DNA of 64,000 nt, taken from Candidatus Uhrbacteria bacterium (lineage in GTDB: Bacteria > Patescibacteriota > Patescibacteriia > UBA9934). Under the pieces are notes generated by a model that was given only the letters and a program-made list of their open reading frames with translations, had not been told where the DNA came from and made no database searches. The stretch lies in contig CALRCK010000001.1 in the NCBI GenBank assembly GCA_943354605.1, forward strand, positions 84,936 through 148,935. The letters run 5' to 3'. The number at the start of each line of letters is the position of its first letter. Within the stretch, counting starts at the first letter, position 1. A program made the position numbers and the translations under genes. Shown one piece after another: positions 1-64,000 of the stretch.

Positions 1-765
1 AAGATCGACACTGCAGGAAAAATCACGCAGTCCGCCGTTGGTATGGGAACATCGGAGAATGTGGAGCGCGCACCGGACATTCTTTCCGTTCTCATGATGC
101 AGAATGGCGTAGAAATGGTGGACGATCGCGGTCGTGTGACATTTAACGATGCGCCAAAAGGATCCGGAAATGCCACGCCGCCTGGTTTGGGTGCGGTGCA
201 GTTCTATACAGATTTCGCGAACCCAACAAAGGAGGTGTATACGTGGAACGACACGATGCAGTCGTCGCTCGACGCATTTGTGAACGGTCAGACGGCGATG
301 TTCTTGGGATATAGTTACCACTTGCCGATCATCCGTACACTTGCACCAAAACTGAATGTTGCGGTTGCTGCATTGCCGCAGATTAGTACGGCAGACACCA
401 CGCAGCAGGTGAACTACGGAAATTATTGGGCAGAAGGTGTGTCGAAAGATTCTGCAAATCAGGATTACGCATGGAATTTTGTGTTGTTTGCAACGAACGA
501 AGACAATGTCACGAGCTATCTTTCCGATGCGAAGAAACCAACGGCCCTGCGATCGCTCATTGCAAGTCAGTTGAACGACGAGGATCTTGGCGTGTTCGCG
601 TCGCAGTTGTTAACCGCAAAAACCTGGTATCGCGGGCTCGATGTGGACGCAGAAGAGGCGGCAATGAACCAACTCATCGATGATTACTTGGCAAACACAT
701 ATGGCGACGATCCGCAGAAGGCTGTAGATAACGCGGCGCGTGTGGTGTCGCAAACGTATCTCTAA
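1..765 (+). CDS. C-terminal part of an extracellular solute-binding protein (ABC transporter SBP family 1-like); 5' end lies outside the window
   Basis: The reading frame is open from position 1 with no stop, and the stop is at 763-765. The soluble sequence (…AMFLGYSYHLPII…KTWYRG…) resembles MalE-type SBP C-terminal lobes. This is an assignment by eye. Confidence 0.4.
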   Translation, partial: KIDTAGKITQSAVGMGTSENVERAPDILSVLMMQNGVEMVDDRGRVTFNDAPKGSGNATPPGLGAVQFYTDFANPTKEVYTWNDTMQSSLDAFVNGQTAMFLGYSYHLPIIRTLAPKLNVAVAALPQISTADTTQQVNYGNYWAEGVSKDSANQDYAWNFVLFATNEDNVTSYLSDAKKPTALRSLIASQLNDEDLGVFASQLLTAKTWYRGLDVDAEEAAMNQLIDDYLANTYGDDPQKAVDNAARVVSQTYL

Positions 766-797
766 ACGCCATTCAGCGCGTGTTATACTTGTTCTAT

Positions 798-1361
798 ATG
801 TTTCGCGCGCTTAAGATTGCCGTTCTTGGTGTGATCCTCTCAACGTCTTTTGGTATTTTTGTGCCAGCCGTTGATGTGCGTGCTGCAGATCTTGGTGCGC
901 AGTACACGGAGATCAATTCATCAGGAACGTCTTCGCAGGGGCTTATTTTTGCAGGAATCTGTCCTAGCTCTACGGATCCAACAACCGGGCTCAATCACTG
1001 CACGGAATGTCGCGACCACGGAAACTGTACGCTCTCCGATGTGCTGCAGGTGTTCGTGAACCTTTCCACGTTCATTCTTGGCATCAGCGGAACCGCGGTG
1101 CTGTTCGTCTTCGTTTATGGTGGGTTTAAGTGGGTGTTTTCCCGTGGGGATTCACACTGGATTACCGAAGGAAAGGACGCTATTACCGCGGCAATTATTG
1201 GACTTTGTATTATCTTTGGCGCGTACGTTGCGATTAACTTTATTGTTTCTGGTCTCACCACAAAGGGGGGCGCGACGCCATCATCCGGAAAGCTCGAAGA
1301 TACGGTGAATCAAAGTGTGACGGGCGGCACAGGAGCGACCGGAGTTTTTACTACTGAATAA
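798..1361 (+). CDS. pilin-like small membrane protein A (TrbC/VirB2-like candidate) with a Cys-rich insert
   Basis: ORF 780..1361, with the likely start at MFRALKIAVLGV. It has an N-terminal hydrophobic leader, a CPSSTDPTTGLNHCTECRDHGNC segment, and then the conserved module VYGGFKWVFSRGDS…GKDAI flanked by two hydrophobic helices. Confidence 0.45.
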   Translation: MFRALKIAVLGVILSTSFGIFVPAVDVRAADLGAQYTEINSSGTSSQGLIFAGICPSSTDPTTGLNHCTECRDHGNCTLSDVLQVFVNLSTFILGISGTAVLFVFVYGGFKWVFSRGDSHWITEGKDAITAAIIGLCIIFGAYVAINFIVSGLTTKGGATPSSGKLEDTVNQSVTGGTGATGVFTTE

Positions 1362-1367
1362 TGGTAT

Positions 1368-1736
1368 ATGAAGAAGATTTTTCGATACGCGATTCTTGCA
1401 TCAATTGTGCTCCTCCCATTTGCTGCGCATGTTGCGCTCGCAGCAACATCAACGTCGTCGGTGACATTGATCAATCCCCTTGGCGACGAGGCTCGTGATG
1501 TTCGCGTACTTTTTGGTCGAGTCATTTCCGCGGCACTATCGATCGTGGGTGGACTTGCATTGTTGATGTTCGTTTATGGCGGCTTGCTCTGGATGACATC
1601 GCGCGGTGAATCGAAACAGGTTACGAAAGGGAAAGATACAATTACCTGGGCTACGCTTGGACTGGTCATTATCTTTGCGTCGTACACGCTGGTGAATGCA
1701 TTGATTTCCGGAATCACATCCGGAAATGCCACGTAA
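1368..1736 (+). CDS. pilin-like small membrane protein B
   Basis: The protein has a signal-peptide-like N-terminus (ILASIVLLPFAAHVALA), then VYGGLLWMTSRGESKQVTKGKDTI between two hydrophobic helices. Confidence 0.5.
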   Translation: MKKIFRYAILASIVLLPFAAHVALAATSTSSVTLINPLGDEARDVRVLFGRVISAALSIVGGLALLMFVYGGLLWMTSRGESKQVTKGKDTITWATLGLVIIFASYTLVNALISGITSGNAT

Positions 1737-1781
1737 GAAAATGGCGTGATATACTATTCTCAACAATTATTCTTCTCCCGT

Positions 1782-2183
1782 ATGATGAAATCTCTCGTCC
1801 GTTTCGCGATGAGTGTGGTACTCGGCCTGGCTATTGCGCTTCCGTTCGTACATATCGGTGCTGTTCATGCGGCATCTGGTCAGCTTGAGGCAACAGATTT
1901 ACTCGGGACGGACTTTGGTGACGCAACCGGTCTTGGTCAGGGCGATCTCACGACAACGATCGGTTCGTTGATCCGTGTCGCACTTGGATTCCTTGGCGTT
2001 GTTGCGGTGGTGATTATTCTCTTGGGTGGATTTAAGTGGATGACGGCTGGCGGAAGTGACGAAAAGGTTGGCGAAGCAAAGAAGCTCATCATCGCCGGTA
2101 TCATCGGTTTGGCGATTATTCTCTCGGCATACGCTATTGCATCGTTCGTTATCAGCTCGATTGTTGGTGCGGCAGCAGGATAA
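1782..2183 (+). CDS. pilin-like small membrane protein C
   Basis: ORF 1746..2183 with the probable start at MMKSLVRF. It has an N-terminal signal-like helix and the module LLGGFKWMTAGGSDEKVGEAKKLII plus a C-terminal helix. Confidence 0.5.
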   Translation: MMKSLVRFAMSVVLGLAIALPFVHIGAVHAASGQLEATDLLGTDFGDATGLGQGDLTTTIGSLIRVALGFLGVVAVVIILLGGFKWMTAGGSDEKVGEAKKLIIAGIIGLAIILSAYAIASFVISSIVGAAAG

Positions 2184-2238
2184 TCGATTCGACGTTGTCT
2201 CATGACGCTCGCCCCGAAGAATATTCGGGGCCTGCACT

Positions 2239-2589
2239 ATGCGAGAACTGTTGGCGCTGACAACAATAGACGGATCAACAACGGGACTCTCTTCAACGGG
2301 AACCGCGGCGTTTGGTTCAACGTGGGTTCGCACGCAGAGCGCAACGTCGCTGTCGTATTTCATCGGCCACAACATCATTCAGCCAATTTTTGGCTTGGTG
2401 GGATTGGCATTTTTCGTGCTTGCCGTCTATGCCGGCGTGTTGTGGATGACGGCGCAGGGGGATTCGAAGAAGGTGGACAAAGCAAAAGATATTTTGGTGT
2501 CGGCAACGGTGGGATTGGTGATTATTGTTGCATCGTACGTGCTGACGAACGCAATTTTGAGTGCCGTGACGTCCGGAACGGTAACCTAG
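2239..2589 (+). CDS. pilin-like small membrane protein D
   Basis: A hydrophilic, Thr/Ser-rich N-terminus is followed by VYAGVLWMTAQGDSKKVDKAKDILV between two hydrophobic helices. Confidence 0.5.
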   Translation: MRELLALTTIDGSTTGLSSTGTAAFGSTWVRTQSATSLSYFIGHNIIQPIFGLVGLAFFVLAVYAGVLWMTAQGDSKKVDKAKDILVSATVGLVIIVASYVLTNAILSAVTSGTVT

Positions 2590-2596
2590 TGCCGAT

Positions 2597-2941
2597 ATGA
2601 TCCGACTTCTTGCTGCGGCAACTGCGCCCTTCAATGCTGATCCACTTTCAAATGCTGGTGCGGCGGCATACGGTGGCACCGTGCCTTCGACCACCCTTTT
2701 TTCCCTGATCAACAGCATTATCACTGCGATATTCAGCGTTCTTGGCCTCATATTCCTTTTCCTTACGCTCTACGCGGGGTATTTATGGATGACGGCGATG
2801 GGGGATTCAAAGAAAGTGACGCGAGCAAAGGATATGCTGTCGCAGGCGGTCATCGGGCTCATCATTGTTGTACTCTCGTACGGAATTTCCTTCTTCGTGG
2901 TCGATCTTATTGGGACCGCTGGAGGATTCGGCGGGATATAA
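2597..2941 (+). CDS. pilin-like small membrane protein E
   Basis: It carries the same module (LYAGYLWMTAMGDSKKVTRAKDML) between two hydrophobic helices. Confidence 0.5.
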   Translation: MIRLLAAATAPFNADPLSNAGAAAYGGTVPSTTLFSLINSIITAIFSVLGLIFLFLTLYAGYLWMTAMGDSKKVTRAKDMLSQAVIGLIIVVLSYGISFFVVDLIGTAGGFGGI

Positions 2942-2953
2942 ACGCTCGCATTT

Positions 2954-3066
2954 GGCCCATTTTCGACTCAGGCCTTCGGAAACTTCTTCAACGTACCGAG
3001 AAGTACGCCTCAGAAGCTTTCCTCGCCCTTCATCGAAACTGGTCTCAAATGAGAGCGTTTATCTCG
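2954..3066. repeat. ~112-nt repeat family R1, copy 1 (forward orientation)
   Basis: This copy aligns along its length with the reverse complements of 16151-16264 and 26825-26936. Shared blocks include GCCCATTTTCG…AACGTACCGAGAAGTACGCCTC…CGAAACTGGTCT.AAATGAGA. It contains a hairpin CGTAC-n6-GTACG. Confidence 0.6.
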
Positions 3067-3132
3067 GGCAATCATCCACAGCGAGTATTTTCTCAACGTG
3101 ATACACTATTCACATAATATTTTGTCCATCGT

Positions 3133-3516
3133 ATGTCGAAGCTCAAGAACATTCTCATCGGCGCAGCGCTCGTAGCACTGCCATTCGGTGCAGCATTGAG
3201 AATCCCAGTAGTACACGCATCGCCAGATCTCACCACGAATCTTTCCGACGTGAATGCTGACGCATCGCTTGGATCGGAGGACCTTACCGCAACCATCGGT
3301 AAGCTGATCTCTGCATTGCTCAGCGTGCTTGGTGTGATTTTCTTGCTTCTCATCATTTGGGCAGGTTTCACCTGGATGACCGCACAGGGAGACTCGAAGA
3401 AGGTGGACAAAGCAAAGGACATTCTCATCACATCTGTTGTTGGTCTGATCATCTTGCTCTCGGCATACGCCATCAGCACGTTCGTCATCGACCAGTTGGC
3501 GACAGCTACGGGATAG
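3133..3516 (+). CDS. pilin-like small membrane protein F
   Basis: It has a signal-like N-terminus, then IWAGFTWMTAQGDSKKVDKAKDILI between two hydrophobic helices. That core is near-identical to D. Confidence 0.55.
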   Translation: MSKLKNILIGAALVALPFGAALRIPVVHASPDLTTNLSDVNADASLGSEDLTATIGKLISALLSVLGVIFLLLIIWAGFTWMTAQGDSKKVDKAKDILITSVVGLIILLSAYAISTFVIDQLATATG

Positions 3517-3534
3517 TTTGAAAAAGCGATTTCA

Positions 3535-3562
3535 GAAAAGACGACCCGCATGGGTCGTTTTT
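3535..3562 (+). terminator. rho-independent terminator after the pilin-like array
   Basis: The sequence is AAAAGACGACCCGCATGGGTCGTTTTTT, a stem-loop followed by a T-run. Confidence 0.6.
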
Positions 3563-3659
3563 TCGTTTGAAAAGCGAGAGACCCCGGAATCCTTTCGGAC
3601 GCCGGGGTCTCCGTTGCGTGGGTCACGTCACCGTCACCCGAACCTCGTCGCGCGTCCCC

Positions 3660-5609
3660 TCAGTTGCAGGGGTACGAGGTGTCGTTCACCTTGTCGCACT
3701 GCGCGCGGCCGCCGTAGGCTTCGAGGGCTTCCGCCTTCTTCTCCGCCTTCGTCTTGGCTCGCGGCTGCCTGGCCGCGGGCTTCGACCCCGACGTCGCGCC
3801 GCTGCCGCTGCCAACCGCGTTTTCCGCGTAGTCGAGCACCTTGGAGCCGCCATTGCTGACGACCCCGGCCGCGCGCGTGGCGCCGTGGCTCATCGACGTT
3901 TCCGTCTCCGAGATCCACTGCGCGCCGAAGATGCGAACGACGATGAACGCCGCGAGCACCCCGGCCGTGACAACGCGCAGCGCGTTGTACCCGTACTGCA
4001 GGTTGAGGATGTCCTGCTTCTCGATCTCGGCGCCGAGCTTCCCCGCGTACGAGCCGTACACCTTCATCGTGGCGCCACGCTTCAGGTACCCGTACGCAAT
4101 GGCGAGGATCGCGATGAACGTGATGCCGCCGATGCGCCAGCTCTGCGGCGTGTTGAGCGCGAGCGCGAGGGTGAGAGGGATCCACGCGAGCACGATCGCG
4201 GAAGCGACCGTGGCACTGATGTTCACGAGGAAGTTGGTTTTGGCCAGCTCCTTCGACAGCGCGTCCACGTGTTCCTTCTCCATCCGGATGATGCTCTTGA
4301 TGAACGCCGGGATGGCGCCCACCGTCTGCCCACCCTTCTGGAGGAGGTTGATGCTCACGAAGTCGAAGGTCACGATGACGAGGAGGCTCACCCAGTAGGC
4401 GAACCAGTCCACCGTCGGCGTGAAGATCGCCGTGATCACCCACACGAGGGTGAGCGCCATCGGCGCCGCGTAGAAGCCGAGGAGCACGCCCACCACCTGC
4501 ACCGCGCCGGAGACGATCCAGCCGAAGGCCATCATGAGCGCCGAGACGCCCAAGATGGTCACGGTGGACCCCCAGGCGAAGCCCGGGAGCCAGTCCTGGT
4601 GCCAGTTTCCGATCCACAGCGTGATGATGCCGTAGATGATGAGCGCGCCGACGACTGCCACCGAACCCTTGCTCACGTTGGCGGCCGTGCGGATGGCCGC
4701 CTGCGCCTTCACGAACGCGCTGCTCGGCTGGAGGCCTGCGAACAGGTGCAGCCGGTCGAGCATGTCCATGCCGCTGGCGACGGCGTTGGTGCCCTGGTTG
4801 CGATCCGCCTGGCCGACGAGGAGGAACTCGAACGCCGGGATCATCCGGCGCACGAAGTTCTCCGCGGAGCGCCGCCAGCCCTCGAGGTTCGGGCCGCTCT
4901 GGCACCCGTGGTTCTCGAAGTCGCGGATCTCCCCCACGAACTCCACGGCGGCATCGAAGTCCGGGCCCGAGAGCCAGTTCTTGATGTCGTCCGCGTTGTC
5001 GCGGAGGGTGTTGAGGAACCCCACGCCGGCCACCGCCGCCTCGCCTTCCAGCTCGGCAACGATGTCGGTGCCGGGCGTGGCTTCGATCCGCATGAGGCGG
5101 AACATGTAGAGGAGGACGAGCTGCTGGGTGTCGGAGTACCCGGCGCCTGCGGTTGCTCCGGAGAGCGCGCGCTGGACGCGGGAGTACGACGCCACCGGAA
5201 CAGCTGCCGGGGTGGGGGTGGTTGCGGGAGAGGCGGTTGCGGGGGTGGCCATGAGGGCTCCGATTCGGGGGTTGCGGGAAAAATTCCGCCAGTGCGCGAC
5301 GACGTCGGCACGGGCTTCTTCGGTGGTCTTGCCGGTCACGCCGCGCAGCATGCGCGACGTCGGCGGGATGGTTTCCACGAATTCGCCCAGCAGGGACAGC
5401 ACACCGCCACGGTTCTGCAACCGCTGAGCGATGAACAGGATGGCCGGGCTGGCGATGTTCGGGATGCTGGCGTAGAGGTCGAAGATGACCCCCACGAATC
5501 CCTCGAGGTTGTCGGACCCACGGATGCGGGCCACGATTTCGTCGGGGAGGCGCTGCTCTCCGTCTTCGGTGAGGGCACGGATGAGGCTTTGGAAGTTGGA
5601 ATCGCTCAT
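3660..5609 (-). CDS. large polytopic membrane protein in GC-rich block 1 (~330-aa soluble N-terminal region plus ~7-8 TM helices), function unknown
   Basis: This is the long minus-strand ORF 3660..5777, with the likely start at MSDSNFQSL (ATG at 5607-5609). The sequence is coherent, with clear hydrophobic helices. The overlapping plus-strand 690-aa ORF and the other-frame minus-strand 669-aa ORF are Arg/Pro/Gly-rich artefacts of high GC. Confidence 0.5.
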   Translation of the reverse strand: MSDSNFQSLIRALTEDGEQRLPDEIVARIRGSDNLEGFVGVIFDLYASIPNIASPAILFIAQRLQNRGGVLSLLGEFVETIPPTSRMLRGVTGKTTEEARADVVAHWRNFSRNPRIGALMATPATASPATTPTPAAVPVASYSRVQRALSGATAGAGYSDTQQLVLLYMFRLMRIEATPGTDIVAELEGEAAVAGVGFLNTLRDNADDIKNWLSGPDFDAAVEFVGEIRDFENHGCQSGPNLEGWRRSAENFVRRMIPAFEFLLVGQADRNQGTNAVASGMDMLDRLHLFAGLQPSSAFVKAQAAIRTAANVSKGSVAVVGALIIYGIITLWIGNWHQDWLPGFAWGSTVTILGVSALMMAFGWIVSGAVQVVGVLLGFYAAPMALTLVWVITAIFTPTVDWFAYWVSLLVIVTFDFVSINLLQKGGQTVGAIPAFIKSIIRMEKEHVDALSKELAKTNFLVNISATVASAIVLAWIPLTLALALNTPQSWRIGGITFIAILAIAYGYLKRGATMKVYGSYAGKLGAEIEKQDILNLQYGYNALRVVTAGVLAAFIVVRIFGAQWISETETSMSHGATRAAGVVSNGGSKVLDYAENAVGSGSGATSGSKPAARQPRAKTKAEKKAEALEAYGGRAQCDKVNDTSYPCN

Positions 5610-5639
5610 GGCGAATTCTCCGGGGCTGTGATGAATTGA

Positions 5640-5830
5640 ACAATTGACGCGAGTTTTGAAAGATGCGGAAAATAAGGGGTTTCCCCAGGATTTCCGGACT
5701 GGGGAGAATAGCAGAAAAATGCAGAAAAGTAAAGGGAAAGGAGGGTTTTGGGGAAAATGAGGTTTCCCCAGGGCCACCTTTACTTTTCCCTGTTTTTCTG
5801 CTATAGTAAAGGGTTAGATTCCTTCAAAAC
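5640..5830. promoter_or_regulatory. divergent intergenic control region with direct and inverted repeats
   Basis: GGTTTCCCCAGG occurs twice (about 5678 and 5762). GCAGAAAAGTAAAGGG faces an imperfect inverted copy CCTTTACTTTTCCCTGTTTTTCTGC. The region is locally AT-rich and lies between two divergently oriented GC-rich genes. Confidence 0.3.
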
Positions 5831-5897
5831 TCGTGTACATTGTTCGATTCACCCGCCGATGCCGCAAAGGATCGGTTTCTCTCGCCAGAGGTCTCTC

Positions 5898-6602
5898 ATG
5901 CTCCTGTCCCTCATCCTGTCTTCCCTCATCTCCGCGGCCCGTGCCGAGGAGCCCACCATCAACGTCACGGTCGTGGCCCCCGCGGTCACGGACGAGGCGG
6001 CCGATGCCACCGAGATCCCGACCAGCCAGTACGGCGTGTCGCTCGTCATCGGCAGCAACTGCAGCGTCAAGGTCACCGGCAAGAACCTGTCCGCCAAAAA
6101 GGCGGGGCAGCTCGCCGGCGAGATCGAGGCGGCCAAGGGCAAGTGCATGGCCAACAAGGCCCGCCGCGACGACAAGGCTCGCGCCGACCAGGTCGCCACC
6201 GCCCGCTCGAAGTCCGAGGACACCCTCATCTCGGCCGGCGCGGATGCGGTCAAGAATGGCGGCAGCGTGGACTACAGCTCCAAGGCCAACGGCGATCTCC
6301 ACTTCGTGGCGGGTCCGGCGGCCGAGTGGAGCGCGTACGGCACCGCGGTCAGCAACGGCAACGGCTACGTCCCCGGCATGTCGGTGGGCTACGTCGATCC
6401 GCAGATGGCGATGCTCTACCGCCTTGGCGCCGGCCAGGCCGCCTTCGCCGCACACCCCGTCGTCCCCGGCGCGGTGATGCCGATGCAGCCGGCCGCACAG
6501 CCCGCGACGACCACCGACAACAGCGCCGCCCTCGGTGAGTGCCAGCAGGCGCTCAAGGCCAAGGGCAAGCTGCTCGAGTCCTGCGAGAACAGCGGCTCGT
6601 AG
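5898..6602 (+). CDS. secreted hypothetical protein (GC-rich block 1)
   Basis: ORF 5748..6602 with the probable start at MLLSLILSSLISAARA, which looks like a signal peptide. It is Ala/Gly/Lys-rich and I recognise no domain. Confidence 0.45.
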   Translation: MLLSLILSSLISAARAEEPTINVTVVAPAVTDEAADATEIPTSQYGVSLVIGSNCSVKVTGKNLSAKKAGQLAGEIEAAKGKCMANKARRDDKARADQVATARSKSEDTLISAGADAVKNGGSVDYSSKANGDLHFVAGPAAEWSAYGTAVSNGNGYVPGMSVGYVDPQMAMLYRLGAGQAAFAAHPVVPGAVMPMQPAAQPATTTDNSAALGECQQALKAKGKLLESCENSGS

Positions 6603-6748
6603 TCGTCGGTGTGTGGTGCGGTCGGTCTCGAAAGGGGCCGGCCGCCGGATGGGCCACGATACGGTCCCCATTCCTCGCGGTTTGATGGAGTCCCTCGGGA
6701 CATTATTGCCGCAAAACGTTCCTCGTCTCGAAACCTCCCGGAGTTCCC

Positions 6749-7372
6749 ATGTCCTTGTTCCTCTTCCTCGTTTCTTCCTTCGCTCTCGCCGCCGCTGGTG
6801 GCCCCATGGCCCCGCGTACGGTGGCCCATCCGTACCTCCCCAACGTGGAGCTCGCGATGGACGCGTCGAACTGCTCGGCGGACACGAACTGCGTCACCGT
6901 GGTGAACACGGGAAGCACGTTCCTCGTGCCGCAGAACAGCAACGCACCGGGCGGGATGCGCGTGGTGGACCCGGAGGGGTACACGAACGGCATCTACAAG
7001 GACGGCCTTCCGGTGTTCGTCGGCTTCACGGTCGATCCCACCACCGGCGAGACTATCCCGATGCTCAACGGCACGTTCGTGTCGGCCATCGAACCCTGCA
7101 TCCGCAGCGGCTCCTGGCCCACGACCGCGCTCCGCGTGCGCACCGCCAAGGAGATCACGGTCACCGCGGAGTCGGTGGTGTTCTACCCGGAGCCGGGCCC
7201 GGTCACCAAGGCGTTCGATGTCCAGACCGGGACGATCATCCGGTACCACCCCGGCTACGGCGAGACCGTGGGTCAGGTGGACCCGATCAAGAGCGTTCTC
7301 CGGAACGCGATCGGCGAGCCGACCACCTACGCCTGGCGCATCGCGCTGGGCAACGGTCGCTGCCAGAGCTAG
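6749..7372 (+). CDS. secreted hypothetical protein with 4 Cys (GC-rich block 1)
   Basis: The N-terminus MSLFLFLVSSFALAAAGG looks like a signal peptide. No domain recognised. Confidence 0.45.
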   Translation: MSLFLFLVSSFALAAAGGPMAPRTVAHPYLPNVELAMDASNCSADTNCVTVVNTGSTFLVPQNSNAPGGMRVVDPEGYTNGIYKDGLPVFVGFTVDPTTGETIPMLNGTFVSAIEPCIRSGSWPTTALRVRTAKEITVTAESVVFYPEPGPVTKAFDVQTGTIIRYHPGYGETVGQVDPIKSVLRNAIGEPTTYAWRIALGNGRCQS

Positions 7373-7400
7373 TCGGGTTCAGCCAGTGTGACTCGTGACT

Positions 7401-7460
7401 GTTCGTCAGTACGCGTGACACACGACGGCGCCGCCATTCCTGAATAGGGGTGGCGGCGTT
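7401..7460 (+). terminator. conserved 24-nt motif GTTCGTCAGTACGCGTGACACACG followed by a GC hairpin and T-run
   Basis: The motif at 7401-7424 is identical at 23 of 24 positions to 16051-16074. Here it is followed by the hairpin GCGCCGCCA…TGGCGGCG and then TTTCGATTTT. Confidence 0.5.
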
Positions 7461-7494
7461 TCGATTTTAGAAGCGCTTTGCCGCTATTTTGTTT

Positions 7495-7578
7495 CAGTCA
7501 TGTTGAGCGCAGCGAAACATCTCCGCAGGGAGTGCTGGTAACCTACGGGAGATTCTTCACTTCGTTCAGAATGACTGA
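7495..7578. repeat. palindromic hairpin repeat (family R2), copy A
   Basis: GTCATGTTGAGCGCAGCGAAACATCTCC … GGGAGATTCTTCACTTCGTTCAGAATGAC form imperfect inverted arms. It sits between convergent gene ends. Confidence 0.55.
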
Positions 7579-7585
7579 TCGGATT

Positions 7586-8917
7586 CTATACGTGAGTTTT
7601 GCGCGATACCAACATTCCTACCAAACAGAATGCGGTGAGTATCACTAAATCATTTTTGAAAAATGGGACATCGACCAAGCCATGAATCGTCATTGTGAGT
7701 ATTGCGGCAGCGAAGGCAAGGACCAGCGCGTCGTCTTTGCGTCGCCATGCGGTTCGCGTAAGAAGGAACGCTCCAGTGATCAGGCCAATAAGGCCAATAA
7801 GACCCATTTCTGACCACACATTCAGCATGATGTTGTGCGGATACTGAAAAATTTCGTAGAACGTCGCGTCGTGATACGGCGCAAGCGCTGCAGGGTAGCC
7901 GTTCAGGCCGGCCCCAAGGAACGGGCGATCTGCAAGCATGGTGAGCGTTTCACTCCATTGCGCGCGGCGAACAAGGCCGGACGAATCGTGGAGTGCAATT
8001 TTTTGAATGATCGACGGCGCGAAGAGCGACACCGCACATGCTCCGGTAATGGTTGCGGCGATGATGGCGTATTTGATTCGTCCAGCAATCGGCGCGAGGA
8101 GTCCGACGATCACGAGCGCAACGGGGATTGCGACAAGAGCGGCTTCTGTTTTTGCTGCAACAATTCCGCCGAGCATGAGGAAGATTGTAATGATTTCAGA
8201 TACACCCAAGCCCCCTCCAACTCCCCCATAAATGGCGGAGAGAAGCCCGGTGATTCCTCTCCCCCCATTTATGGGGGGAGTCGGAGGGGGGCTTTTACGC
8301 ACGGAGAGGATTCGATTGGAAAGCTGCACCATCGCCATCGTCACGATTGGCGCAATAAAGAGTCCGACAGCATTTGGATAATCATACAGCGATGTTGCGC
8401 GGTTCTCGATGGCCCAAGCGTCCGGAATACCAACGTGGGTGAGGATCTGCAGAATAGCGAGTATACCAACGGCGGTTGCCGATGCAATGAGCACGTTGAT
8501 CATACGTTCGACGTCGTCACGATCAGTCATAACCGCTCTGACCACGAACGCGAGGAGCATTGGTTCAATGATGTACGCCTTCAGAATGCCGAGCGCAGAA
8601 AGCGTGTCTGGTGCGATGATGGTAGAAATTATTCCGGCGATGACGACGAGTGCCATCGGAATCCGATACCAGCCAAACGATTCCCAAATCGTAGAGACGG
8701 CCCGGCGGGCCGTTTCCGACCGTAATCGAATCACCGCATTCGCGATCGTAATTAAAAGGAATCCTTCAAGCAGCGTGGAAGGAATCGGTCCAATAGTGAA
8801 TCGAACGAGATACGTCGGCAGGAGCGCGAAGAGGAGAACAATGCCGAGTTTTTGATTTCGCCACGAAAGAACAGCAAAGGCGGCGATTACGGCGGTGACG
8901 AGGATGGGGAAGATCAT
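7586..8917 (-). CDS. polytopic membrane protein, O-antigen ligase/polymerase-like (Wzy_C-type) candidate
   Basis: It is 443 aa with about 10-12 hydrophobic helices and sits adjacent to the Wzx-like flippase. The family assignment is by architecture only. Confidence 0.4.
   Translation of the reverse strand: MIFPILVTAVIAAFAVLSWRNQKLGIVLLFALLPTYLVRFTIGPIPSTLLEGFLLITIANAVIRLRSETARRAVSTIWESFGWYRIPMALVVIAGIISTIIAPDTLSALGILKAYIIEPMLLAFVVRAVMTDRDDVERMINVLIASATAVGILAILQILTHVGIPDAWAIENRATSLYDYPNAVGLFIAPIVTMAMVQLSNRILSVRKSPPPTPPINGGRGITGLLSAIYGGVGGGLGVSEIITIFLMLGGIVAAKTEAALVAIPVALVIVGLLAPIAGRIKYAIIAATITGACAVSLFAPSIIQKIALHDSSGLVRRAQWSETLTMLADRPFLGAGLNGYPAALAPYHDATFYEIFQYPHNIMLNVWSEMGLIGLIGLITGAFLLTRTAWRRKDDALVLAFAAAILTMTIHGLVDVPFFKNDLVILTAFCLVGMLVSRKTHV
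8208..8294. repeat. 87-nt near-perfect GC-rich palindrome embedded in-frame in the ligase-like CDS
   Basis: The arms are AAGCCCCCTCCAACTCCCCCATAAATGG and CCATTTATGGGGGGAGTCGGAGGGGGGCTT. The right arm (8257-8294) matches ileS 62597-62634 at 37 of 38 positions. In the protein it encodes …SPPPTPPINGGRGITGLLSAIYGGVGGGLG…. Confidence 0.6.
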
Positions 8918-8935
8918 AGAAAATATTCACAGAGA

Positions 8936-9018
8936 TCGTGTCATTCTGAGCGAAGCGAAGAATCTTCGTCGTGACCAACACGTAACCCACGAGAGATTCT
9001 TCGCTTCGCTCAGAATGA
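8936..9018. repeat. palindromic hairpin repeat (family R2), copy B
   Basis: GTCATTCTGAGCGAAGCGAAGAATCTTCG … CGAGAGATTCTTCGCTTCGCTCAGAATGAC is a near-perfect inverted repeat, 3' of the flippase gene. Confidence 0.6.
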
Positions 9019-9027
9019 CTGAAGAAG

Positions 9028-10485
9028 CTACGTCACGATTCCCGGATCGGGTCGGAATAATCGGAGCAGCGATTTTGGCGACGGGCCACCGAGTGCGGCG
9101 AGGGTGGTGATGTATAGAACCGTTCCCATCGGAACAGAGACAAATGCGCTTATGTCGCGAACGGCGTACAGACCGAATGCCATGACAAGCGATGCTCCAA
9201 GACACTTGGTGAAGATTTTGAGGTCCGGCTTCCATTCCGTGTGTCGAATAACGACAACGGCGGCGATGGTGCCAATGAGCGTTTCGGCAAACAACGACAT
9301 TGCCGCAGCGGCCCACATGCCAAACCGAGGAATAAAGATTGCGTAGCCGATGAGTGTGAGCGTTGCCACGAATGCGTAGGCAAACGTCATCACACGCTGT
9401 TTGCCGATTGCGACAACCGTGTAGGAGAAGAGGGAACCGAGGAACACGGCGGTGGCAGTGGGGCCGAGAATCGCGAGCACCTGTCCGGCCGGACCAAGGG
9501 AAGATTTGATGAGGGTCATTACGGCAACGCCACACAATATGCTCCCAAATGCGAATGGAACGCCGAGCATCACGAGCATATCGAAGCCGTCCTGCATGCG
9601 CTTTGCGAAGAGCGGGCGGTTGTGTGCGGCCCATGCGGCAACAAGAAGGGGGAGGAGTAGGCCCATGAGCGTTGTTGGCACCGTCGTCACCACGTCGATG
9701 ACTTTATACGCGCCGCCGTAATAGCCGATTTCCGTATCGGACCGGCCAAAGAACCACATAAAGAGCACGTCACCCTTTAAGTAGAGCAGGTTAAAGAAGA
9801 TCGAAATGCCGATCGGCCAGCTTTTTTCGAAAATGGTTTTCGCGATGCGTTTGTCGAAGCTAAACGACATTGGAATGTGGGTTCTCACGCTGCGGAGCAT
9901 CACAACGACGTGAACGATCCCGCCAACCACAAACGCGAATGCAGCGGCACCAAGCCCAAGATGCCAGAGCCATACGGCAAACACGCCAAGAAACGCAACA
10001 AATCGGTTCGCGGTTTCGGCGAGCGTTGCTTGGGTGAGCATGAGGCGTTTTTGAAACACTCCCACGAACACCTGGGCGATGGAGCTAAAGAAGAACGATC
10101 CTGCAAAGAAGAGGATTGCGAGGCGTTCATCCGGCGTCGTCGGCAAGAACATCGCCGAAATCGGTGCGATGCTTAAAAAGACAAATGCGCTGATCATGCG
10201 AACAGAGAAAATGGTTCCGAGGATTTTCTTTTCGTCTGCGCCCGGTTCCGAAATCATCTGCGCCGTGGTGAGCGTTAGCCCGAAGTCGACGAGGATCGCG
10301 AACACTGAGGCGTAGGTCTGTGCCTTGGTGAGTGCGCCATAACCAGAATCATCAAGTGTGTGAATGAGAAGCCAAAAGGTGACGAGTCCAAGAATGGTGC
10401 CAACAATCTTGCCGATCACTTGAATCACGGTGTTTTTCGCGAGCGCGCTGCGTTCGGTGGACATAGTTAGTGCAAATGATAGCAA
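9028..10485 (-). CDS. MOP-superfamily polysaccharide flippase (Wzx-like)
   Basis: It is 485 aa with about 12-14 TM helices, and its size and topology are typical of Wzx/MurJ-type transporters. An alternative start is at 10464. Confidence 0.5.
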   Translation of the reverse strand: MLSFALTMSTERSALAKNTVIQVIGKIVGTILGLVTFWLLIHTLDDSGYGALTKAQTYASVFAILVDFGLTLTTAQMISEPGADEKKILGTIFSVRMISAFVFLSIAPISAMFLPTTPDERLAILFFAGSFFFSSIAQVFVGVFQKRLMLTQATLAETANRFVAFLGVFAVWLWHLGLGAAAFAFVVGGIVHVVVMLRSVRTHIPMSFSFDKRIAKTIFEKSWPIGISIFFNLLYLKGDVLFMWFFGRSDTEIGYYGGAYKVIDVVTTVPTTLMGLLLPLLVAAWAAHNRPLFAKRMQDGFDMLVMLGVPFAFGSILCGVAVMTLIKSSLGPAGQVLAILGPTATAVFLGSLFSYTVVAIGKQRVMTFAYAFVATLTLIGYAIFIPRFGMWAAAAMSLFAETLIGTIAAVVVIRHTEWKPDLKIFTKCLGASLVMAFGLYAVRDISAFVSVPMGTVLYITTLAALGGPSPKSLLRLFRPDPGIVT

Positions 10486-10510
10486 GAATTGTTACAATAC
10501 GCTTGCATCT

Positions 10511-12358
10511 ATGCTCTCATTTTTTCGTCGAATCTGTTCTGCATTCGTCGTGGCGGCTGCGGTTCTTTCCCTTTGCCCTTTGCCCACTGCTCACGCAGCG
10601 GTGTACTCGGCATTGCAAGTCACGAATTCTGGCGGTGGAACAATCACCATGACGCCGGGCGAAGTGAAGACGATTACCACAACATTTCAAAATACTTCCG
10701 ATTTTACGTGGAAGAACGACGGCGCAGGGTACGTTTCGCTTTACACATACGGCCCAAAATATCGCACGAGTGTGTTTGATCCTGGCACGTGGCTTTCGCC
10801 AAGCCAGGTGAAACGCATGGCCGAGGCGTCGGTCGCAAAGGGAAAGATTGGAACATTTACCTTCCAGTTGAAGGCGCCAACAACCACCGGAACATACGCG
10901 GAAACATTTAAGTTGGCCTCAGAGTCGTATTCCTGGTTCGACGGCGGGGAGTTTACGTTGAATATCACCGTGAAGAATGCGGCGACGACCACAGCAAAAT
11001 CGACCACTTCATCGTCGTCGACCACCACGACCACGCCGACATCAACCACAGTCTCGTCTGACCACGCGACGCTCTCCATGGTTTCCGCAAACAAGGTGAA
11101 GGCAGTGGCAGGGAAGTCGGTCACGCTTTCTGCGGGGTTTAAAAATACGGGAACAACCACATGGAAGAGCTACGGGCTTCGTGCGCCGGACATGAGCATC
11201 GCGTCCACGGGATCGTTTAAGCATGTATCGTGGAAGGGTGACATTGTAACGTCGACCGTCGGAACCGTGAAGCCGGGGGAGACGGCATATGTGACGTTTG
11301 CGATTACGGCGCCAAAAACGAACGGCACACACACGGCGAAATTCCAGTTTACCGCAAACGATGCCGCCGTTGACGATACATTTGTTTCTATTCCGGTTGA
11401 GGTTACCGGTGGCGCCGCTGAAGCAATCAATGCACCGAAGGACGACAGCGTTGACGATGGAAGTCAGAGTGTTGCGTACATCGACGAACCAACGATTCGT
11501 GTTGGTGTGCTTATTGTGGACGAGGAAACGGATAGCCAAGTCGTCATTACGTCGGACGACAGTGATTTCGACGTAAAGGATATTGATGGCAACTTGTTGG
11601 CCGAAATGAAAAAGGGGCAATCGGTGACTGCAGCGTGGAACGGAAAAACATACACATTCGATAGGGGGAAGGGTGTTGAGAAAGTTTCAAGCGGCATCCG
11701 GTTTATTCCAAAAACCGTAAATGCAGTGATGAAAGTCTCGAATTTTGATCGTAAAGTGACACGTGGGTCGTCGTTTACGGACAATACGTTCCGAAACATT
11801 CTTGAACTTCGATACAACACGCCAAACGATCGCACATGGCTCATCAACGAGCTGCCGATGGAGTATTACCTTCGCGGCTTGGCGGAAACATCCAACATCT
11901 CGCCAGCAGAATTCCAGAAAACGCTCATCACCGCAGCGCGAACGTACGCGTTTTATCACTGGAGCCGCGCCACAAAACATAAGAGCGAATATTTCCACGT
12001 GGATGCGTGGCTCGATCAGGTCTATAAAGGGTACGGTCAAGAAGCTCGAACGCCGAATCTCACCGCAGCAGTGGACGCAACGCGTGGAAGAATTGTGACG
12101 TATCAAGGCGAGACGGCAATTACGCCATACTTCTCCCGTAGTGACGGCCGTACGCGAAGTTGGAGCGAGGTGTGGTACGGCACGGTGCCATGGTGTGTGG
12201 GCGTTACAGTTCCGGCTGATGCTGGAAAGACGTTGTGGGGACATGGCGTTGGAATGTCCGCATCTGGCGCGCTCGCGATGGCCAACGACGGCCAAACATA
12301 CGACCAAATCCTGAAATACTTTTACACGGGCATTGATGTGACGAAAAAGTGGGAATAG
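10511..12358 (+). CDS. secreted SpoIID/LytB-domain protein (peptidoglycan-active, amidase-enhancer-like) with an N-terminal Thr/Ser-rich region
   Basis: The start is MLSFFRR…, with the signal peptide inside the ORF 10430..12358. The C-terminal region carries SpoIID/LytB-like motifs (…YYLRGLAE…TYAFYH…DQVYKGYGQE…YFSRSDGRTRSW…). Confidence 0.65.
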   Translation: MLSFFRRICSAFVVAAAVLSLCPLPTAHAAVYSALQVTNSGGGTITMTPGEVKTITTTFQNTSDFTWKNDGAGYVSLYTYGPKYRTSVFDPGTWLSPSQVKRMAEASVAKGKIGTFTFQLKAPTTTGTYAETFKLASESYSWFDGGEFTLNITVKNAATTTAKSTTSSSSTTTTTPTSTTVSSDHATLSMVSANKVKAVAGKSVTLSAGFKNTGTTTWKSYGLRAPDMSIASTGSFKHVSWKGDIVTSTVGTVKPGETAYVTFAITAPKTNGTHTAKFQFTANDAAVDDTFVSIPVEVTGGAAEAINAPKDDSVDDGSQSVAYIDEPTIRVGVLIVDEETDSQVVITSDDSDFDVKDIDGNLLAEMKKGQSVTAAWNGKTYTFDRGKGVEKVSSGIRFIPKTVNAVMKVSNFDRKVTRGSSFTDNTFRNILELRYNTPNDRTWLINELPMEYYLRGLAETSNISPAEFQKTLITAARTYAFYHWSRATKHKSEYFHVDAWLDQVYKGYGQEARTPNLTAAVDATRGRIVTYQGETAITPYFSRSDGRTRSWSEVWYGTVPWCVGVTVPADAGKTLWGHGVGMSASGALAMANDGQTYDQILKYFYTGIDVTKKWE

Positions 12359-12360
12359 TG

Positions 12361-12585
12361 CTATCGGAACGAGAAAATCTTTTCGACGGGTGCTCGGAAA
12401 TATTCTGCAATACGGAGTGCGGTGAAGAGGGATGGCTGAGCTGTCCCTTTTTCGATTGCAACGAGGGCTTGGCGGCTGATCCCGAGCTCTTTTGCGAGAT
12501 CGGTTTGAGAAATTGGCTCGACGATGCGAAGTGAATAGATACGGGAAATGAATCGAATGTTTTTTTGATGAGAGTATGAATGCAT
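12361..12585 (-). CDS. XRE-family helix-turn-helix transcriptional regulator
   Basis: The sequence ISQTDLAKELGISRQALVAIEKGTAQPSLFTALRIAEYF is a classic Cro/CI-type HTH. The ORF extends to 12645 if an upstream Met is used. Confidence 0.6.
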   Translation of the reverse strand: MHSYSHQKNIRFISRIYSLRIVEPISQTDLAKELGISRQALVAIEKGTAQPSLFTALRIAEYFRAPVEKIFSFR

Positions 12586-12689
12586 AAGGAGGATCTGAAC
12601 TGATCTTTGATGGGGTTGTGAGGAATAGCGTGATGACGAATGCACATCATCGGCGATCCTGGGTGTGCGATTTGAATATTGATGTTTGT

Positions 12690-12765
12690 CAAGTTGACTT
12701 TACATTTCACGTCGATATTTGCCAATGATTTTGCACGTCGAGTGTCAAGTCAACTTGACAGTTGT
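12690..12765. promoter_or_regulatory. inverted-repeat operator candidates upstream of the XRE regulator
   Basis: TGTCAAGTTGAC (about 12693) and TGTCAAGTCAACTTGACAG (about 12744) are palindromic half-sites in the intergenic promoter region. Confidence 0.3.
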
Positions 12766-12880
12766 GAATTGTATTATTGGACACTTAATCGCCGAGCGTG
12801 TGGCGTTACCGTCGTCGATGTCGGTATCTCTGCTTGGTTCCCTCTCACTCCATCCAAGATCAGTTCACTCCGGATCAGCG

Positions 12881-13453
12881 CTATTCACCCGGTACTTCTT
12901 CTTCATGATGCACTGCATGTCCGTGGGTGTTTTTACAGGTTTTCGCAAGTCCTCCAATCGCAATCTTCACGTCCTCGGGATTATCAATATTTTTGAATTG
13001 GAACCTCTCGCGTTCTGCCGCGGTTTGCACAAAGACGTCGCCAAACGTGAGGAACGTTGCAAGCAATCCTTTTTGTTCGCTTGTCACGTCTTGAATTTGG
13101 TAGAGGTACACCTCGGAAACCACGCGGTTGAACAGTCCTTGCTGTTCCGTATTGATGATACGTTCGGTGGTGACGATCCATACATCAAGCCAGTAATCGG
13201 TCACTTCAGTGAGGGTGAGGACGAGAATGACGAGAAGGTAGGCGACGAGGGTTACTACGAGTGCCGGACCCCAGAACACGTGAGCAATGAGATCTGGATT
13301 CGCAAACTCGATGAGCGTCCCAACGACGACGGGAAGCACAAAGAGCACGCCGCTAAAGAAGAAAATGCGGATAAGATCAATCCAATGCCTGCGCAAAAAA
13401 AGCACGACTTTCTCGTTCGGCAATGCGTTCGGAAGGGTACTGAGATTCATCAT
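12881..13453 (-). CDS. membrane protein with bacterial PH-like domain (YdbS/YdbT-like, DUF304-type) candidate
   Basis: Two TM helices are followed by …VVLFLRRHW…ITTERII…, a pattern typical of bPH_2 proteins. The start was chosen at MMNL, which gives an ATGATGA overlap with the upstream small gene. Confidence 0.4.
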   Translation of the reverse strand: MMNLSTLPNALPNEKVVLFLRRHWIDLIRIFFFSGVLFVLPVVVGTLIEFANPDLIAHVFWGPALVVTLVAYLLVILVLTLTEVTDYWLDVWIVTTERIINTEQQGLFNRVVSEVYLYQIQDVTSEQKGLLATFLTFGDVFVQTAAERERFQFKNIDNPEDVKIAIGGLAKTCKNTHGHAVHHEEEVPGE

Positions 13454-13737
13454 AAGCCAAAGGACGACGAGCTGCCGCCGGTAAACGGAAGAATGTCGCG
13501 AAGCGTCACAGTTTCGGTCCACTTGATATCGAGAAGTGCGGTGACCCCAAGAACAAAAACAAAGAGATAACTCACGATGTACACCAAAATGAGCGCAATC
13601 GCGCCGCGACCAACCACGCCGTAGCGTGCAAGGTGGAAAATGTTAAAAAAGAGAAACAGTGCCGTGAACGCAACAATGAACGCAAGCGGCACGAGGAGAA
13701 TCCACAATGGAATATCCATACGTGCGTATTGTAGCAT
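13450..13737 (-). CDS. small hydrophobic membrane protein
   Basis: It is 95 aa with 3 predicted helices, and appears translationally coupled to the downstream PH-like gene. Confidence 0.3.
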   Translation of the reverse strand: MLQYARMDIPLWILLVPLAFIVAFTALFLFFNIFHLARYGVVGRGAIALILVYIVSYLFVFVLGVTALLDIKWTETVTLRDILPFTGGSSSSFGL

Positions 13738-14753
13738 TATTTTGTGCGTCCCAAATGTTCGTATGCTCGGGCGGTTGCCATTCTTCCGCGTGGTGTGCGC
13801 TCTAAAAATCCAAGTTGCAGCAAATACGGTTCGTATACTTCTTCGATCGCCTCTGTTTCTTCTTGTGTTGCGGCAGCAAGCGTGCCAAGACCAACGGGAC
13901 CGCCGTTGAATTTGTCGATGAGCGTTCCAAGGAGATGGCGATCAACGGGATCGAGACCAAGATTATCAATCGCGAGCATGGCGAGTGCTTCGTGTGCAAT
14001 GTCCGGAGTGAGGATTCCTTCATGACGAATCTGTGCAACGTCGCGAACGCGTTTCAAGAGACGGTTGGCGATGCGTGGTGTCTTTCGTGCACGGCACGCG
14101 ATGGTTTTCGCGGTGTCTTCGTCCATGTCGAGGTTGAGAATCTTCGCGCTGCGATGAAGAATCTTCGCCATGTCGTCGTCGGAATAGAAGTTGAGGTGCA
14201 GCGTGCAGCCGAAGCGATCGCGGAGTGGGGCCGAGAGCAATGAGAGGCGCGTGGTTGCGCCGATGATGGTAAACGGTTCCAGGGTTAATCGGAGCGTGCG
14301 TGCCGACGGGCCTTTTCCAACCACAAGATCAAGCGCAAAGTCTTCCATTGCCGGATACAACACTTCTTCAATATTGTGATTCATGCGGTGAATTTCGTCG
14401 ATGAACAGCACGTCGCCACGGGAAAGGTTGGAGAGAATCGCGGCAAGATCGCCAACGCGCTCCAGTGCCGGCCCGCTCGTGACACGAACATTCGCGCCCA
14501 TCTCTGCGCCAATGATGTGCGCAAGGGTTGTTTTGCCAAGCCCAGGATTACCGTACAGAAGAAGGTGTTCAATCGGTTCGTTGCGTGCTTTTGCGGCGCT
14601 GATGAAAATCGAAAGATTGGTTTTTAAATCGTTTTGCCCAACAAAATCATCCAGCCGCGACGGCCGCAGGGTATTTTCGACGGTTTGCTCTTCCGGATCC
14701 GCTGTTTTTTCAACGATCCGTGGCGCGTCGCTTCGTTCTTCTTCGTGCAACAT
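13737..14753 (-). CDS. ruvB: Holliday junction branch migration ATPase RuvB
   Basis: It has the Walker A motif [11 protein letters not shown] and LFIDEIHR, plus the conserved RuvB C-terminal winged-helix region. It is 338 aa. Confidence 0.9.
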
Positions 14754-14866
14754 ACGTTATCAAAATTGTACCGTATGGATTGACTTTTCACCATTTTTTG
14801 TGTTGAAATGCGCGCACCGCGACCCCCCGCGGAGCAGGAGAACATTCCATTTCACAGGAGCCAGCA

Positions 14867-16048
14867 ATGGCAAACCCCAAGCCCCCTCCCGATCCCACTC
14901 GTGCCACGATTCTCGGCGAGGATCCGCCGCCTTCCGCCGTTCCTTCGGCAATCCCTATGCCGCCGAACGACCGTCCGGTGCGTCCGGTTCTGCGCCCGGT
15001 CGGTCCGTCCATCACGCCCGGTACCGCCGCATTCCCGCCGGAGATGATCGTGGACCTCTCGCGTCGCACGATGGTTCCCGAAGAGGAGTTCGTCGGCGCG
15101 CCGCCGATTCCCGCAGCGTTGGTGAACGCGCGTACGCTGGGCCTTGGCCCGGCGAAGGTCACCAACGTTCCGCCCCAGCCCCCGCCCGTCCTGCAGAAGG
15201 TTGCGCTCCGCATCACCACGCGGAACGTGCCCGATGCCAAGGCGGAGTCGTGGATCCAATCCCCGACGCCGCTGGGCAAGCCGGTGGCGGTCAACAGTCG
15301 CCTCGTTGCGGTGTTCATCGCTGCCCGGGTGACGAACTTCTTCCCAGGTGCGGAGCCGGGGACGATGATCGTGGAAGTGGATCTCGCGTTCGCCCCGATG
15401 ACGCCCGGCAAGGTGGCGGAGGACTGGGCGCTGCGCTACGCACAGAACGACGCCGAGCTTCAGAAGTCGCTCACCGCGGCCCTGTACATGGCGTTCTCCC
15501 GGCTTCCGCTCTGGCCGGGACTCATCGTTCGCTTCGTTGGTGGGCCGCCAATGACGCAGGCTGATGCGGATGCGAATCGCTACCACGTCTGGATCGACGA
15601 AGCTCGCTCGCCCACGCGGGTGGAGATCGACGACCGGTTCGTGGAAGCGGCTCGAGAGCAGGCGGAGAGTGCGTACCTCAAGGCGGAAGGCGGGCTCTTC
15701 ACCAGGCTGACGCTCATGTGGTGGGAGTGGAAGAACCCGCTTCGGCTCCGCGACTATCGCATGGGAAAACTCCTCGCCGAGCGCGACGATCTGTTGGAGC
15801 TCGACAAGAAGGAGCTGGAGGCACTCAAGACGGCACTTGCTGCGTACGCTGGCCCGGTCATCAGCAGCCAGAGCGCTGTCGCCTTCGGTGACGATCTCGA
15901 TGTGAGGGCGATGATGGAAGCCAAGGGTCGGCAGGGCGTGCGACCGACGGAGATCGAGCGGCCGGAGCCCCCGCGTCGGCCGACGTACCTGGAGCACGAG
16001 CCGCTCCCGGACGGTGCGATGGTTCCGCTCCCGGACGGCGAGGGCTAA
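14867..16048 (+). CDS. Pro-rich hypothetical protein (GC-rich block 2)
   Basis: The ORF is 393 aa, is visibly GC-rich and has a Pro-rich N-terminus. A sigma70-like promoter (TTGACT-17-TGAAAT) lies at about 14798-14830. Confidence 0.4.
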   Translation: MANPKPPPDPTRATILGEDPPPSAVPSAIPMPPNDRPVRPVLRPVGPSITPGTAAFPPEMIVDLSRRTMVPEEEFVGAPPIPAALVNARTLGLGPAKVTNVPPQPPPVLQKVALRITTRNVPDAKAESWIQSPTPLGKPVAVNSRLVAVFIAARVTNFFPGAEPGTMIVEVDLAFAPMTPGKVAEDWALRYAQNDAELQKSLTAALYMAFSRLPLWPGLIVRFVGGPPMTQADADANRYHVWIDEARSPTRVEIDDRFVEAAREQAESAYLKAEGGLFTRLTLMWWEWKNPLRLRDYRMGKLLAERDDLLELDKKELEALKTALAAYAGPVISSQSAVAFGDDLDVRAMMEAKGRQGVRPTEIERPEPPRRPTYLEHEPLPDGAMVPLPDGEG

Positions 16049-16050
16049 AG

Positions 16051-16104
16051 GTTCGGCAGTACGCGTGACACACGGGAGCCTGGCGCGTACGCGTGCCAGG
16101 CTCC
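16051..16104 (+). terminator. conserved 24-nt motif GTTCGGCAGTACGCGTGACACACG followed by a GC hairpin
   Basis: The motif starts 3 nt after the TAA stop. The hairpin is GGAGCCTGGCGCGTACGCGTGCCAGGCTCC, followed by TGCTTGTTT. Confidence 0.5.
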
Positions 16105-16150
16105 TGCTTGTTTGAAACGAAATTATCGGGCAGAATGGTGGGGTGTGAGG

Positions 16151-16264
16151 AGATAAGAACTTTCTCATTTCAGACCAGTTTCGGTGCGCAAGGAGCAAAG
16201 TTCGCGAGGCGTACTTCTCGGTACGTTGAGCGAATTTGCGACGCAGCAAGCCGAAAATGGGCGA
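16151..16264. repeat. repeat family R1, copy 2 (reverse orientation), immediately 5' of tRNA-Leu
   Basis: Its reverse complement aligns with 2954-3066, including the AACGTACCGAGAAGTACGCCTC hairpin block. Confidence 0.6.
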
Positions 16265-16283
16265 AATGACGAAGTTCTTGTGA

Positions 16284-16369
16284 GCCGAGATGGCGGAATG
16301 GTATACGCAAGACACTTAAAATGTCTGGATCGAAAGGTCATGCGGGTTCGACTCCCGCTCTTGGCACCA
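16284..16369 (+). tRNA. tRNA-Leu (anticodon TAA)
   Basis: The cloverleaf was folded by hand. The acceptor is GCCGAGA/TCTTGGC, the anticodon stem AGACA/TGTCT with loop CTTAAAA, a long variable arm, a T-loop TTCGACT, and an encoded CCA. Confidence 0.8.
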
Positions 16370-16436
16370 GAAACGCATCGCCGAAAGGCGGTGTTTTTCT
16401 TTTCTGTGTGTTTCCTTTTGTGATAAGGTTTCATTA

Positions 16437-16907
16437 TTGATTCCCCGTATGAACAAAATCCTTACCTTGTGTGTGATCGCCGAACCGCATCGTGTGTTGC
16501 TTGGCATGAAGAAGCGCGGATTTGGGGCAGGGAAGTGGAATGGATTTGGAGGAAAGGTTGCAGAGGGCGAGTCCATTGAAGACGCGGCAAGGCGGGAAGT
16601 TACCGAAGAGTGCAGCCTCGTCGTCGAATCGATGAGCGCTGGCGGTGTTCTCGAATTTACGTTTGAAGGTCAGGATGGAATTCTCGAGGTTCACCTGTTC
16701 CGCGTGGATCGGTGGCACGGCGATGTCGTCGAGTCTGAAGAAATGCGGCCGCAATGGTTCGCGATCGAAGACATTCCGTATACGGAGATGTGGCCGGACG
16801 ATACATTTTGGTTGCCGGCGTTTTTAGAAGGAAAAACATGTAGCGGTGCGTTTCATTTTGCGCCAGACGGATCAATCGCGCGCCAGACGCTTACGATCGG
16901 AGAGTAA
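16437..16907 (+). CDS. NUDIX hydrolase (MutT/MTH1-like 8-oxo-dGTP diphosphatase candidate)
   Basis: It carries the Nudix box GKWNGFGGKVAEGESIEDAARREVTEECSL. Confidence 0.7.
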   Translation: MIPRMNKILTLCVIAEPHRVLLGMKKRGFGAGKWNGFGGKVAEGESIEDAARREVTEECSLVVESMSAGGVLEFTFEGQDGILEVHLFRVDRWHGDVVESEEMRPQWFAIEDIPYTEMWPDDTFWLPAFLEGKTCSGAFHFAPDGSIARQTLTIGE

Positions 16908-16921
16908 ATATATGGAATCAA

Positions 16922-17388
16922 CCGACCGCTATCGTCCAAACGCTGCGCTATTGCTCACCGACGGCCACGGCCGCGTGTTGTGCTGTGAGCGACACGACGA
17001 CACGTACGGCGATGCGCTGCAGATCGTTCAGGGCGGAATCGATGACGGGGAGAGCGTGATCGACGCAGCACTACGCGAAGCGTCGGAGGAGCTTGGCGTC
17101 GATCCGTCGGTGATCACAATTCTCGGAACGATGGAGAAGGCCTTTCGCTATCGTTGGGACGACGCGTATATCGCAAAATTTCCTGGTGGTTTCGTCGGTC
17201 AAGAACAGCATTATGTGTTTGGTCAGATGGAGCCGGGCACGCCGATGAACTTGGATGCACATCATCGCGAATTTGTTCGCGTGTATTGGGGGAGTCCGCA
17301 GGAACTCATCGAAGGCTGTTGGGAAATGAAACGGCCCGGGCTTATTGCTGCGCTACAGTATTTTGGATTGTTGGACGTGAAATTTTGA
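16922..17388 (+). CDS. NUDIX hydrolase (RppH/NudH-like)
   Basis: The start is MESTDRYRPNAALLL, and the Nudix box is QIVQGGIDDGESVIDAALREASEELGV. Confidence 0.65.
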
Positions 17389-18413
17389 GCGTGAAAGGCA
17401 GGTCGTGTGCGGTAAGAACCTTCGCTGCATCGTCGGCATTCATGAGTGTGACGTGTTCTTTGGAATCGGAGACTGGAACAAACGTCATCGTGATGGAATT
17501 GGTGTCGATGTCAAAGCCGAGTGTGAGGCCTTGTTGTGTTGGAATGCTCCAGTCTTGATCAAAGAGGAAGTTACCGAGGGAGTAGATAATCGGAACTCCT
17601 TTGTAGTTTTCGTAGGTTTGAATGACATGAGGATGCGCGCCGATGATCGCATCGGCGCCGGAATCGATGAAGAGATGGGCAGCATCAGTTTGCGCACTGC
17701 TCGGCGTGTCTTGATATTCGTTTCCCCAATGCGGGAAGACGATCACGAAGTTGCCCGCAGCTTTTTCTGCTTTGATCGCATCAACGATCGATTCTGGTTC
17801 CTCGCCGAATACATGAAAGCCGATGAAGGAAATCGAAATACCGTTGATCGTTGCGTGTCCAATAAAATCCTTGCTGGTGTACGGATCGCCGAACGGTGTC
17901 ATGCCGAGGTCCACGATTGTACTTCGAGTAGACGCAACAACTGCCGATCCGTAGTTGTCACTATGATTATTTGAGAGCGAAACGAAATCAACACCGGCAT
18001 CAGCAACAGTTTTTGCAATCGTTGGCGTCGTGTCGAACGTGAATCCGTCGAGTTCTTGATTTGGCGCGTTCCGGATCGTGCCTTCGAAGTTTCCAATGGT
18101 GAGATCTGGTGCAGAAAGATACTCAGCGATATCGCTGAGCGGATATTCGAGATTCGTTTTTCCAATTCTCCATTCCACGCCGCGAGCGAGCATGATGTCG
18201 CCGATGAAGAGGAGTCGCGCAACGGATGGTGTAGAGACGTCCCCGCTGGGGCGTCTCGAATCTTTGAGCGCGTTTGATTGTTCGATCCGGAATTGTTCGA
18301 TCGGCAAGAACGATGGCAACACAATCGTCCCAAGAACTGCGCCTATCGAAAAGACGCAGGTGAGGTACAGATTCATGAATGCGATGGATCGGGTGGGGAG
18401 CATGGAAAGGATG
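17342..18413 (-). CDS. CapA/PgsA-family metallophosphoesterase (poly-gamma-glutamate capsule synthesis-like)
   Basis: It has an N-terminal TM helix and a calcineurin-like fold with the motifs GDIMLARG, GNFEG, NNHSDNYG and HPHVIQ. The start was set downstream of the tRNA-Gly, which overlaps the longer ORF. Confidence 0.6.
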
Positions 18414-18423
18414 ATAGCAGAGA

Positions 18424-18453
18424 ACAAAAAAACCCGACCGGAGTCGGGATTTT
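18424..18453. terminator. bidirectional stem-loop terminator
   Basis: AAAAAACCCGACCGGAGTCGGGATTTTTT. Confidence 0.55.
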
Positions 18454-18528
<75 letters not shown>

Positions 18529-18618
18529 CATTTCGCTCGTTTCTTGCCGCAAAACTATATCACGGGGCTTTTTCTTGGTCAACGGCAACGCCGCCCGATT
18601 CGGGCGGCGTTTGAAGGG

Positions 18619-19230
18619 TTACGATTTCAGAATGAGTCGCGTGTATCCTCGCTCAAGGCGAGAAATACGTTCCTCGTGATCGCGTTGAACCGGGACGAGG
18701 GGCTCGAGAATGGTGGAGATTGAATTGACTTCAGTTGCGATGGTTTCGAGAAGTTCATCGTGATGATCGAACCGCTGTTCATGACGCCGCAATGTTTCTT
18801 GGACGTCATTCACTTCAGTCGCGACAGCCTCGAGAAGTCCGTCATGGTGATCGAATCGTTGCTCATGGCGTCGCAATGTTTCTTGGACGCCGTTCACTTC
18901 TGTTGCGACAGTCTCGATGAGATCGTCGAGGTGATCAATTTTTTGGTCGAGATGATCAAATTGTTGATCGATCGCAGTGAACCGTCCGTCGAACCCATTG
19001 AGTCGCATATCAATACCATCAAGCCGCGTATCAATGCCCTCGAATCGCGCATCTGCCGCGTCGAACCTTGCATCCGTCGCGTCAAATCGCGTATCGATGC
19101 CGTCGAATCGCACGTGGATTCCATCAAATCGTTTTTCATGGCCATCGAATCGGTTTCGGACTTCATCGCGAAACTCTGTGAGAAGTTCCACCATTTCTTT
19201 TTTGGTGATTGGCGTTTGGTCGAACGTCAT
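18619..19230 (-). CDS. tandem-repeat protein (eight-residue xRFDGIDT repeats plus ~22-residue ETLRRHEQRFDHHDxLLExxATEVN repeats)
   Basis: It is 203 aa. The repeats are also visible at the DNA level: 24-nt units at about 18980-19130 and ~66-nt units at about 18730-18900. A terminator hairpin lies at 18585-18612. Confidence 0.45.
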   Translation of the reverse strand: MTFDQTPITKKEMVELLTEFRDEVRNRFDGHEKRFDGIHVRFDGIDTRFDATDARFDAADARFEGIDTRLDGIDMRLNGFDGRFTAIDQQFDHLDQKIDHLDDLIETVATEVNGVQETLRRHEQRFDHHDGLLEAVATEVNDVQETLRRHEQRFDHHDELLETIATEVNSISTILEPLVPVQRDHEERISRLERGYTRLILKS

Positions 19231-19268
19231 ATGTTCGCACTATAGCAACATCCCATATGGTCGTGAAG

Positions 19269-19496
19269 TTAGGTTGCGAGTGCGAGTTTTGGCGCACGAG
19301 CTTCCATGGCTTTCTGTTTTAAGTACCATCCAATGGCGCCTTTACTTCCGGCCCGGAACTGATCCTTCGCCACCGTCAGCACAAACGTTTCGATGTCGTT
19401 TGCGATGTCTTCTGGCATGTCGTGCTTTTTCATGAGTGCATGAAAGTTGTCTTGGAGAATGGCGAGCCATCCCTTTTGGTATTGTCCGTCGCTCAT
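19269..19496 (-). CDS. small hypothetical protein (75 aa) translationally coupled to the upstream surface-protein gene
   Basis: The start MSDGQYQKGW overlaps the stop of 19493..21994 (ATGA). Confidence 0.3.
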   Translation of the reverse strand: MSDGQYQKGWLAILQDNFHALMKKHDMPEDIANDIETFVLTVAKDQFRAGSKGAIGWYLKQKAMEARAPKLALAT

Positions 19497-21994
19497 ACGG
19501 TGGTTGGGTGAAGAATAAGGTTTGACGTTCGTGCTTTTGGCCGGGTGTACCAGATCCATGCACCAAATCCGGCGCTCCCGAGTGCGAGCAGGGCAGCAGT
19601 CATCCAAAGTAGTGATGACGACGATGCCGTTGTTCCCGCGACTGTTGCGGACGAGATCGGCTCGTTGTTCTGCTGCTGCGCGACGTCGGCGGCGGATCGA
19701 AGAATGATGGTTTCTTGATCGCTGTGCTTCAGAATTCCTGTTGCGGTAATTGTTTGACCAGCAAGATCAGCCCACGCGATTGTTGCCCCGCTTCCTGCGG
19801 CGAGTTTGATCGTGCCAGAATTGGTATTCAGCAGTACGGCGTTGCCATCTCGAGCACTGACGGTTCCAGTAATGCGGGCAAGACTGCCGTACGGAAGCGT
19901 TGATGCGTAGTCGTGCACGATTGGTGTGGATTGATCGATGACCTCGACTGCGCCTTCTCGGACATTTACGCGACGATGATCAGTGAGCACACTCACTTTG
20001 CCGGCAACGGTGACACGGTCGCCGATCTTTACGTCGGCAAGATCGCCGCTCCGCTGATAGATTTCAAGACCGTCAAGGAAGAATGATCGCTTTCCGATCG
20101 TTCCCGGAGCCGCAACAACGATTCCGTCGATTGTTGCTTTTGCGCCATCGGTGAGCGTCGCGATGTCGTCGATGGTGATGGACCGTACAGATGACTTCGA
20201 TCGTGCTGAACTTTTCTTTACTGTTATTTTTGGTTTCGCAGTTTTCGATATCGCCGATGCGGTGTTTACGCTGTTTGCAATTGAAGCCGGATCAGCGGTT
20301 GCGACGCTTTGGACTGCGGCAACCACATGACGCGCGACAGTCGATGGAGCGCTTGATGAATGAGTTGATTCATAGGAATTGGTTGTGACTGTGGCCTGTT
20401 TGGTTGTCGTGACCGTTGTAGTGCCAGCATAAAGCGTTGGTGAGAGGGTTGGAATAATGGTTGTGGTGGTTTGCGGTGCTGTCGTTGTGCTCATGTTTTT
20501 CGCGGCTGGTGTTGGTGTCGCAGCGATCCACACTCCGTTGATCCGAGCGAGCGAAACATCTTTTTTTGGTGCAGGATGTGTTGCGTCGCCGTAGCTCACT
20601 GAATCAAGAGTTGTTGAGCTGTTCATCAATGTCACGCTATCGGCACCGTTATTGAGTTTACCGTTTGGATTTGGGATGAGGGTGTAGCTGCCTACGCCGA
20701 TTGTGCCACTGAGGGAGGTGACCTTTCCCGAGGCGTCAACGAGTGTGAGGCCGTCAATGAGTAAGGAAGCGTTCGTCATGTTTTCAAGCTCGACCCACTC
20801 GTCGTTTCCGGCGCTTGGTGATGGGAGAAGTTCGCTGATGATCACATCGCCGATCTTGGCGGTTGATGGTGGAGATGCCGGTACGTCGGGGGTTGGTGTA
20901 ACAGGTTTCGGTGACGAAATGATTGCTGCAGCAACAGGCTCAAGTGTTTTCATAGCGACGACTGAGACATTCACGACTGGAGTTTCAGCAACAGCCGGAG
21001 ATTCTGCCGCAACACCTGGGGTGTCGACGATAGTTGGAGCTTCTAGAATTGTCGGTGTTTCAATTGTTGACGTTGCGAGCTGTTCGTCGACAGCCGGAGC
21101 GGGAGTGTTTGTTGATGTTGAAGGTGAATCAGAAACAACAGGATCGATATCGACCGTTGGAGGGGCGCTCGGCTGCGAAGGAGTGGAATTGTCGAGCGAT
21201 GTATCGGCGACGTTCGCATCGGTAATCGCATCAGTTGGAACGGATGCTTGTGCATTTGTGACGACGGGTTCGACCGAATCCGATGTCACGAGCGTTTCGA
21301 TTGGCGCGGTTTCCGTTGCGGCGGGATCGGGGGCGGGAGATTCTGCAAGAACGGTATTGGGAGCAGGCGCTGTTGTTGCTGCTGAATCGGTTGTTGGCGC
21401 AAGCGGGATTGGATCAGCCGGGGGAGCGGTCGGCGACGCTGCTTCCACGGATGCTGATGTCGTGGCCGATGCATGGAAGATATTCGTTGATGCAGTTTCG
21501 GTGAACCACGTTCTCGATATTAGATCGCGTTTCATCGTAGAGAACGTGGTCGACGACCCAAAGTTCGGCGCGCCAGGATCAACGAGCGAATCGACGACGG
21601 TACCGGTAGCATCGACAAGTGCGACGTTTAGGCTCGAATTCGGGATACTCACGGTAGTGGTAACGAGATCGGGCTTTACGATGAGCGCTGTCTTTGGATC
21701 GGTCATCGAATAGTTCGCGACGAGGTATGCCGATCCAGCCGCGATTGAGCTCGCGCTCGGGATGGTGATCGCCGAACCGCTCGTTCCAACGCCGGTCAGC
21801 GACCAGCCGCTTACGTCGAGAGCTTGGGAACCAATGTTCCGGATTTCAATCCATTCATCAGCCGTCGATTTTTCCGATCCTGCCCACGCGATTTCCGAGA
21901 TGATTGCGCTTGGTGGTTCGGCCGCTCGGACATTGGGTAGAGCAGGCACAACGGACAACGCGAGGAGGAGTCCCAGGGCATATGAGTGTTTCAT
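19493..21994 (-). CDS. large cell-surface protein with two lamin-tail-like (LTD) domains, Thr/Pro/Ser-rich linkers and a C-terminal TM anchor
   Basis: It has a signal peptide MKHSYALGLLLALSVVPALPNVRA. The first LTD signature is IISEIAWAGS…DEWIEIRN…GWSL and the second is IISELLPSPSAGNDEWVELEN. The C-terminus carries the hydrophobic helix LLWMTAALLALGSAGFGAWIWY. Confidence 0.55.
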   Translation of the reverse strand: MKHSYALGLLLALSVVPALPNVRAAEPPSAIISEIAWAGSEKSTADEWIEIRNIGSQALDVSGWSLTGVGTSGSAITIPSASSIAAGSAYLVANYSMTDPKTALIVKPDLVTTTVSIPNSSLNVALVDATGTVVDSLVDPGAPNFGSSTTFSTMKRDLISRTWFTETASTNIFHASATTSASVEAASPTAPPADPIPLAPTTDSAATTAPAPNTVLAESPAPDPAATETAPIETLVTSDSVEPVVTNAQASVPTDAITDANVADTSLDNSTPSQPSAPPTVDIDPVVSDSPSTSTNTPAPAVDEQLATSTIETPTILEAPTIVDTPGVAAESPAVAETPVVNVSVVAMKTLEPVAAAIISSPKPVTPTPDVPASPPSTAKIGDVIISELLPSPSAGNDEWVELENMTNASLLIDGLTLVDASGKVTSLSGTIGVGSYTLIPNPNGKLNNGADSVTLMNSSTTLDSVSYGDATHPAPKKDVSLARINGVWIAATPTPAAKNMSTTTAPQTTTTIIPTLSPTLYAGTTTVTTTKQATVTTNSYESTHSSSAPSTVARHVVAAVQSVATADPASIANSVNTASAISKTAKPKITVKKSSARSKSSVRSITIDDIATLTDGAKATIDGIVVAAPGTIGKRSFFLDGLEIYQRSGDLADVKIGDRVTVAGKVSVLTDHRRVNVREGAVEVIDQSTPIVHDYASTLPYGSLARITGTVSARDGNAVLLNTNSGTIKLAAGSGATIAWADLAGQTITATGILKHSDQETIILRSAADVAQQQNNEPISSATVAGTTASSSSLLWMTAALLALGSAGFGAWIWYTRPKARTSNLILHPTTV

Positions 21995-22301
21995 AAAGGG
22001 TTAGACGCAGCGTGTTGCGCTGATCACACGCAATACATTCTGCAGAAATAAGCACGAGTACCCGCGGCAAACAAAATTCCCCACAAGCCCTTGTTCAGGG
22101 GTTGTGGGGAGTTGCTTGTACCTCCACAGTGCCATATTTGGTGTTCAGCTTCAAGAAGAATGCATGGGATAAATCATCCATTTTCATTCGCTAATCACCG
22201 AATTCATTATCCACGAACACCAAGAGTCGTCAGAAAAACCGCAAAAACTTCCGTTCCTCATTTTGCGAGAACTTCCAGGTTCGGTATGATGCTTTTCGCA
22301 T

Positions 22302-22386
22302 GGGTAGATGGTGGAATTGGTATACACGTATGCCTTAGGAGCATATGCAGCAATGCATGAGAGTTCGAGTCTCTCTCTACCCACCA
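22302..22386 (+). tRNA. tRNA-Leu (anticodon TAG)
   Basis: Folded by hand. The acceptor is GGGTAGA/TCTACCC, the anticodon stem TATGC/GCATA with loop CTTAGGA, the variable arm TGCAGCAATGCA, the T-arm GAGAG-TTCGAGT-CTCTC, and the 3' end ACCA. Confidence 0.75.
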
Positions 22387-22395
22387 AAGAATTTT

Positions 22396-22962
22396 ATGAA
22401 CTGCATCATTATTCACGGCTGTCCGTCGGATGAGGAGAAGGCGATGAATCCGGAGACTCGGACGTTTGATAAACATTGGTTGAAGTGGTCGCAACGCGAG
22501 TTGATTGCTGCAGGAATTCCAACAGAGAATCCAATGATGCCGAATCCGTGGAAGCCCGATTACGAGGTGTACAAAAAAATATTCGAGCAGCATCACATCA
22601 ACGAGCACACCGTTCTCGTCGGGCATAGCTGTGGGAGCGCTTTTCTTGTTCGATGGCTTGGAGACACGAAGCGCAACATCGGCAAGCTGATCCTTGTCGC
22701 CCCATGGAAAATTCCAGACCCCACTGACGAATTGCGCATGGCGTTGTATACCTACGATATTGATGAAACCATCAAAGATCGGGTGAAAAAGATTGTAATT
22801 TTTACATCAGACAACGAGGAAGAAGATGGAAAAAAGAGTGCAGAGATTTTCCACAACGCTCTTGGCGGCGAAGTCATCAATCTTCCGAATCACGGACACT
22901 ATTGCCTGGACGACATGGGAACGGAAGCGTTTCCGGAGCTATTGAAAACAATTCTTGAATAA
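22396..22962 (+). CDS. alpha/beta serine hydrolase (RBBP9/YdeN-like family)
   Basis: It carries the nucleophile elbow motif VLVGHSCGS and is about 189 aa. Its paralogue lies at 23866..24459. Confidence 0.55.
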   Translation: MNCIIIHGCPSDEEKAMNPETRTFDKHWLKWSQRELIAAGIPTENPMMPNPWKPDYEVYKKIFEQHHINEHTVLVGHSCGSAFLVRWLGDTKRNIGKLILVAPWKIPDPTDELRMALYTYDIDETIKDRVKKIVIFTSDNEEEDGKKSAEIFHNALGGEVINLPNHGHYCLDDMGTEAFPELLKTILE

Positions 22963-23054
22963 AAGTTTTACAAAACCAAAGCGCGGTCGCTCTCACAGGA
23001 TTGCTCCCGGAGTGCGACCGCGCCGTGCGTCTGCGGTGCGTTCAGCCTGACGTG

Positions 23055-23768
23055 TCAGATGCTCTTCGCGAAGTCCGTGAAGATCTCGCGGTACGCATCG
23101 ACCAGCGCCTGGCCGCCCTCCTGCTCCCGACGGAGCCGCCACTGCAGGGCGAGCGGATCGGTGAACCAGGCGGCGTGCGCTGCGGTGCCGAACGCCGCGT
23201 TCGCTGCCGTATAGGCCGCGTGGTCCGCGTCGTTCCAGTGCATCATCGCACCGTCGAACGTACTCGACGCCATCATCGCCTTGTCTGCCGCCGCTTCCGC
23301 CAGCCAGAGCTTGCGAAGTTCGGGCGGGACGGTCATCGTGAAGTCCTGGATGAGGAGGCCCAGGTACGTGCGGATCTCGACGAGCTTCTGCCGGTCTGCG
23401 AGGAGCATGGAGCCGAGCACGAACGGTTTCAGCTTGCGGTACGTCGCGCGCACGTTGGCCGGGTTCGAGAGGAACTTCCGCTCCTTCTCGCGCATGGCGT
23501 AGTCTGCGCCGTCGGCGTTCGGGTTGTCCTCGAGCATGTACACGTTGTACACGAGCATGTTGCTCGTTTCCGTGAGCGTGCCATGGCTGCACAGCGGCGA
23601 CCACCGCTCCTTGAATTCGGGGATTTGTGCAGCGACGGGGTCCGTGTCGCATCCGATGTTGAGCGGCAGACCGTGTCCGGTCATGAACGCATCGGCGACG
23701 TGCTCGGCGAGCTGCTCTTCGCGGGTGGGTGCGGTGGAGAAGGCGGAGGTGAGGAGGAGAATGAGCAT
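23055..23768 (-). CDS. secreted hypothetical protein (GC-rich block 3)
   Basis: The start is MLILLLTSAFSTA, which looks like a signal peptide. It is visibly GC-rich and I recognise no domain. Confidence 0.4.
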   Translation of the reverse strand: MLILLLTSAFSTAPTREEQLAEHVADAFMTGHGLPLNIGCDTDPVAAQIPEFKERWSPLCSHGTLTETSNMLVYNVYMLEDNPNADGADYAMREKERKFLSNPANVRATYRKLKPFVLGSMLLADRQKLVEIRTYLGLLIQDFTMTVPPELRKLWLAEAAADKAMMASSTFDGAMMHWNDADHAAYTAANAAFGTAAHAAWFTDPLALQWRLRREQEGGQALVDAYREIFTDFAKSI

Positions 23769-23865
23769 GAGTGGCCCTGGGTTGCACAAAGAAAATAGCA
23801 AATATAAGCGAAAAAGTCAACTCTTTCGTTTGCGAAACGATTAATCTGCCGTATAGTGTTCCGGT

Positions 23866-24459
23866 ATGCGCGTTATTCTTGTTCACGGCTATAAGGCCAC
23901 ACCAAAAAGCGGATTTTTTCCGTGGCTTGAGCGTGAATTGCGGGCAAGAGACTTCGACGTGGTCATTCCGGAGCTGCCGAATCCCGAGGAGCCGGATCGC
24001 GATGTTTGGACGGAAACGCTTGTGAAAACGTGCGCGCCGCTGAAGGAGACTGATATCATTGTCGGCCATTCCCTCGGCGGTGCTGCGGCGTTGCGTATGC
24101 TCGAGGCTGCCGAGGCTCGATCGACCCCACACGCCATGGTGATGATCTCGACGCCATGGATGATCAAGGATGACAGGTTCCGTGGGTTCTTTATGTCCGA
24201 GCTCGATTTTGAAGTGCTCATGTGGCGTGCAAGTAAATTCGTCGTCATTCATGCGCAGAACGACCCAACCATTCCCGTGGACCACGCAAAGCGCTACGCA
24301 TCGGTCTTCCATGCAAAGCTCGTTACCCCAGAAACCGGGGAACATTTCCGAGGAGAAGAATACCCAATTATTTTGCAATCGATTTTAGAGGTTGCCGCAG
24401 AACCGATCGTTTACGAGCCAGGAAAATCACTTGCAGACGATTACGCAGAGATTCGATAA
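23866..24459 (+). CDS. alpha/beta serine hydrolase (RBBP9/YdeN-like family), paralogue
   Basis: It has the motif IIVGHSLGG and the same architecture as 22396..22962. Confidence 0.55.
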   Translation: MRVILVHGYKATPKSGFFPWLERELRARDFDVVIPELPNPEEPDRDVWTETLVKTCAPLKETDIIVGHSLGGAAALRMLEAAEARSTPHAMVMISTPWMIKDDRFRGFFMSELDFEVLMWRASKFVVIHAQNDPTIPVDHAKRYASVFHAKLVTPETGEHFRGEEYPIILQSILEVAAEPIVYEPGKSLADDYAEIR

Positions 24460-24471
24460 TCCGTCATTGCG

Positions 24472-24590
24472 AGGAGGGTAATCCCGACGCGGCAATCCAG
24501 GCTCAGTCATTCCGAGCGTAGGCGAGGAATCTCCGCAGGTGATCCGTGATAACCTGCGAGAGATTCTTCACTTCGTTCAGAATGACTGAG
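24472..24590. repeat. palindromic hairpin repeat (family R2), copy C, with an extra upstream half-unit
   Basis: CAGTCATTCCGAGCGTAGGCGAGGAATCTCCGCAGG … CTGCGAGAGATTCTTCACTTCGTTCAGAATGACTGAG. It shares about 60 nt with copy A. Confidence 0.55.
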
Positions 24591-24611
24591 ATGCAGATTA
24601 AGTGATTTTCT

Positions 24612-25199
24612 ATGTTCACCGGCATCGTCAAAGGCCTTGGATCGGTAGCTGCGATTGATCGTCGCGAAGGTTTTTTGGATATGACGATCGATGTTGGGAG
24701 CGTTTTATCGATTCCCGAGATTGGTGCGAGTGTGGCGGTTGATGGTGTGTGTTTAACGGTCACCGAGATCGACGGAACGAATTTGAAGTTCTCGGTGATG
24801 GAAGAAACGCTTGAGAAGACGACAATCGGCGATCGGAATGTTGGCGATCGCGTTGGGCTTGAACAACCGCTAAAGATGGGCGATGAACTTGGCGGCCACA
24901 TGGTGCTCGGCCACGTTGATGGCGTTGGGACGATCGTAAAAAAGGACATCGACGGCGAGAACTGCTGGGTGACGATTACGGCGCCGAAGTTTTTTACAAA
25001 ATATATTGTGCAGAAAGGGAGTATCGCGATCGACGGTGTCAGCCTCACGGTTTGCGATCCTGCGATGAAGGATGGGGGAGTCGAATTCTCCGTCTCGCTT
25101 TTGCCACTAACGCTTTCGTTGACGACGCTCGGTTTTAAGAATGTTGGTGATCGCGTGAACCTGGAGGCTGATTACGTACTGAAGGCGATGATAAAATAG
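24612..25199 (+). CDS. ribE: riboflavin synthase alpha chain
   Basis: It has the MFTGIVKGLG start, the two lumazine-binding repeats (…VDGVCLTV… and …IDGVSLTV…), and is 195 aa. A terminator AATCGAAAACGATTTTTT lies at 25201-25221. Confidence 0.85.
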   Translation: MFTGIVKGLGSVAAIDRREGFLDMTIDVGSVLSIPEIGASVAVDGVCLTVTEIDGTNLKFSVMEETLEKTTIGDRNVGDRVGLEQPLKMGDELGGHMVLGHVDGVGTIVKKDIDGENCWVTITAPKFFTKYIVQKGSIAIDGVSLTVCDPAMKDGGVEFSVSLLPLTLSLTTLGFKNVGDRVNLEADYVLKAMIK

Positions 25200-25698
25200 A
25201 ATCGAAAACGATTTTTTGATATACCAAGTTTAATAATCGACCATATTTTTTCGCTCCGTTGTAAGCCTCTCCAAATTCGCCAATAGTAATTTTTGGTTTT
25301 AAGGAAAATATTTGTCGAATTTTCTTTAAGGCCGATCGGATAAGTTGTTCGTCAGAAAGGTTTGAATTTTCGTTCGCGAATGTTTTTATTTGTGCGGGAC
25401 CAAGGGTCATCGACGCATGCACTTGAAAATATCGGAGCAGACGAAAAACCATTTTTTCCAAAAACCTTATCCGCGCTGGGCGAAAGTAATTTTCTACACG
25501 AAGAACTGCCTCAAATAACAAAGGATCTACAAAGAAGTCTGCAGAGAGGCGATCGCCACAGTCTAGAACCCCCTTCTCAATAGGATTAATAAAAACTAGG
25601 AGAGAAAGCCTTTCTAGTTCCTCGGATTTTAATGAGATAGCAGTGAAGTCATCTTTTTCCATACGCAGTTGATAGCCGCAATCATCGCAGTAACCCAA
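25135..25698 (-). CDS. hypothetical protein in an AT-rich segment (soluble)
   Basis: The ORF is 187 aa. Its 3' end overlaps the ribE tail on the opposite strand, and its 5' end overlaps the next ORF in another frame. Confidence 0.25.
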   Translation of the reverse strand: MGYCDDCGYQLRMEKDDFTAISLKSEELERLSLLVFINPIEKGVLDCGDRLSADFFVDPLLFEAVLRVENYFRPARIRFLEKMVFRLLRYFQVHASMTLGPAQIKTFANENSNLSDEQLIRSALKKIRQIFSLKPKITIGEFGEAYNGAKKYGRLLNLVYQKIVFDSILSSPSVRNQPPGSRDHQHS

Positions 25699-26153
25699 AT
25701 GCCGTCAATGAGAACGTGGTTTGAAGAAGGAAGAAGAGAGCCATTAATATTTCCAATAATCCAATCGCCAAAAGTAAATCCAATACGACTCGCGAAGCCG
25801 TAGTATGTAGTAAAGAGAATTAGAATAATCAAAAGCTCGGTTCTCTTGTTCTGTTCGATTACTCGGAATGGAGTCAGTTCTTTATTCAGCGCCAATGGAA
25901 TCAAGATGTATAAAGGAAAGAAAAGACCAACGCCAATAGCTACGGCATCCGAGTATCCAAGTTTTAAATAGTTTAATGTGATTGAAAATATAATGCCCAC
26001 AATTACTGGCAGCGACAGCTTTGCGAGTTTTATGAACACACTTCTCTCTTCAAAACCCGTAGTTAATTCATGAATTGAAAAATAACCCTTCTGTAAACGA
26101 AATAGTCCAAAGTTTATAACTGACCCGGTCACTATTAAGGCCAAATCCCACAT
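25629..26153 (-). CDS. hypothetical membrane protein in an AT-rich segment
   Basis: It is 174 aa with 4-5 hydrophobic helices. It could be a frameshifted fusion with 25135..25698. Confidence 0.3.
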   Translation of the reverse strand: MWDLALIVTGSVINFGLFRLQKGYFSIHELTTGFEERSVFIKLAKLSLPVIVGIIFSITLNYLKLGYSDAVAIGVGLFFPLYILIPLALNKELTPFRVIEQNKRTELLIILILFTTYYGFASRIGFTFGDWIIGNINGSLLPSSNHVLIDGIWVTAMIAAINCVWKKMTSLLSH

Positions 26154-26170
26154 AAATATTTGCTTACGAT

Positions 26171-26593
26171 TTAATAATGATACGTCACCCCATGATTGAT
26201 AGTGCAGGCGCGGTAGAGTTGTTCGAGGAAGAAAAGGTGGGCCATGTCGTGGGTGGTGGTCATGGGGGAGAGGGAGAGACGGAGGGCGGCGCGGGTTTTG
26301 AGGCTTTCCGGGAGGCCGCGGGGGCCGCCGAGGACGACGGTGATGTGGTTACCGAGGTCCTCGTGAGCCTTGAGGAAGGCGGCGAAGGATTCGCTGCTGT
26401 GTTTTGGGCCGATAGCGTCTAGAACGATGAGGATATCGCCTGCGGGAATGGCGTCGTCTACATCGTCGGCGGATTTGACGATTTTTTCCGTCATCATGAC
26501 GAATTTTTTCAGCCGAAGGCGAAAATCATCCCCAATTGCTTGAAAAGGGCCTCGGGGGAGGGTGCCAACGGTGATGAGGGTAAGTTTGATCAT
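26171..26593 (-). CDS. rlmH: 23S rRNA (pseudouridine1915-N3)-methyltransferase RlmH (SPOUT)
   Basis: The N-terminus MIKLTLITVGTL and the motif VVLGGPRGLPESL match RlmH over about 140 aa. The gene is visibly GC-rich. Confidence 0.75.
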   Translation of the reverse strand: MIKLTLITVGTLPRGPFQAIGDDFRLRLKKFVMMTEKIVKSADDVDDAIPAGDILIVLDAIGPKHSSESFAAFLKAHEDLGNHITVVLGGPRGLPESLKTRAALRLSLSPMTTTHDMAHLFFLEQLYRACTINHGVTYHY

Positions 26594-26824
26594 AAGGGCG
26601 AATCTTAGCGCAGAAACCGATGTGGAACAATGGTGGATAGTTCGGATACGGATTTTCTTGACAGTCACTCCGCAGTCCTATACCATTTCGCCCACATTGA
26701 GCCTGTGCGGAAACGTCCGCTTTGGAGATGTAGCGCTGAAGTTTTCTTGAGCTCTAACCTCCGAACTTTCACAACTGAAGATTGCAAATAGAGAAAAACG
26801 TACTGATGACGATAATGATCGGGA

Positions 26825-26936
26825 CGCACATATTTGGTGATAGTTTCGGTGCGCAACGAGCAAAGCTTTTGAAACGTACTTCATGTGTACGTTGAAAAAG
26901 TTTGCGAAGGTGCAAGCCGAAAATAGCCCAAATAGG
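26825..26936. repeat. repeat family R1, copy 3 (reverse orientation), immediately 5' of 23S rRNA
   Basis: Its reverse complement aligns with copies 1 and 2 (GGCTATTTTCGGCTTGC…AACGTACACATGAAGTACG…TTGCGCACCGAAACT). Confidence 0.55.
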
Positions 26937-26964
26937 GGCGGACCGCATTGTCAGCAATCAGTGA

Positions 26965-29995
<3,031 letters not shown>

Positions 29996-30071
29996 ATTCA
30001 CTGATTGTTCTCGGAAACGAGTAACAATACGTTCTTCACTATTTGCAGAAACTGATCGAAAGGATCCTCCG

Positions 30072-30182
30072 TCTTGGTGGCACTTCCGGCAGGGCAACAC
30101 CCGTTCCCATCCCGAACACGGTCGTTAAGCCTGCACGGGCCGATGGTAGTCAAGGTGGCGAGAGTAGGTGGCCGCCAGGACA
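30072..30182 (+). rRNA. rrf: 5S ribosomal RNA
   Basis: …CCGTTCCCATCCCGAACACGG…GCCGATGGTAGT…GAGAGTAGGTGGCCGCCAGG is a typical 5S core. The ends are approximate. Confidence 0.85.
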
Positions 30183-30257
30183 GAGAACCCTTTCACAGTC
30201 AGGAACAAACCGAGCCCCAGTGGCTCGTTTTTGTTTTGCCGAGTAAAATATGTTCGT

Positions 30258-30914
30258 ATGAAAACTATCGTTATCACCGGCGCGGGCCGAGGTATTGGTC
30301 GCGCGCTCGCCGAACGCTTCCTCGAGAATGGTGATTTCGTTATTGGAACATCGACTTCAGGTGTTTCTCCGATCGAACACGAACGATTACTGATGCTCCA
30401 GCTCGACCTCGCGAATCCAAAAAGCATCGAGGCGTGCACGAAAGCAATCATCGATTCCGGAAAGAAGATTGACGTTCTCATTAATAACGCAGGTATTTGG
30501 TCGGGAATTGAGGGCGATCCGATTATTCGTCTTGATCTTTTGCGAAAAACGCTCGAGGTGTATCTTTTTGGAACGATCGATTTTACTGAACGATTGATTT
30601 TGGTCATGAATAAAGGCGGCCATATTCTGAACATCTCATCGAGTTCAGGATCGATGGGGCACACATATCATTCCGATTATCCCGACTACAAAATTTCCAA
30701 AGCAGCGCTGAACATGGTTACGCGTTGCCTCGCGCTTCGTTTGGACGGCAAGATTATCGTCTCTTCCGTCCATCCAGGCTGGGTAAAGACTGACATGGGT
30801 GGCGCAGACGCCGATATTGAGCCTGAAGAGGCCGCGGAAGACATCTTCACACTCGCAAACTCGCGTCCAGAAACTGGACAGTTCTGGTTTAAGGGCGAGA
30901 AATTTCCGTGGTAA
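30258..30914 (+). CDS. short-chain dehydrogenase/reductase (SDR) family oxidoreductase
   Basis: It has the Rossmann motif TGAGRGIGRA, the NNAG motif and the catalytic YxxxK (YKISK). Confidence 0.75.
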   Translation: MKTIVITGAGRGIGRALAERFLENGDFVIGTSTSGVSPIEHERLLMLQLDLANPKSIEACTKAIIDSGKKIDVLINNAGIWSGIEGDPIIRLDLLRKTLEVYLFGTIDFTERLILVMNKGGHILNISSSSGSMGHTYHSDYPDYKISKAALNMVTRCLALRLDGKIIVSSVHPGWVKTDMGGADADIEPEEAAEDIFTLANSRPETGQFWFKGEKFPW

Positions 30915-30932
30915 AAGCAAAATCGACCAATA

Positions 30933-31328
30933 TTATCTGATCTTTGGCATCTCTGTCGGAAGAGTCGCTCCACCGAGTGGCTTCACTCTTCGTTCGAATT
31001 CGCTCACCACCTCATTGTTTCTCTCTTGGTACTCAAGCCACAATTCACGCAATCCTTCTACTTCAGGAATGATGCTCGCATATCCATCTGCGTAAGGGTC
31101 TGGACCTTCCGAATGACCAAAGACATGTTTCTCATCAAGCCATGCTTGTTTCGCTGAATTGCCAAGCGTTCTTGCCTCGATTTGGATATCCGGCCGCACG
31201 TCAAGCATTTTTGCCAAAAGCGCCAATCGTCCGTTGCTCGATTGATTTTTTGTATATTCTTGCAAATATTTTTCAGCGATTTCGCGCATCTGCACCTTTT
31301 CGTCTTCTGATAAAGTGAATTTCGTCAT
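30933..31328 (-). CDS. hypothetical protein
   Basis: The ORF is 131 aa with clean, acidic/helical composition. No domain recognised. Confidence 0.3.
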   Translation of the reverse strand: MTKFTLSEDEKVQMREIAEKYLQEYTKNQSSNGRLALLAKMLDVRPDIQIEARTLGNSAKQAWLDEKHVFGHSEGPDPYADGYASIIPEVEGLRELWLEYQERNNEVVSEFERRVKPLGGATLPTEMPKIR

Positions 31329-31438
31329 AGATTTTAACAGCGAATGGAATCAAGCTACATGTATTGTACTCACTACCCCCAATTTCGCCACTGGTTATTA
31401 ACAAGGGTTTACGCTGAATTCAAGTATAATTCTCGCAT

Positions 31439-32473
31439 ATGTCCCAGCGCGATCTTCTAAATCCTCCAGAAAAAACAAATGAACAGATTATTTCGGAAGC
31501 AGTTGGGGAGTTGAAGGGATTTGGTTCTGCAGAGGTTCAACGGTTCCAGAAGGATAGCGACCCTCGTCAGACGAGTCCTGAAAGTTTAATAAAACCCTTT
31601 AAGAAGTTGGCGTTTCCGAACGAAGGACCCCGCGAGCTGACGTTTTTTGGTGTAACTCATGGAGAAACGGAGTCGATTACAGAGTTGCGGACAGATCTTC
31701 GTGAGAACGTCCTATCACAGCAGGATCCAGAGAAGATCGCATTCATGATCGAGGGGCGCCACAGCGATACGCCATATGATCGTGAACAGGCGCTGAAGGA
31801 TATGGAAGGCGTAAGTTCGATCGATGAAGCGATTGAAAAATTTGGTGAATCCGGTGTTGCGTTGTGGTGCGTGGCCGATTACGCACGACGAGACCCGCCA
31901 ATCACCGTGGAAATTTCGTCTCCAGAAGCATCGGAAGCAGATATTGCGAATTCGCTAAAGTCTGAGTTCGGAGCTGACGACATTGCTGCATATCTCACGC
32001 TTCGGCAATGGACGACGGAGCTTGGCACAAGAAGAAGTGGAGACTACTCAGTGTTGGAATTTGCAAAGCAAGCGTTTCATTTTTCGGAAGTATCTGGCGT
32101 GGACTGGATTCGTGATAAGAAAACAGAGAGTGAAATTCGTGAATTGATGAAAGATTCGGAAAAATTTCAAGAATATGGAAAGCTCGTCGGCCAACAGTTT
32201 CTTGATGGGCTGAATGTAAAACTTGGATTGTCGATAACTTTGGAGCAGCTTCGAGATCGAAAAGCTGACGATGCGCTAATGAAAGAGATTAATACGCCTT
32301 CGGGTGCCGTAGGCGGAGTCGGTGCTCGATGGAATACCGAGCGTGATAAATTCCTCGTAAAAGAAATCGGCAACGCCATGATTCGTGGAAAGAGGCCGTA
32401 CGTCATTTTTGGGGCATCTCACGCCGTTCACTGCGAGCCCGCGCTTCAGAAACTTGCCGAACTCGCCAAATAA
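31439..32473 (+). CDS. hypothetical protein
   Basis: The ORF is 344 aa. No domain recognised. Confidence 0.35.
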   Translation: MSQRDLLNPPEKTNEQIISEAVGELKGFGSAEVQRFQKDSDPRQTSPESLIKPFKKLAFPNEGPRELTFFGVTHGETESITELRTDLRENVLSQQDPEKIAFMIEGRHSDTPYDREQALKDMEGVSSIDEAIEKFGESGVALWCVADYARRDPPITVEISSPEASEADIANSLKSEFGADDIAAYLTLRQWTTELGTRRSGDYSVLEFAKQAFHFSEVSGVDWIRDKKTESEIRELMKDSEKFQEYGKLVGQQFLDGLNVKLGLSITLEQLRDRKADDALMKEINTPSGAVGGVGARWNTERDKFLVKEIGNAMIRGKRPYVIFGASHAVHCEPALQKLAELAK

Positions 32474-32499
32474 CGCCCACGTGCTACCATTTCTGCACT

Positions 32500-33249
32500 A
32501 TGCTCACCACTCGCGTTGTGATTCTTGCCGCTGGAAAGGGAACCCGAATGAAGAGCGATATTCCAAAGCCGCTGATTCCGGTGGCGGGGGAGCCGATGAT
32601 TACGCGTCTGGTAAGGAGCGTGAAGGAATCGGGAATCGATGAAAAGCCTGTTGTTGTGGTTGGATCCTGGAGCGAGGCGATGTTTCGTGATGTTTTGAAG
32701 GATTCGGTGGATTATGCCGTCCAGCTCGAACAGCTTGGTACTGGTCATGCACTTCGATCGGCGAAGGAAGCGGTTGGCGATGCGGATCGTGTGGTGGTGC
32801 TGTACGGCGATCACCCGTTTATTCGCCCAGAGGTGATGAATCGTCTTGTCGAGATCCAGTCAAAGAATTCGGTGTCCGTGGCTATGTTGACGGCAAAGGT
32901 GCCGAATTTCGACGAGGTCTTTGCAACATTTGCGAAGTGGGGGAGAATTTTGCGCGATGCTGACGGGAATGTGACGGCGATTCGTGAAGCGAAGGATGCG
33001 ACACCGGACGAGCTCGCAGTGACCGAAGTGAACCCGGCGATCTTTGCCTTCCCGGCTGAATGGGCATGGAATCGGCTGGAAAACTTGAAGAATACCAACG
33101 CAAGCGGAGAATATTACCTCACTGATCTCATCGGTGCTGCTATGGAGGAAGGTGTGCCGATTGTGACTGCTGATGCGGATCCGATGGATGTTGTGGGTAT
33201 TAATTCGCCAGAGGAACTTGCTCGCGCGGAGGCGATGGTCCAGGGATAA
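32500..33249 (+). CDS. sugar-1-phosphate nucleotidyltransferase, GlmU N-terminal-domain-like (no acetyltransferase LbH domain)
   Basis: It carries ILAAGKGTRMKSDIPKPL, QLGTGHAL and EYYLTD, all GlmU-type uridyltransferase motifs, and is 249 aa. Confidence 0.6.
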   Translation: MLTTRVVILAAGKGTRMKSDIPKPLIPVAGEPMITRLVRSVKESGIDEKPVVVVGSWSEAMFRDVLKDSVDYAVQLEQLGTGHALRSAKEAVGDADRVVVLYGDHPFIRPEVMNRLVEIQSKNSVSVAMLTAKVPNFDEVFATFAKWGRILRDADGNVTAIREAKDATPDELAVTEVNPAIFAFPAEWAWNRLENLKNTNASGEYYLTDLIGAAMEEGVPIVTADADPMDVVGINSPEELARAEAMVQG

Positions 33250-33299
33250 CTGTCAGAGCTTTCGTTGACACCCCGGTGCGCGTTCGGTACGCTTCTGGC

Positions 33300-34052
33300 A
33301 TGGAACGCTACGAATCACTTTTCGCAGCACTCGGATTGGCTCCAAAAGAGACAAAAGTCTATTTGTCTCTCGTGAAAGAGGGTCCGAGCAGTGTTCGGCA
33401 GCTGGCTGTCGCGACGGGAATGAACCGGGGCACTGTCTACGATGTGCTGAAAGAGCTCCAGGCCCATGGCCTGGCGCGTTTTTATAATGCAGAAACTCGG
33501 CAATACTTTGTGGCCGCTTCCCCGAAGCGACTTGAGGAGATGTTATTCGAGAAAGAAGAGAATTTGCGGAAGGCGACGAGTGAGCTTACATCGGTTGTTT
33601 CTCAGCTTGAGACACTTTACGACGGCGGGGATCGCCAGCCGATTGTTCGGATGTACGAGGGCGCAGACGGGGTTCGTCAAATTCTCGAGGATGTTCTCGG
33701 CACCATGGATTCGGTTACTGACCGCGAGTATTACGTGTACTCCGCGAGTGCGGTTCGAAATGCTGGTCTGTATGCCGGATATCCCAATTACACCAAGGAT
33801 CGCATTGAGAAGGGGATTCGTGTAAAGAACATCAGTTTCGGAAAAGCAGGAAAGGAGGCTGGTCTCGACGAGCGCCGACATGTGGAAGGTGCGGCTGGCG
33901 CTCCAACATACGTATTGATTTACGCGGGGAAGGTTGCAAACATTTTTTTGGACGGCCGTGGCGAGTTTATGGGTCTCATCATCGATAATCGCGCGATGTA
34001 CGAAACGCAAAGGGTGCTTTTTTCTGAACTCTGGGAGCGCCTCCCGTCGTAA
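33300..34052 (+). CDS. TrmB-family transcriptional regulator (sugar-responsive type) candidate
   Basis: It has the N-terminal wHTH LGLAPKETKVYLSLVKEGPSSVRQLAVATGMNRGTVYDVLKELQAHGL followed by a C-terminal effector-like domain. Confidence 0.5.
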   Translation: MERYESLFAALGLAPKETKVYLSLVKEGPSSVRQLAVATGMNRGTVYDVLKELQAHGLARFYNAETRQYFVAASPKRLEEMLFEKEENLRKATSELTSVVSQLETLYDGGDRQPIVRMYEGADGVRQILEDVLGTMDSVTDREYYVYSASAVRNAGLYAGYPNYTKDRIEKGIRVKNISFGKAGKEAGLDERRHVEGAAGAPTYVLIYAGKVANIFLDGRGEFMGLIIDNRAMYETQRVLFSELWERLPS

Positions 34053-34060
34053 GGACGGAT

Positions 34061-34696
34061 TTGGTACCATTCTGGGATATGGATCTCCTTGTTCTCCTCA
34101 AGCATCAATCAACGAACATACGCGATGCCGCGTTCGCCTTCCGTGACGACATCATGCGCCTCCTTCGCGCATCTCCAGTGTTTGGCGGCATTGTTCTTGC
34201 GACGGGCGTTGTGCTCGGTCTGGTTCCTATTCTGCTTTGGCAATACTTTGGAAATTTCGTTGATGCATCGTTTGCATCTCGCGGCGTTGGCACAATGACG
34301 TCCGAACTTTCGCAGAGCGCGATTGCTGTTGCGGGGCTAAGTGTTCTTCTTATTGCTGCTGGAGCGTACTTTCTTCAGACGAAAGCACTCTCGCGAGCCA
34401 TCGCGTCGACGATTGCCGTTGTCGCCATTTTCGGAACGCATATTGTTACGCTGTTGCCAATTGAAAAGTCGTTCATTATTTTCCTTGCCATCCTTGCGAT
34501 CGGGTTCCATGTTGCGCGGCATCGTGCGGCACTTATTGCGGTGAGCGGTGTGCTTATTCTCCTTTCGATATCTGCGATTTCAGACATTTTATACATGATG
34601 TCGCATCGGAGCATGACCGTGGGGAGCGCGATGGAGTACTGTTTGGTGATTTTGACGCTTAGTACAATAAGCGCATGGATTGCGCATCGGAAGTAG
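34061..34696 (+). CDS. hypothetical polytopic membrane protein
   Basis: It is 211 aa with about 5 hydrophobic helices. Confidence 0.35.
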   Translation: MVPFWDMDLLVLLKHQSTNIRDAAFAFRDDIMRLLRASPVFGGIVLATGVVLGLVPILLWQYFGNFVDASFASRGVGTMTSELSQSAIAVAGLSVLLIAAGAYFLQTKALSRAIASTIAVVAIFGTHIVTLLPIEKSFIIFLAILAIGFHVARHRAALIAVSGVLILLSISAISDILYMMSHRSMTVGSAMEYCLVILTLSTISAWIAHRK

Positions 34697-34697
34697 T

Positions 34698-35960
34698 ATG
34701 CGCATCATCACCGACTGGCACCTGCATTCTCGGTTTAGCCGCGCATGTTCACAGGAATTGACGCTCGAGAACAATGCGCTGTGGTGTGAGAAGAAGGGGG
34801 TGAATGTGCTTGGGACGGCAGATTTTACGCATCCCGTGTGGTTTGCGGAGATAGCGGAGAAGCTTGTTGAAGCTGAACCTGGACTGTACGCGCTTCGGTC
34901 TGGAGCCTTTCCATCGATGCGGTACATGATGACGACGGAAGTTGCGCAGATTTATAAACGCGGAGGCAAGACCCGACGCATTCATAACATCATTCTTGTG
35001 CCATCGATCGAGGTTGTCGCGAGGATTAATCAGTGGCTTGACGACGGTGGGTACAATCGAAAATCCGACGGCCGACCAATCCTCGGTCTCGACTCCGAAG
35101 AATTGTATAAGCGCCTTCGCGGAATCGATGAACGTATCGTGATGATTCCGGCACACGCATGGACGCCGTGGTTTTCCGTTTTTGGGTCAAAGTCCGGCTT
35201 TGACTCGCTTGAGGAATGCTTCGGCGAAATGACGCCGTATATTTACGCCATCGAAACCGGCCTTTCGAGCGATCCGCTGATGAACCGATCGCTCTCGAAG
35301 CTCGACAATGTGATGCTTATCTCAAATTCCGACGCGCATTCGCCCCGAAACTTTGGTCGCGAGGCAAATGTGTTTGAGATCAATCCCGCGAAGTACTCGT
35401 ACGACGAGTTCATTCGGATTCTTCGCGAGCGGGACACGAAGGCGTTTCAATACACCATCGAGTTCCTCCCAGAGGAGGGAAAGTATCATATCGACGGTTG
35501 TGCCGCCTGCGGATTCTCGTGCGAGCCGATCCAGACGAAGGCGATTGGAGGCGTTTGCCCAACGTGCAAGCGACCGCTCACCGTCGGTGTCGTATCACGA
35601 GTTCACGATCTCGCAGATCGGAAGATTAATACGATGCCAGCGAACCATGTTCCATTCAAATCGATCGTGCCGCTTCAGGAGATCATTGCCGAATGCGTCG
35701 GCGTGTCATCGACAGCAGGGAAGAAGGTTCAAGAAATGTACGAGAAGATGATTCGTGAGATTGGAAATGAGTTCCATATTCTCCTTGATGCCGATGCGTC
35801 ATCCATTGAACATGTTGCGGGAAAGCTGATTGCCGATGCAGCGCTTCGTGTTCGATCTGGTAAGGTCTCGATCACGCCGGGATATGATGGCATTTACGGT
35901 GAGGTGAAAATTTTTGGTGAAAACGATCGCGCAATACCCAAGCAATCCACATTGATTTGA
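34698..35960 (+). CDS. PHP-domain phosphoesterase with C-terminal zinc ribbon, endonuclease Q (EndoQ)/COG1379-like
   Basis: It has the N-terminal TDWHLHSRFS PHP motif, later CAACGFSC…CPTCKRP, which looks like a zinc ribbon, and a PGYDGIYG tail. Confidence 0.45.
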   Translation: MRIITDWHLHSRFSRACSQELTLENNALWCEKKGVNVLGTADFTHPVWFAEIAEKLVEAEPGLYALRSGAFPSMRYMMTTEVAQIYKRGGKTRRIHNIILVPSIEVVARINQWLDDGGYNRKSDGRPILGLDSEELYKRLRGIDERIVMIPAHAWTPWFSVFGSKSGFDSLEECFGEMTPYIYAIETGLSSDPLMNRSLSKLDNVMLISNSDAHSPRNFGREANVFEINPAKYSYDEFIRILRERDTKAFQYTIEFLPEEGKYHIDGCAACGFSCEPIQTKAIGGVCPTCKRPLTVGVVSRVHDLADRKINTMPANHVPFKSIVPLQEIIAECVGVSSTAGKKVQEMYEKMIREIGNEFHILLDADASSIEHVAGKLIADAALRVRSGKVSITPGYDGIYGEVKIFGENDRAIPKQSTLI

Positions 35961-36047
35961 CGGCGATAAAAATGATAGGATGAACATGAAATAAATCCGT
36001 ACCGTTCTCTGACCCACGGGGGAGGCGATACACAACGTTTTTCTTTT

Positions 36048-36371
36048 ATGAAAAATGAGAACGATGTGCTGACAGTGGGCGTGTTTAGGGAAGTATTGAA
36101 AGAGTTTGGTCTGAATATCGATCAAAAGTTCGAGGGACTGCGTGATGAGATGCGTCAGGAATTTAAGAGCGTTCGAGGTGAGATGTACCAGGGATTCGTG
36201 AATCTAAAAGATGAAATGACGCGGGAGTTCAAGAGCGTTCGAACCGAAATGGCTCAGGGATTCGAAAAAGTTCGGATCGAAATCCGAGATGATGTTATCG
36301 ACCAAAATATCCAACCTCAACTCACTAGCGCAGTGAGTCGTATTACCCGTCTTGAACGGAAAATGGCGTAG
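36048..36371 (+). CDS. small coiled-coil repeat protein
   Basis: It contains three EFKSVRxEMxQGF repeats and is 107 aa. Confidence 0.3.
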   Translation: MKNENDVLTVGVFREVLKEFGLNIDQKFEGLRDEMRQEFKSVRGEMYQGFVNLKDEMTREFKSVRTEMAQGFEKVRIEIRDDVIDQNIQPQLTSAVSRITRLERKMA

Positions 36372-36384
36372 GCAAAAGCAAGGA

Positions 36385-36455
36385 AAATAGCGAATATTAG
36401 CAAAGAATGGTTGACAAAACAGCCATTTTTGCTATTATATACACGCTATCAACCC
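36385..36455 (+). promoter_or_regulatory. sigma70-like promoter preceded by the motif AGCGAATATTAGCAAAGAA
   Basis: The promoter reads TTGACA-17 nt-TATTAT(A). The conserved upstream motif is shared with 42776-42794 and 53855-53873. Confidence 0.45.
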
Positions 36456-36498
36456 GGCAACCGCCAGTACGACGGCAACTCTCTGTTCCGGAAATCTC

Positions 36499-37035
36499 AT
36501 GGACGCGTTCCTTTCCCGTATCTCTGTCCTCATCGCCGACACCAGCCCCAAGGCCGTCGCCACCCGCGAGTACATCCTCGCGATCCTCGACGGCAAGGTA
36601 GTTATCCCCGACGGTATTGCGATGCTCATGGAGGAACTCGCGTGCGACGGCCACGTCAATCCCGAGATCGACGACATCCACTTTCCTGGAGCCGATGCGT
36701 TCGTCTCCACCGAAGGCGTCGTTCCCGTCGAGATCCCCATGGACCCGTGGACCGATTTGGATGCACCCGTGTACCTTGCCGCCATGACGCCCCCGATGCG
36801 GTCGGTCATGCCGGACAAGGGCTTGAAGTGGGCAGCGGAGAACAAGGATGTTCAGAGAAAAACCCCGCTCGTTATTCTCGGCCAGTTGTGCCGTGCTTCC
36901 AACGGGAACGTCTGTGCTCTTGTGTTGGACGGGAACAACCGCAGGCGGAGCGCATTCCTTTTCAACGTACAGGTCGGGTTCAGTCGGCACTTCCTCGTCC
37001 TCGCCGAGCCAAAGAAGAAGACGCTCGGAACCTAG
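36499..37035 (+). CDS. hypothetical protein (GC-rich block 5)
   Basis: The ORF is 178 aa. The overlapping 243-aa ORF in another frame is Arg-rich and was rejected. Confidence 0.35.
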   Translation: MDAFLSRISVLIADTSPKAVATREYILAILDGKVVIPDGIAMLMEELACDGHVNPEIDDIHFPGADAFVSTEGVVPVEIPMDPWTDLDAPVYLAAMTPPMRSVMPDKGLKWAAENKDVQRKTPLVILGQLCRASNGNVCALVLDGNNRRRSAFLFNVQVGFSRHFLVLAEPKKKTLGT

Positions 37036-37190
37036 GTCTGGTACTCGTCACACGCGCGATCGCGCCTGTCTCTCCGGAGATGGGCGCGATGTTCGTTAAA
37101 GAATATTTTGGAAAACAAAAACATTCCCGCATCGGTCGCTGATGAAACTCCTCCAGGATTTTCACCAACACCGTACGGGAATGTTTTTTG

Positions 37191-37307
37191 AAACTAGGCG
37201 CGAGCCTTCTTTGCAGCCTTGCGCTTTGCAGGTGCGCGCTTCTTTGCAGCCTTGCGCTTTGCTGGGGCCTTCTTCGCAACCTTTCGTGCCTTCTTCTTCA
37301 TTGCCAT
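37191..37307 (-). CDS. small basic Ala/Lys-repeat protein (histone H1/Hc1-like composition), 38 aa
   Basis: Translated by hand it reads MAMKKKARKVAKKAPAKRKAAKKRAPAKRKAAKKARA. It is below the ORF-track length cutoff. A terminator hairpin AAAACATTCCCG…CGGGAATGTTTTTT lies at 37127-37189. Confidence 0.35.
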
Positions 37308-37461
37308 AAAAGTATGACATTAGTTATTGGCGCACGAAATAAATATCGTGGCCAGTGTCATCACGAAGAAATCTTCATGACGCTACCTGAAGTATAGCAG
37401 TGAAAATGCACAGAAAAAAGATTTTTGTGAAAAAGTGTGCAAGTTATACACAGTTGAATTG

Positions 37462-38841
37462 TTAATCAACGACATTCACCGGCGTGCCAACATCGGTCCA
37501 GTTGTAAATCCATTCTGAATTTGTTGCGTTCATGTTGATGCATCCATGACTCATCGGATGACCAAAATTGTTGTGCCAATACGCCCAGTGAATATAAATG
37601 TGATCGTAGATTTGTAAATTCCATTTCACGTGTGGAACATTGTAGTTGTTTGGATTGCCAATGCCCCAAATCCATTTGTAATCGTGATAGAGAAGCTTTA
37701 CGCGCACTGAAGTTTTTCCAACTGGAGTGTAAAAACCTTTCTTCGCTGTTGAAACAAGAAACGTGTGAACAGGAATTCCGTATTCGTAACTCGTTAATCG
37801 TTGCTGTGATTTATCGACGTGAATCGACTTTGCCGATACGTCATCATTCATGTGCGGAGCAGTGTTTGCGACAACAATACCAGTAGTTTTCGCATCATCG
37901 ACGATTGGTGATGCGACGAGTGCATCAGTACTGTCGGATGCGTATGGCGCGATCGATTGTGTCTCTGTTCCAGATGCATTCATGAAAACGATCTTCGGCG
38001 ATTGATATCCTTCGGTAACGTATCCTACGTCTCCATCGACAACGATCGGCGATGCAAGAATATGTGTTTGCGTTGCATCAACATCTGACGACGCGACGTC
38101 GAGCGCTGAGGTTGCGTTGTTGAACTTGAGAACGGTGATGGTGGAGACGTTTTGGTATGTCATTGGTGACGCGACGATCTCATCGACGCCATCACTGTCC
38201 ACGTCGCCCACAACAACACGTATCCCCGTGTTACTCAACGCGCTTCCAAGAAATGTTTCCGCGATTTTTTCTCCGCGTGCATTAAAGACGATGATGTCTG
38301 GGCCACCGCCAGCATTGGCGCCAACAACGATGTCGCCGATGCCGTCACCAGTAACATCGCCGCATGCAACATTTACTCCACCAAGGAAGGATTCATTGAA
38401 TGCAAAAAATCCTGGATTTTTCACGTTGCCCATCGCGTCAAAAATTCGAACATGCGGTCCGCCATACCATGCCGCCGCTGTGATGATTTCTGTTCGCCTG
38501 TCTCCATCAACGTCACACGCGGCAACATTCACGCCGCCACGATAACCGTTGTCGTATGCAGGGAACGATCCGATGAATGATCCATCTTGCCGAAACACGG
38601 AAACCGTTGGATCAGCATCTTCTCCTGATCCGACGAGAATTTCGCTTGTTCCATCTGTTCCAAGATCGGCGCTTGCGACGCTTTGAATCAGTGCATTTGG
38701 GTCTGCGTATGGGGTAAAGATTGTGACGATATTCCCATCGGCATCAAGAATGCGAACGTCAGGCTGTGAGGCTGCCATACACAACATCGGAGCGAAGAGC
38801 GCAATCGCTGACGATAAAAGGATGGACTTGATCCTGAGCAT
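37462..38841 (-). CDS. secreted FG-GAP/VCBS-repeat protein fused to a C-terminal L,D-transpeptidase (YkuD) catalytic domain
   Basis: It has a signal peptide, then repeated GDVDGDGxxEI and GDVTGDGIGDIVVG units. The C-terminus carries HGCINM, which is the L,D-transpeptidase active-site motif. Confidence 0.6.
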   Translation of the reverse strand: MLRIKSILLSSAIALFAPMLCMAASQPDVRILDADGNIVTIFTPYADPNALIQSVASADLGTDGTSEILVGSGEDADPTVSVFRQDGSFIGSFPAYDNGYRGGVNVAACDVDGDRRTEIITAAAWYGGPHVRIFDAMGNVKNPGFFAFNESFLGGVNVACGDVTGDGIGDIVVGANAGGGPDIIVFNARGEKIAETFLGSALSNTGIRVVVGDVDSDGVDEIVASPMTYQNVSTITVLKFNNATSALDVASSDVDATQTHILASPIVVDGDVGYVTEGYQSPKIVFMNASGTETQSIAPYASDSTDALVASPIVDDAKTTGIVVANTAPHMNDDVSAKSIHVDKSQQRLTSYEYGIPVHTFLVSTAKKGFYTPVGKTSVRVKLLYHDYKWIWGIGNPNNYNVPHVKWNLQIYDHIYIHWAYWHNNFGHPMSHGCINMNATNSEWIYNWTDVGTPVNVVD

Positions 38842-38877
38842 AGATACACGTAGTATACTGCCTTCCGCTCATCGTTT

Positions 38878-39697
38878 TATGAAACTTTCTCGTCGCTTTC
38901 CATTTTTGCACGTTGTGAGTATTTGGCGTTTTCGGATACTCCGCTGGTTTCAGTGGATATTTCTTCGGCGCTTGGCTACGGTGCGCCGCGCACAAGTATT
39001 GCCATTCAAGGTTGCATCGCACGAATCGATCCTTCTTCGAAAGCTCGGCGATGCCGACATGCGCTTGCAGCATAATAAAGTAACGAATCTGAAACTTGCA
39101 TGTTCGCGGATGGACGGCGTGATCATTCGTCCTGGAGAGACATTCTCATTTTGGAGACTCGTGGGCTGGCCGACGGCGCGAAAGGGGTATGTGACCGGAA
39201 TGTTGCTATCAAATGGAAGGGTTCAAGAGGGGATTGGCGGTGGATTGTGTCAGTCGGCAAACTTATTGTATTGGATGGCGTTGCATTCTCCGCTTGTTGT
39301 GCGGGAGCGTCATCGCCACAGCTACGATATCTTCCCGGACTCCGGTCGTGTGCTGCCATTCGGAACGGGTGCTGCTGTGTATTACAACTATGTGGATCTT
39401 CAGTTTTATAATCCAACGGACATTACGTTTCAGATCGTTATCGGCGTGAACGAGACGCATCTCCGTGGTGAGATTCGATCTGATGTGATGACCCCGATCT
39501 CGTACAAGATTCTGGAACGCGACCATCGGTTCCTTCGTTCGAAGAAGATAGGAAAAGTGTTTCGTGAAAACGCTATTTTCCGCCAGTCCTTCGATAAGCG
39601 GACGGGAAACATGCTTTCCGATGAACTGTTGTATCGGAACCACTGTGAAACGCTCTACGACTTGCCGCGATCGGTTCCAGCAGAGGTCATCGATTGA
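38878..39697 (+). CDS. VanW-family protein
   Basis: It carries GETFSFWRLVG and GGGLCQSANLLYWMA, which are VanW signature blocks. The start was chosen downstream of the overlap with the L,D-transpeptidase gene. Confidence 0.65.
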
Positions 39698-39749
39698 CCT
39701 CTTTTGGAGACTTTGGTATTATTTTGGTCGTTCAGGATGGTCTGTTTCA

Positions 39750-39825
39750 GGGCCAATAGCTCAGTTGGTAGAGCATCTGCTTTGCAAGCAGAGGGTCCAG
39801 GGTTCGAGTCCCTGTTGGTCCACCA
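39750..39825 (+). tRNA. tRNA-Ala (anticodon TGC)
   Basis: GGGCCAATAGCTCAGTTGGTAGAGCATCTGCTTTGCAAGCAGAGGGTCCAGGGTTCGAGTCCCTGTTGGTCCACCA. The G3:U70 identity pair is present. Confidence 0.85.
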
Positions 39826-39826
39826 T

Positions 39827-39854
39827 AAAACACCGTCGATTCCGACGGTGTTTT
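39827..39854. terminator. bidirectional terminator
   Basis: AAAACACCGTCGATTCCGACGGTGTTTT. Confidence 0.6.
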
Positions 39855-39861
39855 ATATTCC

Positions 39862-40854
39862 TTACTTCACCGCATTCTCCGGCGTTTCTCCGGCCAAGAA
39901 TTCTTCAATATTTTTGACCACCTGTTTGCTCATAGCCATTCGAGTGGTGAGGGTGGCGCTTGCGGTATGTGGGGTGAGGACGACGTTTTGGAGCTTGCGG
40001 AGGCGGTCCGCAATTGCCGGATCGGCGGCGATATTCGGCTCGCCTTCGAACACGTCCAGCCCGGCGCCGCCGAGTTTTCCGTGTTCGAGTGCGTCGACGA
40101 GTGCGGTTTCATCGACAATCGGGCCTCGGGCGGTGTTGATGAGGAACGCGGTCGGTTTCATCATCGCGAGTGCTGCACGATCGATGAGATGTGTGGTTGA
40201 TGGCAAAAGGGGGACGTGGAGGCTGACGATGTCGGCTTCTTGAAGCAACGATTCCTTCGATCGGAACTCGGCACCAAAGTCACTCTCGAACTTCGGATTC
40301 GGTTTCAGGTCGTTATACAGAATTCGTAAGCCGAATCCATCCTTCATCCGTTTCGCAATGCCGGATCCAATCGCACCGCCACCGATAATTCCGAGCGTTT
40401 TGCCGGCGATGTCGGTGCCAAGAAGAAGCTCTGGGCCCCAGCCGTGATATTTTCCTTCGCGAGTGTAGCGATCCGTTTCTACAATACGATGAGCGAGCGC
40501 AAAAATGAGCGCGATGGCGTGTTCGGCAACAGATTCGTTAATTTCCGGCGTTGGAGCATTCGTGACGATAATTCCGCGTTTCTTTGCCTCGGCAACGTCC
40601 ACATTATCGAATCCAACAGCGTAGTTCGCGACCATTTTTAGTTGTGGGCCAGCGGCATCGAAGAGCTCGGTGTCGATCTTGTCGGTAAGAATCGAAACGA
40701 GAATATCGACTCCTGCAACGCGCTTGAGGAGCTCGTCTCGCGGGATAATTCGATCTTCAGTATACGAATCGACCTCAACGTTCGGCATTGATCGGAGTAG
40801 TTCGATGCCGGGCGAGGGGATATGGCGGGTAACAAAAATTCGAGTCATAAGCAT
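39862..40854 (-). CDS. D-isomer-specific 2-hydroxyacid dehydrogenase (glyoxylate/hydroxypyruvate reductase-like)
   Basis: It has the NAD-binding motif GKTLGIIGGGAIGSGIAKR and conserved catalytic-domain blocks. It is 330 aa. Confidence 0.8.
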   Translation of the reverse strand: MLMTRIFVTRHIPSPGIELLRSMPNVEVDSYTEDRIIPRDELLKRVAGVDILVSILTDKIDTELFDAAGPQLKMVANYAVGFDNVDVAEAKKRGIIVTNAPTPEINESVAEHAIALIFALAHRIVETDRYTREGKYHGWGPELLLGTDIAGKTLGIIGGGAIGSGIAKRMKDGFGLRILYNDLKPNPKFESDFGAEFRSKESLLQEADIVSLHVPLLPSTTHLIDRAALAMMKPTAFLINTARGPIVDETALVDALEHGKLGGAGLDVFEGEPNIAADPAIADRLRKLQNVVLTPHTASATLTTRMAMSKQVVKNIEEFLAGETPENAVK

Positions 40855-40945
40855 TCGGAAGGCTAACTTAGTTTGTTACGAACTAAGTTCGTACACTAGA
40901 TCTGAATTGTCGCGTCGGTCGATGCTCCTCGCAACGACAGATTCA

Positions 40946-41743
40946 TTACTTGATCGACGACCAATCCAGAGATGAAAGGAGAGTATTCCATTCACTGTCG
41001 GTAACGTTGCTTTGCCGTAAAAGTTCAACAACGTTGGTTTGCGTGTGGTATTGGAGGAGTGTGAATGGCCCCGAGAACTCATCGATTCCGCCAGGGTCGA
41101 AAGAGCCTGTAACGGTGACTAATGTTCCTGCGCCTTTTGTAACACTTGTTACCGTAACATTGCTGAGTTGGAGATTTTTCGCGAGATTTGCTTTGATCGT
41201 TGTTTCATCCGTCGATCCCAACGGATATCGCGGCGCAACGGTCGTCTCAACAATGCCAAGGTTCGCAATGACGTCTCCAGCCATTGAGAATTGAGAGGGG
41301 AAGCCTACACCACCGCACTCGTTGCAGTTCATATAGATCCCTGTTGTTCCTGCGAAAGTTGCCCGTGGTCGAACTGGATCTTTTGCATTGTTTTCGAAGC
41401 CGCTCCCGGTCCAGTTGATCGGTAATGTCAGCGAAGGGAGATAGTCGCCACCAGAGTAAGAGAGCCCTTTGCTCGTTTCCGTTGTTGCTGCCACAGGGGT
41501 CGTCGCAGGCTCTGCACTACACGCTTCCGAAATTCGGGTCAGGTTTGTGGTGATGCCGTTGATCGTGCCGTTTTGGCAGGCGGCGGAAAGGTCGGTAGCA
41601 GAAAGGGTGTTGTCCGATCCTTTTGTGAGCAAAATTCCTACAATTACGATTGAAAACACCGCAATCCACGTGAGTAAAATGAGCATCCAGGTGTGGACTT
41701 TGCTGGTTGGTGTGTGATTTATGTCTGGACTCATTGGTTCCAT
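40946..41743 (-). CDS. membrane-anchored extracellular hypothetical protein
   Basis: It has an N-terminal TM (WMLILLTWIAVFSIVIVGILL) and a Thr/Ser/Asn-rich ectodomain. Confidence 0.35.
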   Translation of the reverse strand: MEPMSPDINHTPTSKVHTWMLILLTWIAVFSIVIVGILLTKGSDNTLSATDLSAACQNGTINGITTNLTRISEACSAEPATTPVAATTETSKGLSYSGGDYLPSLTLPINWTGSGFENNAKDPVRPRATFAGTTGIYMNCNECGGVGFPSQFSMAGDVIANLGIVETTVAPRYPLGSTDETTIKANLAKNLQLSNVTVTSVTKGAGTLVTVTGSFDPGGIDEFSGPFTLLQYHTQTNVVELLRQSNVTDSEWNTLLSSLDWSSIK

Positions 41744-41755
41744 ACAATACAGAGA

Positions 41756-42790
41756 TTACACTTTGCGAATACGATACGCCGCGAGGTCGGATTCCTTCGG
41801 CCATGCGCGAAGTATACCAGCCTTGGCGCCAATATGTTGCACGACACTTTCACCATTCATCGTGCCCAGGCGCAGCGCGTCTTCGATGCTGAGGTTGTTC
41901 GCGATGGCCGCCGTGAATGCTGAACCGAATGCATCGCCAGCACCAGTACTGGAGATTGATGTCGCGCCACTCGTTCGGCAATGCCAGGTGGATTTGTCCT
42001 TTCGTGCCCATGCGCCGTTTTGGCCATCGGTAATGACGACGATTTGTCCGGGCAACGCAAGAAGTTCGCATTGAACCTTTGGATCGTTCGACGATTTGCC
42101 CGTAAGAAGTTGTGCCTCCTCCAAATTCACAATAAGAATCGCGACGAGTTTGCGGATGGGATCGAGTCCGCGGCCGCTTTTCAACTCCTGTCCGCCCGGG
42201 TTCCACGCGAGTATCGACTTTTTTCGCTCGCAGGTTTTGGCAATACTGAGCGCAAGCGCGACGTTGCCGGCCAGCGATGTGAGGTACACCACATCTGCGG
42301 TGATTTTGGAAAGTTTAATATCCTTTTCCGTAAAGTTTGCACTCGCGCCACGAAAAACCAGCGCGGTTCGCTCACCACCTTCTGCGGTAAGAAGCGTGCT
42401 GTACGCGGTCATTTCCTTTTTTGCGATGGAGACGAGAGTGGTGTTGATGGTGCGGCTGGCGAGATCGGCCAGAATTTCCCGTCCGTTTGTGTCGTCGCCA
42501 ATACGCGACATGAGGCTCGTGGCAAACCCAAGATTCGCAAACGTTGCCGCGGCATTTGTTGCGCCTCCTCCGGTTGCAATCGTCAGACCATCGACATCGA
42601 TTTTCGCTCCCAGCGTGATGCACTCCGCCATCACCCCCGGGCTTCCCGGCATTGGCATCACCTTGAACAGTTTTGAAAACAAAAACACATCGCGTGTTGC
42701 AGAGCCAATGGTGAGGACGGTGGGGAGGGGCATAGATGCGTAAAGTATATCAGCTCCAGAAAATGAAAGAACTTTGCGAATATTAGCCAA
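41756..42790 (-). CDS. PfkB-family carbohydrate kinase (ribokinase-like)
   Basis: It carries GGGATNAA, TGAGDAF and GAGDAFGSAF-type motifs. Confidence 0.7.
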   Translation of the reverse strand: MANIRKVLSFSGADILYASMPLPTVLTIGSATRDVFLFSKLFKVMPMPGSPGVMAECITLGAKIDVDGLTIATGGGATNAAATFANLGFATSLMSRIGDDTNGREILADLASRTINTTLVSIAKKEMTAYSTLLTAEGGERTALVFRGASANFTEKDIKLSKITADVVYLTSLAGNVALALSIAKTCERKKSILAWNPGGQELKSGRGLDPIRKLVAILIVNLEEAQLLTGKSSNDPKVQCELLALPGQIVVITDGQNGAWARKDKSTWHCRTSGATSISSTGAGDAFGSAFTAAIANNLSIEDALRLGTMNGESVVQHIGAKAGILRAWPKESDLAAYRIRKV

Positions 42791-42845
42791 GAAGTATTGA
42801 CTTCTTTAGTGTTTTTTGCTTATACTTATTGTGCATGGAGTACCG
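42770..42845 (+). promoter_or_regulatory. sigma70-like promoter preceded by the motif GCGAATATTAGCCAAGAA
   Basis: The promoter reads TTGACT-18 nt-TATACT. The motif sits 2 nt upstream of the -35 box. Confidence 0.45.
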
Positions 42846-42901
42846 GAATTCTCCGGAACTTCAGGGCAAACGGCACGGCGTTCCGTGCATTCTGACGTTC
42901 G

Positions 42902-43663
42902 ATGGACCAAAATACGGGTTCGCTCGTATCAGGATATCGACTGTCGGAGGTTCCTATGTCTGCGCTCTTCAACCTTGGGCACATCGCCAAACTCCACGAA
43001 ATTCAGAAGGCTCACCTCAAGGCTGGCCTGCCCGGCATCGGCCGGGAGGTGGAGGAGCTCATCTCTCGCCTGGAAAACGGCGGCGTTGGAAAGAGCGCTG
43101 GTGACCCGCGGATCGCTCAGGCCAAGAAGCTCTGGGACCTCGGCTTCGGCCGGGAGCTCAAGATGAACTCCTTCCACGCTTACTTCGCGACCATCCCGGA
43201 GATTCCCAAAAGCCTCGTGGCGGACAATCCTGTGCTTCCGCTCCTCGTGCTCGTCGATCCGCGCCTGGGCCACACGCGCTCGTGCCGCTTGGATGGGCTG
43301 AGGTTCGCCGAATACGGCTGGGACGACACGTCCCTCGTGCCGTTCGACGACCGTCACGTCATGCCCTCCGCGCCGTACTGGGTTCGCGCCCACGACGGAA
43401 GCCCCAACCTCGGAAAGAAGCCGAGCGACTGTCGTGCTAAGTGCACCGGTAAGCTCTATGCAGGAACGGCCGACGTGGGTATCGCGATCTGGATCCAGCA
43501 CGGCAAATGCAATCACGTGATGGACCTTCCCGGTTCCGTTCACATCTCCAACCGTGAGAGCTGCGCGTGCCTCGGTGTGTGGCGCGGCGGGCTGGAGCTG
43601 GGCGCGTCCAGGCACGATGTGACGAATACGCTTTTCGGCTCCGTTGTCTTCGTCCGGGAGTGA
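42902..43663 (+). CDS. hypothetical protein (GC-rich block 6)
   Basis: The ORF is 253 aa with an alternative start at MSALFNLGHIAK. No domain recognised. Confidence 0.35.
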   Translation: MDQNTGSLVSGYRLSEVPMSALFNLGHIAKLHEIQKAHLKAGLPGIGREVEELISRLENGGVGKSAGDPRIAQAKKLWDLGFGRELKMNSFHAYFATIPEIPKSLVADNPVLPLLVLVDPRLGHTRSCRLDGLRFAEYGWDDTSLVPFDDRHVMPSAPYWVRAHDGSPNLGKKPSDCRAKCTGKLYAGTADVGIAIWIQHGKCNHVMDLPGSVHISNRESCACLGVWRGGLELGASRHDVTNTLFGSVVFVRE

Positions 43664-43763
43664 CGACGCTCGGTACTTGAGCCTTGGCACTACGCGTGTC
43701 TCGACTCTCAATCACGATCCCCATCGGCGCAAGCTGGCGGGGATTCGTCGTATAGGAAGAACG

Positions 43764-44594
43764 TTATTTCTTCTGAGATTTTTTCCAAAGCCTCACGTAA
43801 TGAATATAGTTTTTCGCAATCGCGTTGACGGCTTGGACTTTGGTGAACTTCTTTTCCGCATACTTTTTGATCGGTTCAAAGAAGATGGTTCTGCCGATGG
43901 CGAATCCATCCACCACGCCGCTTTTTGCTGCGGTCACGACCCAGGAATCTACTTCTTTCATTGATGCCCCGTGTCCAAGAAGAATCATTGGCGCTTGAGC
44001 GATCGGCGCGAGTTTTTTCCAGTCTTTCATCGTTGGCAACATTTCCAGCTTCCAGACGGTTGGATGAACGCCATGTTTTTGCATGTCTTTCAGCGCGATG
44101 GTTGCGCGTTTGAGGGGAGAAGCCTTCCCGTGAATCAGCGGTTCGAGCATGAGAGGGATGCCTTCTTCGATGCAGAAATGGGAGAGCTCTTGAAGTTTTT
44201 CCATTTTTTCCTCGTTCAGTTCCTTGTCGCCAAGGTTGTAATTGACGAGGGCTTTCGCGAATGTTGGGTCTCGTTTGACTAGCGCTCGACCAAAGCCTCG
44301 GCCGTGAATAAATTGAAATGTTGCGCCACCACTTTTTTCTGTGGAAACAATGTGGGTAATGCCAAGCTTCTTTGCTTTTGCCAAAATCGCTTCACCAAAT
44401 TCCTCGTCCACAAGAATGCCGCAGTCGCCGTCGTCTTGGACGTCTTTGTACGCCTTCAAAAACCCGTCGAAGATGATGGACTTCAGTGTGAGAATTTTTT
44501 TCGCAATGGTGGGATTTGGGGGGTAGGGAACATTGAACAGCTCGTGGGTGAGCCCACTGCGGTGATCGAACGGAAGAATAAACAGGGGTTTCAT
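43764..44594 (-). CDS. DUF2090-like aldolase-fold protein (resembles the C-terminal domain of IolC-type 5-dehydro-2-deoxygluconokinases)
   Basis: Its N-terminus is MKPLFILPFDHRSGL. It is translationally coupled (ATGA) to the upstream PfkB kinase. The family call is from memory of IolC architecture. Confidence 0.4.
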   Translation of the reverse strand: MKPLFILPFDHRSGLTHELFNVPYPPNPTIAKKILTLKSIIFDGFLKAYKDVQDDGDCGILVDEEFGEAILAKAKKLGITHIVSTEKSGGATFQFIHGRGFGRALVKRDPTFAKALVNYNLGDKELNEEKMEKLQELSHFCIEEGIPLMLEPLIHGKASPLKRATIALKDMQKHGVHPTVWKLEMLPTMKDWKKLAPIAQAPMILLGHGASMKEVDSWVVTAAKSGVVDGFAIGRTIFFEPIKKYAEKKFTKVQAVNAIAKNYIHYVRLWKKSQKK

Positions 44595-45565
44595 AGGGTT
44601 TTGGTTGTGTATGTTGGGTGTGCCGCGAGGGCTTTCTTCAGATCCGCGAACGCTTTCAACCCAGCGGTTGGGCCAACTTGGCCAATGACCGACGCGGCGT
44701 TTGCGGAGCCAAACTTTAGCGCTTCATCGATCGGGAGGTTGTGAAGCGTTGCCCCAAGGAATCCCGACGAGAACGCGTCTCCGGCCCCGGTGGCTTCAAC
44801 GCGATCGCCGGGGAATACGGGGGCAAATACCAATGTTGTGCCATCAAAGGCGTATGCCCCGTTTGCGCCGTCGGTAAGGACGACGATTGTTGGGCCAAGG
44901 TGGTGCAATCCCGCCACAATGCCGTGAACGCTTTCTCCGTTGTGAATGTGGAGAAGTGATCGCGCTTCGTTCATGTTCGCGAAAAGGATATCGGTAGCGC
45001 GGAGAAGGTTGAAGAGCGGGGTCTTTTCTTCGGTAATCTGCACCGTGCCCGGATTGAAGCTGATCTGTGTGCCGTGGCGCTTTTTCATGGCAATCGCGTC
45101 GGCGTAGAGCTGTTCATACCCTTCGCCAAGCTCCGAAACGTGAATCCACGATGCGTGCTTGGTGGTGTCTGGCAAACGGTATTCAACATTGGCGTGATTC
45201 ACGAATTGCGTAGACTCGCCTTTGTACGTAAGCACCGTTGCTGAGCTTGATCGAACTCCGGGCTTTGCAACGACGTGTATCGAGCTCACCTTATGGCGCT
45301 TGAGGAACGATTTTGCATGGACATGAACGTCGTCGTCGCCCATAACGCTGATAACGCCAGTTTTCTTTTGAAATTTTGCGACGCCAACCGCAACGTTTGG
45401 TGCGCTTCCGGCAATTTGCGACGTCATGGCGGTAACGGGAATCTTTTTCCCGTACGCAATACACATTTTACAGTCCGGCATGTGGAGTGCACACATCACG
45501 CTCGCATCGGGCACCAAAATAAAGGTGTCCAACTTAATATCGCCAACGGTGAGCAAATCGAGCAT
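44591..45565 (-). CDS. PfkB-family sugar kinase (IolC-like)
   Basis: The start was chosen at MLDLLTVGDIKLD. It carries the GAGDAF motif (VEATGAGDAFSSGFLGA). The longer upstream extension is non-protein-like. Confidence 0.6.
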   Translation of the reverse strand: MLDLLTVGDIKLDTFILVPDASVMCALHMPDCKMCIAYGKKIPVTAMTSQIAGSAPNVAVGVAKFQKKTGVISVMGDDDVHVHAKSFLKRHKVSSIHVVAKPGVRSSSATVLTYKGESTQFVNHANVEYRLPDTTKHASWIHVSELGEGYEQLYADAIAMKKRHGTQISFNPGTVQITEEKTPLFNLLRATDILFANMNEARSLLHIHNGESVHGIVAGLHHLGPTIVVLTDGANGAYAFDGTTLVFAPVFPGDRVEATGAGDAFSSGFLGATLHNLPIDEALKFGSANAASVIGQVGPTAGLKAFADLKKALAAHPTYTTKTL

Positions 45566-45845
45566 ACGCCCAAAGTATACCGCGTTGCAGCGAAATCGTG
45601 AGCGGATGATTGATGCGGTCATCCACGCGTATGCGGGGATCCAGACTTCATCACTCGCTGGTGGCTCGGGTACATTCTTCTGCACTCCGCGCGAATCCCC
45701 TACGCTGCAACGTCTCACTGGCGTTCGACTGCAGCTGTGGGGCGCGTGCTCGTTGGAAGAATGTATCCTCGCCACTGGCGCTCGCGATGTCCTCGGTGCC
45801 ACCCGTTGAATCACTCACAACGTTCGGTCGGTTCGATGTCGCAAT

Positions 45846-46433
45846 TTACAGTCCGCGATACACGTACCACGGTACGAGTTTTTCGCCGTTGATCGTCTGG
45901 ATTGGTTCAATGTTTGGCAATGGCCAGGCTTCGATGGCGACGAGGGCATGGGGCTTCAGCTCGCGTTTCAGCGTCGCGATGAACTTTGGGTATGCCTTTT
46001 GCATGAGGAATGCCACCACAACGTCGGCATCAGAAAAGTGCTTTGTGAAAAAGTTTCCAAATCGGAGCGAAACATTTTTGTATCGTACGGGATGCCGAAG
46101 CTTTATCATCGCGCCGATGAACAACGGGAGGAGCGAGACGTCGTAGCCAATGCATTTGGCATTCGGATAGCGACTGGCGAATTCGAAGAGAATCGACCCA
46201 GAGCCGCAGCCGAGATCGTAAAGGGTCACCGATTTCTTCCCCTCCTTTCGAAGGCGCTCGACGAGCCTGTCGTTGGGCGAGGAGAGTGAGGGGTTGGGGG
46301 GAGGTATGACGAGATTATCAACCAGCAACTTCCGTTGCGCCGACAAGGTTGGCACCCACGGAGCCGCAAGAAGCGAGCCCCAGGCCATGGTGCCCACAAT
46401 GACGAGAAGAAAGAACAGGAGAAGGGGTGGCAT
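45846..46433 (-). CDS. class I SAM-dependent methyltransferase with an N-terminal TM helix
   Basis: It has the motif LYDLGCGSGSILFEFA. The start was chosen at MPPLLLFF. Confidence 0.55.
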   Translation of the reverse strand: MPPLLLFFLLVIVGTMAWGSLLAAPWVPTLSAQRKLLVDNLVIPPPNPSLSSPNDRLVERLRKEGKKSVTLYDLGCGSGSILFEFASRYPNAKCIGYDVSLLPLFIGAMIKLRHPVRYKNVSLRFGNFFTKHFSDADVVVAFLMQKAYPKFIATLKRELKPHALVAIEAWPLPNIEPIQTINGEKLVPWYVYRGL

Positions 46434-46438
46434 CGCGC

Positions 46439-47176
46439 TTATCGGGGTCCAAGCATCGCGAGCAATTCTTTCTCTTCGCCTGTCGTAAGGTGGCGCCACT
46501 TTCCTTGGGGGAGTCCGCCGAGTTCAACATTCATGACGCGGATGCGTTCGAGCTTTTTGACGTTGACGTGCATTGCCTCACACATGCGGCGAATTTGGCG
46601 ATTCTTGCCTTCAACAAGGGTAATCGCAAAGCTCATATCGCCGAGTTTCTCCACTTTTGCCGGGAATGTTTTTCGTCCCATGATTTCGATTCCGGTAGAC
46701 ATTTGGCGCACAAAGTCGTCGGTGACAGCGCGGTCGATGGTGACGACGTACTCTTTTTCATGCTTGCCCTCAGCGCGAAGAATTTTGTTCACAATATCGC
46801 CGTCGTTCGTGAGCAAAATCAGGCCAGACGACGCCACGTCCAAGCGGCCAATGTGAAAAATACGCTCAGGATACGCCACAGCCTCGATAATATTGTCCTT
46901 TGCCTTGGGATCCGACGTACAGATGACGCCGACGGGTTTGTGATACGCGAGATACACCCGTTTTTGGCTTGGCTGTGCCACACGCTTACCGTTCACCGTG
47001 ATGGATTCGGCTCCGGTGACCTTCATTCCGAGCTCGGCTTTCTTGCCATCGACGACGATTTTCCCAGCCACCATGAGCCGATCTGCTTCCCGACGGGAGC
47101 ACACCCCAGCATCAACTAAGTACTTATTCAGGCGGATTGGTTCCATAGATGGGCTGACTATAGCGAGTTTTTTCAT
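46439..47176 (-). CDS. rRNA pseudouridine synthase (RsuA/RluB family)
   Basis: It has an S4 domain (RLNKYLVDAGVCSRREADRLM), the catalytic HIGRLD motif, and GKNRQIRRM. Confidence 0.8.
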   Translation of the reverse strand: MKKLAIVSPSMEPIRLNKYLVDAGVCSRREADRLMVAGKIVVDGKKAELGMKVTGAESITVNGKRVAQPSQKRVYLAYHKPVGVICTSDPKAKDNIIEAVAYPERIFHIGRLDVASSGLILLTNDGDIVNKILRAEGKHEKEYVVTIDRAVTDDFVRQMSTGIEIMGRKTFPAKVEKLGDMSFAITLVEGKNRQIRRMCEAMHVNVKKLERIRVMNVELGGLPQGKWRHLTTGEEKELLAMLGPR

Positions 47177-47216
47177 TTTTGGCTACGATGTCTTTGCCTC
47201 GAACCATGGAGCAAAC

Positions 47217-47444
47217 GTGAACCGTATCCAGAACCTCATTTCCGCACTGCAGAGCATTATCGACAACACCGACAACCACTACCAGGAGCAGGCGCAGACT
47301 CGGCGCCTCGTGGAAGATGCTCTATTCGCAATCGGGGTGCCCGATACCCCTGAAAAACAGGAGCTGATGAAGGCAATCAATTTGGGGCAGCCCTCGAAGG
47401 CGATCGGGATTCTCCAGCGGATGTCTGCAGAGCACGCGGCCTAG
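47217..47444 (+). CDS. small hypothetical protein (possible GTG start)
   Basis: It is a 75-aa helical ORF, followed by the terminator CGGCGACCGCAAGGTCGCCG at 47457-47476. Confidence 0.2.
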   Translation: MNRIQNLISALQSIIDNTDNHYQEQAQTRRLVEDALFAIGVPDTPEKQELMKAINLGQPSKAIGILQRMSAEHAA

Positions 47445-47488
47445 GGCCACGGAACGAAACGGCGACCGCAAGGTCGCCGTTGATGTGT

Positions 47489-49957
47489 TTAAGAAAGAAG
47501 TGTAAAGAGCTCTTTCGTTTCCGCAACAATCGCGTCGGCAACGGACATGCCCCAAGGATTTTCCAAAAACCGTCGCGCAACGCGTTTCGCCATGAGTGAT
47601 GTCGTGAGTGACACTCCGTCAACCGTTTCGTCCATGAGTAATGCAACATCGCCGCCTTTTAAAATTTCTGCATCAACCAAAGCAGGAATTGATCGCCATT
47701 GCTCAACGCGATTACAGATTTTGTCCCATAATTTTGGATATTCATCGTTAATCTTTTTTCGTGTGGCAAAGGTCTTGATGGTGTTTATACGCCAATCAAT
47801 ATCGGCGTTCAATGCGCTTGTGCTCATCGTACGATGATCGAGATGATAGCGTGGTCCATGAGCATCGCAACCATTATTCTGAATTTCTCTGACGAATTTT
47901 TGTGCATCAGCGCTTTTTTGCGGAAGTGTAGTACATATCGCCGCATACGCATCAAGTTCCTCAAATCGTTCTCGAAATATTGCGCAAACTTCCGGAGTAA
48001 ATGCCGCATGAGCTCGGGCCCTTTCTGCTTCAATATCGAGGGCGCGTTGTTTTGCTGTTCGTTGGTGTTCTCGTTCAGCAATATGCTGGGCATCGATGGC
48101 GCTAGTGAGCTCTTCGAGCGATGGGATGGGGAGCAGGTGGAGGGTGAGTGGATCTTGAGCTGGTAAAGTGTCAACGGCGGCAGAGTACGAAGGAACGATA
48201 TTTTGTGATGAGTGAACAAAAGTATACGGAACATATGTTTGGCGTGGCGCGGTACTCGAGAGATCCCATCCACGACCAATAGGAGGAGACGTTGTGCGTC
48301 CAGAAAGGCCGGTAACACCGTCCCATTCTTGGGAAAGTGCTGTGAGAAGCGCATGCACCGCGGTGCGCTGTGCAGGAGTAACGCCATCAACAGGAAGTTT
48401 TGCAACGGTGAATACGTGAGGTGCGGCAGCGGTATTTTTACGCCATGCGAGCGCAAGCTCATCGCGGTTGACCAATGGCCAGAAAGTTGGGGTGGATCCT
48501 TTGCACAACGTGCCGTCTGCGGTAATCACCCAACCGCGAACATGCTTAGAGTCGTCCGGATTTCCGGGAGAAAAATTGTGTAATGTCTCCCCGCGAGCTT
48601 CTTCTGCGGCAAAAATTTCCGCTTCAGGTTGCGCGATGCGTACATCGGAAAGAATGGCGGTTGCCCAGGAATTCCAAGAATCAAGAGCGGTTTTATCTGC
48701 GGAATCCGCATCAAAACGAGAATGCCACCAGTCAGGACCTTTCCCATCGGCAATTGCCCGAATGCGTTGCTGTAGGCTTGGATCCATGCATCGGAAAAAG
48801 GGGGCTCTGCGCACCTGGAATGCCTCAGCAAACAAGACGCGGTACGTTTCCATGGAGCCTTCACGTTCCACGGCAACACGATGACGTTCAACTTCTGCGG
48901 CATTTGCGCGATGAATATCGCGAAGCTTCACCTTGGCTTCTGCATCGGCACGAGCATGGAATAGAGATTCTGCGAGTCGTTCTGCGGTGGATTGTGCTTC
49001 AGCGCGGAGTGCCGCTTTCCCGCGCGGGCTTGTGAAAACAATTGTGCGCATGGCAAGAAGTTCTCGAAACGTTAATACACACGGCCCTTCCGGTGCAGCG
49101 TGAAAATATTCTTTAATTGCTGGCCAGGATGCGCGCGCGATAGTCATGAGTTGCTTGCCATCAATAAGAATATCGACCACCGGATCGCCTCCCTCGATGC
49201 GTGTGCTTCGGGTGTCGTTAGATTCTACTTCGTACGTTGGAGTGATCCAATGTTTCGTCGTGAGGATTCCGCTAAAAATGTGATCTGGAGCGATGTGATG
49301 TTCGGATGCAAATTCCGCGGTTCCGGTATCAAGATAGCGTTTAGCCCATAGCGCACAAGCACGATCAATATCGGGAAGGTTTTCGTTGGCAATAGCGTTG
49401 TGATCTGATGTATTGTCAGGAATAGGAATGGTTTCTTCCGCGAGAAGGATGTGAGGTTCACTTACGGCGGTGTCGTTCCGAGACAGCGTGCCTGTGTAAC
49501 GAAGGATCACGGAAATGTCATATGAATCATCGACGATTCGTGTTGTTTGCTCCAGATCAGGAACAGAAAATTCAAGCGTGCGAAGACGTTCTTGTAGAGT
49601 AAATCGAGACCACGTTGGCTGCCAATGTTGCGCAATATTTCGAGCAAGCGTTTCTTTGGTTCCAAGCTCTGGGAGCGGAAGAAGAAGGGTTCGGGGCTGA
49701 GAAGGGCGATGTTCGTATATTCCTGCAGCGCCGTTGACGATGGCGAAAAATGGATACCAGGGGCACGCGCCATGCCAACGACGATCGTACGAAGAAGGAG
49801 AAACATCAAAATTCCCATTCACGAAGCGTTTGAGCATCTTCGGATCCTGTATCGCACGGCGAATCGATAACTCCCATTCGGTTTGAACTTCTTCACGATC
49901 ATACGCTTCAGATCGGGAAGGATTATTCAGTGTGCCAGTACGCTTTTTATCGAACAT
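47489..49957 (-). CDS. large hypothetical protein (822 aa)
   Basis: It is a long clean ORF with protein-like composition. I recognise no domain. Confidence 0.45.
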   Translation of the reverse strand: MFDKKRTGTLNNPSRSEAYDREEVQTEWELSIRRAIQDPKMLKRFVNGNFDVSPSSYDRRWHGACPWYPFFAIVNGAAGIYEHRPSQPRTLLLPLPELGTKETLARNIAQHWQPTWSRFTLQERLRTLEFSVPDLEQTTRIVDDSYDISVILRYTGTLSRNDTAVSEPHILLAEETIPIPDNTSDHNAIANENLPDIDRACALWAKRYLDTGTAEFASEHHIAPDHIFSGILTTKHWITPTYEVESNDTRSTRIEGGDPVVDILIDGKQLMTIARASWPAIKEYFHAAPEGPCVLTFRELLAMRTIVFTSPRGKAALRAEAQSTAERLAESLFHARADAEAKVKLRDIHRANAAEVERHRVAVEREGSMETYRVLFAEAFQVRRAPFFRCMDPSLQQRIRAIADGKGPDWWHSRFDADSADKTALDSWNSWATAILSDVRIAQPEAEIFAAEEARGETLHNFSPGNPDDSKHVRGWVITADGTLCKGSTPTFWPLVNRDELALAWRKNTAAAPHVFTVAKLPVDGVTPAQRTAVHALLTALSQEWDGVTGLSGRTTSPPIGRGWDLSSTAPRQTYVPYTFVHSSQNIVPSYSAAVDTLPAQDPLTLHLLPIPSLEELTSAIDAQHIAEREHQRTAKQRALDIEAERARAHAAFTPEVCAIFRERFEELDAYAAICTTLPQKSADAQKFVREIQNNGCDAHGPRYHLDHRTMSTSALNADIDWRINTIKTFATRKKINDEYPKLWDKICNRVEQWRSIPALVDAEILKGGDVALLMDETVDGVSLTTSLMAKRVARRFLENPWGMSVADAIVAETKELFTLLS

Positions 49958-50244
49958 AAAAAACGAAAAAGAATTACAAGTATTTTATCATGCGCAATAG
50001 GTGGAAGGCGGTAAACACAAACACCCCACCAAATAGGCAGGGTGTTTGAGAAATGCATCGGGAGAGAGATCCGAAACGTTTCCTTTGAGGACGTGTCGAA
50101 TTGCTTCAACATGTCCTTCAAGGAGAGAGAACTCTACGGCGCTGTGCATGGCCGGAATTCTCTCACGTTGAGTGCATCGGAACTTGTGGTTTCTTTCACC
50201 CACCAGCGCGTCCGGTTTTGGCGCTTCCCGTTTTAAAAAGAGGG

Positions 50245-51342
50245 TTACTTTTTGGTGACTTTTGCTGCGCCGCCAAACAGGCCGGAAAGGTCGAGCTTCT
50301 TTGCCTCGACCGGCCGTTCCTGTTTTTCCACGTACGCCTGCAACTCTTGCAGACCCGTGGCAGTGGCGGGGAACGCAGTCTTCCAGCATCCATCAACGAC
50401 GAGCCGCACGCCGCTGTAATCGAGATCGGTTTTTACGCCGAGCGCGACGAGACGAGCAACGAACGGAGGGGCGACGGTTTGGAACAGATTCCGCATGGAC
50501 TCCTGCTCCTTCTCGGCCGCCTTCTTCGCGACAAGCGCCTTGAGTTTCGCGATCCCATCGGCGTCGAAGCTGAAGTATTCGTCGTAGAACCCACGACGTG
50601 CAACAAAGCACGTTTCTCCCAAATGGTGCTCCACACCGAGCGCGATAAGCTGAGAGACTAGGGTCGGAAGCTCGGCGAGGAACGCGACTTTCTGCCTTTC
50701 GGCTTCTTCTGCATCTCGCCGAACCTTGTTCGGGTAGTCCACCGCTGCGAGTCGCTCAATCTCCGCCGCCTTCTTTGCCTCGATGAGGCTGGCATTGGAG
50801 GTGTTAGGCGCCGCACCGGTGAGCCACACCTCGAACTCCTCCGTGGGCATCTCAACAATGCCGCGCCACGAGAAGATTTCGACAAGGCCGGTGCTGCACC
50901 GTCGTCCCGTTTCGGCATAGACGAATCCATTCGGGTGGGTGAGGCGAACGACAAGATGCGCCGTGGGGCAACAGTGTATGTTGCTCTCCTCTCGGACGAG
51001 GATCTCGGCACCGACGCCGATGATTCGGCTGTACCCACCGCGGAACCCACCGCGGAGCGTGAGGAGAAGGATCTGCTCATCTTCGTGGAGCGCGCAAGGC
51101 GTCACGAGGAGCGTTCCCTTCTCCTTGCTCTTGGTGAGTTTGCTCGGATTCGGATCGAACCCGAGGAAGGTGGCGGTGACGGGGAGCTGGAAGTCGGGCT
51201 GATACTCCCAGCGTGCGGCCAGAAAGCCGCGATGACGAGCTCCCTCGCCGCGGAAGGCGGGGAAGGGTTCCTTCGTCCAGCCCCACGGCGTGGGGCGGAA
51301 CGAGTTGGTTTTTTCCCGGGAGTAAAGGTTTTTTAAGGACAA
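50245..51342 (-). CDS. hypothetical protein (GC-rich block 7)
   Basis: The ORF is 365 aa and visibly GC-rich. No domain recognised. Confidence 0.4.
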   Translation of the reverse strand: MSLKNLYSREKTNSFRPTPWGWTKEPFPAFRGEGARHRGFLAARWEYQPDFQLPVTATFLGFDPNPSKLTKSKEKGTLLVTPCALHEDEQILLLTLRGGFRGGYSRIIGVGAEILVREESNIHCCPTAHLVVRLTHPNGFVYAETGRRCSTGLVEIFSWRGIVEMPTEEFEVWLTGAAPNTSNASLIEAKKAAEIERLAAVDYPNKVRRDAEEAERQKVAFLAELPTLVSQLIALGVEHHLGETCFVARRGFYDEYFSFDADGIAKLKALVAKKAAEKEQESMRNLFQTVAPPFVARLVALGVKTDLDYSGVRLVVDGCWKTAFPATATGLQELQAYVEKQERPVEAKKLDLSGLFGGAAKVTKK

Positions 51343-51540
51343 GGCTGCTCCTGATGTTGAATTTCGAGGAACGGATTCCCTCGATTGGCTTCTTAAATCT
51401 CTTCCAACAAGCGAAAGATATTTCAGAAGCCGATCGAGGAGCTCTTCAACGCGCAGTGCGTGGCGAAGAAGAGCTCAGACTCGAGTGCTTTTCCCAGATC
51501 TCGATCCCGCTGGTACGGGGGTGTGACGAACCGTCGGGCG

Positions 51541-52461
51541 CTAGCCGACGAGCGCGAGCTTCGCCATGCGGTACACGCCCGCGAGCGTTGCCGCACCGGC
51601 GATCCACCTGCCGGGGTGGCAGAAGATCGCGCCCTCCACCCCCGTGAGGGTGGCGAGATCAGCGCCGCGGACGCCGGCCCAGCTGGCCGGAAGGGCGAGA
51701 CGCTGGGCGAAGCTCCCGCGCTTGGGCGGGACGCTGCGGATGTACCAGTACGAGCCGTCCTCGCTGGGGTAGACGACGAACTTCGCCGCCTTCGACGCGC
51801 TGGCCTCGTCCGCCCAGTCGAAGTTGAAGGTCTCGAACTGGACGACCTTCTTGCCCTTCGCGTTGGCCAGCGCCACCTTCACCTCGCGCCGGGCCGTGAT
51901 GATCGCGGCGGCGTTCCGAACGGCGTCCCGGATGATGCCCTCGGCAACCTCGACGGCGCGCCCGAAGGCGGCGTTGTAGTCACGGTCGGCATCGTTCCAC
52001 GCGGGGTTCATCGCCCCGAGGATGTGGCTGACGGTGTACGGGGCGGCGCCCTCGAACCCGCGCTTCTTGCCGGTGATCCGCTGGCCGTTGTCGGTCGCGT
52101 CCACGGGGATCACGAGCGTCCGATCGACCTCAGCGGCCACCTCGATGTCCCCGTTGCAGATCTGCGCACCGTAGTGCTTCCAGATGAGCCCGAACGCGGA
52201 GAGGAAGATGGGGGAATCGGTGCGGGTGCCGGCGCGGCCGGACTGGTGGTGGTCGAAGCGGCCGTTCAGCGGGTTGTAGACCGCGCCGACGTCCACGACG
52301 ATGTCGCAGGAGGCGAGGATCGCGGGGTCGCGGGTGCGGATGACATCGCAGTTCGCGATCAGCCGCAGAGCGGCGACCGCGAGGACATCGTCTGCGTGGA
52401 ACTCTCCGTTGTGGGTGGCAAGAGTGATGGAGGAGGAGAGGACGAGGGCAGGGATGGACAT
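51541..52461 (-). CDS. MYG1/UPF0160-family metal-dependent hydrolase (GC-rich block 7)
   Basis: The N-terminal ATHNGEFHADDVLAV motif and later DHHQ are characteristic of MYG1. Confidence 0.6.
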   Translation of the reverse strand: MSIPALVLSSSITLATHNGEFHADDVLAVAALRLIANCDVIRTRDPAILASCDIVVDVGAVYNPLNGRFDHHQSGRAGTRTDSPIFLSAFGLIWKHYGAQICNGDIEVAAEVDRTLVIPVDATDNGQRITGKKRGFEGAAPYTVSHILGAMNPAWNDADRDYNAAFGRAVEVAEGIIRDAVRNAAAIITARREVKVALANAKGKKVVQFETFNFDWADEASASKAAKFVVYPSEDGSYWYIRSVPPKRGSFAQRLALPASWAGVRGADLATLTGVEGAIFCHPGRWIAGAATLAGVYRMAKLALVG

Positions 52462-52707
52462 GAGAGCTCCTGTCTTTCGACAAGTGAGTAACGTGACGGT
52501 TGTTGTCTCGCCGGGGTTCCGGTTCGATCAACGTGCGTCAGGTTCCTCGACGCATTGCTCAAGTGTTAAGCAATATGTCGAAGATCCCACCGCTGCTTGT
52601 GCAGGGCTGCGGTGGGTTTCGAGTGCATGCCGGATTGAACTCCGGCGGGTCAGTACGTTTTTCGGAAGGTTGTACTAGCCTTCGTAGTGGTGTCGGCGCC
52701 GAGGCTT

Positions 52708-53055
52708 CTAGCCCTCGGACACCGTCCAGAGGCCGAACCGGAACTTCGCCCCGTCGATCTCGGCCTGCGTGTACTCGTGGCGCCCCTCGAGCCGGGGCAG
52801 GCCGACGACACCCATGACCAGCAACGAGTCGCCGGGCTTCAGGTTGATCGAGGCCGCCTTCGTGGGGATCTCGCAGAAGATGCCGAACCGGTTGTTCATC
52901 GCGGCGATCGTCAGCGAGTGCGACGGGTTCAGGCACAGGGCACAGTCACCCTCGATGACTGCCTTGGCCTCCGCGGGCGTGAGCTCGCGGCGGGAGACGT
53001 TGGCGGTGGCAGGGAACATGTTGTCAGCGAGGCCGAAGCCGAAGTACGTGGTCAT
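52708..53055 (-). CDS. small hypothetical protein (GC-rich block 7)
   Basis: The ORF is 115 aa and begins MTTYFGFGLADNMFP. No confident family. Confidence 0.3.
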   Translation of the reverse strand: MTTYFGFGLADNMFPATANVSRRELTPAEAKAVIEGDCALCLNPSHSLTIAAMNNRFGIFCEIPTKAASINLKPGDSLLVMGVVGLPRLEGRHEYTQAEIDGAKFRFGLWTVSEG

Positions 53056-53059
53056 TGAA

Positions 53060-53945
53060 GACTCCGAATGAGACGAATGCGTTGGGTCGATGTGGTGTCG
53101 TTTGGCCGGAAGGATTACCGGTTACACGTCTTACAGGACTTAATTGCGAGTCGCTCTCATCGTCCATAATCCTCTGTACTTGGGATCGTGAACGTTGAGA
53201 GCGGCTGGAGCGGAACGCTTTGCAGCGGTACTCCAGATGCTCATATAGGATCTCTTCGGTTGTGAAGGATTATTGTCGTCCGAACTTGTGATAAGGACTG
53301 CCCCGACATTGTTTGTCTTGCGACGAACCATGTGGGGTGCACTCTTTACCACTGCGTGATCTGTGGTCACTGCAGGGGGAAGTCGGGTTGTAGGCATTCG
53401 AAGGTATCGAATCCTGCGTATTCCTCCCGGTTCCGGTCGTTGCTGGCGTTTCGTCGTCAGCACAGAAGCTGATAATGGTACGAGTCACGACTTCTCTCTC
53501 AGGGCGTTTCCCTAAGTAGTCGCTCATGTCATCATCGCGTCGTTTCCTCCTTCGCTAAAGCTTCGGAGGACAAGGCTTTTTTGACTCAACTCGCTCTCTC
53601 GCGAGGAATCAGAAAAGGCAGGATTCAATCTTTCGTGTATCGAGAGATGGAATCCTGCCTTAGCCAGATCCGCTATACTGCGAAGTGGCACGGCCCTTTG
53701 TCGTGTGGGCGTCACGCTCTCTCTAGGTTGATTGTTTGGAAGGTTCTGATGAAGTTCTCGTCTTGTTCTCTTGCCTCACTTCATCGTGCTTATACCATAC
53801 CATAATTCCATGGAAGTGTCAAATACTTCTGGGCAATACAAGCAATTCATAGCGAATATTAGCCAAGAAACTATCCACAGTACTGTATTGCAGCATTTGG
53901 CAAAACAGCGATATAGTGTCAAAAGTGACGGATAAATCTCCATCT
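53060..53945. other. ~0.9-kb region without a convincing ORF, containing several stable hairpins; candidate ncRNA or leader region
   Basis: Only short ORFs of at most 107 aa are present, and their composition is poor. There are hairpins AGGCAGGATTC…GAATCCTGCCT (about 53608-53660) and TCCTCC…GGAGGA (about 53545-53570). Confidence 0.2.
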
Positions 53946-53947
53946 TT

Positions 53948-54703
53948 ATGCTCTTCTCTGATATCCTTTCCCGCCTTGGACTTGCTGAAAACGAGGCAAA
54001 AATCTACGAGATACTCCTTTTAAAGGGGGAAACCAAGGCGCGAGATTTGCTGGACGACTCCGGTTTAAGCCGCGGCAACGTCTATAACATGCTGACATCG
54101 CTCACGGCCCGGGGTTTTATTCAGGTCATTGAAGGCAAACAACAAACATACCGCGTAACAGATCCCGCCAAGCTCTCCTCCTTAGTAGAGGAGCGAAAGC
54201 GGGGGATTGAACGGCTAGACGCCGAATTCAAAGAAACCCTGCCAAGAATGCTCTCCACGTTTTCTTTGACGACAGGCAGGCCAACGGTAAGGGTCTTTGA
54301 AGGAATCGACGGAATCGAAGAAGCGCTCAATGATTCGCTGCTTGCAACGGGGGAGATCCGAACATATGTAGACAATGCTGCGGTGGTCGGCGACGTTCTC
54401 GCAGTGAATGATCGCTACGTGAAGCGCCGACTCGCAAAAAAGATTGTCAAAAAGATGATCGTGAGCGACACACCAGAATTGCGAAAACTCTTTTCAACTC
54501 TCGTAAACGAGTTCACGCTCGTCGCGTTCATTCCGCAATTCCCCACAACCTTTCAAAGTGCCATGGAAATGTACGACGACACCGTGTCCTACATCACACT
54601 CACCCCAGAAAAAATGATTGCCGTATTGCTTACGGATCCAGCAATCGCATCGTTAGAAAAACAAAAGTTCGATTTTTTGTGGAATCAGTATTACGCAGCC
54701 TGA
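53948..54703 (+). CDS. TrmB-family transcriptional regulator candidate (second paralogue)
   Basis: It has the N-terminal wHTH LGLAENEAKIYEILLLKGETKARDLLDDSGLSRGNVYNMLTSLTARGFI. The motif AGCGAATATTAGCCAAGAA lies 75 nt upstream. Confidence 0.5.
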   Translation: MLFSDILSRLGLAENEAKIYEILLLKGETKARDLLDDSGLSRGNVYNMLTSLTARGFIQVIEGKQQTYRVTDPAKLSSLVEERKRGIERLDAEFKETLPRMLSTFSLTTGRPTVRVFEGIDGIEEALNDSLLATGEIRTYVDNAAVVGDVLAVNDRYVKRRLAKKIVKKMIVSDTPELRKLFSTLVNEFTLVAFIPQFPTTFQSAMEMYDDTVSYITLTPEKMIAVLLTDPAIASLEKQKFDFLWNQYYAA

Positions 54704-56868
54704 CGTTCTTGAGAAAAAGTCACTGCTGCTTCGAACGCGATATATCGCAATGTCGGGTTGAGCGGATCAGAAAAATATTTCGTCGCAACTTGGCCGTGTG
54801 CCGTTTGACGGGCGACGGCATCAAGAATTGCATCGTCGCCGTGCGAAAGATCGAAGCGTTCAATGTGGGGATGTGCGCCATAGTGTCGATTTTTTTCGTC
54901 GTCGCGTTCAAGTTTCAGATCGCGAATCACGGTTCCATCGGGTGCGATCTCCTCGTCGATTCCCACAATGTTCAATCCAAAATCATTCACGTATTTCATT
55001 GCTACCGGAAGAGACGCTGGAACATGAGCGGTGATGACGTGAGTTTTTGCAAGGGAATCAATTGTGCTTTGCAACATGGCCTCACCAATGCCGGAACTTC
55101 GATACACATCGTTCACGTTTAACGATCCCGCATACAACGAGCCATGATCCTGTTCATCAAATCGTACCGAAGCGGCAATATTGTTACCCTTACGAAGAAT
55201 AACGAATCGCGATCGAGGATTCTTGAACGAATCTTCAAGGCTCTTCCGCGTGCTTTCCAAAAGTTCCGGTGCTTGTTTGCTCCAATTCTCGGTGAGAATA
55301 CTGACCATCGATGCCTTATCGGCGTCTGTAAGTTCGTTTGATGATACCGATTCCAGATGTACATCTTTGATGTCCTCAAACTTCACATCCTGTCCCTTTT
55401 GCGTAATTTTAAACATGCTCGCAAACAACACGATGTCGCTTTTGAATCGTGCAAGTTTTGACGTGATCGACGATGCATCGGCGGATTCTGCAGTGACAAG
55501 AAGATCTTTGGCACGCGAAAGGAGTTCTGTGCGGACGGCATCGGCGTTGTAGGTTTTGTCCTTCGCAAAGAAGCGCTTGCCAAGCGTGTCCGCAGTTTCC
55601 TGTGCAAACGTAACAATCTCGCTAAAGCTTTTGAAAATCTGTTTTGCATCGTCCTCAGAAAACTTTTCCGCGATTGCAAGCACCGTTCCACGAAAACCAT
55701 CACCAAACTCCGTGGAAAGAAATGCCCGAGCACCGTCAATGCCGAATCGATGAATCGTTCCAATAATTCGTTTCTCCTCCGCAGCCGTAATTTTTCGCAG
55801 CGTCCCAATCACCGAAACCTGTTCGCGAAGCGTGAGCTGTTCAATAGGGAAGCCGAAGTCTTTGCTAAACTGTTCTCGCATGCCGATGTCAAAGGTGAAT
55901 GTAATATCGTCGGCAATATCGGGGAGCGCAAGATCGGGGTCTTTGTCTACGGGAACAAATCTGAAATCCTGGATATTACGAACGCCAAGAAGACGTCCCA
56001 TAGCATCGAACGCACCAACTTTTTCCGGAGCAATTTGGGTAATAATAAAATGAGCATCATCAACATTCTTTCGAAGCATTGGTGTATCAAGTGAGCGAAC
56101 GACTTGGGTCCAAAGATATTCAGTGACGCCTTCATCGCCAGTCAGATATGGATCGATACGAAAAATCTCTTCATCAGACATCGCGGCAACCGTTTCGGAT
56201 GTTTCAAGAGTAATCCTTGGGAATTGAAGGTAAAGGTTTCGAAGCGCCGTGGGGTCGTGAGGAAGTGAAACGCTCTGCCGAGCATTCATGGCCTCCACTT
56301 TTCTGCGGAGCAGGGGATTGCTTGCAAGAGAATCGGGATCTTCAATGATAAAACTATGCTCGTCGACAGGATAAAAATGAAGGGGATCACCAGCAAGCGT
56401 ACGAAGTGCATCATTGGAAAATTGACTGAGAGCGGTATCATAGTATTCGCCGTGTTCCTTGGCGGCGATGATGGTGGAGTCGAGTAAAGAAAGGAACCGG
56501 CCGCTGAGACGAATATTTGCGTTCCAATACGATTCTTCTCCGAGTACGCCGTAACAAATGTCCTGGACCCAGCGTCGTAATTTCTTGTCATGACTCCATG
56601 CGTCATCGAGGGTAACAATGGAAGTGACCCGTGCAAGAACATCATGCCATCGCTCGACGGTGCCGAATGTGGCGACAGGTTCAGCTGGAATGAACTCATT
56701 GTATTGCAAGTGCAATGATTGGAGCGCATTTTGGAGTTCGAGAACACGAGGATGAGAGATTTCTTGAGGACGTTCTTTTTTGGGGACAGAATTCCCCCGG
56801 GTGCTCAAATAGTGTGAAACGCTTTGTTCGCCGGCCGCCCTACTTCGCCATGATCCACCTTCGGCCAT
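54691..56868 (-). CDS. large hypothetical protein with a C-terminal GNAT acetyltransferase-like domain
   Basis: It is 725 aa. The C-terminal ~150 aa (…FVILRKGNNIAASVRF…RSSGIGEAMLQS…) are GNAT-like. Its start abuts the transketolase C-subunit stop with a 2-nt gap. Confidence 0.45.
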   Translation of the reverse strand: MAEGGSWRSRAAGEQSVSHYLSTRGNSVPKKERPQEISHPRVLELQNALQSLHLQYNEFIPAEPVATFGTVERWHDVLARVTSIVTLDDAWSHDKKLRRWVQDICYGVLGEESYWNANIRLSGRFLSLLDSTIIAAKEHGEYYDTALSQFSNDALRTLAGDPLHFYPVDEHSFIIEDPDSLASNPLLRRKVEAMNARQSVSLPHDPTALRNLYLQFPRITLETSETVAAMSDEEIFRIDPYLTGDEGVTEYLWTQVVRSLDTPMLRKNVDDAHFIITQIAPEKVGAFDAMGRLLGVRNIQDFRFVPVDKDPDLALPDIADDITFTFDIGMREQFSKDFGFPIEQLTLREQVSVIGTLRKITAAEEKRIIGTIHRFGIDGARAFLSTEFGDGFRGTVLAIAEKFSEDDAKQIFKSFSEIVTFAQETADTLGKRFFAKDKTYNADAVRTELLSRAKDLLVTAESADASSITSKLARFKSDIVLFASMFKITQKGQDVKFEDIKDVHLESVSSNELTDADKASMVSILTENWSKQAPELLESTRKSLEDSFKNPRSRFVILRKGNNIAASVRFDEQDHGSLYAGSLNVNDVYRSSGIGEAMLQSTIDSLAKTHVITAHVPASLPVAMKYVNDFGLNIVGIDEEIAPDGTVIRDLKLERDDEKNRHYGAHPHIERFDLSHGDDAILDAVARQTAHGQVATKYFSDPLNPTLRYIAFEAAVTFSQERQAA

Positions 56869-56869
56869 A

Positions 56870-57853
56870 TTACTTCCTCTTCATTACACTCTTCGCCGCC
56901 CTCACAATCCATGGCGCGGTGAGGTGGTAGTGCTCCAGAAGTTCTTCCGGCTTTCCAGACTGGCCAAATTCGTCGCGCATTCCCATTCGGATTACCGGAG
57001 TAGGGCATTCTTGCGACAGCAGCTCGCAGACTGCGCTGCCCATACCGCCGGCGATCTGTGCTTCCTCCACGGTCACGACGGCGCCACATTCTTTCGCGGC
57101 CTTTATGATCGTCTCGGTATCAAGCGGCTTTACGGAGACGCAATTGATCACGCGAGTTTCGATTCCGGATTTTTCAAGATCGCGAGCCGCCTTGAGTGCT
57201 TCGTACACTTGTGGCCCACAAGCGATGATGGCGACATCGTTTCCTTTGCTGAGCACTTGCGCCTTACCAACTTCGAATGGGGATTTTTCGGTGGTGAAGA
57301 TTGGCGTTGCTTCACGACCAAGGCGAACATACACGGGGCCGTCGATTTCCGCGGCGGCGATTGTTGCTTTCTCTGCCTCAATTGCGTCGCACGGCACAAG
57401 GACCGTCATGTTCGGCAGTACACGCATTAATGCGATGTCCTCAGTCATTTGATGCGTTGCGCCGTCGGGGCCAACGGAAATACCGGCATGTGCACCGGCA
57501 ATTTTGAGATTGACGTTCTGCAAGCATCCTGTGGTGCGGATTTGCTCCCAGTTTCGACCGGGAGAGAATGCGGCGTAGCTCGCGATAAACGGAATTTTTC
57601 CTGCGAGCGCCATGCCAGAAGCGATTGCGGCGAGAGATTGTTCGGAAACGCCAATCTGAATGTACCGATCTGGAAACGCATGCTTAAAATCGAGAACACG
57701 TGTGGACTCGCTCAAGTCCGCGCACAGTGCCACAACGGATACATTCCGTTTTCCGGCCTCAACCAAGCCTCTACCGAAGCCATTGCGCGTTGGTTCGGTT
57801 TTGATGGTTTTTGCAAAAAGGTCTTTGACGAGTTTTGCGGAAGAAACGATCAT
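56870..57853 (-). CDS. transketolase, C-terminal (pyrimidine-binding) subunit
   Basis: It carries TRNGFGRGLVEAG…, FIASYAAFSPGR and HAGISVGPDGATHQ, which are typical split-transketolase blocks. Confidence 0.85.
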   Translation of the reverse strand: MIVSSAKLVKDLFAKTIKTEPTRNGFGRGLVEAGKRNVSVVALCADLSESTRVLDFKHAFPDRYIQIGVSEQSLAAIASGMALAGKIPFIASYAAFSPGRNWEQIRTTGCLQNVNLKIAGAHAGISVGPDGATHQMTEDIALMRVLPNMTVLVPCDAIEAEKATIAAAEIDGPVYVRLGREATPIFTTEKSPFEVGKAQVLSKGNDVAIIACGPQVYEALKAARDLEKSGIETRVINCVSVKPLDTETIIKAAKECGAVVTVEEAQIAGGMGSAVCELLSQECPTPVIRMGMRDEFGQSGKPEELLEHYHLTAPWIVRAAKSVMKRK

Positions 57854-57890
57854 AGAGAAAAGAAACCTCGCAATAAACGACCTGACCCCT

Positions 57891-58772
57891 TCAGGAACCT
57901 GCTTCAATAGCGCCATTGAGTGTTCTCAGCTCTCGCAAGGCTCTTCCAAGTTCCTTTCGATCTTTCGGCGGCTTGCCATGCCAGCTTGGCTCGCACTCCA
58001 TGAAGGAGACGCCTTTGCCGGGAATGGTGTGTGCGATGATGACCGTTGGGGCTTCCCATGTGCTCTCCCCACGATCACAGGCGTTGATGATGTCGCGAAT
58101 GTTATGGCCGTCAATCTCCAGAACATTCCACCCAAATGCAGTAAATTTATCGTGAAGTGGCTCCAGCGGCATGATGTCTTCGGTGTAGCCGTCGATTTGA
58201 ATGTTGTTTCGGTCGATGATCCACGTGAGATTGTTCAGCTGGTTTTTTGCGGCGAAGAGTGCGGCTTCCCACGTAATTCCGCATTCCAGTTCGCCGTCGC
58301 TCATCACGCAGTAGGTGTGCCACGGGGAACCGTCCATTTTTGCAACATATGCCGTGCCGACGGCTTGCGAAGATCCGTCGCCGAGAGGTCCAGACGTGTT
58401 CTCGAGTCCTGGGAGAAATCGCATTTCTGGATGCCCTTGGAGACGAGATCCGAACTTTCGCAAGGTTTGGAGCTCCGCGACAGGAAAATATCCCGCGTGG
58501 GCCATGGTGACGTACCGCACTGGAACAATGTGACCGTTGCTGAGAAAGAGTCGATCGCGTTCGTCCCATGTTGGACGCTTGGGATTATGGTGGAGAATGT
58601 GAAAGTAGAGCGCGGTAAAAATATCCGCCATGCCGAGTGGGCCAGCACTATGGCCGCTTCCCGCAGTAAGGAGCATTTTCAAAATATCCTCGCGAATGGT
58701 GTTCGCGATGAGCTCGAGCTTGCGGACATCGCCATCGGTGATGGCAGAGGGGGTATGTCGACGTTGCGGCAT
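57891..58772 (-). CDS. transketolase, N-terminal (TPP-binding) subunit
   Basis: It has GSGHSAGPLGMADI and the DGELECG TPP-binding motif. Confidence 0.85.
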   Translation of the reverse strand: MPQRRHTPSAITDGDVRKLELIANTIREDILKMLLTAGSGHSAGPLGMADIFTALYFHILHHNPKRPTWDERDRLFLSNGHIVPVRYVTMAHAGYFPVAELQTLRKFGSRLQGHPEMRFLPGLENTSGPLGDGSSQAVGTAYVAKMDGSPWHTYCVMSDGELECGITWEAALFAAKNQLNNLTWIIDRNNIQIDGYTEDIMPLEPLHDKFTAFGWNVLEIDGHNIRDIINACDRGESTWEAPTVIIAHTIPGKGVSFMECEPSWHGKPPKDRKELGRALRELRTLNGAIEAGS

Positions 58773-58858
58773 GCGGGAAGTATAGCAAGAAACAAAAATC
58801 ACTCGCAGTGTCGCGAGTGACTTTTGTGATGAACCGAGTTGATAGAGAGGAGGCTCGA

Positions 58859-59662
58859 TTATTCTGCCACGTAGATCGCGCCGGTGTTCCCACTATCGTA
58901 GCTATCGAAGAATGTGTAGGTTCCCGCTTCGCTGAAGCGGTGGGTGAATGTTCCACCCGCTTCCATGGTTCCGGTGCCCCAGGAAAGATCGTCGCTCGTT
59001 GCCGTGTGCTTTTCGGTATCGGTATTGGTGAAGGTGACGGTTTCGCCTGCGCTGATCGTCACGTCGATCGGGCTGTAGCCGTTGCTGGTAATGCTGATGT
59101 TTTCTGGAGCGGTGAGGCTTTTATCGATATTAATACTTGTTGCCGCAGCGCTTTCGGTGGTTGATGAGTAGTCGCCAGACGCTTCGATCGCATCGCCAAT
59201 GGTGTAGTTACTGAAGAATCCATCTGGGACGTCGTCAATTTTGGTGTTCCATGTGCTGCCGTACAGTGCGGTTGCGATGGATTCGCTGGTGACATGGCGA
59301 AGCACGCCACCTGCGCTAATAGCGTAGGTTTTTGGATCAGAGTTGATTTTGATCATTTTGCTTCCTGGTTTGTACGTGACGTTGCCGCCCATCTGGATTT
59401 TTGCGAGATCTGCATCTGAAAGGAACTTCACGCTATCAAAGTTGCTATACCACGTAAAATACGTTTTGTCGTTTGGAAAAACGTAGCGGAAGCCATCGGC
59501 GCCCATGTAGTACACAGCGGAGAAGGTGGTGCCGCGAATGAGATCGCCGGAGACAACGCTGGACGACGCCTGCACGCGGTTGGTGTGCCACAGACCCACG
59601 GCGCCAACGATAGCAGCAACAGCAATGAACGAGCCAATGAACGAAAATGCGCGTTTGGTCAT
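58859..59662 (-). CDS. secreted hypothetical protein with a C-terminal cupredoxin-like beta-sandwich (no obvious Cu ligands)
   Basis: It has a signal peptide. The C-terminal region VTISAGETVTFTNTDTEKHTATS…GTYTFFD resembles plastocyanin-like folds but lacks the Cys/Met ligand set. Confidence 0.35.
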   Translation of the reverse strand: MTKRAFSFIGSFIAVAAIVGAVGLWHTNRVQASSSVVSGDLIRGTTFSAVYYMGADGFRYVFPNDKTYFTWYSNFDSVKFLSDADLAKIQMGGNVTYKPGSKMIKINSDPKTYAISAGGVLRHVTSESIATALYGSTWNTKIDDVPDGFFSNYTIGDAIEASGDYSSTTESAAATSINIDKSLTAPENISITSNGYSPIDVTISAGETVTFTNTDTEKHTATSDDLSWGTGTMEAGGTFTHRFSEAGTYTFFDSYDSGNTGAIYVAE

Positions 59663-59719
59663 AGAAGATTAGGATGTTCTCCAAAGTGAACGTCCTAAAA
59701 GATTATAGTAAAGATGATA

Positions 59720-60409
59720 TCAAATCTTCCGAATGTCGGGAAGCGATGTGCTGTGTGTGAGATGTTGATAGGCATCGTGAGGCCGTTTTGCAGACCAAAT
59801 TGCGCTTGTTGCAACAACGGCATCCGCGCCAGCAGAAACGACGGATTGTACCGTCTCTGCATGCATTCCGCCATCAACCGCGAGAGTGAGCGACGGATAG
59901 AGGGATCGCGTTCTCCGGATCTTCGCCAGAATCGGTTCGCCAAGAAATGGTTTGCCTGACGCGCCGGGCTCAACGCCCATGATGAGGACGCGGTTGGGGA
60001 GTTGCGGAAGAGTGTCGAGGATATCCGGTGATGTTCGCGGACACAGTGCAACGCCGGTTTCGAGGCGAAGTTCACGGATACGATCGAGTATTGGGGCGAT
60101 CGGCCTTTCAATTTCGGCGTGAACAATCGCACGAATCGTTTCCGGAACAATCGACTTCCATTGTTCGATAATGGGCATGGGATTCTGGACCATGCAATGT
60201 AATTCGATATTGGGAATTGTAGAGACGGCCCGCTGGGCCGTCTTCGATCGAGCCGCCGCCGCATCACAAAAACACGTTGCACCGAACATCGTTCCGTCGA
60301 GAATATCGATGTGCGCCGTCATTCCTGGTTGCCAAAAGCCGCGGAAAAAGAGTTTTTCCCGAAGCTCTGCGGCATCTTGGGCAAGAATTCCGGGAAGCAC
60401 CTCGAGCAT
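59720..60409 (-). CDS. rpe: ribulose-phosphate 3-epimerase
   Basis: It carries HIDILDG, LHCMVQNP, MGVEPGASGKPF and AVDGGM, which are Rpe signature blocks. Confidence 0.8.
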   Translation of the reverse strand: MLEVLPGILAQDAAELREKLFFRGFWQPGMTAHIDILDGTMFGATCFCDAAAARSKTAQRAVSTIPNIELHCMVQNPMPIIEQWKSIVPETIRAIVHAEIERPIAPILDRIRELRLETGVALCPRTSPDILDTLPQLPNRVLIMGVEPGASGKPFLGEPILAKIRRTRSLYPSLTLAVDGGMHAETVQSVVSAGADAVVATSAIWSAKRPHDAYQHLTHSTSLPDIRKI

Positions 60410-60413
60410 AGCG

Positions 60414-60863
60414 CTATTCGTTTTCTTCAATCTTCGCAATTTCCTTTACCCGTCGTTCGTGCCGCTCTTCGCCGGAAAAGTTCGTTTCGATGAACGTATC
60501 AACAATCGCGAGAGGTTTATCGGCGGTAGCGATCCGTCCGGAGAGGCACAGAACGTTTCCATCGTCATCACTTCTGAGACTTCGTGCAGCAGGAATGGAA
60601 AAGCCGATCCCGGCGCGGATTCCGTCGAATTTATTCGCGGCAATACAGATTCCTTCTGCACTTCCGCACACCAAAATCCCAAGTGAACGTGGATTCTCCC
60701 GTACAACGCCAGCCACCCGAGCGGCGTACGTCGGATAGTCGTCGTTCATATCCAAAACATGCGCGCCAAGATCTTCAACGTCGGTCCCGCGATCCTGCAA
60801 GTGGCGCTTCACACTTTCTTTGAGCGCATATCCGGCGTGGTCGGCTCCCAAGTACACAATCAT
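60414..60863 (-). CDS. rpiB: ribose-5-phosphate isomerase B
   Basis: It has MIVYLGADHAGYALKE and GILVCGSAEGICIAANK, the RpiB/LacAB family motifs. Confidence 0.8.
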   Translation of the reverse strand: MIVYLGADHAGYALKESVKRHLQDRGTDVEDLGAHVLDMNDDYPTYAARVAGVVRENPRSLGILVCGSAEGICIAANKFDGIRAGIGFSIPAARSLRSDDDGNVLCLSGRIATADKPLAIVDTFIETNFSGEERHERRVKEIAKIEENE

Positions 60864-60934
60864 ATGTTGCAAGTATACCGCGCATTGTGTGCTCATCATG
60901 GAATTGGTACAGTCGCCGCGCACAAGGAAACGAC

Positions 60935-61660
60935 ATGACCATTGTTCCTCTTACGCATTCGCCTCGCTTTTGGGAACGGGTGTGGGGAGGGCTTCTTCGC
61001 ACCAAGATCCGCGTTCCGCCGCAACCAACACTTCCGGCCTTTCTCGCGGACGCCGCAACACTTGCTCGCTACAAGCTTCTCCTCGTCTACATTCCACCGG
61101 GTATCACGGAGGAGCGATATCCGCGGTCGTTCGTGAAGCCCGGGTGGGAGCAGCTTCAGAAATACCGCCCGACCGTGGTGGAACATCTTCCACTGCGCGG
61201 TGGCTGGGCGCTCGTCGAAGCAATTCAGAAGCCCGACTGGCTCCCGAATAACGGGTACCTGGACGACGTCCTCATCGCGGAATGGGACATTGGGAAGCGG
61301 TACGAAATTCCGTGGACGATTGCAGTTCGGCTCGCATCGGAAGGTGTCGAAAAGAAGTTTGCACTTCCTTCGCGAAGCGCTTTTCTTATGTCGGCCGAAG
61401 AGTGGAGCCTCACCGCGAACCTCTTTAATTGGCTTCGTCGCCGTCGGTGTATCGCGCTTCCGAACCTCGGAGCCACGAATTCCTCGGAATGGTGTAGAAA
61501 TGCTGTTCCGCACGAAATGTCGGCCGATGGACAGCGGGGGAAACACGGGCTGACGATTGGCTGGAAGACGAGTGGCGGGCTTGCAAATCTCAGCCACTGG
61601 GACGAGGCATCACGGTCCACCGGATTTCGGTTCATCATCTGGCTCGAGCCTGCGGCTTGA
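60935..61660 (+). CDS. hypothetical protein
   Basis: The ORF is 241 aa from MTIVPLTHSPRFWERVWGG. No domain recognised. Confidence 0.3.
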   Translation: MTIVPLTHSPRFWERVWGGLLRTKIRVPPQPTLPAFLADAATLARYKLLLVYIPPGITEERYPRSFVKPGWEQLQKYRPTVVEHLPLRGGWALVEAIQKPDWLPNNGYLDDVLIAEWDIGKRYEIPWTIAVRLASEGVEKKFALPSRSAFLMSAEEWSLTANLFNWLRRRRCIALPNLGATNSSEWCRNAVPHEMSADGQRGKHGLTIGWKTSGGLANLSHWDEASRSTGFRFIIWLEPAA

Positions 61661-61812
61661 GCTACAACGCATCGCGCTTCGGGGCACGCCCGGAGCGCGA
61701 TGGTGCGTTTTGTGATCGGTGTACGTCTGGCTGGCGGGGATTTGGCGTTTTTGCTACCATCCGTACATCACAATTTATCGAGCGCGGCGTTCCGTTGCTC
61801 CATTTGCCTGAT

Positions 61813-64000
61813 ATGCAAAGTCATTCCGATCAAGAAAAGGAACTTTTAGAATCTTGGGAGAAGAATCGCATTTTTGAGCGCTCGGTGGAGGAGCGGCCGG
61901 AAGATAAACGATACACCTTTTACGACGGCCCGCCGTTTGCGACGGGTTTGCCACATTACGGCAGTATTTTACCGTCGGTGATTAAGGACGTGGTTCCTCG
62001 GTACTGGACCATGAAGGGTTATCGCGTGGAGCGAGTGTGGGGCTGGGATTGTCATGGAGTTCCGATTGAAAACATGATCGAGCAGGAGCTTGGACTGAAG
62101 GGCGGAAAGAAGGGAATTGAGGAGCTCGGTATCGATAAGTTCAATGCTGCATGTCGCGCAGCAATTCTGCGTTTCGATAAAGAATGGGAAGTCATCATCA
62201 AGCGCGTTGCACGGTGGGTTGATTTCAAACACTCGTACAAAACCATGGACAACACGTTCATGGAGAGTGTCTGGTGGGGGTTCAAGGAGTTGTACGAAAA
62301 GAAGCTGGTTCGCGAAGGCAAACGCGTGATTTTGTATTGTCCACGCTGCGCAACGCCACTCAGCAACTTTGAGATTGCGATGGATAACTCGTACAAAGAT
62401 GTTGAAGACAATTCGCTGTACGTAAAGTTTAAGCGTAAGGGAACGGACAATGAATATTTTCTTGCTTGGACGACTACTCCGTGGACGCTCCCGGGAAACG
62501 TCGGCCTCGCCGTTGATCGCGATGCGGAATACGTGAAAGTCCAGGTTGGTGATGAATTCGTCTGGATGGCGAAGCAGCGCATGGAGGCGATAACTTCTCT
62601 CCCCACATTTATGGGGGGAGTCGGAGGGGGGCTTGATTCTGGATCGATCGTCGAAACCGTGAAGGGCTCCGATCTTCTCGGTATCGAATATGGACCGCTC
62701 TATTCGTACATGCCGCTTGATGGCAAGAAGGCACATTACATTCTTCCAGCAACATTCGTGTCGCTCGACGACGGAACCGGAATTGTGCACACCGCGGCTG
62801 TTTTTGGCGAAGACGACTACAAACTTGCACAAGAGTTCGATCTTCCGTGCGTTTCAACGCTCGATGATCAAGGGAAGTTTCTCGATTTCGTCGAGCCGTT
62901 GAAAGGTGTGTTCTTCAAGAAAGCAGAGCAATGGATTATTGACGATCTTCAAAAAAGAAACTTAGTTTGTGCAGTAACGAAGTTTGTTCACTCATATCCA
63001 ATGTGCTATCGCTGCTCCACACCGCTCTACTACAACGCGGTGCCGGCGTGGTTTATTGATGTGCAATCGCTCAAGCCACAGCTCATCGCGCAGAATGAGA
63101 ATATCAATTGGTATCCAGAGCATTTGAAGAAAGGACGATTCGGAAAAGGTCTCGAGACCGCACCAGATTGGAACATCTCACGTTCACGATATTGGGGAAC
63201 GCCGATGCCGGTGTGGGTGGCGGAAGACGGCACGCGCCGTGTTGTTGGTTCCTTCAACGAGCTGAAAACATGGGCCGTTGATCTGTCGCGAGTAGAATCG
63301 CTTACAGATTTCCATCGTGAGTTTATTGATCCGATCGATGTGTGGGTGGATGACGCGAGGACGAAAAAAGGGAAGCGCATTCCGGAGGTGTTCGATTGTT
63401 GGGTGGAATCTGGATCAATGCCATTTGCGGCGATCCATGCGCCGTTTGAGAATAAGGAGAAGTTCGCCGCGGCATTCCCGGCTCAATTCATCACCGAATA
63501 CATCGCCCAGACTCGAGCGTGGTTCTATGTGATGCACGTGATGTCTGTGGCGCTGTTTGGACGAAATGCGTACGAAAATGTTCTGACGACGGGAACAATT
63601 CTTGCTGACGACGGGCAGAAGATGAGTAAGTCAAAAAAGAATTACCCGGATCCAACAATCTTGATTGAAAAACACAGTGCCGATGCATTGCGGTTCTATT
63701 TGATGTCGCAACCGCTGGTAAACGGTGAGAATTTGAATTTCAACGAATCTGGCGTTGATGAGGTTTCCAAGAAGTTCATCACCATCATGAAGAACGTGGT
63801 GTCGTTCTATGGGTTGTACAAAGAGCACGACGACGGGCGAACGCCGTCCAACGTGCATGTGCTCGACCAATGGATCATGGCACGCATCGCACAAACACTT
63901 GGAGAAGAAACGACAGCCATCGAACGATACGATCTTTCCGACGCAGCCCGATCGCTCCAATCATTCGTGACCGATCTTTCCACGTGGTATGTTCGCCGAT
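61813..64000 (+). CDS. ileS: isoleucine--tRNA ligase (3' end beyond the window)
   Basis: It has PPFATGLPHYG (HIGH-class motif region), WGWDCHGVP and the KMSKS motif (KMSKSKKN). The frame is open to the window end. Confidence 0.9.
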   Translation, partial: MQSHSDQEKELLESWEKNRIFERSVEERPEDKRYTFYDGPPFATGLPHYGSILPSVIKDVVPRYWTMKGYRVERVWGWDCHGVPIENMIEQELGLKGGKKGIEELGIDKFNAACRAAILRFDKEWEVIIKRVARWVDFKHSYKTMDNTFMESVWWGFKELYEKKLVREGKRVILYCPRCATPLSNFEIAMDNSYKDVEDNSLYVKFKRKGTDNEYFLAWTTTPWTLPGNVGLAVDRDAEYVKVQVGDEFVWMAKQRMEAITSLPTFMGGVGGGLDSGSIVETVKGSDLLGIEYGPLYSYMPLDGKKAHYILPATFVSLDDGTGIVHTAAVFGEDDYKLAQEFDLPCVSTLDDQGKFLDFVEPLKGVFFKKAEQWIIDDLQKRNLVCAVTKFVHSYPMCYRCSTPLYYNAVPAWFIDVQSLKPQLIAQNENINWYPEHLKKGRFGKGLETAPDWNISRSRYWGTPMPVWVAEDGTRRVVGSFNELKTWAVDLSRVESLTDFHREFIDPIDVWVDDARTKKGKRIPEVFDCWVESGSMPFAAIHAPFENKEKFAAAFPAQFITEYIAQTRAWFYVMHVMSVALFGRNAYENVLTTGTILADDGQKMSKSKKNYPDPTILIEKHSADALRFYLMSQPLVNGENLNFNESGVDEVSKKFITIMKNVVSFYGLYKEHDDGRTPSNVHVLDQWIMARIAQTLGEETTAIERYDLSDAARSLQSFVTDLSTWYVRR
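62597..62634. repeat. 38-nt GC-rich repeat unit inserted in-frame in ileS (single arm)
   Basis: CTCTCCCCACATTTATGGGGGGAGTCGGAGGGGGGCTT matches 8257-8294 at 37 of 38 positions. In the protein it encodes …SLPTFMGGVGGGLDSG…. Confidence 0.6.

What the first reader, a model, noticed from the sequence alone, without database searches (positions are those of the whole stretch)
780..3516. Tandem array of six paralogous pilin-like (TrbC/VirB2-type) genes with a conserved two-helix core and divergent N-termini
Six consecutive same-strand ORFs of 114-193 aa all end in the same module: a hydrophobic helix, then (V/I/L)(Y/W)(G/A)G(F/L/V/Y)xWM(T)(A/S)xG(D/G/E)S(K/E/H)(K/Q)V(D/T/G)(K/E/R)(A/G)K(D/K)(I/L/T/M)(L/I), then a second hydrophobic helix. 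Four of them (A, B, C, F) begin with signal-peptide-like leaders, and two (D, E) have hydrophilic Ser/Thr-rich N-termini. Paralogue A carries a Cys-rich insert CPSSTDPTTGLNHCTECRDHGNC. This architecture (leader plus helix-loop-helix with a short charged loop) is that of conjugative/type IV secretion pilins, and as far as I recall it also fits the T4SS_pilin family reported in Gram-positive and CPR genomes. No VirB4, VirB6 or VirD4 gene is in the window, and the array is bounded by an SBP gene and a GC-rich island. A sixfold expansion with conserved cores and variable exposed regions suggests filament-subunit diversification, for example minor versus major subunits or variation. It may also be a pilus-like appendage that is not part of a classical T4SS. 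One copy of repeat R1 sits inside the array between E and F.
Basis: partly seen in the sequence, partly recalled or inferred. Interest (0 to 1): 0.7.

Follow-up and report, generated by a model that had tools for sequence, protein, structure and literature searches.

The report
Six-gene VirB2-like pilin array, Patescibacteria
Six neighbouring genes in an uncultured ultra-small (Uhrbacteria-like) bacterium encode small two-helix membrane proteins of the type IV secretion pilin family; such pilin arrays are already described in this phylum, but here the array sits next to a sugar-binding lipoprotein gene and not next to the secretion machinery.

Summary
Six same-strand ORFs (798-3516) all exceed Pfam's cut-off for PF18895 T4SS_pilin, and each has two hydrophobic helices joined by a Lys-rich loop. 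The contig is a Patescibacteria (Uhrbacteria-like, ABY1) chromosome fragment. Tandem arrays of 2-11 VirB2-like pilins in this phylum were published in 2025, and an essential six-pilin array in Southlakia epibionticum in 2023. The kind is therefore known.

New here:
- The six paralogues have 1:1 positional orthologues in relatives, and an A-B-C-(D/E/F)n order is conserved in 39 of 54 complete arrays.
- All six are under purifying selection. F and C are the most constrained, and each follows a conserved extended -10-like motif. This argues for differentiated subunits, not antigenic variation.
- The upstream SBP gene is not a mere boundary. A sugar-binding SBP_bac_1 lipoprotein gene, usually preceded by an NTP_transferase gene, abuts the array in 49 of 54 informative loci.
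- No VirB4-like gene lies in the window or within 10 kb of any of 80 related loci. However, four genomes carrying such arrays are listed as VirB4-positive.

Pilus formation is inferred, not shown. Interest is moderate.

The parts
1..765 (+). 3' part (240 codons) of an SBP_bac_1 solute-binding lipoprotein gene, cut by the contig end. It is a conserved upstream partner of the array.
   Evidence: Full-length orthologues (L010 2032-3435, 467 aa) hit PF01547 at 3e-29, carry a lipobox (LLTTGAGC), and match sugar or oligosaccharide ABC binding proteins in the PDB. A homologue lies directly upstream of the array in 49 of 54 informative loci.
781..789 (+). Extended -10-like motif TGTTATACT, 8 nt before the ATG of A
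   Evidence: TGNTAYACT occurs 8 times in the window against 1.0 expected. Three of the eight copies precede A, C and F. The copy before A is conserved in L010.
798..1361 (+). Pilin A (187 aa from ATG 798): leader, Cys-rich extracellular insert (nt 960-1028), two-helix core, 35-aa C-terminal tail
   Evidence: PF18895 33.6 bits, TrbC 21.7 bits. Orthologues are first in the array in 39 of 54 loci. The Cys motif and tail motif are conserved.
1368..1736 (+). Pilin B (122 aa), with leader
   Evidence: PF18895 43.7 bits. Positional orthologues are 66-90% identical.
1747..1755 (+). Extended -10-like motif TGATATACT, 26 nt before the ATG of C
   Evidence: It sits at -34/-35 (-37 in L012) from the C start in all seven relatives checked.
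1782..2183 (+). Pilin C (133 aa from ATG 1782), with leader. It is the second most conserved paralogue.
   Evidence: PF18895 39.2 bits. Orthologues are 76-96% identical, dN/dS is 0.03-0.10, and dS is lower than in A, B, D and E.
2207..2235 (+). Conserved stem-loop between C and D, ending 4 nt before the ATG of D
   Evidence: RNAalifold on four orthologous spacers gives 11 pairs, 3 of them with compensatory changes.
2239..2589 (+). Pilin D (116 aa). It has no hydrophobic leader in this lineage.
   Evidence: PF18895 38.8 bits. The leader core is deleted in the window, L010, L011 and L013, and is intact in L003, L012 and L014-L017.
2597..2941 (+). Pilin E (114 aa), leaderless in all close relatives
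   Evidence: PF18895 38.6 bits. E is leaderless in L003-L015, while the position-5 gene has a leader in the more distant L016 and L017.
2942..3068 (-). R1: an inserted structured repeat of about 125 nt (long imperfect hairpin). It is not part of the ancestral array.
   Evidence: It is absent from the 61-nt E-F spacer of L003, L004 and L006. In L010 it is inserted at a different site and orientation in the same spacer. The consensus fold has 41 pairs, 14 of them compensatory, across the three window copies.
3099..3107 (+). Extended -10-like motif TGATACACT, 25 nt before the ATG of F
   Evidence: It is invariant at -33/-34 in six of seven relatives; in L010 the R1 insertion separates it from F.
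3133..3516 (+). Pilin F (127 aa), with leader. It is the most conserved paralogue and the candidate major subunit.
   Evidence: PF18895 41.1 bits and NCBIfam NF045849 39.9 bits against a cut-off of 40. It is 100% identical in protein to L003 at 90.5% nucleotide identity. dN/dS is 0.015-0.12 and dS is 0.48-0.59, against 1.2-2.0 in A, B, D and E. The AlphaFold model shows a helical hairpin at residues 51-82 and 88-126 with pLDDT above 90.
3540..3565 (+). Intrinsic-terminator-like hairpin (GACGACCC-GCAT-GGGTCGT followed by a T run) closing the array. It is shared with the convergent gene at 3660-5777.
   Evidence: Sequence read. The scan reports the same stem on the minus strand.

Best explanation
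The six genes encode differentiated members of the VirB2-like 'T4SS_pilin' family in a Patescibacteria (Uhrbacteria-like, ABY1-class) chromosome.

Shown here:
- Each protein is a small bitopic-hairpin membrane protein. Two hydrophobic helices are joined by a short Lys-rich loop.
- Four of the six have a cleavable Sec-type leader.
- The six copies are ancient, positionally fixed paralogues under purifying selection.
- They appear to form three transcription units (A-B, C-D-E and F), each behind a conserved extended -10-like motif.
- The array is the distal part of a conserved module: NTP_transferase, then a sugar-binding SBP lipoprotein, then A-B-C-(D/E/F)n.

Inferred:
- The proteins insert with the N and C termini outside and the basic loop in the cytoplasm. 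They accumulate as a membrane pool.
- As with VirB2/TrbC pilins, they are extracted and polymerised by a VirB4-type T4SS encoded elsewhere in the genome. The product would be a heteromeric pilus-like structure or channel lining that contacts the host cell.
- F, and probably C, would be the abundant structural subunits. A (Cys-rich ectodomain and C-terminal tail), B, D and E would be minor or specialised subunits.
- The co-encoded surface lipoprotein of the oligosaccharide-binding family may work with the structure in recognising or capturing host glycans. This last step is the least secure.
For: - Family: 6 of 6 proteins are above the PF18895 cut-off. TrbC/VirB2 is sub-threshold in A, B and F. 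A mycoplasma-ICE 'pilin-like conjugal transfer protein' model (NF045849) gives E of 1e-4 to 2.5e-10 for B-F. Profile-profile alignment to seven annotated VirB2/TrbC proteins encoded next to VirB1-like and VirB3 genes gives E 1.9e-4 and probability 47%, with TM1, loop and TM2 in register, including the G..WM motif.
- Architecture and topology: two hydrophobic segments, a basic loop and acidic or neutral termini. The AF2 hairpin has pLDDT above 90. In the same species as the window's closest relative, the same leader-plus-pilin module is fused N-terminally to 600-aa and >2850-aa Big_5/TIG surface proteins, which puts the C terminus outside.
- Differentiated subunits: 1:1 positional orthology. 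The A..B..C order holds in 39 of 54 complete arrays from Uhrbacteria, Magasanikbacteria and other ABY1-type MAGs, and six genes is the modal size. dN/dS is 0.015-0.16. F and C have the lowest dN and dS. Conserved promoter-like motifs lie before A, C and F only, a conserved hairpin follows C, and a terminator follows F.
- Module: the SBP gene is adjacent in 49 of 54 loci, and an NTP_transferase homologue is present in 44 of 63 loci. SBP-first sampling confirms the layout.
- T4SS elsewhere: the genomes of L037, L045, L078 and L080 are 'VirB4: Yes' in Table S1 of PMC12102498, as are 14 of 16 sampled ABY1 Falkowbacteria.
- Literature: a six-pilin array is essential in S. epibionticum and lies inside its T4SS cluster (PMC10633639; PMC12857230).
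Against: - No VirB4, VirD4 or VirB6 lies in 64 kb of window. No VirB4-like Walker-A ORF lies within 10 kb of any of 80 related loci.
- The rest of this organism's genome could not be searched.
- PF04956 (TrbC/VirB2) is below its cut-off in every copy. The profile-profile probability is only 47%, and membrane-helix composition can inflate such scores.
- No pilus has been seen on any Patescibacterium by a method tied to these genes. Monoderm T4SSs normally lack pili.
- D and E lack leaders.
- The roles assigned to F and C (major) and to the SBP rest on conservation and gene order only.
Confidence: 0.6

Rival explanations
1. The proteins are T4SS-independent membrane components. In this reading the two-helix 'T4SS_pilin' module is a membrane anchor or oligomerisation unit. 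The six small proteins would form a heteromeric membrane platform with the sugar-binding lipoprotein, for example for glycan capture, uptake or surface display, and no VirB4-driven polymerisation would occur.
For: The array is never next to a VirB4-like gene in 80 loci, but is almost always next to an SBP lipoprotein and an NTP_transferase. The same module serves as the N-terminal anchor of giant Big_5/TIG surface proteins. Cell-envelope polysaccharide genes (Wzy_C, Polysacc_synt) recur nearby.
Against: The family is embedded in the T4SS cluster of Saccharibacteria and is essential there. It resembles VirB2/TrbC and a mycoplasma ICE conjugation protein. Four genomes with such arrays do encode VirB4. 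No permease or ATPase that could use the SBP is linked either.
Confidence: 0.2
2. The array is a variation system. The paralogues would be interchangeable alternatives that diversify the exposed surface to evade host defences or broaden host range, as proposed for the VirB2 paralogue arrays of Bartonella and Anaplasma.
For: The N-terminal, presumably exposed, regions differ strongly between paralogues while the core is conserved. The number of D/E/F-type copies varies from 2 to 8 among genomes. PMC12102498 offers this idea.
Against: Each paralogue has a 1:1 orthologue at the same position. The A-B-C order is conserved across distant lineages. All copies are under purifying selection, with dN/dS of 0.16 or less. 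No inverted repeats or switching elements lie in the array. Fixed promoter-like motifs suggest simultaneous expression.
Confidence: 0.1
3. The family assignment is wrong. The proteins would be an unrelated kind of small two-TM protein (holin-like, a cytochrome oxidase small subunit, or PspC-like, as some automatic annotations say), and the Pfam match would reflect hydrophobic composition only.
For: JGI names for homologues are inconsistent ('heme/copper-type cytochrome/quinol oxidase subunit 2', 'phage shock protein PspC'). Weak sub-threshold hits to FixQ, DUF898, DctQ and others appear. Helical hairpins are structurally generic.
Against: All six pass a curated cut-off by 7-17 bits, and every other family is far below its own cut-off. 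The conserved loop motif and invariant G/W positions are sequence-specific, not compositional. An independent NCBIfam conjugation model hits five of the six.
Confidence: 0.05

Closest known systems
Tandem VirB2-like pilin arrays of Patescibacteria (Quinonero-Coronel et al. 2025, PMC12102498): 441 arrays of 2-11 genes in 383 assemblies
   Same: Both are detected by the same Pfam family (PF18895/PF04956), lie on the chromosome and are arranged in tandem. Paralogue identity is low: 26-46% here, against a reported average of 25% and maximum of 54%. The phylum is the same.
   Different: That survey was centred on virB4 neighbourhoods, and it found arrays to be most abundant in Microgenomatia and Saccharimonadia. 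The present array is in an ABY1-type lineage and is not near virB4. It belongs to a conserved NTP_transferase-SBP-array module with a fixed A-B-C-(D/E/F)n order. The paper's main text has no occurrence of 'solute', 'SBP', 'substrate-binding', 'ABC transporter' or 'binding protein', and I saw no mention of gene order in the sections read.
Six-gene pilin cluster in the T4SS locus (SEML1_0006-0019) of Southlakia epibionticum ML1 (Wang et al. 2023, PMC10633639; reviewed in PMC12857230)
   Same: Both have six structurally similar, sequence-divergent VirB2-like pilins in one array in a monoderm epibiont.
   Different: In ML1 the array lies inside the T4SS cluster and is shown by Tn-seq to be essential. 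Here nothing is tested experimentally and the array is unlinked from T4SS genes. I could not test orthology between the two six-gene sets.
VirB2/TrbC conjugative pilins of diderm MPF-T systems (for example the Agrobacterium T-pilus subunit)
   Same: Both have a long leader, two hydrophobic helices, a short loop with a G..WM-type motif and a small mature size. Remote sequence similarity is detectable.
   Different: The proteins here are below the PF04956 cut-off. The mature proteins are about 97-156 aa rather than about 70-78. There are six copies instead of one, and no adjacent VirB1, VirB3 or VirB4. The organism has no outer membrane. Cyclisation and lipid-bound assembly are untested.
VirB2 paralogue arrays of Bartonella and Anaplasma
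   Same: Both are tandem amplifications of VirB2-like genes with divergent exposed parts.
   Different: Those arrays are interpreted as antigenic or host-range variation. Here the orthology and selection pattern point to fixed, non-redundant subunits.
Mbov_0395 / MMCAP2_0565 pilin-like conjugal transfer protein of mycoplasma ICEs (NCBIfam NF045849)
   Same: Both are two-helix proteins of a monoderm conjugation system. B-F match the model over its whole length, and F reaches 39.9 bits against a cut-off of 40.
   Different: All scores are below the equivalog cut-off. The mycoplasma protein is single-copy and sits in a mobile element, not in a chromosomal array.

Membership tests
Pfam PF18895 T4SS_pilin | Whole-protein HMM score at or above the curated gathering score (26.6 bits) | tested here: met
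   A 33.6, B 43.7, C 39.2, D 38.8, E 38.6, F 41.1 bits. Public precomputed annotation of the same contig agrees.
Pfam PF18895 T4SS_pilin | Two hydrophobic helices joined by a short charged loop | tested here: met
   Hydropathy segments and a Lys-rich loop. The AF2 model of F has helices at 51-82 and 88-126 with pLDDT above 90.
TrbC/VirB2 conjugative pilins (PF04956) | HMM score at or above the gathering score (27.9 bits) | tested here: not met
   A 21.7, B 22.8, F 22.3 bits (E about 1e-4). There is no hit in C, D or E.
TrbC/VirB2 conjugative pilins (PF04956) | Detectable homology to bona fide VirB2 proteins encoded beside VirB1/VirB3 | tested here: inconclusive
   hhalign of the family alignment against 7 annotated VirB2/TrbC proteins gives probability 47%, E 1.9e-4 and 57 columns, with the helices in register.
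TrbC/VirB2 conjugative pilins (PF04956) | Gene lies in a T4SS operon (next to virB3/virB4 or equivalents) | tested here: not met
   There is no T4SS Pfam family other than the six pilins and no VirB4-like P-loop ORF in the window. None lies within 10 kb in 80 related loci.
TrbC/VirB2 conjugative pilins (PF04956) | A VirB4 ATPase is encoded in the same genome | not testable with these tools
   Only this 64-kb contig of the organism is available. The published Table S1 lists VirB4 as present in four genomes that carry related arrays (L037, L045, L078, L080).
TrbC/VirB2 conjugative pilins (PF04956) | Cleavable N-terminal leader | tested here: inconclusive
   Leaders with AxA-type sites are present in A, B, C and F, and none is present in D and E. 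No dedicated signal-peptide predictor was available.
TrbC/VirB2 conjugative pilins (PF04956) | Polymerises into an extracellular filament (with bound phospholipid; cyclised in some systems) | not testable with these tools
   This needs microscopy or biochemistry. A monomer fold search cannot discriminate.
Patescibacteria VirB2-like pilin arrays (PMC12102498) | Two or more pilin genes (PF18895/PF04956 hits), in tandem or separated by one gene, in a Patescibacteria genome, with low mutual identity | tested here: met
   There are six tandem genes with 26-46% pairwise identity. Homologues and the closest genome records are Patescibacteria or Uhrbacteria.
Type IV pilins (T4P, class III signal peptide) | Prepilin-peptidase motif (G/FTLIE-type) followed by a single N-terminal hydrophobic helix | tested here: not met
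   No such motif is present in any of the six sequences. Each has two C-terminal hydrophobic helices instead, and there are no T4P Pfam hits.
Variant VirB2 paralogue arrays (Bartonella/Anaplasma type) | Recent lineage-specific duplication with diversifying evolution of copies | tested here: not met
   1:1 positional orthology is seen across relatives with saturated dS. dN/dS is 0.16 or less for all six.

The most novel reading that the evidence does not exclude
The array may not be a stray piece of a T4SS. It may be the core of a distinct, deeply conserved surface module of ABY1-class Patescibacteria. The module would consist of a sugar-nucleotide enzyme, an orphan oligosaccharide-binding lipoprotein and an ordered set of VirB2-like subunits: A with a disulfide-rich ectodomain, B, C, and a variable number of D/E/F types. 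Separately encoded giant adhesins would carry the same pilin module as their anchor. Together these would build a glycan-recognising attachment or uptake organelle for the epibiotic lifestyle, possibly assembled without the classical T4SS ATPase.
Probability: 0.2. Interest if true: 0.75.

Novelty: new member of a known kind. Interest (0 to 1): 0.4.

Why it matters
Patescibacteria are a large share of uncultured bacterial diversity and depend on host cells. In the one genetically tractable species, the T4SS and its pilin array are essential, but their function is unknown. This locus adds no new kind of gene. It does add testable structure to the problem in four ways.
- The paralogues are fixed, ordered and unequally constrained, which points to a heteromeric assembly with candidate major (F, C) and minor subunits.
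- In a whole class (ABY1) the array travels with a sugar-binding lipoprotein and not with VirB4.
- The same pilin module anchors giant surface proteins.
- If the SBP link is functional, it gives a concrete handle (ligand, partner) on what the presumed pilus does at the host surface.

Tried and rejected
- **Sequence search of the PDB with the family profile.** It gave only summed repeat hits to designed 'Pizza' propellers, each domain being non-significant. I treated these as spurious.
- **dN/dS against L004 and L006.** dS is saturated for most genes. I repeated the analysis with closer relatives.
- **Apparent mosaic in L003.** F is 100% identical in protein while A-E are 63-95% identical, which looked like recombination. 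F is only 90.5% identical in DNA, so the pattern reflects strong purifying selection.
- **Finding VirB4 in the same organism.** I used a Walker-A screen of all fetched loci and the published VirB4 table as substitutes.
- **Three context look-ups.** Two returned short duplicate contigs and one found no record, so they added little.
- **The 705-aa neighbour (3660-5777, minus strand) as a possible VirB6-like partner.** It has no Pfam or NCBIfam hit, and it is conserved only in close relatives. It is therefore not part of the conserved module.
- **Type IV (T4P) pilin and holin-like readings.** I rejected both on motif and profile grounds.

Full report
**What is there.** The window opens inside a solute-binding-protein gene that ends at 765. 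Six + strand ORFs follow at 780-1361, 1368-1736, 1746-2183, 2239-2589, 2597-2941 and 3133-3516. Orthologue alignments and public gene calls place the starts of A and C at ATG 798 and ATG 1782. Aligning the six proteins gives 26-46% pairwise identity. The conserved block is concentrated in the C-terminal 70 residues: a hydrophobic helix, the loop G-x-x-W-M-T-A-x-G-D-S-K-K-V-x-K-A-K-D, and a second hydrophobic helix. The loop is conserved enough to appear as a 51-nt direct repeat in B-F. A, B, C and F start with a hydrophobic leader ending in an AxA-type site. D and E do not.

**Family.** All six proteins pass Pfam's curated cut-off for PF18895 T4SS_pilin (33.6-43.7 bits against 26.6). A, B and F also give sub-threshold TrbC/VirB2 hits with E about 1e-4, and every other family is far below its own cut-off. 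NCBIfam's model for a mycoplasma-ICE 'pilin-like conjugal transfer protein' (NF045849) matches B-F over its full length. F scores 39.9 bits against a cut-off of 40. To test the link to canonical VirB2, I retrieved seven annotated VirB2/TrbC genes, all followed by VirB3 and mostly preceded by a VirB1-type lytic transglycosylase gene, from MPF-T plasmids. I compared their alignment with a 36-sequence alignment of this family. hhalign gave E 1.9e-4 and probability 47% over 57 columns, with the mature N-terminus, helix 1, the G..WM motif and helix 2 in register. That is suggestive, not conclusive. An AlphaFold model of F shows the expected helical hairpin at residues 51-82 and 88-126 with pLDDT above 90. 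Fold searches cannot discriminate such a simple fold, and the PDB holds no sequence relative.

**Organism and prior knowledge.** The window is all but the first 582 bases of ENA contig ERZ27280315 k141_88485, so the array lies at the very edge of the contig. Homologues of F are Patescibacteria or Candidatus Uhrbacteria proteins. The closest species-level genome record is a 'Patescibacteria group bacterium', JBBTSM01, whose F is 99% identical. The rest of the window looks like an ordinary Patescibacteria chromosome stretch. It carries RuvB, SpoIID, Wzy_C, Polysacc_synt, a split transketolase and an unlinked 23S-5S rRNA. It carries no T4SS or ABC-transporter family, and RuvB is its only clear P-loop NTPase.

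The literature already describes this kind of locus.
- Quinonero-Coronel et al. 2025 report 441 arrays of 2-11 VirB2-like pilin genes in 383 Patescibacteria assemblies, with average identity 25%.
- Wang et al. 2023 found an essential series of pilins inside the T4SS cluster of Southlakia epibionticum.
- A 2025 review counts six pilins in that cluster and raises the possibility of a pilus in a monoderm.

The finding is therefore a new member of a known kind.

**What the comparison adds: fixed, ordered paralogues.** In close relatives (L003-L007, L010-L017) each window paralogue has one clear orthologue at the same position. Among 54 complete arrays from 80 species-representative loci, 39 begin A..B..C and 39 end with an F-type gene. 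Six genes is the commonest size, seen in 21 of the 54. The number of D/E/F-type copies varies. All six genes are under purifying selection, with dN/dS of 0.015-0.16.

F is extraordinarily constrained. It is 100% identical in protein to L003 at 90.5% DNA identity. Its dS is 0.48-0.59, against 1.2-2.0 for A, B, D and E. C is intermediate. Flanking genes (SBP, SpoIID) evolve faster than F and C and more slowly than A, D and E. This pattern favours non-redundant subunits of one assembly and argues against an antigenic-variation cassette.

**Expression signals.** The motif TGNTAYACT, an extended -10-like sequence, occurs 8 times in the window against 1.0 expected. Three copies sit just upstream of A, C and F. 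The copies before C and F are conserved at -34/-35 from the start codon in nearly all relatives checked, and nothing similar precedes B, D or E. A stem-loop with compensatory changes separates C from D. A terminator-like hairpin follows F. I infer three units, A-B, C-D-E and F. C and F, the two most conserved genes, each come first after a promoter and are followed by a hairpin. That is the arrangement expected for abundant subunits.

**The SBP is part of the module.**
- Full-length orthologues of the upstream gene are 460-aa SBP_bac_1 proteins with a lipobox. They are related to sugar and oligosaccharide ABC binding proteins.
- A homologue lies directly upstream, on the same strand, in 49 of 54 informative array loci.
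- An NTP_transferase homologue is present in 44 of 63 array loci and lies directly before the SBP in at least 34 of 45.
- Sampling from the SBP side gave the same layout in two further genomes.
- The genes beyond this block differ between lineages.
- No ABC permease or ATPase accompanies the SBP.
- I found no mention of this linkage in the 2025 survey or in full-text searches.

**Where is the T4SS?** No VirB4-like Walker-A ORF lies within 10 kb of any of the 80 loci. However, the genomes behind L037, L045, L078 and L080 are marked 'Presence of VirB4: Yes' in Table S1 of the 2025 paper, as are 14 of 16 ABY1 Falkowbacteria in one sampled part of that table. A distal T4SS is therefore plausible for this organism, but I could not verify it.

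**Topology.** The loop is Lys-rich and the termini are acidic or neutral. In the genome of the closest relative, and in 15 other loci, two adjacent genes fuse the same leader-plus-pilin module to large C-terminal Big_5/TIG/DUF4215 regions of 609 and more than 2850 aa. This places the pilin C terminus outside the cell. It also shows the module serving as the anchor of surface proteins.

**Conclusion.** Family membership is secure. The mechanism is inferred by homology and from one genetic study in another class: membrane-inserted pilins are drawn by a distal VirB4 machine into a heteromeric pilus-like structure, with F and C as major subunits and the SBP as a glycan-binding accessory. The main rival is that the module works as a membrane and surface complex without the T4SS. 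I rate the variation-cassette reading and a mistaken family assignment as unlikely.

Noticed in passing
window 2942-3068 (-), 16158-16268 (+), 26842-26933 (+); L010 5671-5800; L011 about 9885: Repeat R1 is a structured element of about 115-125 nt that folds into one long imperfect hairpin (41 pairs, 14 compensatory among three copies). Two copies end 16 and about 32 nt before tRNA-Leu(taa) and the 23S rRNA. The third is an insertion in the E-F spacer that is absent from L003, L004 and L006. In L010 the element sits at a different site and orientation in the same spacer, flanked by CATAA...CATAA. It behaves like a MITE-like mobile element and has no Rfam match.
   Followed up: partly
window 3660-5777 (-), 5748-6602 (+), 6749-7372 (+); other GC-rich stretches at about 14.8-16.3 kb, 23-24.4 kb and 51-52.5 kb: The three genes just downstream of the array have GC3 of 0.88-0.92, in a genome where GC3 is about 0.5-0.6. 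The bias opens overlapping 2-kb ORFs in three frames, and public gene callers disagree on the strand. The minus-strand 705-aa polytopic membrane protein is the real frame by codon-position GC. Orthologues in relatives keep the high GC3 (0.78-0.91) while the proteins diverge fast (38-45% identity, apparent dN/dS 0.7-0.9). They have no Pfam or NCBIfam hit. Cause unknown.
   Followed up: partly
L020 9953-11782 and 11792-20357 (same MAG as L010); also L018, L025, L026, L029, L033, L043, L053, L060-L062, L064, L072, L074, L077, L084, L088: A second, conserved locus type has two adjacent genes whose products begin with a leader plus a T4SS_pilin module, followed by large extracellular regions (609 aa with Big_5; more than 2850 aa with Big_5, TIG and DUF4215). 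These look like pilin-anchored giant adhesins. At least four MAGs have both this locus and the small-pilin array.
   Followed up: partly
window 2239-2300 (start of D): D has lost the hydrophobic core of its leader: MRELLAL-TTID here against MRKLFAVLGLAVLLSMPSLAFAATTID in L012. The deletion is shared by L010, L011 and L013. The gene remains under purifying selection. E is leaderless in a wider clade. Two leader losses in the D/E type suggest these subunits can insert without a cleavable signal.
   Followed up: partly
window 7586-8917 (-), 9028-10485 (-); NTP_transferase upstream of the SBP in L004, L006, L090: A Wzy_C (O-antigen-ligase / PglL-type) gene and a Polysacc_synt flippase gene lie within 10 kb of the array here, and in 17 and 14 of 63 related loci respectively. 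Together with the NTP_transferase, this raises the untested idea that the Ser/Thr-rich pilin N-termini are O-glycosylated.
   Followed up: no
window 781, 1747, 3099 (+); 8460, 37391, 41811, 42744, 58779 (-): TGNTAYACT is eightfold over-represented. Where the gene start is clear (A, C, F and the gene ending at 41743) it lies shortly upstream of it; two other copies (8460, 58779) fall inside ORFs as currently delimited. It is probably this organism's extended -10 promoter consensus. The copy before A would give a leaderless or nearly leaderless mRNA.
   Followed up: partly
window 26965-30180: A 23S rRNA gene (3035 nt against a 2925-nt model, so it may carry an insertion) and a 5S rRNA gene have no 16S gene nearby. 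No 16S rRNA gene was detected in the window.
   Followed up: no
window 7536-7578, 8980-9022, 24547-24589; 8248-8294 and 62588-62634; 18724-18891: Other small repeats are present: a 43-nt family with three copies at 86-100% identity, a 47-nt palindromic pair (CTCTCCCCCCATTTATGGGGGGAG core), and an 84-nt tandem duplication inside an ORF.
   Followed up: no

Follow-up and report, generated by a model that had tools for sequence, protein, structure and literature searches.

A dispersed non-coding palindromic repeat of Candidatus Uhrbacteria and its polar placement beside structured RNA genes

The window, the whole 64-kb stretch of Candidatus Uhrbacteria DNA analysed here, carries three copies of a small non-coding repeat. 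One lies between two T4SS-pilin genes (Pfam PF18895), one immediately upstream of the tRNA-Leu(TAA) gene, and one upstream of the 23S rRNA gene. Each copy was assigned to the strand that folds better, termed the G.U strand; the unit ends at positions 2938, 16279, and 26945 are called L, and the opposite ends R. The copies were delimited by nhmmer and by their folds, and were scored with a covariance model (CM), as follows:

2938..3062, minus strand (the G.U strand): copy 1; CM score 135.9 bits on the minus strand versus 46 bits on the plus strand
16155..16279, plus strand: copy 2; CM score 135.6 bits
16284..16369, plus strand: tRNA-Leu(TAA) gene, abutted by copy 2
26820..26945, plus strand: copy 3; CM score 116.2 bits
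26965..29999, plus strand: 23S rRNA gene, abutted by copy 3

A profile of the three copies, run with nhmmer, has no match in the window apart from the copies themselves (E = 1e-37 to 1e-42). The covariance model, built from 92 family members, scores them at 136, 136, and 116 bits, and run with all filters off it found no fourth full copy in the 64-kb window. Among 94 family members, the complementarity between the two arms sets in sharply at the terminal pair: Watson-Crick pairing reaches 83% at the last pair and 83-98% over the last three pairs, versus 15-32% just outside (32% one position out). Because this pairing boundary is abrupt and fixed, we set the ends of the unit at 125-126 nt. An earlier note on this DNA had described a repeat of ~112 nt; its three copies are real and far beyond chance similarity, but its coordinates covered only the core of a larger unit. 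Over the full unit, copies 1 and 2 are 75% identical, rather than the ~80% reported before, copies 1 and 3 are 68% identical, and copies 2 and 3 are 67% identical.

The L end of copy 1 (2938) overlaps the TAA stop codon (2939-2941) of the upstream gene, and the description of this copy as inverted between pilin-like genes holds, since it lies on the minus strand and both neighbours are T4SS-pilin genes. The L end of copy 2 (16279) is 4 nt upstream of tRNA-Leu(TAA), with the G.U strand co-directional with the tRNA. That of copy 3 (26945) precedes the 23S start (26965) by 19 nt and falls immediately outside the 5' half of the processing stem, which is formed by the complementary flanks CAATCAGTGAATGGAGAGC (26946-26964) and GCTCTCCATTCACTGATTG (from ~29990). 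The same orientation of copies 2 and 3 before these genes had been recognised previously, but the distances given, 19 and ~30 nt, were too long. Within the elements, the open frames that produce spurious peptides are indeed open, as had been claimed; they are short and differ between copies, and the 125-nt unit has no coding capacity. A protein search with the translated element returned a single cluster only and was useless as a census.

Every copy in the window folds into one long imperfect hairpin with a minimum free energy of -42 to -62 kcal/mol (z-scores of -4.6 to -7.1). The strand read from R to L (minus at copy 1, plus at copies 2 and 3) is more stable when folded than its complement, by 10-15 kcal/mol; for copy 1, the values are -61.6 kcal/mol on the minus strand and -47.1 kcal/mol on the plus strand. 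On the better strand, five positions form conserved G.U pairs and a 2x2 internal loop near the tip reads GA/GA (tandem G.A), whereas the weaker strand presents A.C and U.C mismatches at these positions. On the better strand, G.U combinations outnumber A.C by 383 to 43, and the covariance model gives this strand ~130 bits versus ~45 bits for the other. The hairpin consists of four helices, of which the tip and a UUUCG/CGAAA helix are invariant, whereas the intervening helices and the 17-bp terminal helix vary. The tip (helix 4) is composed of the GA/GA loop, a G.U pair, an A/G-U pair, and a CGUAC stem closed by U.G around a 4-nt loop; it is paired in 99% of cases, and four of its eight pairs never vary. 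The UUUCG/CGAAA helix (pairs 28-32 with 107-111) is identical in 89-92 of 92 copies. In the window, these invariant parts are located at the following positions, with no strand assigned:

2988..3011: apical module of copy 1, invariant, TCAACGTACCGAGAAGTACGCCTC
16206..16229: apical module of copy 2
26871..26895: apical module of copy 3, with one extra loop base
2959..2965: box ATTTTCG of copy 1, pairing with CGAAACT at 3034-3040
16252-16258 / 16177-16183: the same box pair in copy 2
26918-26924 / 26842-26848: the same box pair in copy 3

The internal CGTAC/GTACG hairpin that had been noticed before is thus present, but it is only the tip of a hairpin that spans the whole element. The sequences previously taken for terminal inverted repeats, TTTCGGCTTGC and GCGCACCGAAA, lie mid-stem as part of the second helix and not at the ends.

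We scanned 185,579 species genomes, one per bacterial or archaeal species, for the exact core motif and obtained 69 loci from about ten Candidatus Uhrbacteria metagenome-assembled genomes (MAGs), all but one of them assigned to Uhrbacteria or Patescibacteria. Some of the element-bearing MAGs carry the label 'uncultured Gammaproteobacteria'. A Paludibacter locus (L015) was discarded as a chance match of the search pattern. Further copies, whose existence the earlier note had left to be checked, are numerous in genomes beyond the window: nhmmer detected 105 copies within the 69 loci. The MAG TrH-25oct19-103 has 31 copies and two further MAGs have 17 each, counted in the fetched parts of the genomes; since loci were fetched only where the exact core motif was present, diverged copies and whole-genome numbers are underestimated. 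In TrH-25oct19-103, several near-identical copies occupy unrelated loci, which indicates recent multiplication. A metagenome scan added 25 further stretches from Hainich groundwater and a few lakes, and a scan of viral contigs gave no matches, so that nothing there suggests a phage or plasmid origin. None of the 4227 Rfam covariance models matched at its gathering score; at E <= 10, only chance-level hits to SNORD26, Yfr1, and DUF805b appeared, all far under threshold. The element corresponds to no Rfam family, and it is not a leader conserved in unrelated bacteria, a possibility that had been raised together with the repeat itself. In the literature on repeats, MITEs, and palindromes of Uhrbacteria, CPR, and Patescibacteria, we found no description of it.

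The pairing of the hairpin is maintained across the family. In the alignment of 92 copies, 46 base pairs are supported and 95.2% of cells are paired, compared with 78.3% after column shuffling (0 of 500 shuffles reached the observed value) and 34-46% with slid partners. Compensatory changes on both sides occur in 35 of the 46 pairs, and the covariation that the earlier note had proposed to look for is thus strong. Copies that occupy the same site in different species provide a view of the same process in place. The coding DNA around them is only ~80% identical between species, and when copies present in three species are entered as three pairs, double changes are compensated in 105 cases and broken in 12, while 32 single changes keep a pair and 27 break it. 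On the better strand, single changes at these sites yield G.U more often than A.C (32:14, p = 0.01). Because this bias is concentrated in the tip, which holds 15 of the 32 G.U changes and leaves a ratio of 17:14 elsewhere, the stems are constrained to pair without strand preference, whereas in the tip it is the sequence of one strand that is under constraint. The three copies found in 23S leaders share derived characters, for example GATAG...AATAGCCC, and therefore diverged in place without re-insertion. Upkeep of pairing in situ would be unneeded by a purely selfish element, and it points to either a host-level function or a palindrome-correcting mechanism.

The copies are intergenic. Between co-directional protein genes, 12 are in sense and 17 in antisense orientation, according to gene calls made with a crude longest-ORF heuristic. 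The genes enclosed by two copies have housekeeping functions (S15, LexA, SOD, MetK, NusB with RNase III, and a NYN-domain protein). Overlap with a stop codon was seen in sixteen copies; in 12 it involves the L end, where the stop is supplied by the consensus end TAG. About a fifth of the copies (~22%) abut tRNA genes at distances of 0-12 nt, about 78-80% are not beside stable-RNA genes, and ~97% lie outside rRNA leaders.

At structured RNA genes, the placement is polar. The L end faces the tRNA at 14 independent sites, whether the element precedes the 5' end or follows the 3' end of the gene. R ends approach a tRNA to within 7 nt at one site only (L045, 5 nt from tRNA-Val), and a second R end is nearby at L056 (12 nt from tRNA-Thr); both elements are wedged between two tRNAs, and their L ends are 0-1 nt from the other one. 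The same polarity is observed at 23S rRNA genes: copy 3 and its counterparts in two species (L046 and L032) turn L to the 5' half of the processing stem, and a second copy at L046, located in the 23S-5S spacer, turns L toward the 3' half. In general, flanks of 45 nt beyond the L end are more strongly structured than those beyond R (-9.3 versus -6.1 kcal/mol, Wilcoxon p = 1.7e-5), and eleven or more L flanks consist of a terminator hairpin with a T-run behind it. Since a tRNA looks alike from both ends when read outward, in that each presents a stem of this type, all cases are covered most simply by a rule that places L immediately 3' of a folded sequence. This arrangement at tRNA genes, rRNA stems, and terminators suggests structure-guided target choice; selection for harmless sites is an unlikely explanation, because it would not account for the fixed orientation of a near-palindrome.

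Two further ideas about arrangement were abandoned. Orientation relative to replication is weakly biased (54:34) and lends little support to a lagging-strand ssDNA mechanism. Long-range pairing between the two inverted copies that flank the 23S gene at L046 would be expected to lose to local hairpins, the copies being too diverged.

The element has been gained or lost at single intergenic positions. At least eight sites hold a copy in one species and have both flanks directly adjacent in another, with the direction of change unpolarised. One such site lies in the window, where the 23S-5S spacer contains only a small hairpin at the position that carries a full copy in the MAG MaH-04nov19-6 (L046:1903-2027). 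Comparisons of filled and empty sites gave no sign of a target-site duplication. Terminal dinucleotides other than TA..TA are inverted complements of each other (GA..TC in 12 copies, AA..TT in 8, and TG..CA in 6, among others); a TA target duplication of the IS630 or Correia type was rejected on these grounds, as such ends are complementary and not duplicated. Within ~8 kb around each copy, we found neither orphan ends, nor a longer element with the same termini and a gene inside, nor a protein family recurring beside the copies. A tblastn search for Y1/RAYT-like open reading frames gave no match at E < 0.1, with IS200, IS608, and YafM sequences as queries; this is a weak test given that it covered ~8 kb per copy, 0.58 Mb in total.

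Shorter derivatives also exist. A copy at L025:2276-2350 has its centre deleted and represents a decay intermediate, and the window contains two short hairpins that resemble the outer stem, listed here together with the empty site:

30000..30072, plus strand: 23S-5S spacer, empty site with a small hairpin only (ATTGTT-CTCG-GAAA-CGAG-TAACAAT)
39826..39855, plus strand: probable relic of a copy directly after tRNA-Ala, hairpin TAAAACACCGTCG-ATTC-CGACGGTGTTTTA
59670..59697, no strand assigned: candidate solo outer stem TAGGATGTTC-TCCAAAGT-GAACGTCCTA, with ends as in the consensus TAGGAC...GTCCTA, a resemblance only

The stem at 39826-39855 is homologous to the outer stem of a full copy that follows tRNA-Ala at L017. 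This hairpin is followed by TTTTAT and resembles a terminator of the tRNA-Ala gene. Solo outer stems as an abundant class were not supported, as they show no enrichment over shuffled sequences. Insertion of the core into the loops of pre-existing host hairpins could have accounted for the covarying outer stem, but was likewise rejected as a general rule, since 92 copies have the same pairing boundary; loss of the centre accounts better for the short homologous hairpins.

What the observations establish is a non-coding palindromic repeat that is dispersed, has been gained or lost at its sites, and is confined to one clade of uncultured freshwater bacteria. We consider it probable that the repeat forms a family specific to this clade, Candidatus Uhrbacteria (Patescibacteria), which belongs with REPINs, ERIC, and MITEs among the small non-coding interspersed palindromes and is mobile and sited at the foot of structured sequence. 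We file it as a new family within the known kind of small interspersed palindromic repeats, with two odd traits, namely termini that vary but are compensated and a fixed end that faces structured RNA genes. In behaviour its closest analogues are REPINs and in shape ERIC, membership of either group being not established.

REPINs are doublets of REP sequences that form hairpins and are mobilised by RAYT transposases in Pseudomonas and E. coli (PMC3116915). Like the present family, they are non-coding extragenic units of ~100 nt that form one long hairpin in ssDNA or RNA, with conserved boxes on both arms (here ATTTTCG/CGAAACT) and frequent compensatory changes; they leave no target-site duplication, give rise to shorter 'singlet' remnants, and form lineage-specific populations that persist by vertical descent (PMC3116915). 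The most conserved part here is the centre, unlike the spacer of a REPIN, and not two REP units. The GTAG/CGTC tag of REP and REPIN sequences is missing, the ends read TAGGAC...GTCCTA, and the base just outside is not preferentially G or C. In REPIN-RAYT systems, the genome has a single-copy RAYT (Y1/HUH transposase) gene, typically with the repeats on either side; no RAYT was seen in the ~8 kb around copies, which is a weak test. The polar association with tRNA and rRNA genes and terminators sets the present family apart from REPINs.

ERIC (IRU) sequences of Enterobacteriaceae and Vibrionaceae share with our element an imperfect palindrome of ~126 bp with a conserved central inverted repeat, an intergenic location in either orientation with co-transcription with neighbours, and tens to hundreds of copies whose number differs between related genomes (PMC10969869). 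The hosts of our element, however, are Patescibacteria, a different phylum, and comparison with an ERIC consensus gave no similarity at E <= 1; none was found to Correia or REP sequences either. We know of no report of ERIC placing a fixed end against tRNA genes. Common features are also found with the Correia elements of Neisseria (NEMIS/CREE) and with IS-derived MITEs such as RUP and Nezha, including a size of ~100-150 bp, hairpin-forming transcripts, which in Correia are cut by RNase III, insertion near the ends of genes, and presence/absence polymorphism (PMC10969869). Correia elements differ in having conserved 26-bp terminal repeats and a TA target duplication, whereas in the present family conservation is lowest at the termini, whose outermost dinucleotides are inverted complements.

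The suggestion of the earlier note that the repeat is a MITE that prefers these sites is borne out as far as the copies are dispersed, polymorphic, and polar in their preference for tRNA and rRNA genes. The element is small and non-coding, with terminal inverted pairing (of unconserved sequence) and many dispersed polymorphic copies, as a MITE would be; but unlike a classical MITE, it has variable termini around an invariant centre, it generates no target-site duplication, and no parent IS was seen in the 0.58 Mb around copies, so that the name MITE in its strict sense is not established. Rickettsia palindromic elements (RPE) proliferate in the small reduced genome of a host-dependent bacterium, including beside and inside RNA genes. 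The multiplication of a palindromic repeat in a small reduced genome is common to both, but RPEs often lie in frame inside protein genes, whereas all copies studied here are intergenic or merely touch stop codons.

What keeps the hairpins intact may have an answer other than mobility. In the main rival reading, the copies could be host 'punctuation' hairpins, kept as RNA between genes as RNase III sites, 3'-end protectors, or terminators, a role that would explain their conservation whatever their origin. REP, ERIC, and Correia elements act in this way in other bacteria. The excess of compensated over broken double changes at shared sites holds in all contexts, and the 23S-leader copy and a copy upstream of tRNA-Ser are each retained in three species. 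More than half of the copies between protein genes have co-directional neighbours, and therefore are likely to be transcribed there; RNase III is encoded in these genomes, one strand folds better through its conserved G.U pairs and tandem G.A loop, and variants that follow tRNA 3' ends finish in T-runs. However, the orientation relative to transcription is random, and half of the copies would thus present the weaker strand. Several copies are placed behind a terminator already present, the empty sites of sister species have no visible replacement, and the near balance of G.U and A.C changes outside the tip indicates no strand-specific selection on the stems. Intra-palindrome template switching is a general property of DNA palindromes, and it could also keep the pairing. 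Such a role may apply to some copies, but not as a general explanation, and as the reason for the conservation of the family we regard it as unlikely.

Returning to the probable reading, that of a mobile family of interspersed palindromes, we infer a mechanism from the distribution of conserved and free positions. As ssDNA or RNA, the unit folds into one hairpin in which the invariant tip and the UUUCG/CGAAA helix are joined by helices that drift but remain paired. The spread of the element calls for a trans-acting enzyme, not encoded in it, which would read the folded single strand at these invariant parts. Recognition of a folded strand and not of duplex termini is suggested because the tip and the box are invariant, whereas the stems are free but compensated to the last pair. 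The enzyme would insert the element without target duplication at the foot of folding sequences, with the L end facing them; its targets would be terminator hairpins, the stem that processes the 23S, and tRNA genes approached at their 5' or 3' side, with stop codons also favoured. In this view, copies 2 and 3 are best regarded as insertions at favoured structured sites and copy 1 as an insertion at a stop codon. Old copies keep the hairpin or lose its centre, leaving a short hairpin usable as a terminator. A rather doubtful extension is that this represents a mode of structure-guided transposition undescribed for palindromic repeats, in which the enzyme recognises the GA/GA loop and the G.U-flanked ACGUAC stem of the tip together with the UUUCG/CGAAA helix, and that the host subsequently retains the products for RNA processing or termination, non-coding DNA being otherwise very scarce in such a genome.

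Copies 2 and 3 are likely to be present in precursor RNAs, because they are sited between likely promoters and the mature 5' ends. Promoter-like sites were predicted upstream of copy 3 (26658-26686 and 26789-26816), and none was found between copies 2 and 3 and the respective mature 5' ends. Both are probably transcribed as a leader hairpin that would be discarded during maturation by RNase P or RNase III. It is very improbable, however, that the family serves specifically as a leader, or as a processing or antitermination signal, of stable-RNA transcripts, a role considered in the earlier note. The co-orientation of copies 2 and 3 at 4 and 19 nt from tRNA-Leu and 23S, the ~22% of copies that abut tRNA genes, the conservation of the 23S-leader copy in three species, and the promoter-like sites upstream of copy 3 would all agree with it; but nearly four-fifths of copies (~78%) have no stable-RNA gene beside them, three of the four tRNA genes in the window lack a copy, the opposite strand would be transcribed at tRNA 3' ends, and no Rfam leader family matches. 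The element contains no boxA, and the sole boxA-like match near 23S (26763-26774, with 3 mismatches) is at chance level and outside the element.

The idea of a free-standing small RNA, also put forward with the first description, does not fit, as a trans-acting RNA gene is disfavoured by the lack of a conserved promoter or terminator in or around copies, by the overlaps with stop codons, and by distances of 0-7 nt from tRNA genes. An internal outward promoter driving the tRNA or 23S gene was rejected, too: the consensus has no conserved -35/-10 sequences, and the only candidates are in the flanks.

We assign a very small chance also to a site that acts at the DNA level, a duplex or cruciform bound by a nucleoid, topoisomerase, or regulatory protein, with the central ACGTAC...GTACGT palindrome as its binding site. 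BIMEs, for example, bind gyrase and IHF. Independence from transcription orientation, the invariance of the central inverted repeat, and the strand symmetry of stem substitutions outside the tip would suit such a site. Duplex binding, however, needs no set of 46 maintained intra-strand pairs over 125 bp, and the invariant asymmetries (the G.U pairs and the GA/GA loop) acquire a meaning only when a single strand is folded, and no partner protein was identified. Finally, an assembly or duplication artefact or chance similarity can be dismissed, as the copies are 67-75% identical with differing flanks and the family occurs in independent assemblies from several studies and sites.

Genomes of Patescibacteria (CPR) are ~1 Mb in size, tightly packed, and thought to be repeat-poor, and dozens of copies per genome thus account for an appreciable share of the non-coding sequence. 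In MAGs, the repeat gives rise to spurious ORF calls and to breaks in the assembly. It also provides a clean natural data set on what keeps long palindromes paired, with stems at fixed sites that drift with compensation around an invariant tip, and its polar placement at tRNA and rRNA genes gives a concrete hint of insertion by way of structure recognition. The covariance model is of use in annotation, where the element can be masked or followed with it, since it separates true copies (116-141 bits) from background (at most 20 bits).

In two loci from other genomes, a near-consensus promoter (TTGACA-17-TATAAT/TATACT) overlapping a CIRCE-like operator (TTAGCACTC-N9-GAGTGCTAA) was found immediately upstream of a copy of the R1 hairpin repeat, on the flank of its L terminus (L044, ~5075-5125; L060, ~4855-4900), and thus in these two species R1 lies within the leader of a heat-shock gene. 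In locus L043 (1185-2224), a gene encoding an NYN-domain (PIN-like nuclease) protein is located between two inverted R1 copies, both of whose L ends point toward it, an arrangement that matches the one around the 23S rRNA gene of locus L046. This is the sole protein gene seen to be bracketed by inverted R1 copies with the L ends inward.

In the window, the sequences on either side of the 23S rRNA gene pair into a 19-bp processing stem (26946-26964 with ~29990-30008); the 5S rRNA gene comes next, and there is no 16S rRNA gene upstream. The 16S rRNA gene is unlinked from this 23S-5S unit, since the upstream neighbor of the 23S rRNA gene is a divergently oriented gene:

26171-26668, minus strand, SPOUT methyltransferase (RlmH-like)

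Typical R1 copies also occur in MAGs deposited as 'uncultured Gammaproteobacteria bacterium' (L001, L003, L006, L020, L031, L036, L048, L052, L061, and L064); their flanks are shared with Uhrbacteria MAGs, and this taxonomic label is probably wrong.

Two short hairpins in the window resemble the outer stem of R1 minus its center:

39826-39855, immediately 3' of tRNA-Ala
59670-59697, assigned by resemblance

The former is homologous to the full R1 copy at the same site in locus L017, while the ends of the latter correspond to the R1 consensus TAGGA...TCCTA.

A second hairpin repeat family of ~85-95 nt, which is unrelated to R1 and carries the motifs CAGTCATTCTGAGCGAAGCGAAGAATCTC ... GAGATnnTTCGCTTCGCTCAnnATGACTGA, was identified in three copies in the window and in one further Uhrbacteria MAG:

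7494-7578, minus strand, window
8938-9022, plus strand, window
24500-24597, plus strand, window
L024:2497-2591, other Uhrbacteria MAG

The AGCGAAGCG motif of this family is present inside a 36-nt insertion, itself a small hairpin (GTATGAAGTAAAGCGAAGCGCTTACTTCATAC), in one arm of two R1 copies (L047:2267-2427 and L027:463-623). Two other R1 copies are enlarged:

L090:1547-1730, ~185 nt
L064:611-795, ~185 nt

Finally, we identified a conserved intergenic stretch of ~140-190 nt:

45640-45780, window (conserved region 45618-45812)

Its identity to six loci of other Uhrbacteria MAGs (83-91%) far exceeds that of the adjacent coding DNA. A search against Rfam gave no match to this stretch, even at E <= 1. 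With a predicted folding energy of -84 kcal/mol (z -3.8), the stretch forms a long hairpin. We propose it as a candidate conserved non-coding RNA, 6S- or SRP-like in shape.

Follow-up and report, generated by a model that had tools for sequence, protein, structure and literature searches.

About ten genes in the analysed stretch of 64,000 nucleotides (the window) from a Candidatus Uhrbacteria-group Patescibacterium, an ultra-small member of the CPR, have a far higher G+C content than the genes adjoining them. They probably represent a heritable GC-rich gene class, maintained by a GC-favouring bias that is limited to the transcription unit. Since the same genes form GC-rich islands in all related genomes examined, their composition is attributable neither to an assembly error nor to fresh foreign DNA and appears to be inherited and actively maintained.

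A two-state segmentation revealed six sharp-edged HI segments with 63-67% GC (Table 1), which make up 14% of the window and lie approximately 7 to 14 standard deviations (binomial model) from the backbone. The mosaic of at least seven blocks described by eye in an earlier note is real, as the computed GC and GC3 values are not uniform, but some details had to be revised. The backbone has 51% GC, slightly more than the estimated 45-50%, and a seventh block (36480-37100) is weaker (GC 0.60, gene GC3 0.79) and was missed by the segmentation. The region 3560-7460 is GC-rich as described; however, it is not a single block but consists of two units split by a 271-nt AT-richer promoter stretch (5581-5851, GC 0.44). 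The rlmH region (26170-26600) was ruled out as a block, its GC being only 0.55 and its GC3 0.66. The gene calls were correct, and the long open reading frames in other frames are artefacts (GC3 of the true frame about 0.78-0.95).

The GC excess is almost wholly synonymous. GC3 amounts to about 0.78-0.95 in the GC-rich genes (g50245: 0.72) versus approximately 0.55 in the backbone, while GC1, GC2 and amino-acid usage are shifted just slightly. At four-fold sites, the GC-rich genes have A 0.05, T 0.10, C 0.49 and G 0.36, the backbone A 0.23, T 0.21, C 0.30 and G 0.26. The enrichment is uniform over all codon families and includes noncoding transcribed DNA: UTRs and spacers of blocks 1-4 have a GC of 0.59-0.70 without strand skew (g5898-g6749 spacer, 6603-6748: 0.63), compared to 0.47 in the divergent promoter region. 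The GC-normalised dinucleotide signatures of blocks and backbone differ by a delta* of 108 at a sampling noise of 26 +/- 9, which would also fit a foreign origin. As the ATP-synthase operon, HU, IF-2 and the pilins have GC3 values at the backbone level, the high GC3 is not an expression-level codon effect. Nor is a common functional reason evident, because the gene set is mixed, comprising membrane, secreted and cytoplasmic proteins and one enzyme. PADLOC and PHROGs gave no match; neither a specific avoided motif, beyond general AT avoidance, nor a shared oligomer connecting the blocks was found. RNA folding was stronger than in synonymous shuffles in only two of ten GC-rich genes.

Table 1. 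Features of the GC-rich blocks (positions in the window)
Feature	Position	Strand	Description
HI segment	3574-5580		GC 0.671; block 1, first unit
HI segment	5852-7458		GC 0.673; block 1, second unit
HI segment	14810-16107		GC 0.671; block 3
HI segment	22981-23757		GC 0.658; block 4
HI segment	43021-43742		GC 0.641; g42902 cassette
HI segment	50264-53041		GC 0.633; block 6
Terminator-like hairpin	3541-3558	-	Closes g3660; left edge of block 1 (HI boundary 3574)
g3660	3660-5609	-	649 aa, six predicted TM segments, no Pfam family; GC 0.67, GC3 0.91
Divergent promoter region	5610-5897 (288 nt)		AT-richer, GC 0.47; mirrored near-identical promoters
Promoter	5779-5807		Block 1, within divergent promoter region
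g5898	5898-6602	+	234 aa, secreted (hydrophobic N-terminus), no Pfam; GC 0.70, GC3 0.94
g6749	6749-7372	+	207 aa, secreted, no Pfam; GC3 0.92
24-nt 3'-UTR element and terminator	7401-7460	+	Element contains GTACGCGTGACACACG; 15-bp-stem terminator 7427-7460; right edge of block 1
g14867	14867-16048	+	393 aa, proline-rich N-terminus, no Pfam; GC3 0.81; block 3, between ruvB and tRNA-Leu
Second copy of 24-nt element and terminator	16051-16106	+	15-bp-stem terminator 16073-16106; right edge of block 3
Terminator	22978-22993	-	Block 4 edge
g23055	23055-23768	-	237 aa, secreted, no Pfam; GC3 0.88; block 4
Promoter	23792-23820	-	Block 4
g36499 cassette	36389-37035	+	19-nt element AGCGAATATTAGCAAAGAA 36389-36407; promoter 36411-36438; gene 36499-37035 (178 aa, GC3 0.79)
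g42902 cassette	42736-43770	+	Single gene; 19-nt element 42775-42793; promoter 42797-42826; g42902 42902-43663 (253 aa, GC3 0.78)
Accessory segment	47200-54700		Missing from L043; low-GC3 822-aa gene (47489-49957), block 6, g53140, TrmB gene
Block 6	50245-53055	-	Three GC-rich genes
g50245	50245-51342	-	365 aa; GC3 0.72
MYG1/UPF0160	51541-52461	-	306 aa; GC3 0.93; PF03690 E=1.7e-72
g52708	52708-53055	-	115 aa; GC3 0.95
Block 6 promoter region	53794-54703		Promoter 53794-53822 (-); third 19-nt element copy 53851-53869; divergent TrmB-family regulator gene 53948-54703 (+)

The block edges coincide with promoters and terminators, in agreement with the earlier note. Each block is an autonomous unit of promoter, gene(s) and terminator; the three genes of block 6 probably form a single operon rather than three units. 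The GC transition is a step over 60-130 nt without a gradient in the flanking genes: the 22 flanking genes analysed have a GC3 of 0.545 within 150 nt of the block and 0.55-0.57 farther away, and the GC-rich genes still have 0.90 over their final 25 codons. The flat GC3 argues against biased gene conversion at recombination hot spots, according to which diversifying selection would entail frequent recombination, and biased mismatch repair would raise the GC content. We consider this explanation improbable, even though it would fit the GC enrichment of all codon families, of noncoding transcribed DNA and, slightly, of amino acids, as well as the lacking strand skew and the signs of allele exchange at block 1, and a positive association of recombination with GC3 is documented for bacteria (PMC4450053). 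However, conversion tracts are expected to spill outward, and recombination during cassette swaps takes place in the flanking DNA. The internal promoter region of block 1 has kept its low GC, neither the neighbouring pilins, equally hypervariable, nor further fast-evolving genes are rich in GC, and for the MYG1 enzyme and other cytoplasmic proteins there is no obvious reason for a hot-spot status. Moreover, an effect of 35-40 GC3 points looks far above the mean differences published for recombining genes of bacteria.

Sharp steps in a metagenomic sequence might also result from a chimeric assembly, i.e. from contigs mis-joined with those of a co-occurring high-GC organism, as had been considered in the earlier note. 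This possibility was rejected as extremely remote. Independent Logan contigs (L032, L051) contain the same junctions on either side of block 1 and, in L051, at the right end of block 6. The same blocks recur in related genomes: blocks 1, 3 and 4 are syntenic, with identical gene order in genomes that other teams assembled, and more than ten genomes from different studies hold the blocks in the same gene order. In addition, promoters of the native type tie the blocks to the host genome, and the 19-nt element is common to the cassettes and the backbone-linked TrmB gene.

Block 1 contains a membrane protein gene and, divergently oriented, two genes for secreted proteins, which are predicted to share one transcript. 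The mirrored promoters (TTTACT-N17-TGCTATAGT / TATTCT) possess a common 32-nt leader, and their region comprises inverted repeats (5632-5663/5820-5851 and 5708-5735/5777-5804); they are kept in L035, L033, L003 and L007. The 24-nt 3'-UTR element is also kept 3' of the g6749 orthologues in L003, L004 and L035. Only six homologues of g3660 were detected among 5.8 billion protein clusters, and the synteny is the same in all four with readable context. GC3 of the orthologues is 0.80-0.91 (g3660), 0.84-0.96 (g5898, at 29-43% identity) and 0.80-0.90 (g6749); for the trio in L003, L004/L035, L007 and L033, it is 0.80-0.97, compared to 0.50-0.68 for pilins, Wzx, Wzy and RuvB. In L035, the block 1 alleles are merely 33-41% identical though the flanks are 78-99% identical, and the opposite pattern exists in L003. 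The history of block 1 is incongruent with that of its flanks, suggesting that alleles were swapped by recombination within the lineage. A pilin array, equally hypervariable and not GC-rich, adjoins the block.

The segment next to ruvB (block 3) is GC-rich (0.61-0.68) in L001-L007, L009 and L033, with a protein identity of g14867 among relatives of 24-61% versus 79-95% for RuvB. The GC-rich property of the gene class is not absolute, as no GC-rich block adjoins ruvB in L010, L013 and L014, and a remote homologue in L008 has a GC3 of just 0.64. For g23055 of block 4, only four homologues exist among the 5.8e9 clusters. The gene is patchily distributed, missing at the syntenic site in L004, and forms a GC-rich island in L041 (GC3 0.88 vs 0.49-0.63) and L042 (0.75 vs 0.34-0.44). 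tRNA-Leu genes are located near blocks 3 and 4.

Every homologue with readable context is a GC-rich island in a relative with 40-55% GC; several other homologues lie on contigs of only 2-3 kb. The synteny of blocks 1 and 3 extends across species, and their GC3 is still high although most synonymous sites have turned over. Of the four-fold sites of conserved codons, a fraction of 0.42-0.62 differs in backbone genes (saturation approximately 0.73), and the divergence inside the GC-rich genes reaches 70-95% of saturation; for g3660 and its counterpart in L003, synonymous divergence is not above that of the backbone. Orthologues with a GC3 of 0.8-0.97 despite this turnover are not what unameliorated foreign DNA would yield, an argument that is semi-quantitative since the synonymous divergence of the closest pairs is large but short of full saturation.

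L043, a close relative with 81-95% identity in its backbone proteins, lacks g36499, g42902 and block 6, which are thus accessory cassettes. The g36499 promoter (TTGACA-16-TATTAT, with TG) matches at 11 of 12 positions. The g42902 cassette, whose family comprises 244 clusters at E<=1e-3, is flanked by PfkB (41756-42790) and a DUF2090 aldolase-like gene (43764-44594), the orthologues of which abut or overlap in L043 (11807-11811); g42902 is thus a clean single-gene insertion splitting an operon. Between the orthologues of g46439 and g54691, L043 shows no match to the window. The accessory segment missing there is a compositional mosaic itself because it includes a low-GC3 gene beside block 6. 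In each of six backbones, MYG1 forms a GC-rich island (GC3 0.74-0.95 vs local 0.28-0.57), the five other copies having 44-48% protein identity, and it also occurs on the phage-like contig L039, likewise as an island in a 40-55% GC backbone.

Horizontal acquisition, as postulated in the earlier note, consequently holds only in the limited sense that units were gained, lost and swapped; a simple import is not supported. A more elaborate version would be recurrent import, the bacteria having an endemic, as yet unsampled GC-rich reservoir (e.g. a phage, plasmid or sister lineage with approximately 65% GC). Cassettes equipped with a promoter and a terminator of their own would be inserted or exchanged over and over, residing too briefly for amelioration. 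The cassettes absent from L043 indicate that flux from some pool is real, and the clean insertion of g42902, the discordant history of block 1, the moron-like units with step-like edges, the deviating dinucleotide signature, MYG1 on a phage-like contig, the nearby tRNA-Leu genes and the abundant gene transfer published as occurring within Patescibacteria (PMC12455944) are all compatible with it. Nevertheless, we regard this scenario as rather unlikely. A high-GC phage, host or partner as donor conflicts with the finding that homologues of the lineage-restricted genes are very few, confined to related Patescibacteria and again islands, as is MYG1 even on the phage-like contig. Viral scans yielded no close relative: four were negative, and the viral MYG1 matches are distant (27-45%) and not GC-rich. 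The junctions showed neither an integrase gene nor repeats or target duplications. Alleles of blocks 1 and 3 with identities down to 24-41% occupy the same syntenic slot in genomes of approximately 50% GC, which implies long residence without amelioration, and the GC of the islands partly follows the local backbone.

According to the explanation we favour, the blocks are genuine contiguous parts of the chromosome, each consisting of one to three genes between an AT-rich promoter of the sigma-70 type and a strong terminator hairpin. The entire transcribed stretch is GC-rich; synonymous sites contribute most, but UTRs and spacers are affected too, and amino-acid usage is slightly shifted. This composition is tied to the gene lineage, neither to the chromosomal place nor to a recent donor, as orthologues form islands in all examined relatives, those with 40-47% GC backbones included, and neighbours have backbone composition up to the block edge. 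Two groups can be distinguished: syntenic, hypervariable genes (the ruvB neighbour and, by the pilin array, the membrane protein and the two secreted proteins) and accessory moron-like cassettes that some close relatives carry and others lack (g36499, g42902 and the MYG1 operon), with g23055 being patchy. A GC-favouring fixation bias with a log-odds advantage over the backbone of approximately 1.5-3 would oppose the mutational drift of the genome. Most likely, and ahead of biased gene conversion and continual re-import, this bias reflects selection, either on a nucleic-acid-level property of the genes or transcripts, e.g. mRNA stability or structure, or for a distinct codon dialect serving differential expression. 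The gene class with its composition, its heritability, the step edges, the indels and the incongruent alleles are thus demonstrated, whereas selection as the maintaining force, together with its target, is an inference, against which the folding, motif and oligomer results, the mixed gene functions, the exceptions to high GC3 and the dinucleotide signature have to be weighed.

Phage morons, described by Hendrix and colleagues, are reportedly autonomous promoter-gene-terminator units of atypical composition between conserved genes. The blocks resemble them in their sigma-70-type promoters and hairpin terminators, their composition unlike both neighbours and, for at least one block (g42902), the insertion between genes that abut in a relative. 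By contrast, they reside in a cellular chromosome without prophage context and without PHROG or viral relatives, several occupy syntenic sites in different species, and they do not ameliorate in composition. Horizontally acquired islands, as in the Lawrence-Ochman model, usually have a higher AT content than their host and ameliorate toward its composition. The blocks are likewise atypical, and three vary in presence between close relatives, but their orthologues have retained their high GC3 after extensive synonymous turnover, and there is neither an identifiable donor nor a mobility gene. Hypervariable replacement islands such as O-antigen or pilin-type loci are swapped via flanking homology, reminiscent of the block 1 alleles that diverge more than their flanks in L035, and less in L003. 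To our knowledge, such islands are not noted for a conserved GC excess, and the adjoining pilin array acts as a replacement locus yet is not GC-rich. Grasses have bimodal GC3 gene classes (PMC2895627); as there and in bacterial recombination-linked GC3 (PMC4450053), two gene classes of one genome differ mainly in GC3, with the same debate on biased conversion versus selection. In the present case, the class is small (approximately 14% of the window), composed of single transcription units with step edges and no gradient, and it belongs to a prokaryote whose genome is roughly of the 1-Mb class. The vls antigenic-variation locus of Borrelia (G+C approximately 49% vs 28.6% for the genome) encodes hypervariable surface proteins, is kept in all Lyme Borrelia despite rapid protein divergence and has been read as actively maintained (PMC11499132). 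The blocks are similarly conserved islands well above genome GC, and blocks 1 and 4 encode hypervariable surface proteins. However, they lack G-runs, G4 motifs, silent cassettes and partial copies, their coding-strand GC skew is approximately 0 versus 0.52 in vls, and they encode cytoplasmic proteins and an enzyme as well.

The GC-rich blocks of the window constitute a heritable class of genes in a CPR lineage, delimited by the transcription unit. Sliding-window GC combined with two-state segmentation revealed a backbone of 0.51 GC in which sharply bounded GC-rich blocks are embedded, as the earlier note had judged by eye. The seven blocks listed there were borne out with small corrections: six high-GC segments were obtained, which sum to 14% of the window, while the block at 36.5 kb is weaker (0.60) and rlmH (0.55) forms none. 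With GC values of 0.63-0.67 versus 0.51, the blocks are atypical for the recipient. The proposed reading frames carry a third-codon-position GC (GC3) of 0.78-0.95, compared to 0.55 in the backbone, with GC1 and GC2 near backbone values; the long ORFs on other frames are artefacts, as had been supposed. At four-fold sites, GC-rich genes use A, T, C and G at 0.05, 0.10, 0.49 and 0.36, the backbone at 0.23, 0.21, 0.30 and 0.26, and a slight amino-acid tilt to Gly, Ala, Arg and Pro is present. The log-odds GC excess over the backbone, by our own arithmetic, was about 1.5-3 across families and genomes. Transcribed non-coding DNA (UTRs and spacers) of blocks 1-4 showed 0.59-0.70 GC without strand skew, the promoter region within block 1 showed 0.47, and the block 6 spacers only 0.54-0.56. 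The boundaries are steps: in the flanks (22 genes), the 150 nt next to a block have a GC3 of 0.545 and more distant sequence one of 0.55-0.57, while the final 25 codons of the GC-rich genes still have a GC3 of 0.90. The opposite anomaly, a stretch of low GC (0.38-0.42) at 25000-26150, lies directly upstream of rlmH and the 23S rRNA gene and contains two ORFs without Pfam match.

High-GC segments of the window and ORFs of its low-GC stretch
Feature	Position	GC
High-GC segment	3574-5580	0.671
High-GC segment	5852-7458	0.673
High-GC segment	14810-16107	0.671
High-GC segment	22981-23757	0.658
High-GC segment	43021-43742	0.641
High-GC segment	50264-53041	0.633
ORF without Pfam match in low-GC stretch	25135-25698 (-)	
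ORF without Pfam match in low-GC stretch	25629-26153 (-)	

All relatives detected with RuvB (75-95% identity) were Candidatus Uhrbacteria or 'Patescibacteria group' MAGs. The window holds four tRNAs and a 23S-5S rRNA pair (26965-30180). Upstream of the 23S gene, rlmH is found instead of a 16S gene and the rRNA operon is therefore unlinked; the 23S match of 3035 nt to a model of 2925 positions suggests insertions. Nine of the ten GC-rich proteins lack a Pfam family, which agrees with the description of the blocks as mostly hypothetical, and the tenth is indeed the MYG1 hydrolase, a full-length MYG1/UPF0160 protein (51541-52461; PF03690, E=1.7e-72, 245 bits at a cut-off of 22.1, profile positions 2-318 of 318). 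Functionally the set is mixed, comprising one 6-TM protein (3660..5609, correctly predicted as a big membrane protein), three secreted, one proline-rich and five apparently cytoplasmic proteins. Since none of the ten matched PADLOC or PHROGs, membership in a defence system or phage family was rejected. Sequence matches to solved structures (PDB) were not found for the four block proteins searched, and an AlphaFold2 model of the membrane protein, based on six homologues, was all-helical with a pLDDT of 50, a quality insufficient for fold searching. Two large proteins with a lamin-tail domain (PF00932; 833 and 777 aa), encoded at window 19493-21994 and at 4685-7018 of the comparison contig L041, have backbone GC and evolve fast (50-69% identity to relatives).

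The earlier note had considered a chimeric assembly or acquisition from a high-GC donor. The former was rejected on account of junctions that recur in independent Logan contigs: L032 reproduces those between pilin genes, block 1 and Wzy, and L051 the transketolase-GNAT-TrmB-g52708-MYG1 junction (genes are numbered by their window start). Moreover, the same blocks occur in the same order in genomes assembled by other groups. This independent support does not extend to the junctions of g42902, whose exact sequence is not on record in other assemblies. L051 ends inside MYG1, and assemblies tend to break within GC-rich blocks.

Acquisition from a donor stands with respect to gene flux but not with respect to the donor itself, because the homologues read in context are islands in backbones of lower GC. 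Only six homologues of the membrane protein g3660 were detected among 5.8 billion protein clusters, and all four that were read in context lie in an Uhrbacteria synteny of Wzx, Wzy, two small genes, the membrane protein and a pilin array. In the relatives L033 and L035, it is precisely the orthologues that are GC-rich (GC3 0.82-0.97), whereas pilins, Wzx, Wzy, RuvB and other genes have a GC3 of 0.50-0.68. Next to ruvB, a GC-rich block is present in L001-L007, L009 and L033, its protein being 24-61% identical across relatives compared to 79-95% for RuvB. For g23055, the same cluster database yielded four homologues, two of which could be read in context; both are single-gene islands in contigs of 0.43-0.55 GC (GC3 0.88 versus 0.49-0.63 in L041 and 0.75 versus 0.34-0.44 in L042). 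Thus, island GC partly tracks the local backbone and is not a fixed donor value. The MYG1 island was found in six backbones, i.e. the window, L037 (40% GC), the phage-like L039, L048, L049 (where an operon for ATP synthase with backbone GC3 adjoins it) and L050; outside the window, the five copies share 44-48% identity with the window protein. For g3660, g23055 and MYG1, the closest homologues did not lie in a composition-matched donor taxon. A phage source, also suggested in the note, is not supported, as PHROG matches and close viral relatives were not found: in the viral collections scanned, four block proteins had no relatives, and those of MYG1 are distant and not GC-rich.

At four-fold sites of conserved codons, the window differs from its closest relatives by 0.42-0.52 and from L033/L007 by about 0.6, with saturation at about 0.73; within the GC-rich genes the differences amount to 70-95% of their own saturation level. 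Despite this synonymous turnover, orthologue GC3 is still 0.80-0.97, i.e. amelioration was not apparent. The synonymous divergence of g3660 does not exceed that of the backbone and hence gives no sign of hypermutation. This semi-quantitative evidence suggests that high GC3 is maintained and is probably not a decaying relic. In L048, a DEAD/HA2-type helicase gene (GC3 0.85) and the next gene of 659 aa (0.78) at 8801-12888 are both GC-rich; the class thus takes in further RNA-metabolism-type genes beyond those of the window. The more distant L012 (11797-15235) and L013 (1023-4869), both with RuvB at 75-77% identity, contain pairs of GC-rich segments split by very AT-rich spacers (0.23-0.33), a divergent architecture like that of block 1 without detectable protein similarity. 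L039 (ENA k141_786146, 136 kb) harbors many small ORFs, dNK, thymidylate kinase, Cpn10 and a PARP-like gene, and amid its 47% GC the MYG1 gene (GC3 0.81) and a DUF7873 gene (0.76) are GC-rich.

Gene flux is evident all the same. Blocks 1 and 3 are syntenic in up to nine related species, whereas g36499, g42902 and block 6 are absent from the close relative L043, whose backbone proteins are 81-95% identical to those of the window, and g23055 is absent from L004. The segments missing in L043 are g36048 plus g36499, g42902, and the whole 47.2-54.7 kb stretch, which comprises a low-GC3 gene of 822 aa, block 6, g53140 and a TrmB gene. Where the window has g42902, the orthologues of PfkB and DUF2090 in L043 abut or overlap one another; the inserted DNA of the window, about 1.03 kb, lies on the opposite strand and brings an AT-rich promoter of its own. 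Neither repeats nor duplications were found at the junctions. The 822-aa gene (47489-49957; no Pfam match, GC3 0.42) thus shares an accessory segment with the MYG1 operon, and a 785-aa gene without Pfam match (GC3 0.36; L048 1133-3490) occupies an analogous place beside TrmB and MYG1. Block 1 is incongruent with its flanks: in L035 these are 78-99% identical, the block 1 trio (g3660, g5898, g6749) only 33-41%, while in L003 the membrane protein is 75% and the pilins are 27-45% identical. No integrase was found among the ORFs covered by a non-exhaustive scan, and no inter-block repeats besides a 24-nt UTR element; the distance to tRNA-Leu genes is about 180 nt for block 3 and about 600 nt for block 4. 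The pilin array, tandem small genes at 780-3516 that match the PF18895 T4SS_pilin genes of the identical contig L032, directly adjoins block 1 in all relatives and shows 27-99% identity between them at backbone GC. Since the pilins, g12719, g17405, g18619 and g19493 are equally divergent and yet have backbone GC3, fast evolution alone is insufficient to make a gene GC-rich.

As the earlier note had proposed, each unit has a putative sigma-70-type promoter and a hairpin terminator of its own, identified as consensus matches by scans and direct reading. Blocks 1 and 3 end in the two strongest terminators found in the first 20 kb. The divergent units of block 1 possess mirrored, near-identical promoters, an arrangement kept in four relatives; a shared 32-nt leader with the mirrored promoter was rejected as a general mark of the GC-rich class because it is restricted to that pair. 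A 19-nt element, AGCGAATATTAGCCAAGAA, with the near-palindromic core GCGAATATTAGC, occurs three times (36389-36407, 42775-42793, 53851-53869). It is positioned 3 nt upstream of the -35 box of the accessory genes g36499 and g42902, and its third copy separates a TrmB-family regulator gene (53948-54703) from the promoter of the divergently oriented MYG1 operon; L043 lacks each of the three loci. The element may be a TrmB operator defining an accessory regulon. It was not found in distant TrmB-MYG1 loci. Related palindromes are present at the g23055 promoter (window 23798-23809; L041 1949-1960). The window has two TrmB-family genes (33276-34052, 53948-54703), and in L037, L042 and L048, too, such genes occur close to GC-rich ones; as TrmB is common here, the adjacency argues only weakly for a link. 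A 24-nt element containing GTACGCGTGACACACG, common to the unrelated GC-rich genes g6749 and g14867, is located between stop codon and terminator hairpin (7401-7424, 16051-16074). It is kept after g6749 orthologues (L003 16651-16666, L004 19381-19396, L035 7504-7519), and degenerate copies follow g36499 (37041) and g3660 (3618).

What maintains the composition? Hotspot-biased gene conversion would agree with a strand-symmetric GC excess that is alike at synonymous and non-coding sites (the weakly enriched block 6 spacers apart), and the incongruence between block 1 alleles and flanks is an indirect sign of recombination. However, GC3 does not decay into the flanks but is flat beyond the first 150 nt, and the neighbouring hypervariable pilins are spared. 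Because of these step boundaries and spared pilins, a regional, distance-decaying process, be it such gene conversion or a local mutation bias, fits poorly. Codon-tRNA selection for high expression also fits poorly, since the bias extends to the UTRs and spacers in blocks 1-4 and spares genes for abundant proteins: the ATP-synthase operon of L049, HU and IF-2 in L037, and the pilins of the window, L033 and L035 all have backbone GC3. With a GC-rich reservoir as the source of imports, both the cassette anatomy and the indels would be accounted for, but no such reservoir is visible and long-resident syntenic alleles are still GC-rich. A common oligomer (uptake-signal or Chi-like) was rejected, as its maxima were within or barely above Markov simulations, and so was avoidance of endoribonuclease sites, e.g. 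ACA, which is not depleted; there is only a general avoidance of TTA, TAA and ATA. A mean z of -1.3 vs -0.3 hints at mRNA structure beyond the GC expectation, but the difference is driven by two genes and may reflect within-gene GC heterogeneity. Folding, motif-avoidance, shared-oligomer and dinucleotide-signature tests did not reveal the selected property.

With regional and codon-tRNA processes fitting poorly, the hallmarks of vls-type loci missing and no reservoir in sight, we favour a GC-favouring fixation bias that would act on, and be confined to, the transcription unit; its most plausible form is selection for some property at the nucleic-acid level. A more far-reaching version, which we consider possible rather than probable, is that in Uhrbacteria-group Patescibacteria two compositional 'dialects' coexist in one small genome: a minority of autonomous units would be held at about 0.9 GC3 by selection at the transcript or gene level, e.g. 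on mRNA lifetime or differential decoding, and inherited across species, backbones of 40-55% GC and cassette transfer. Among the members of such a class would be host-interface proteins encoded next to the pilin array and an RNA-exonuclease module, MYG1, which a TrmB-type regulator may control.

Atypical base composition commonly serves as a proxy for horizontal transfer in the recent past, and regions that show it are discarded by binning and decontamination tools. The proxy fails here. The families remain GC-rich across species, backbones of different GC and extensive synonymous turnover, with step boundaries at single transcription units; hence, a force other than genome-wide mutation bias has to set the composition of individual genes in this reduced genome. 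In practice, native CPR genes will be wrongly flagged as foreign by island predictors. If the reading of two dialects is true, atypical composition would be the sign of a functional class of genes rather than of foreign origin, and would parallel in a prokaryote the bimodal GC3 of some eukaryotic genomes. Uncultivated CPR bacteria have very few regulators; selection on transcripts, if true, would offer a handle on their gene regulation and flag a defined set of candidate genes for host interaction and RNA metabolism.

In the literature, no prior description of such a pattern was found for Patescibacteria or Uhrbacteria. As background, gene exchange is frequent within Patescibacteria (PMC12455944) and GC3 is associated with recombination in bacteria (PMC4450053). 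A diversity-generating retroelement target was rejected, as no repeat pair involves the blocks and no RT was detected among the Pfam-scanned ORFs (a non-exhaustive set). The predicted promoter and terminator of each unit recall phage morons, which likewise have their own promoter and factor-independent terminator per gene. Morons sit in phages or prophages, however, whereas the blocks are flanked by the housekeeping genes ruvB, Wzx/Wzy, PfkB and transketolase. Unlike vls-type loci, with their strong coding-strand GC skew and G-runs, the blocks have a skew of -0.08 to 0.00 and no coding-strand G4 motifs. Silent donor cassettes are absent from the 64-kb window, and self-BLAST of the blocks against it and all-versus-all BLASTP gave neither partial copies nor paralogues. 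On the other hand, the vls loci of Borrelia are maintained GC-rich loci (PMC11499132), and what the blocks have in common with loci of this type is a high GC content compared to the genome and conservation across species.
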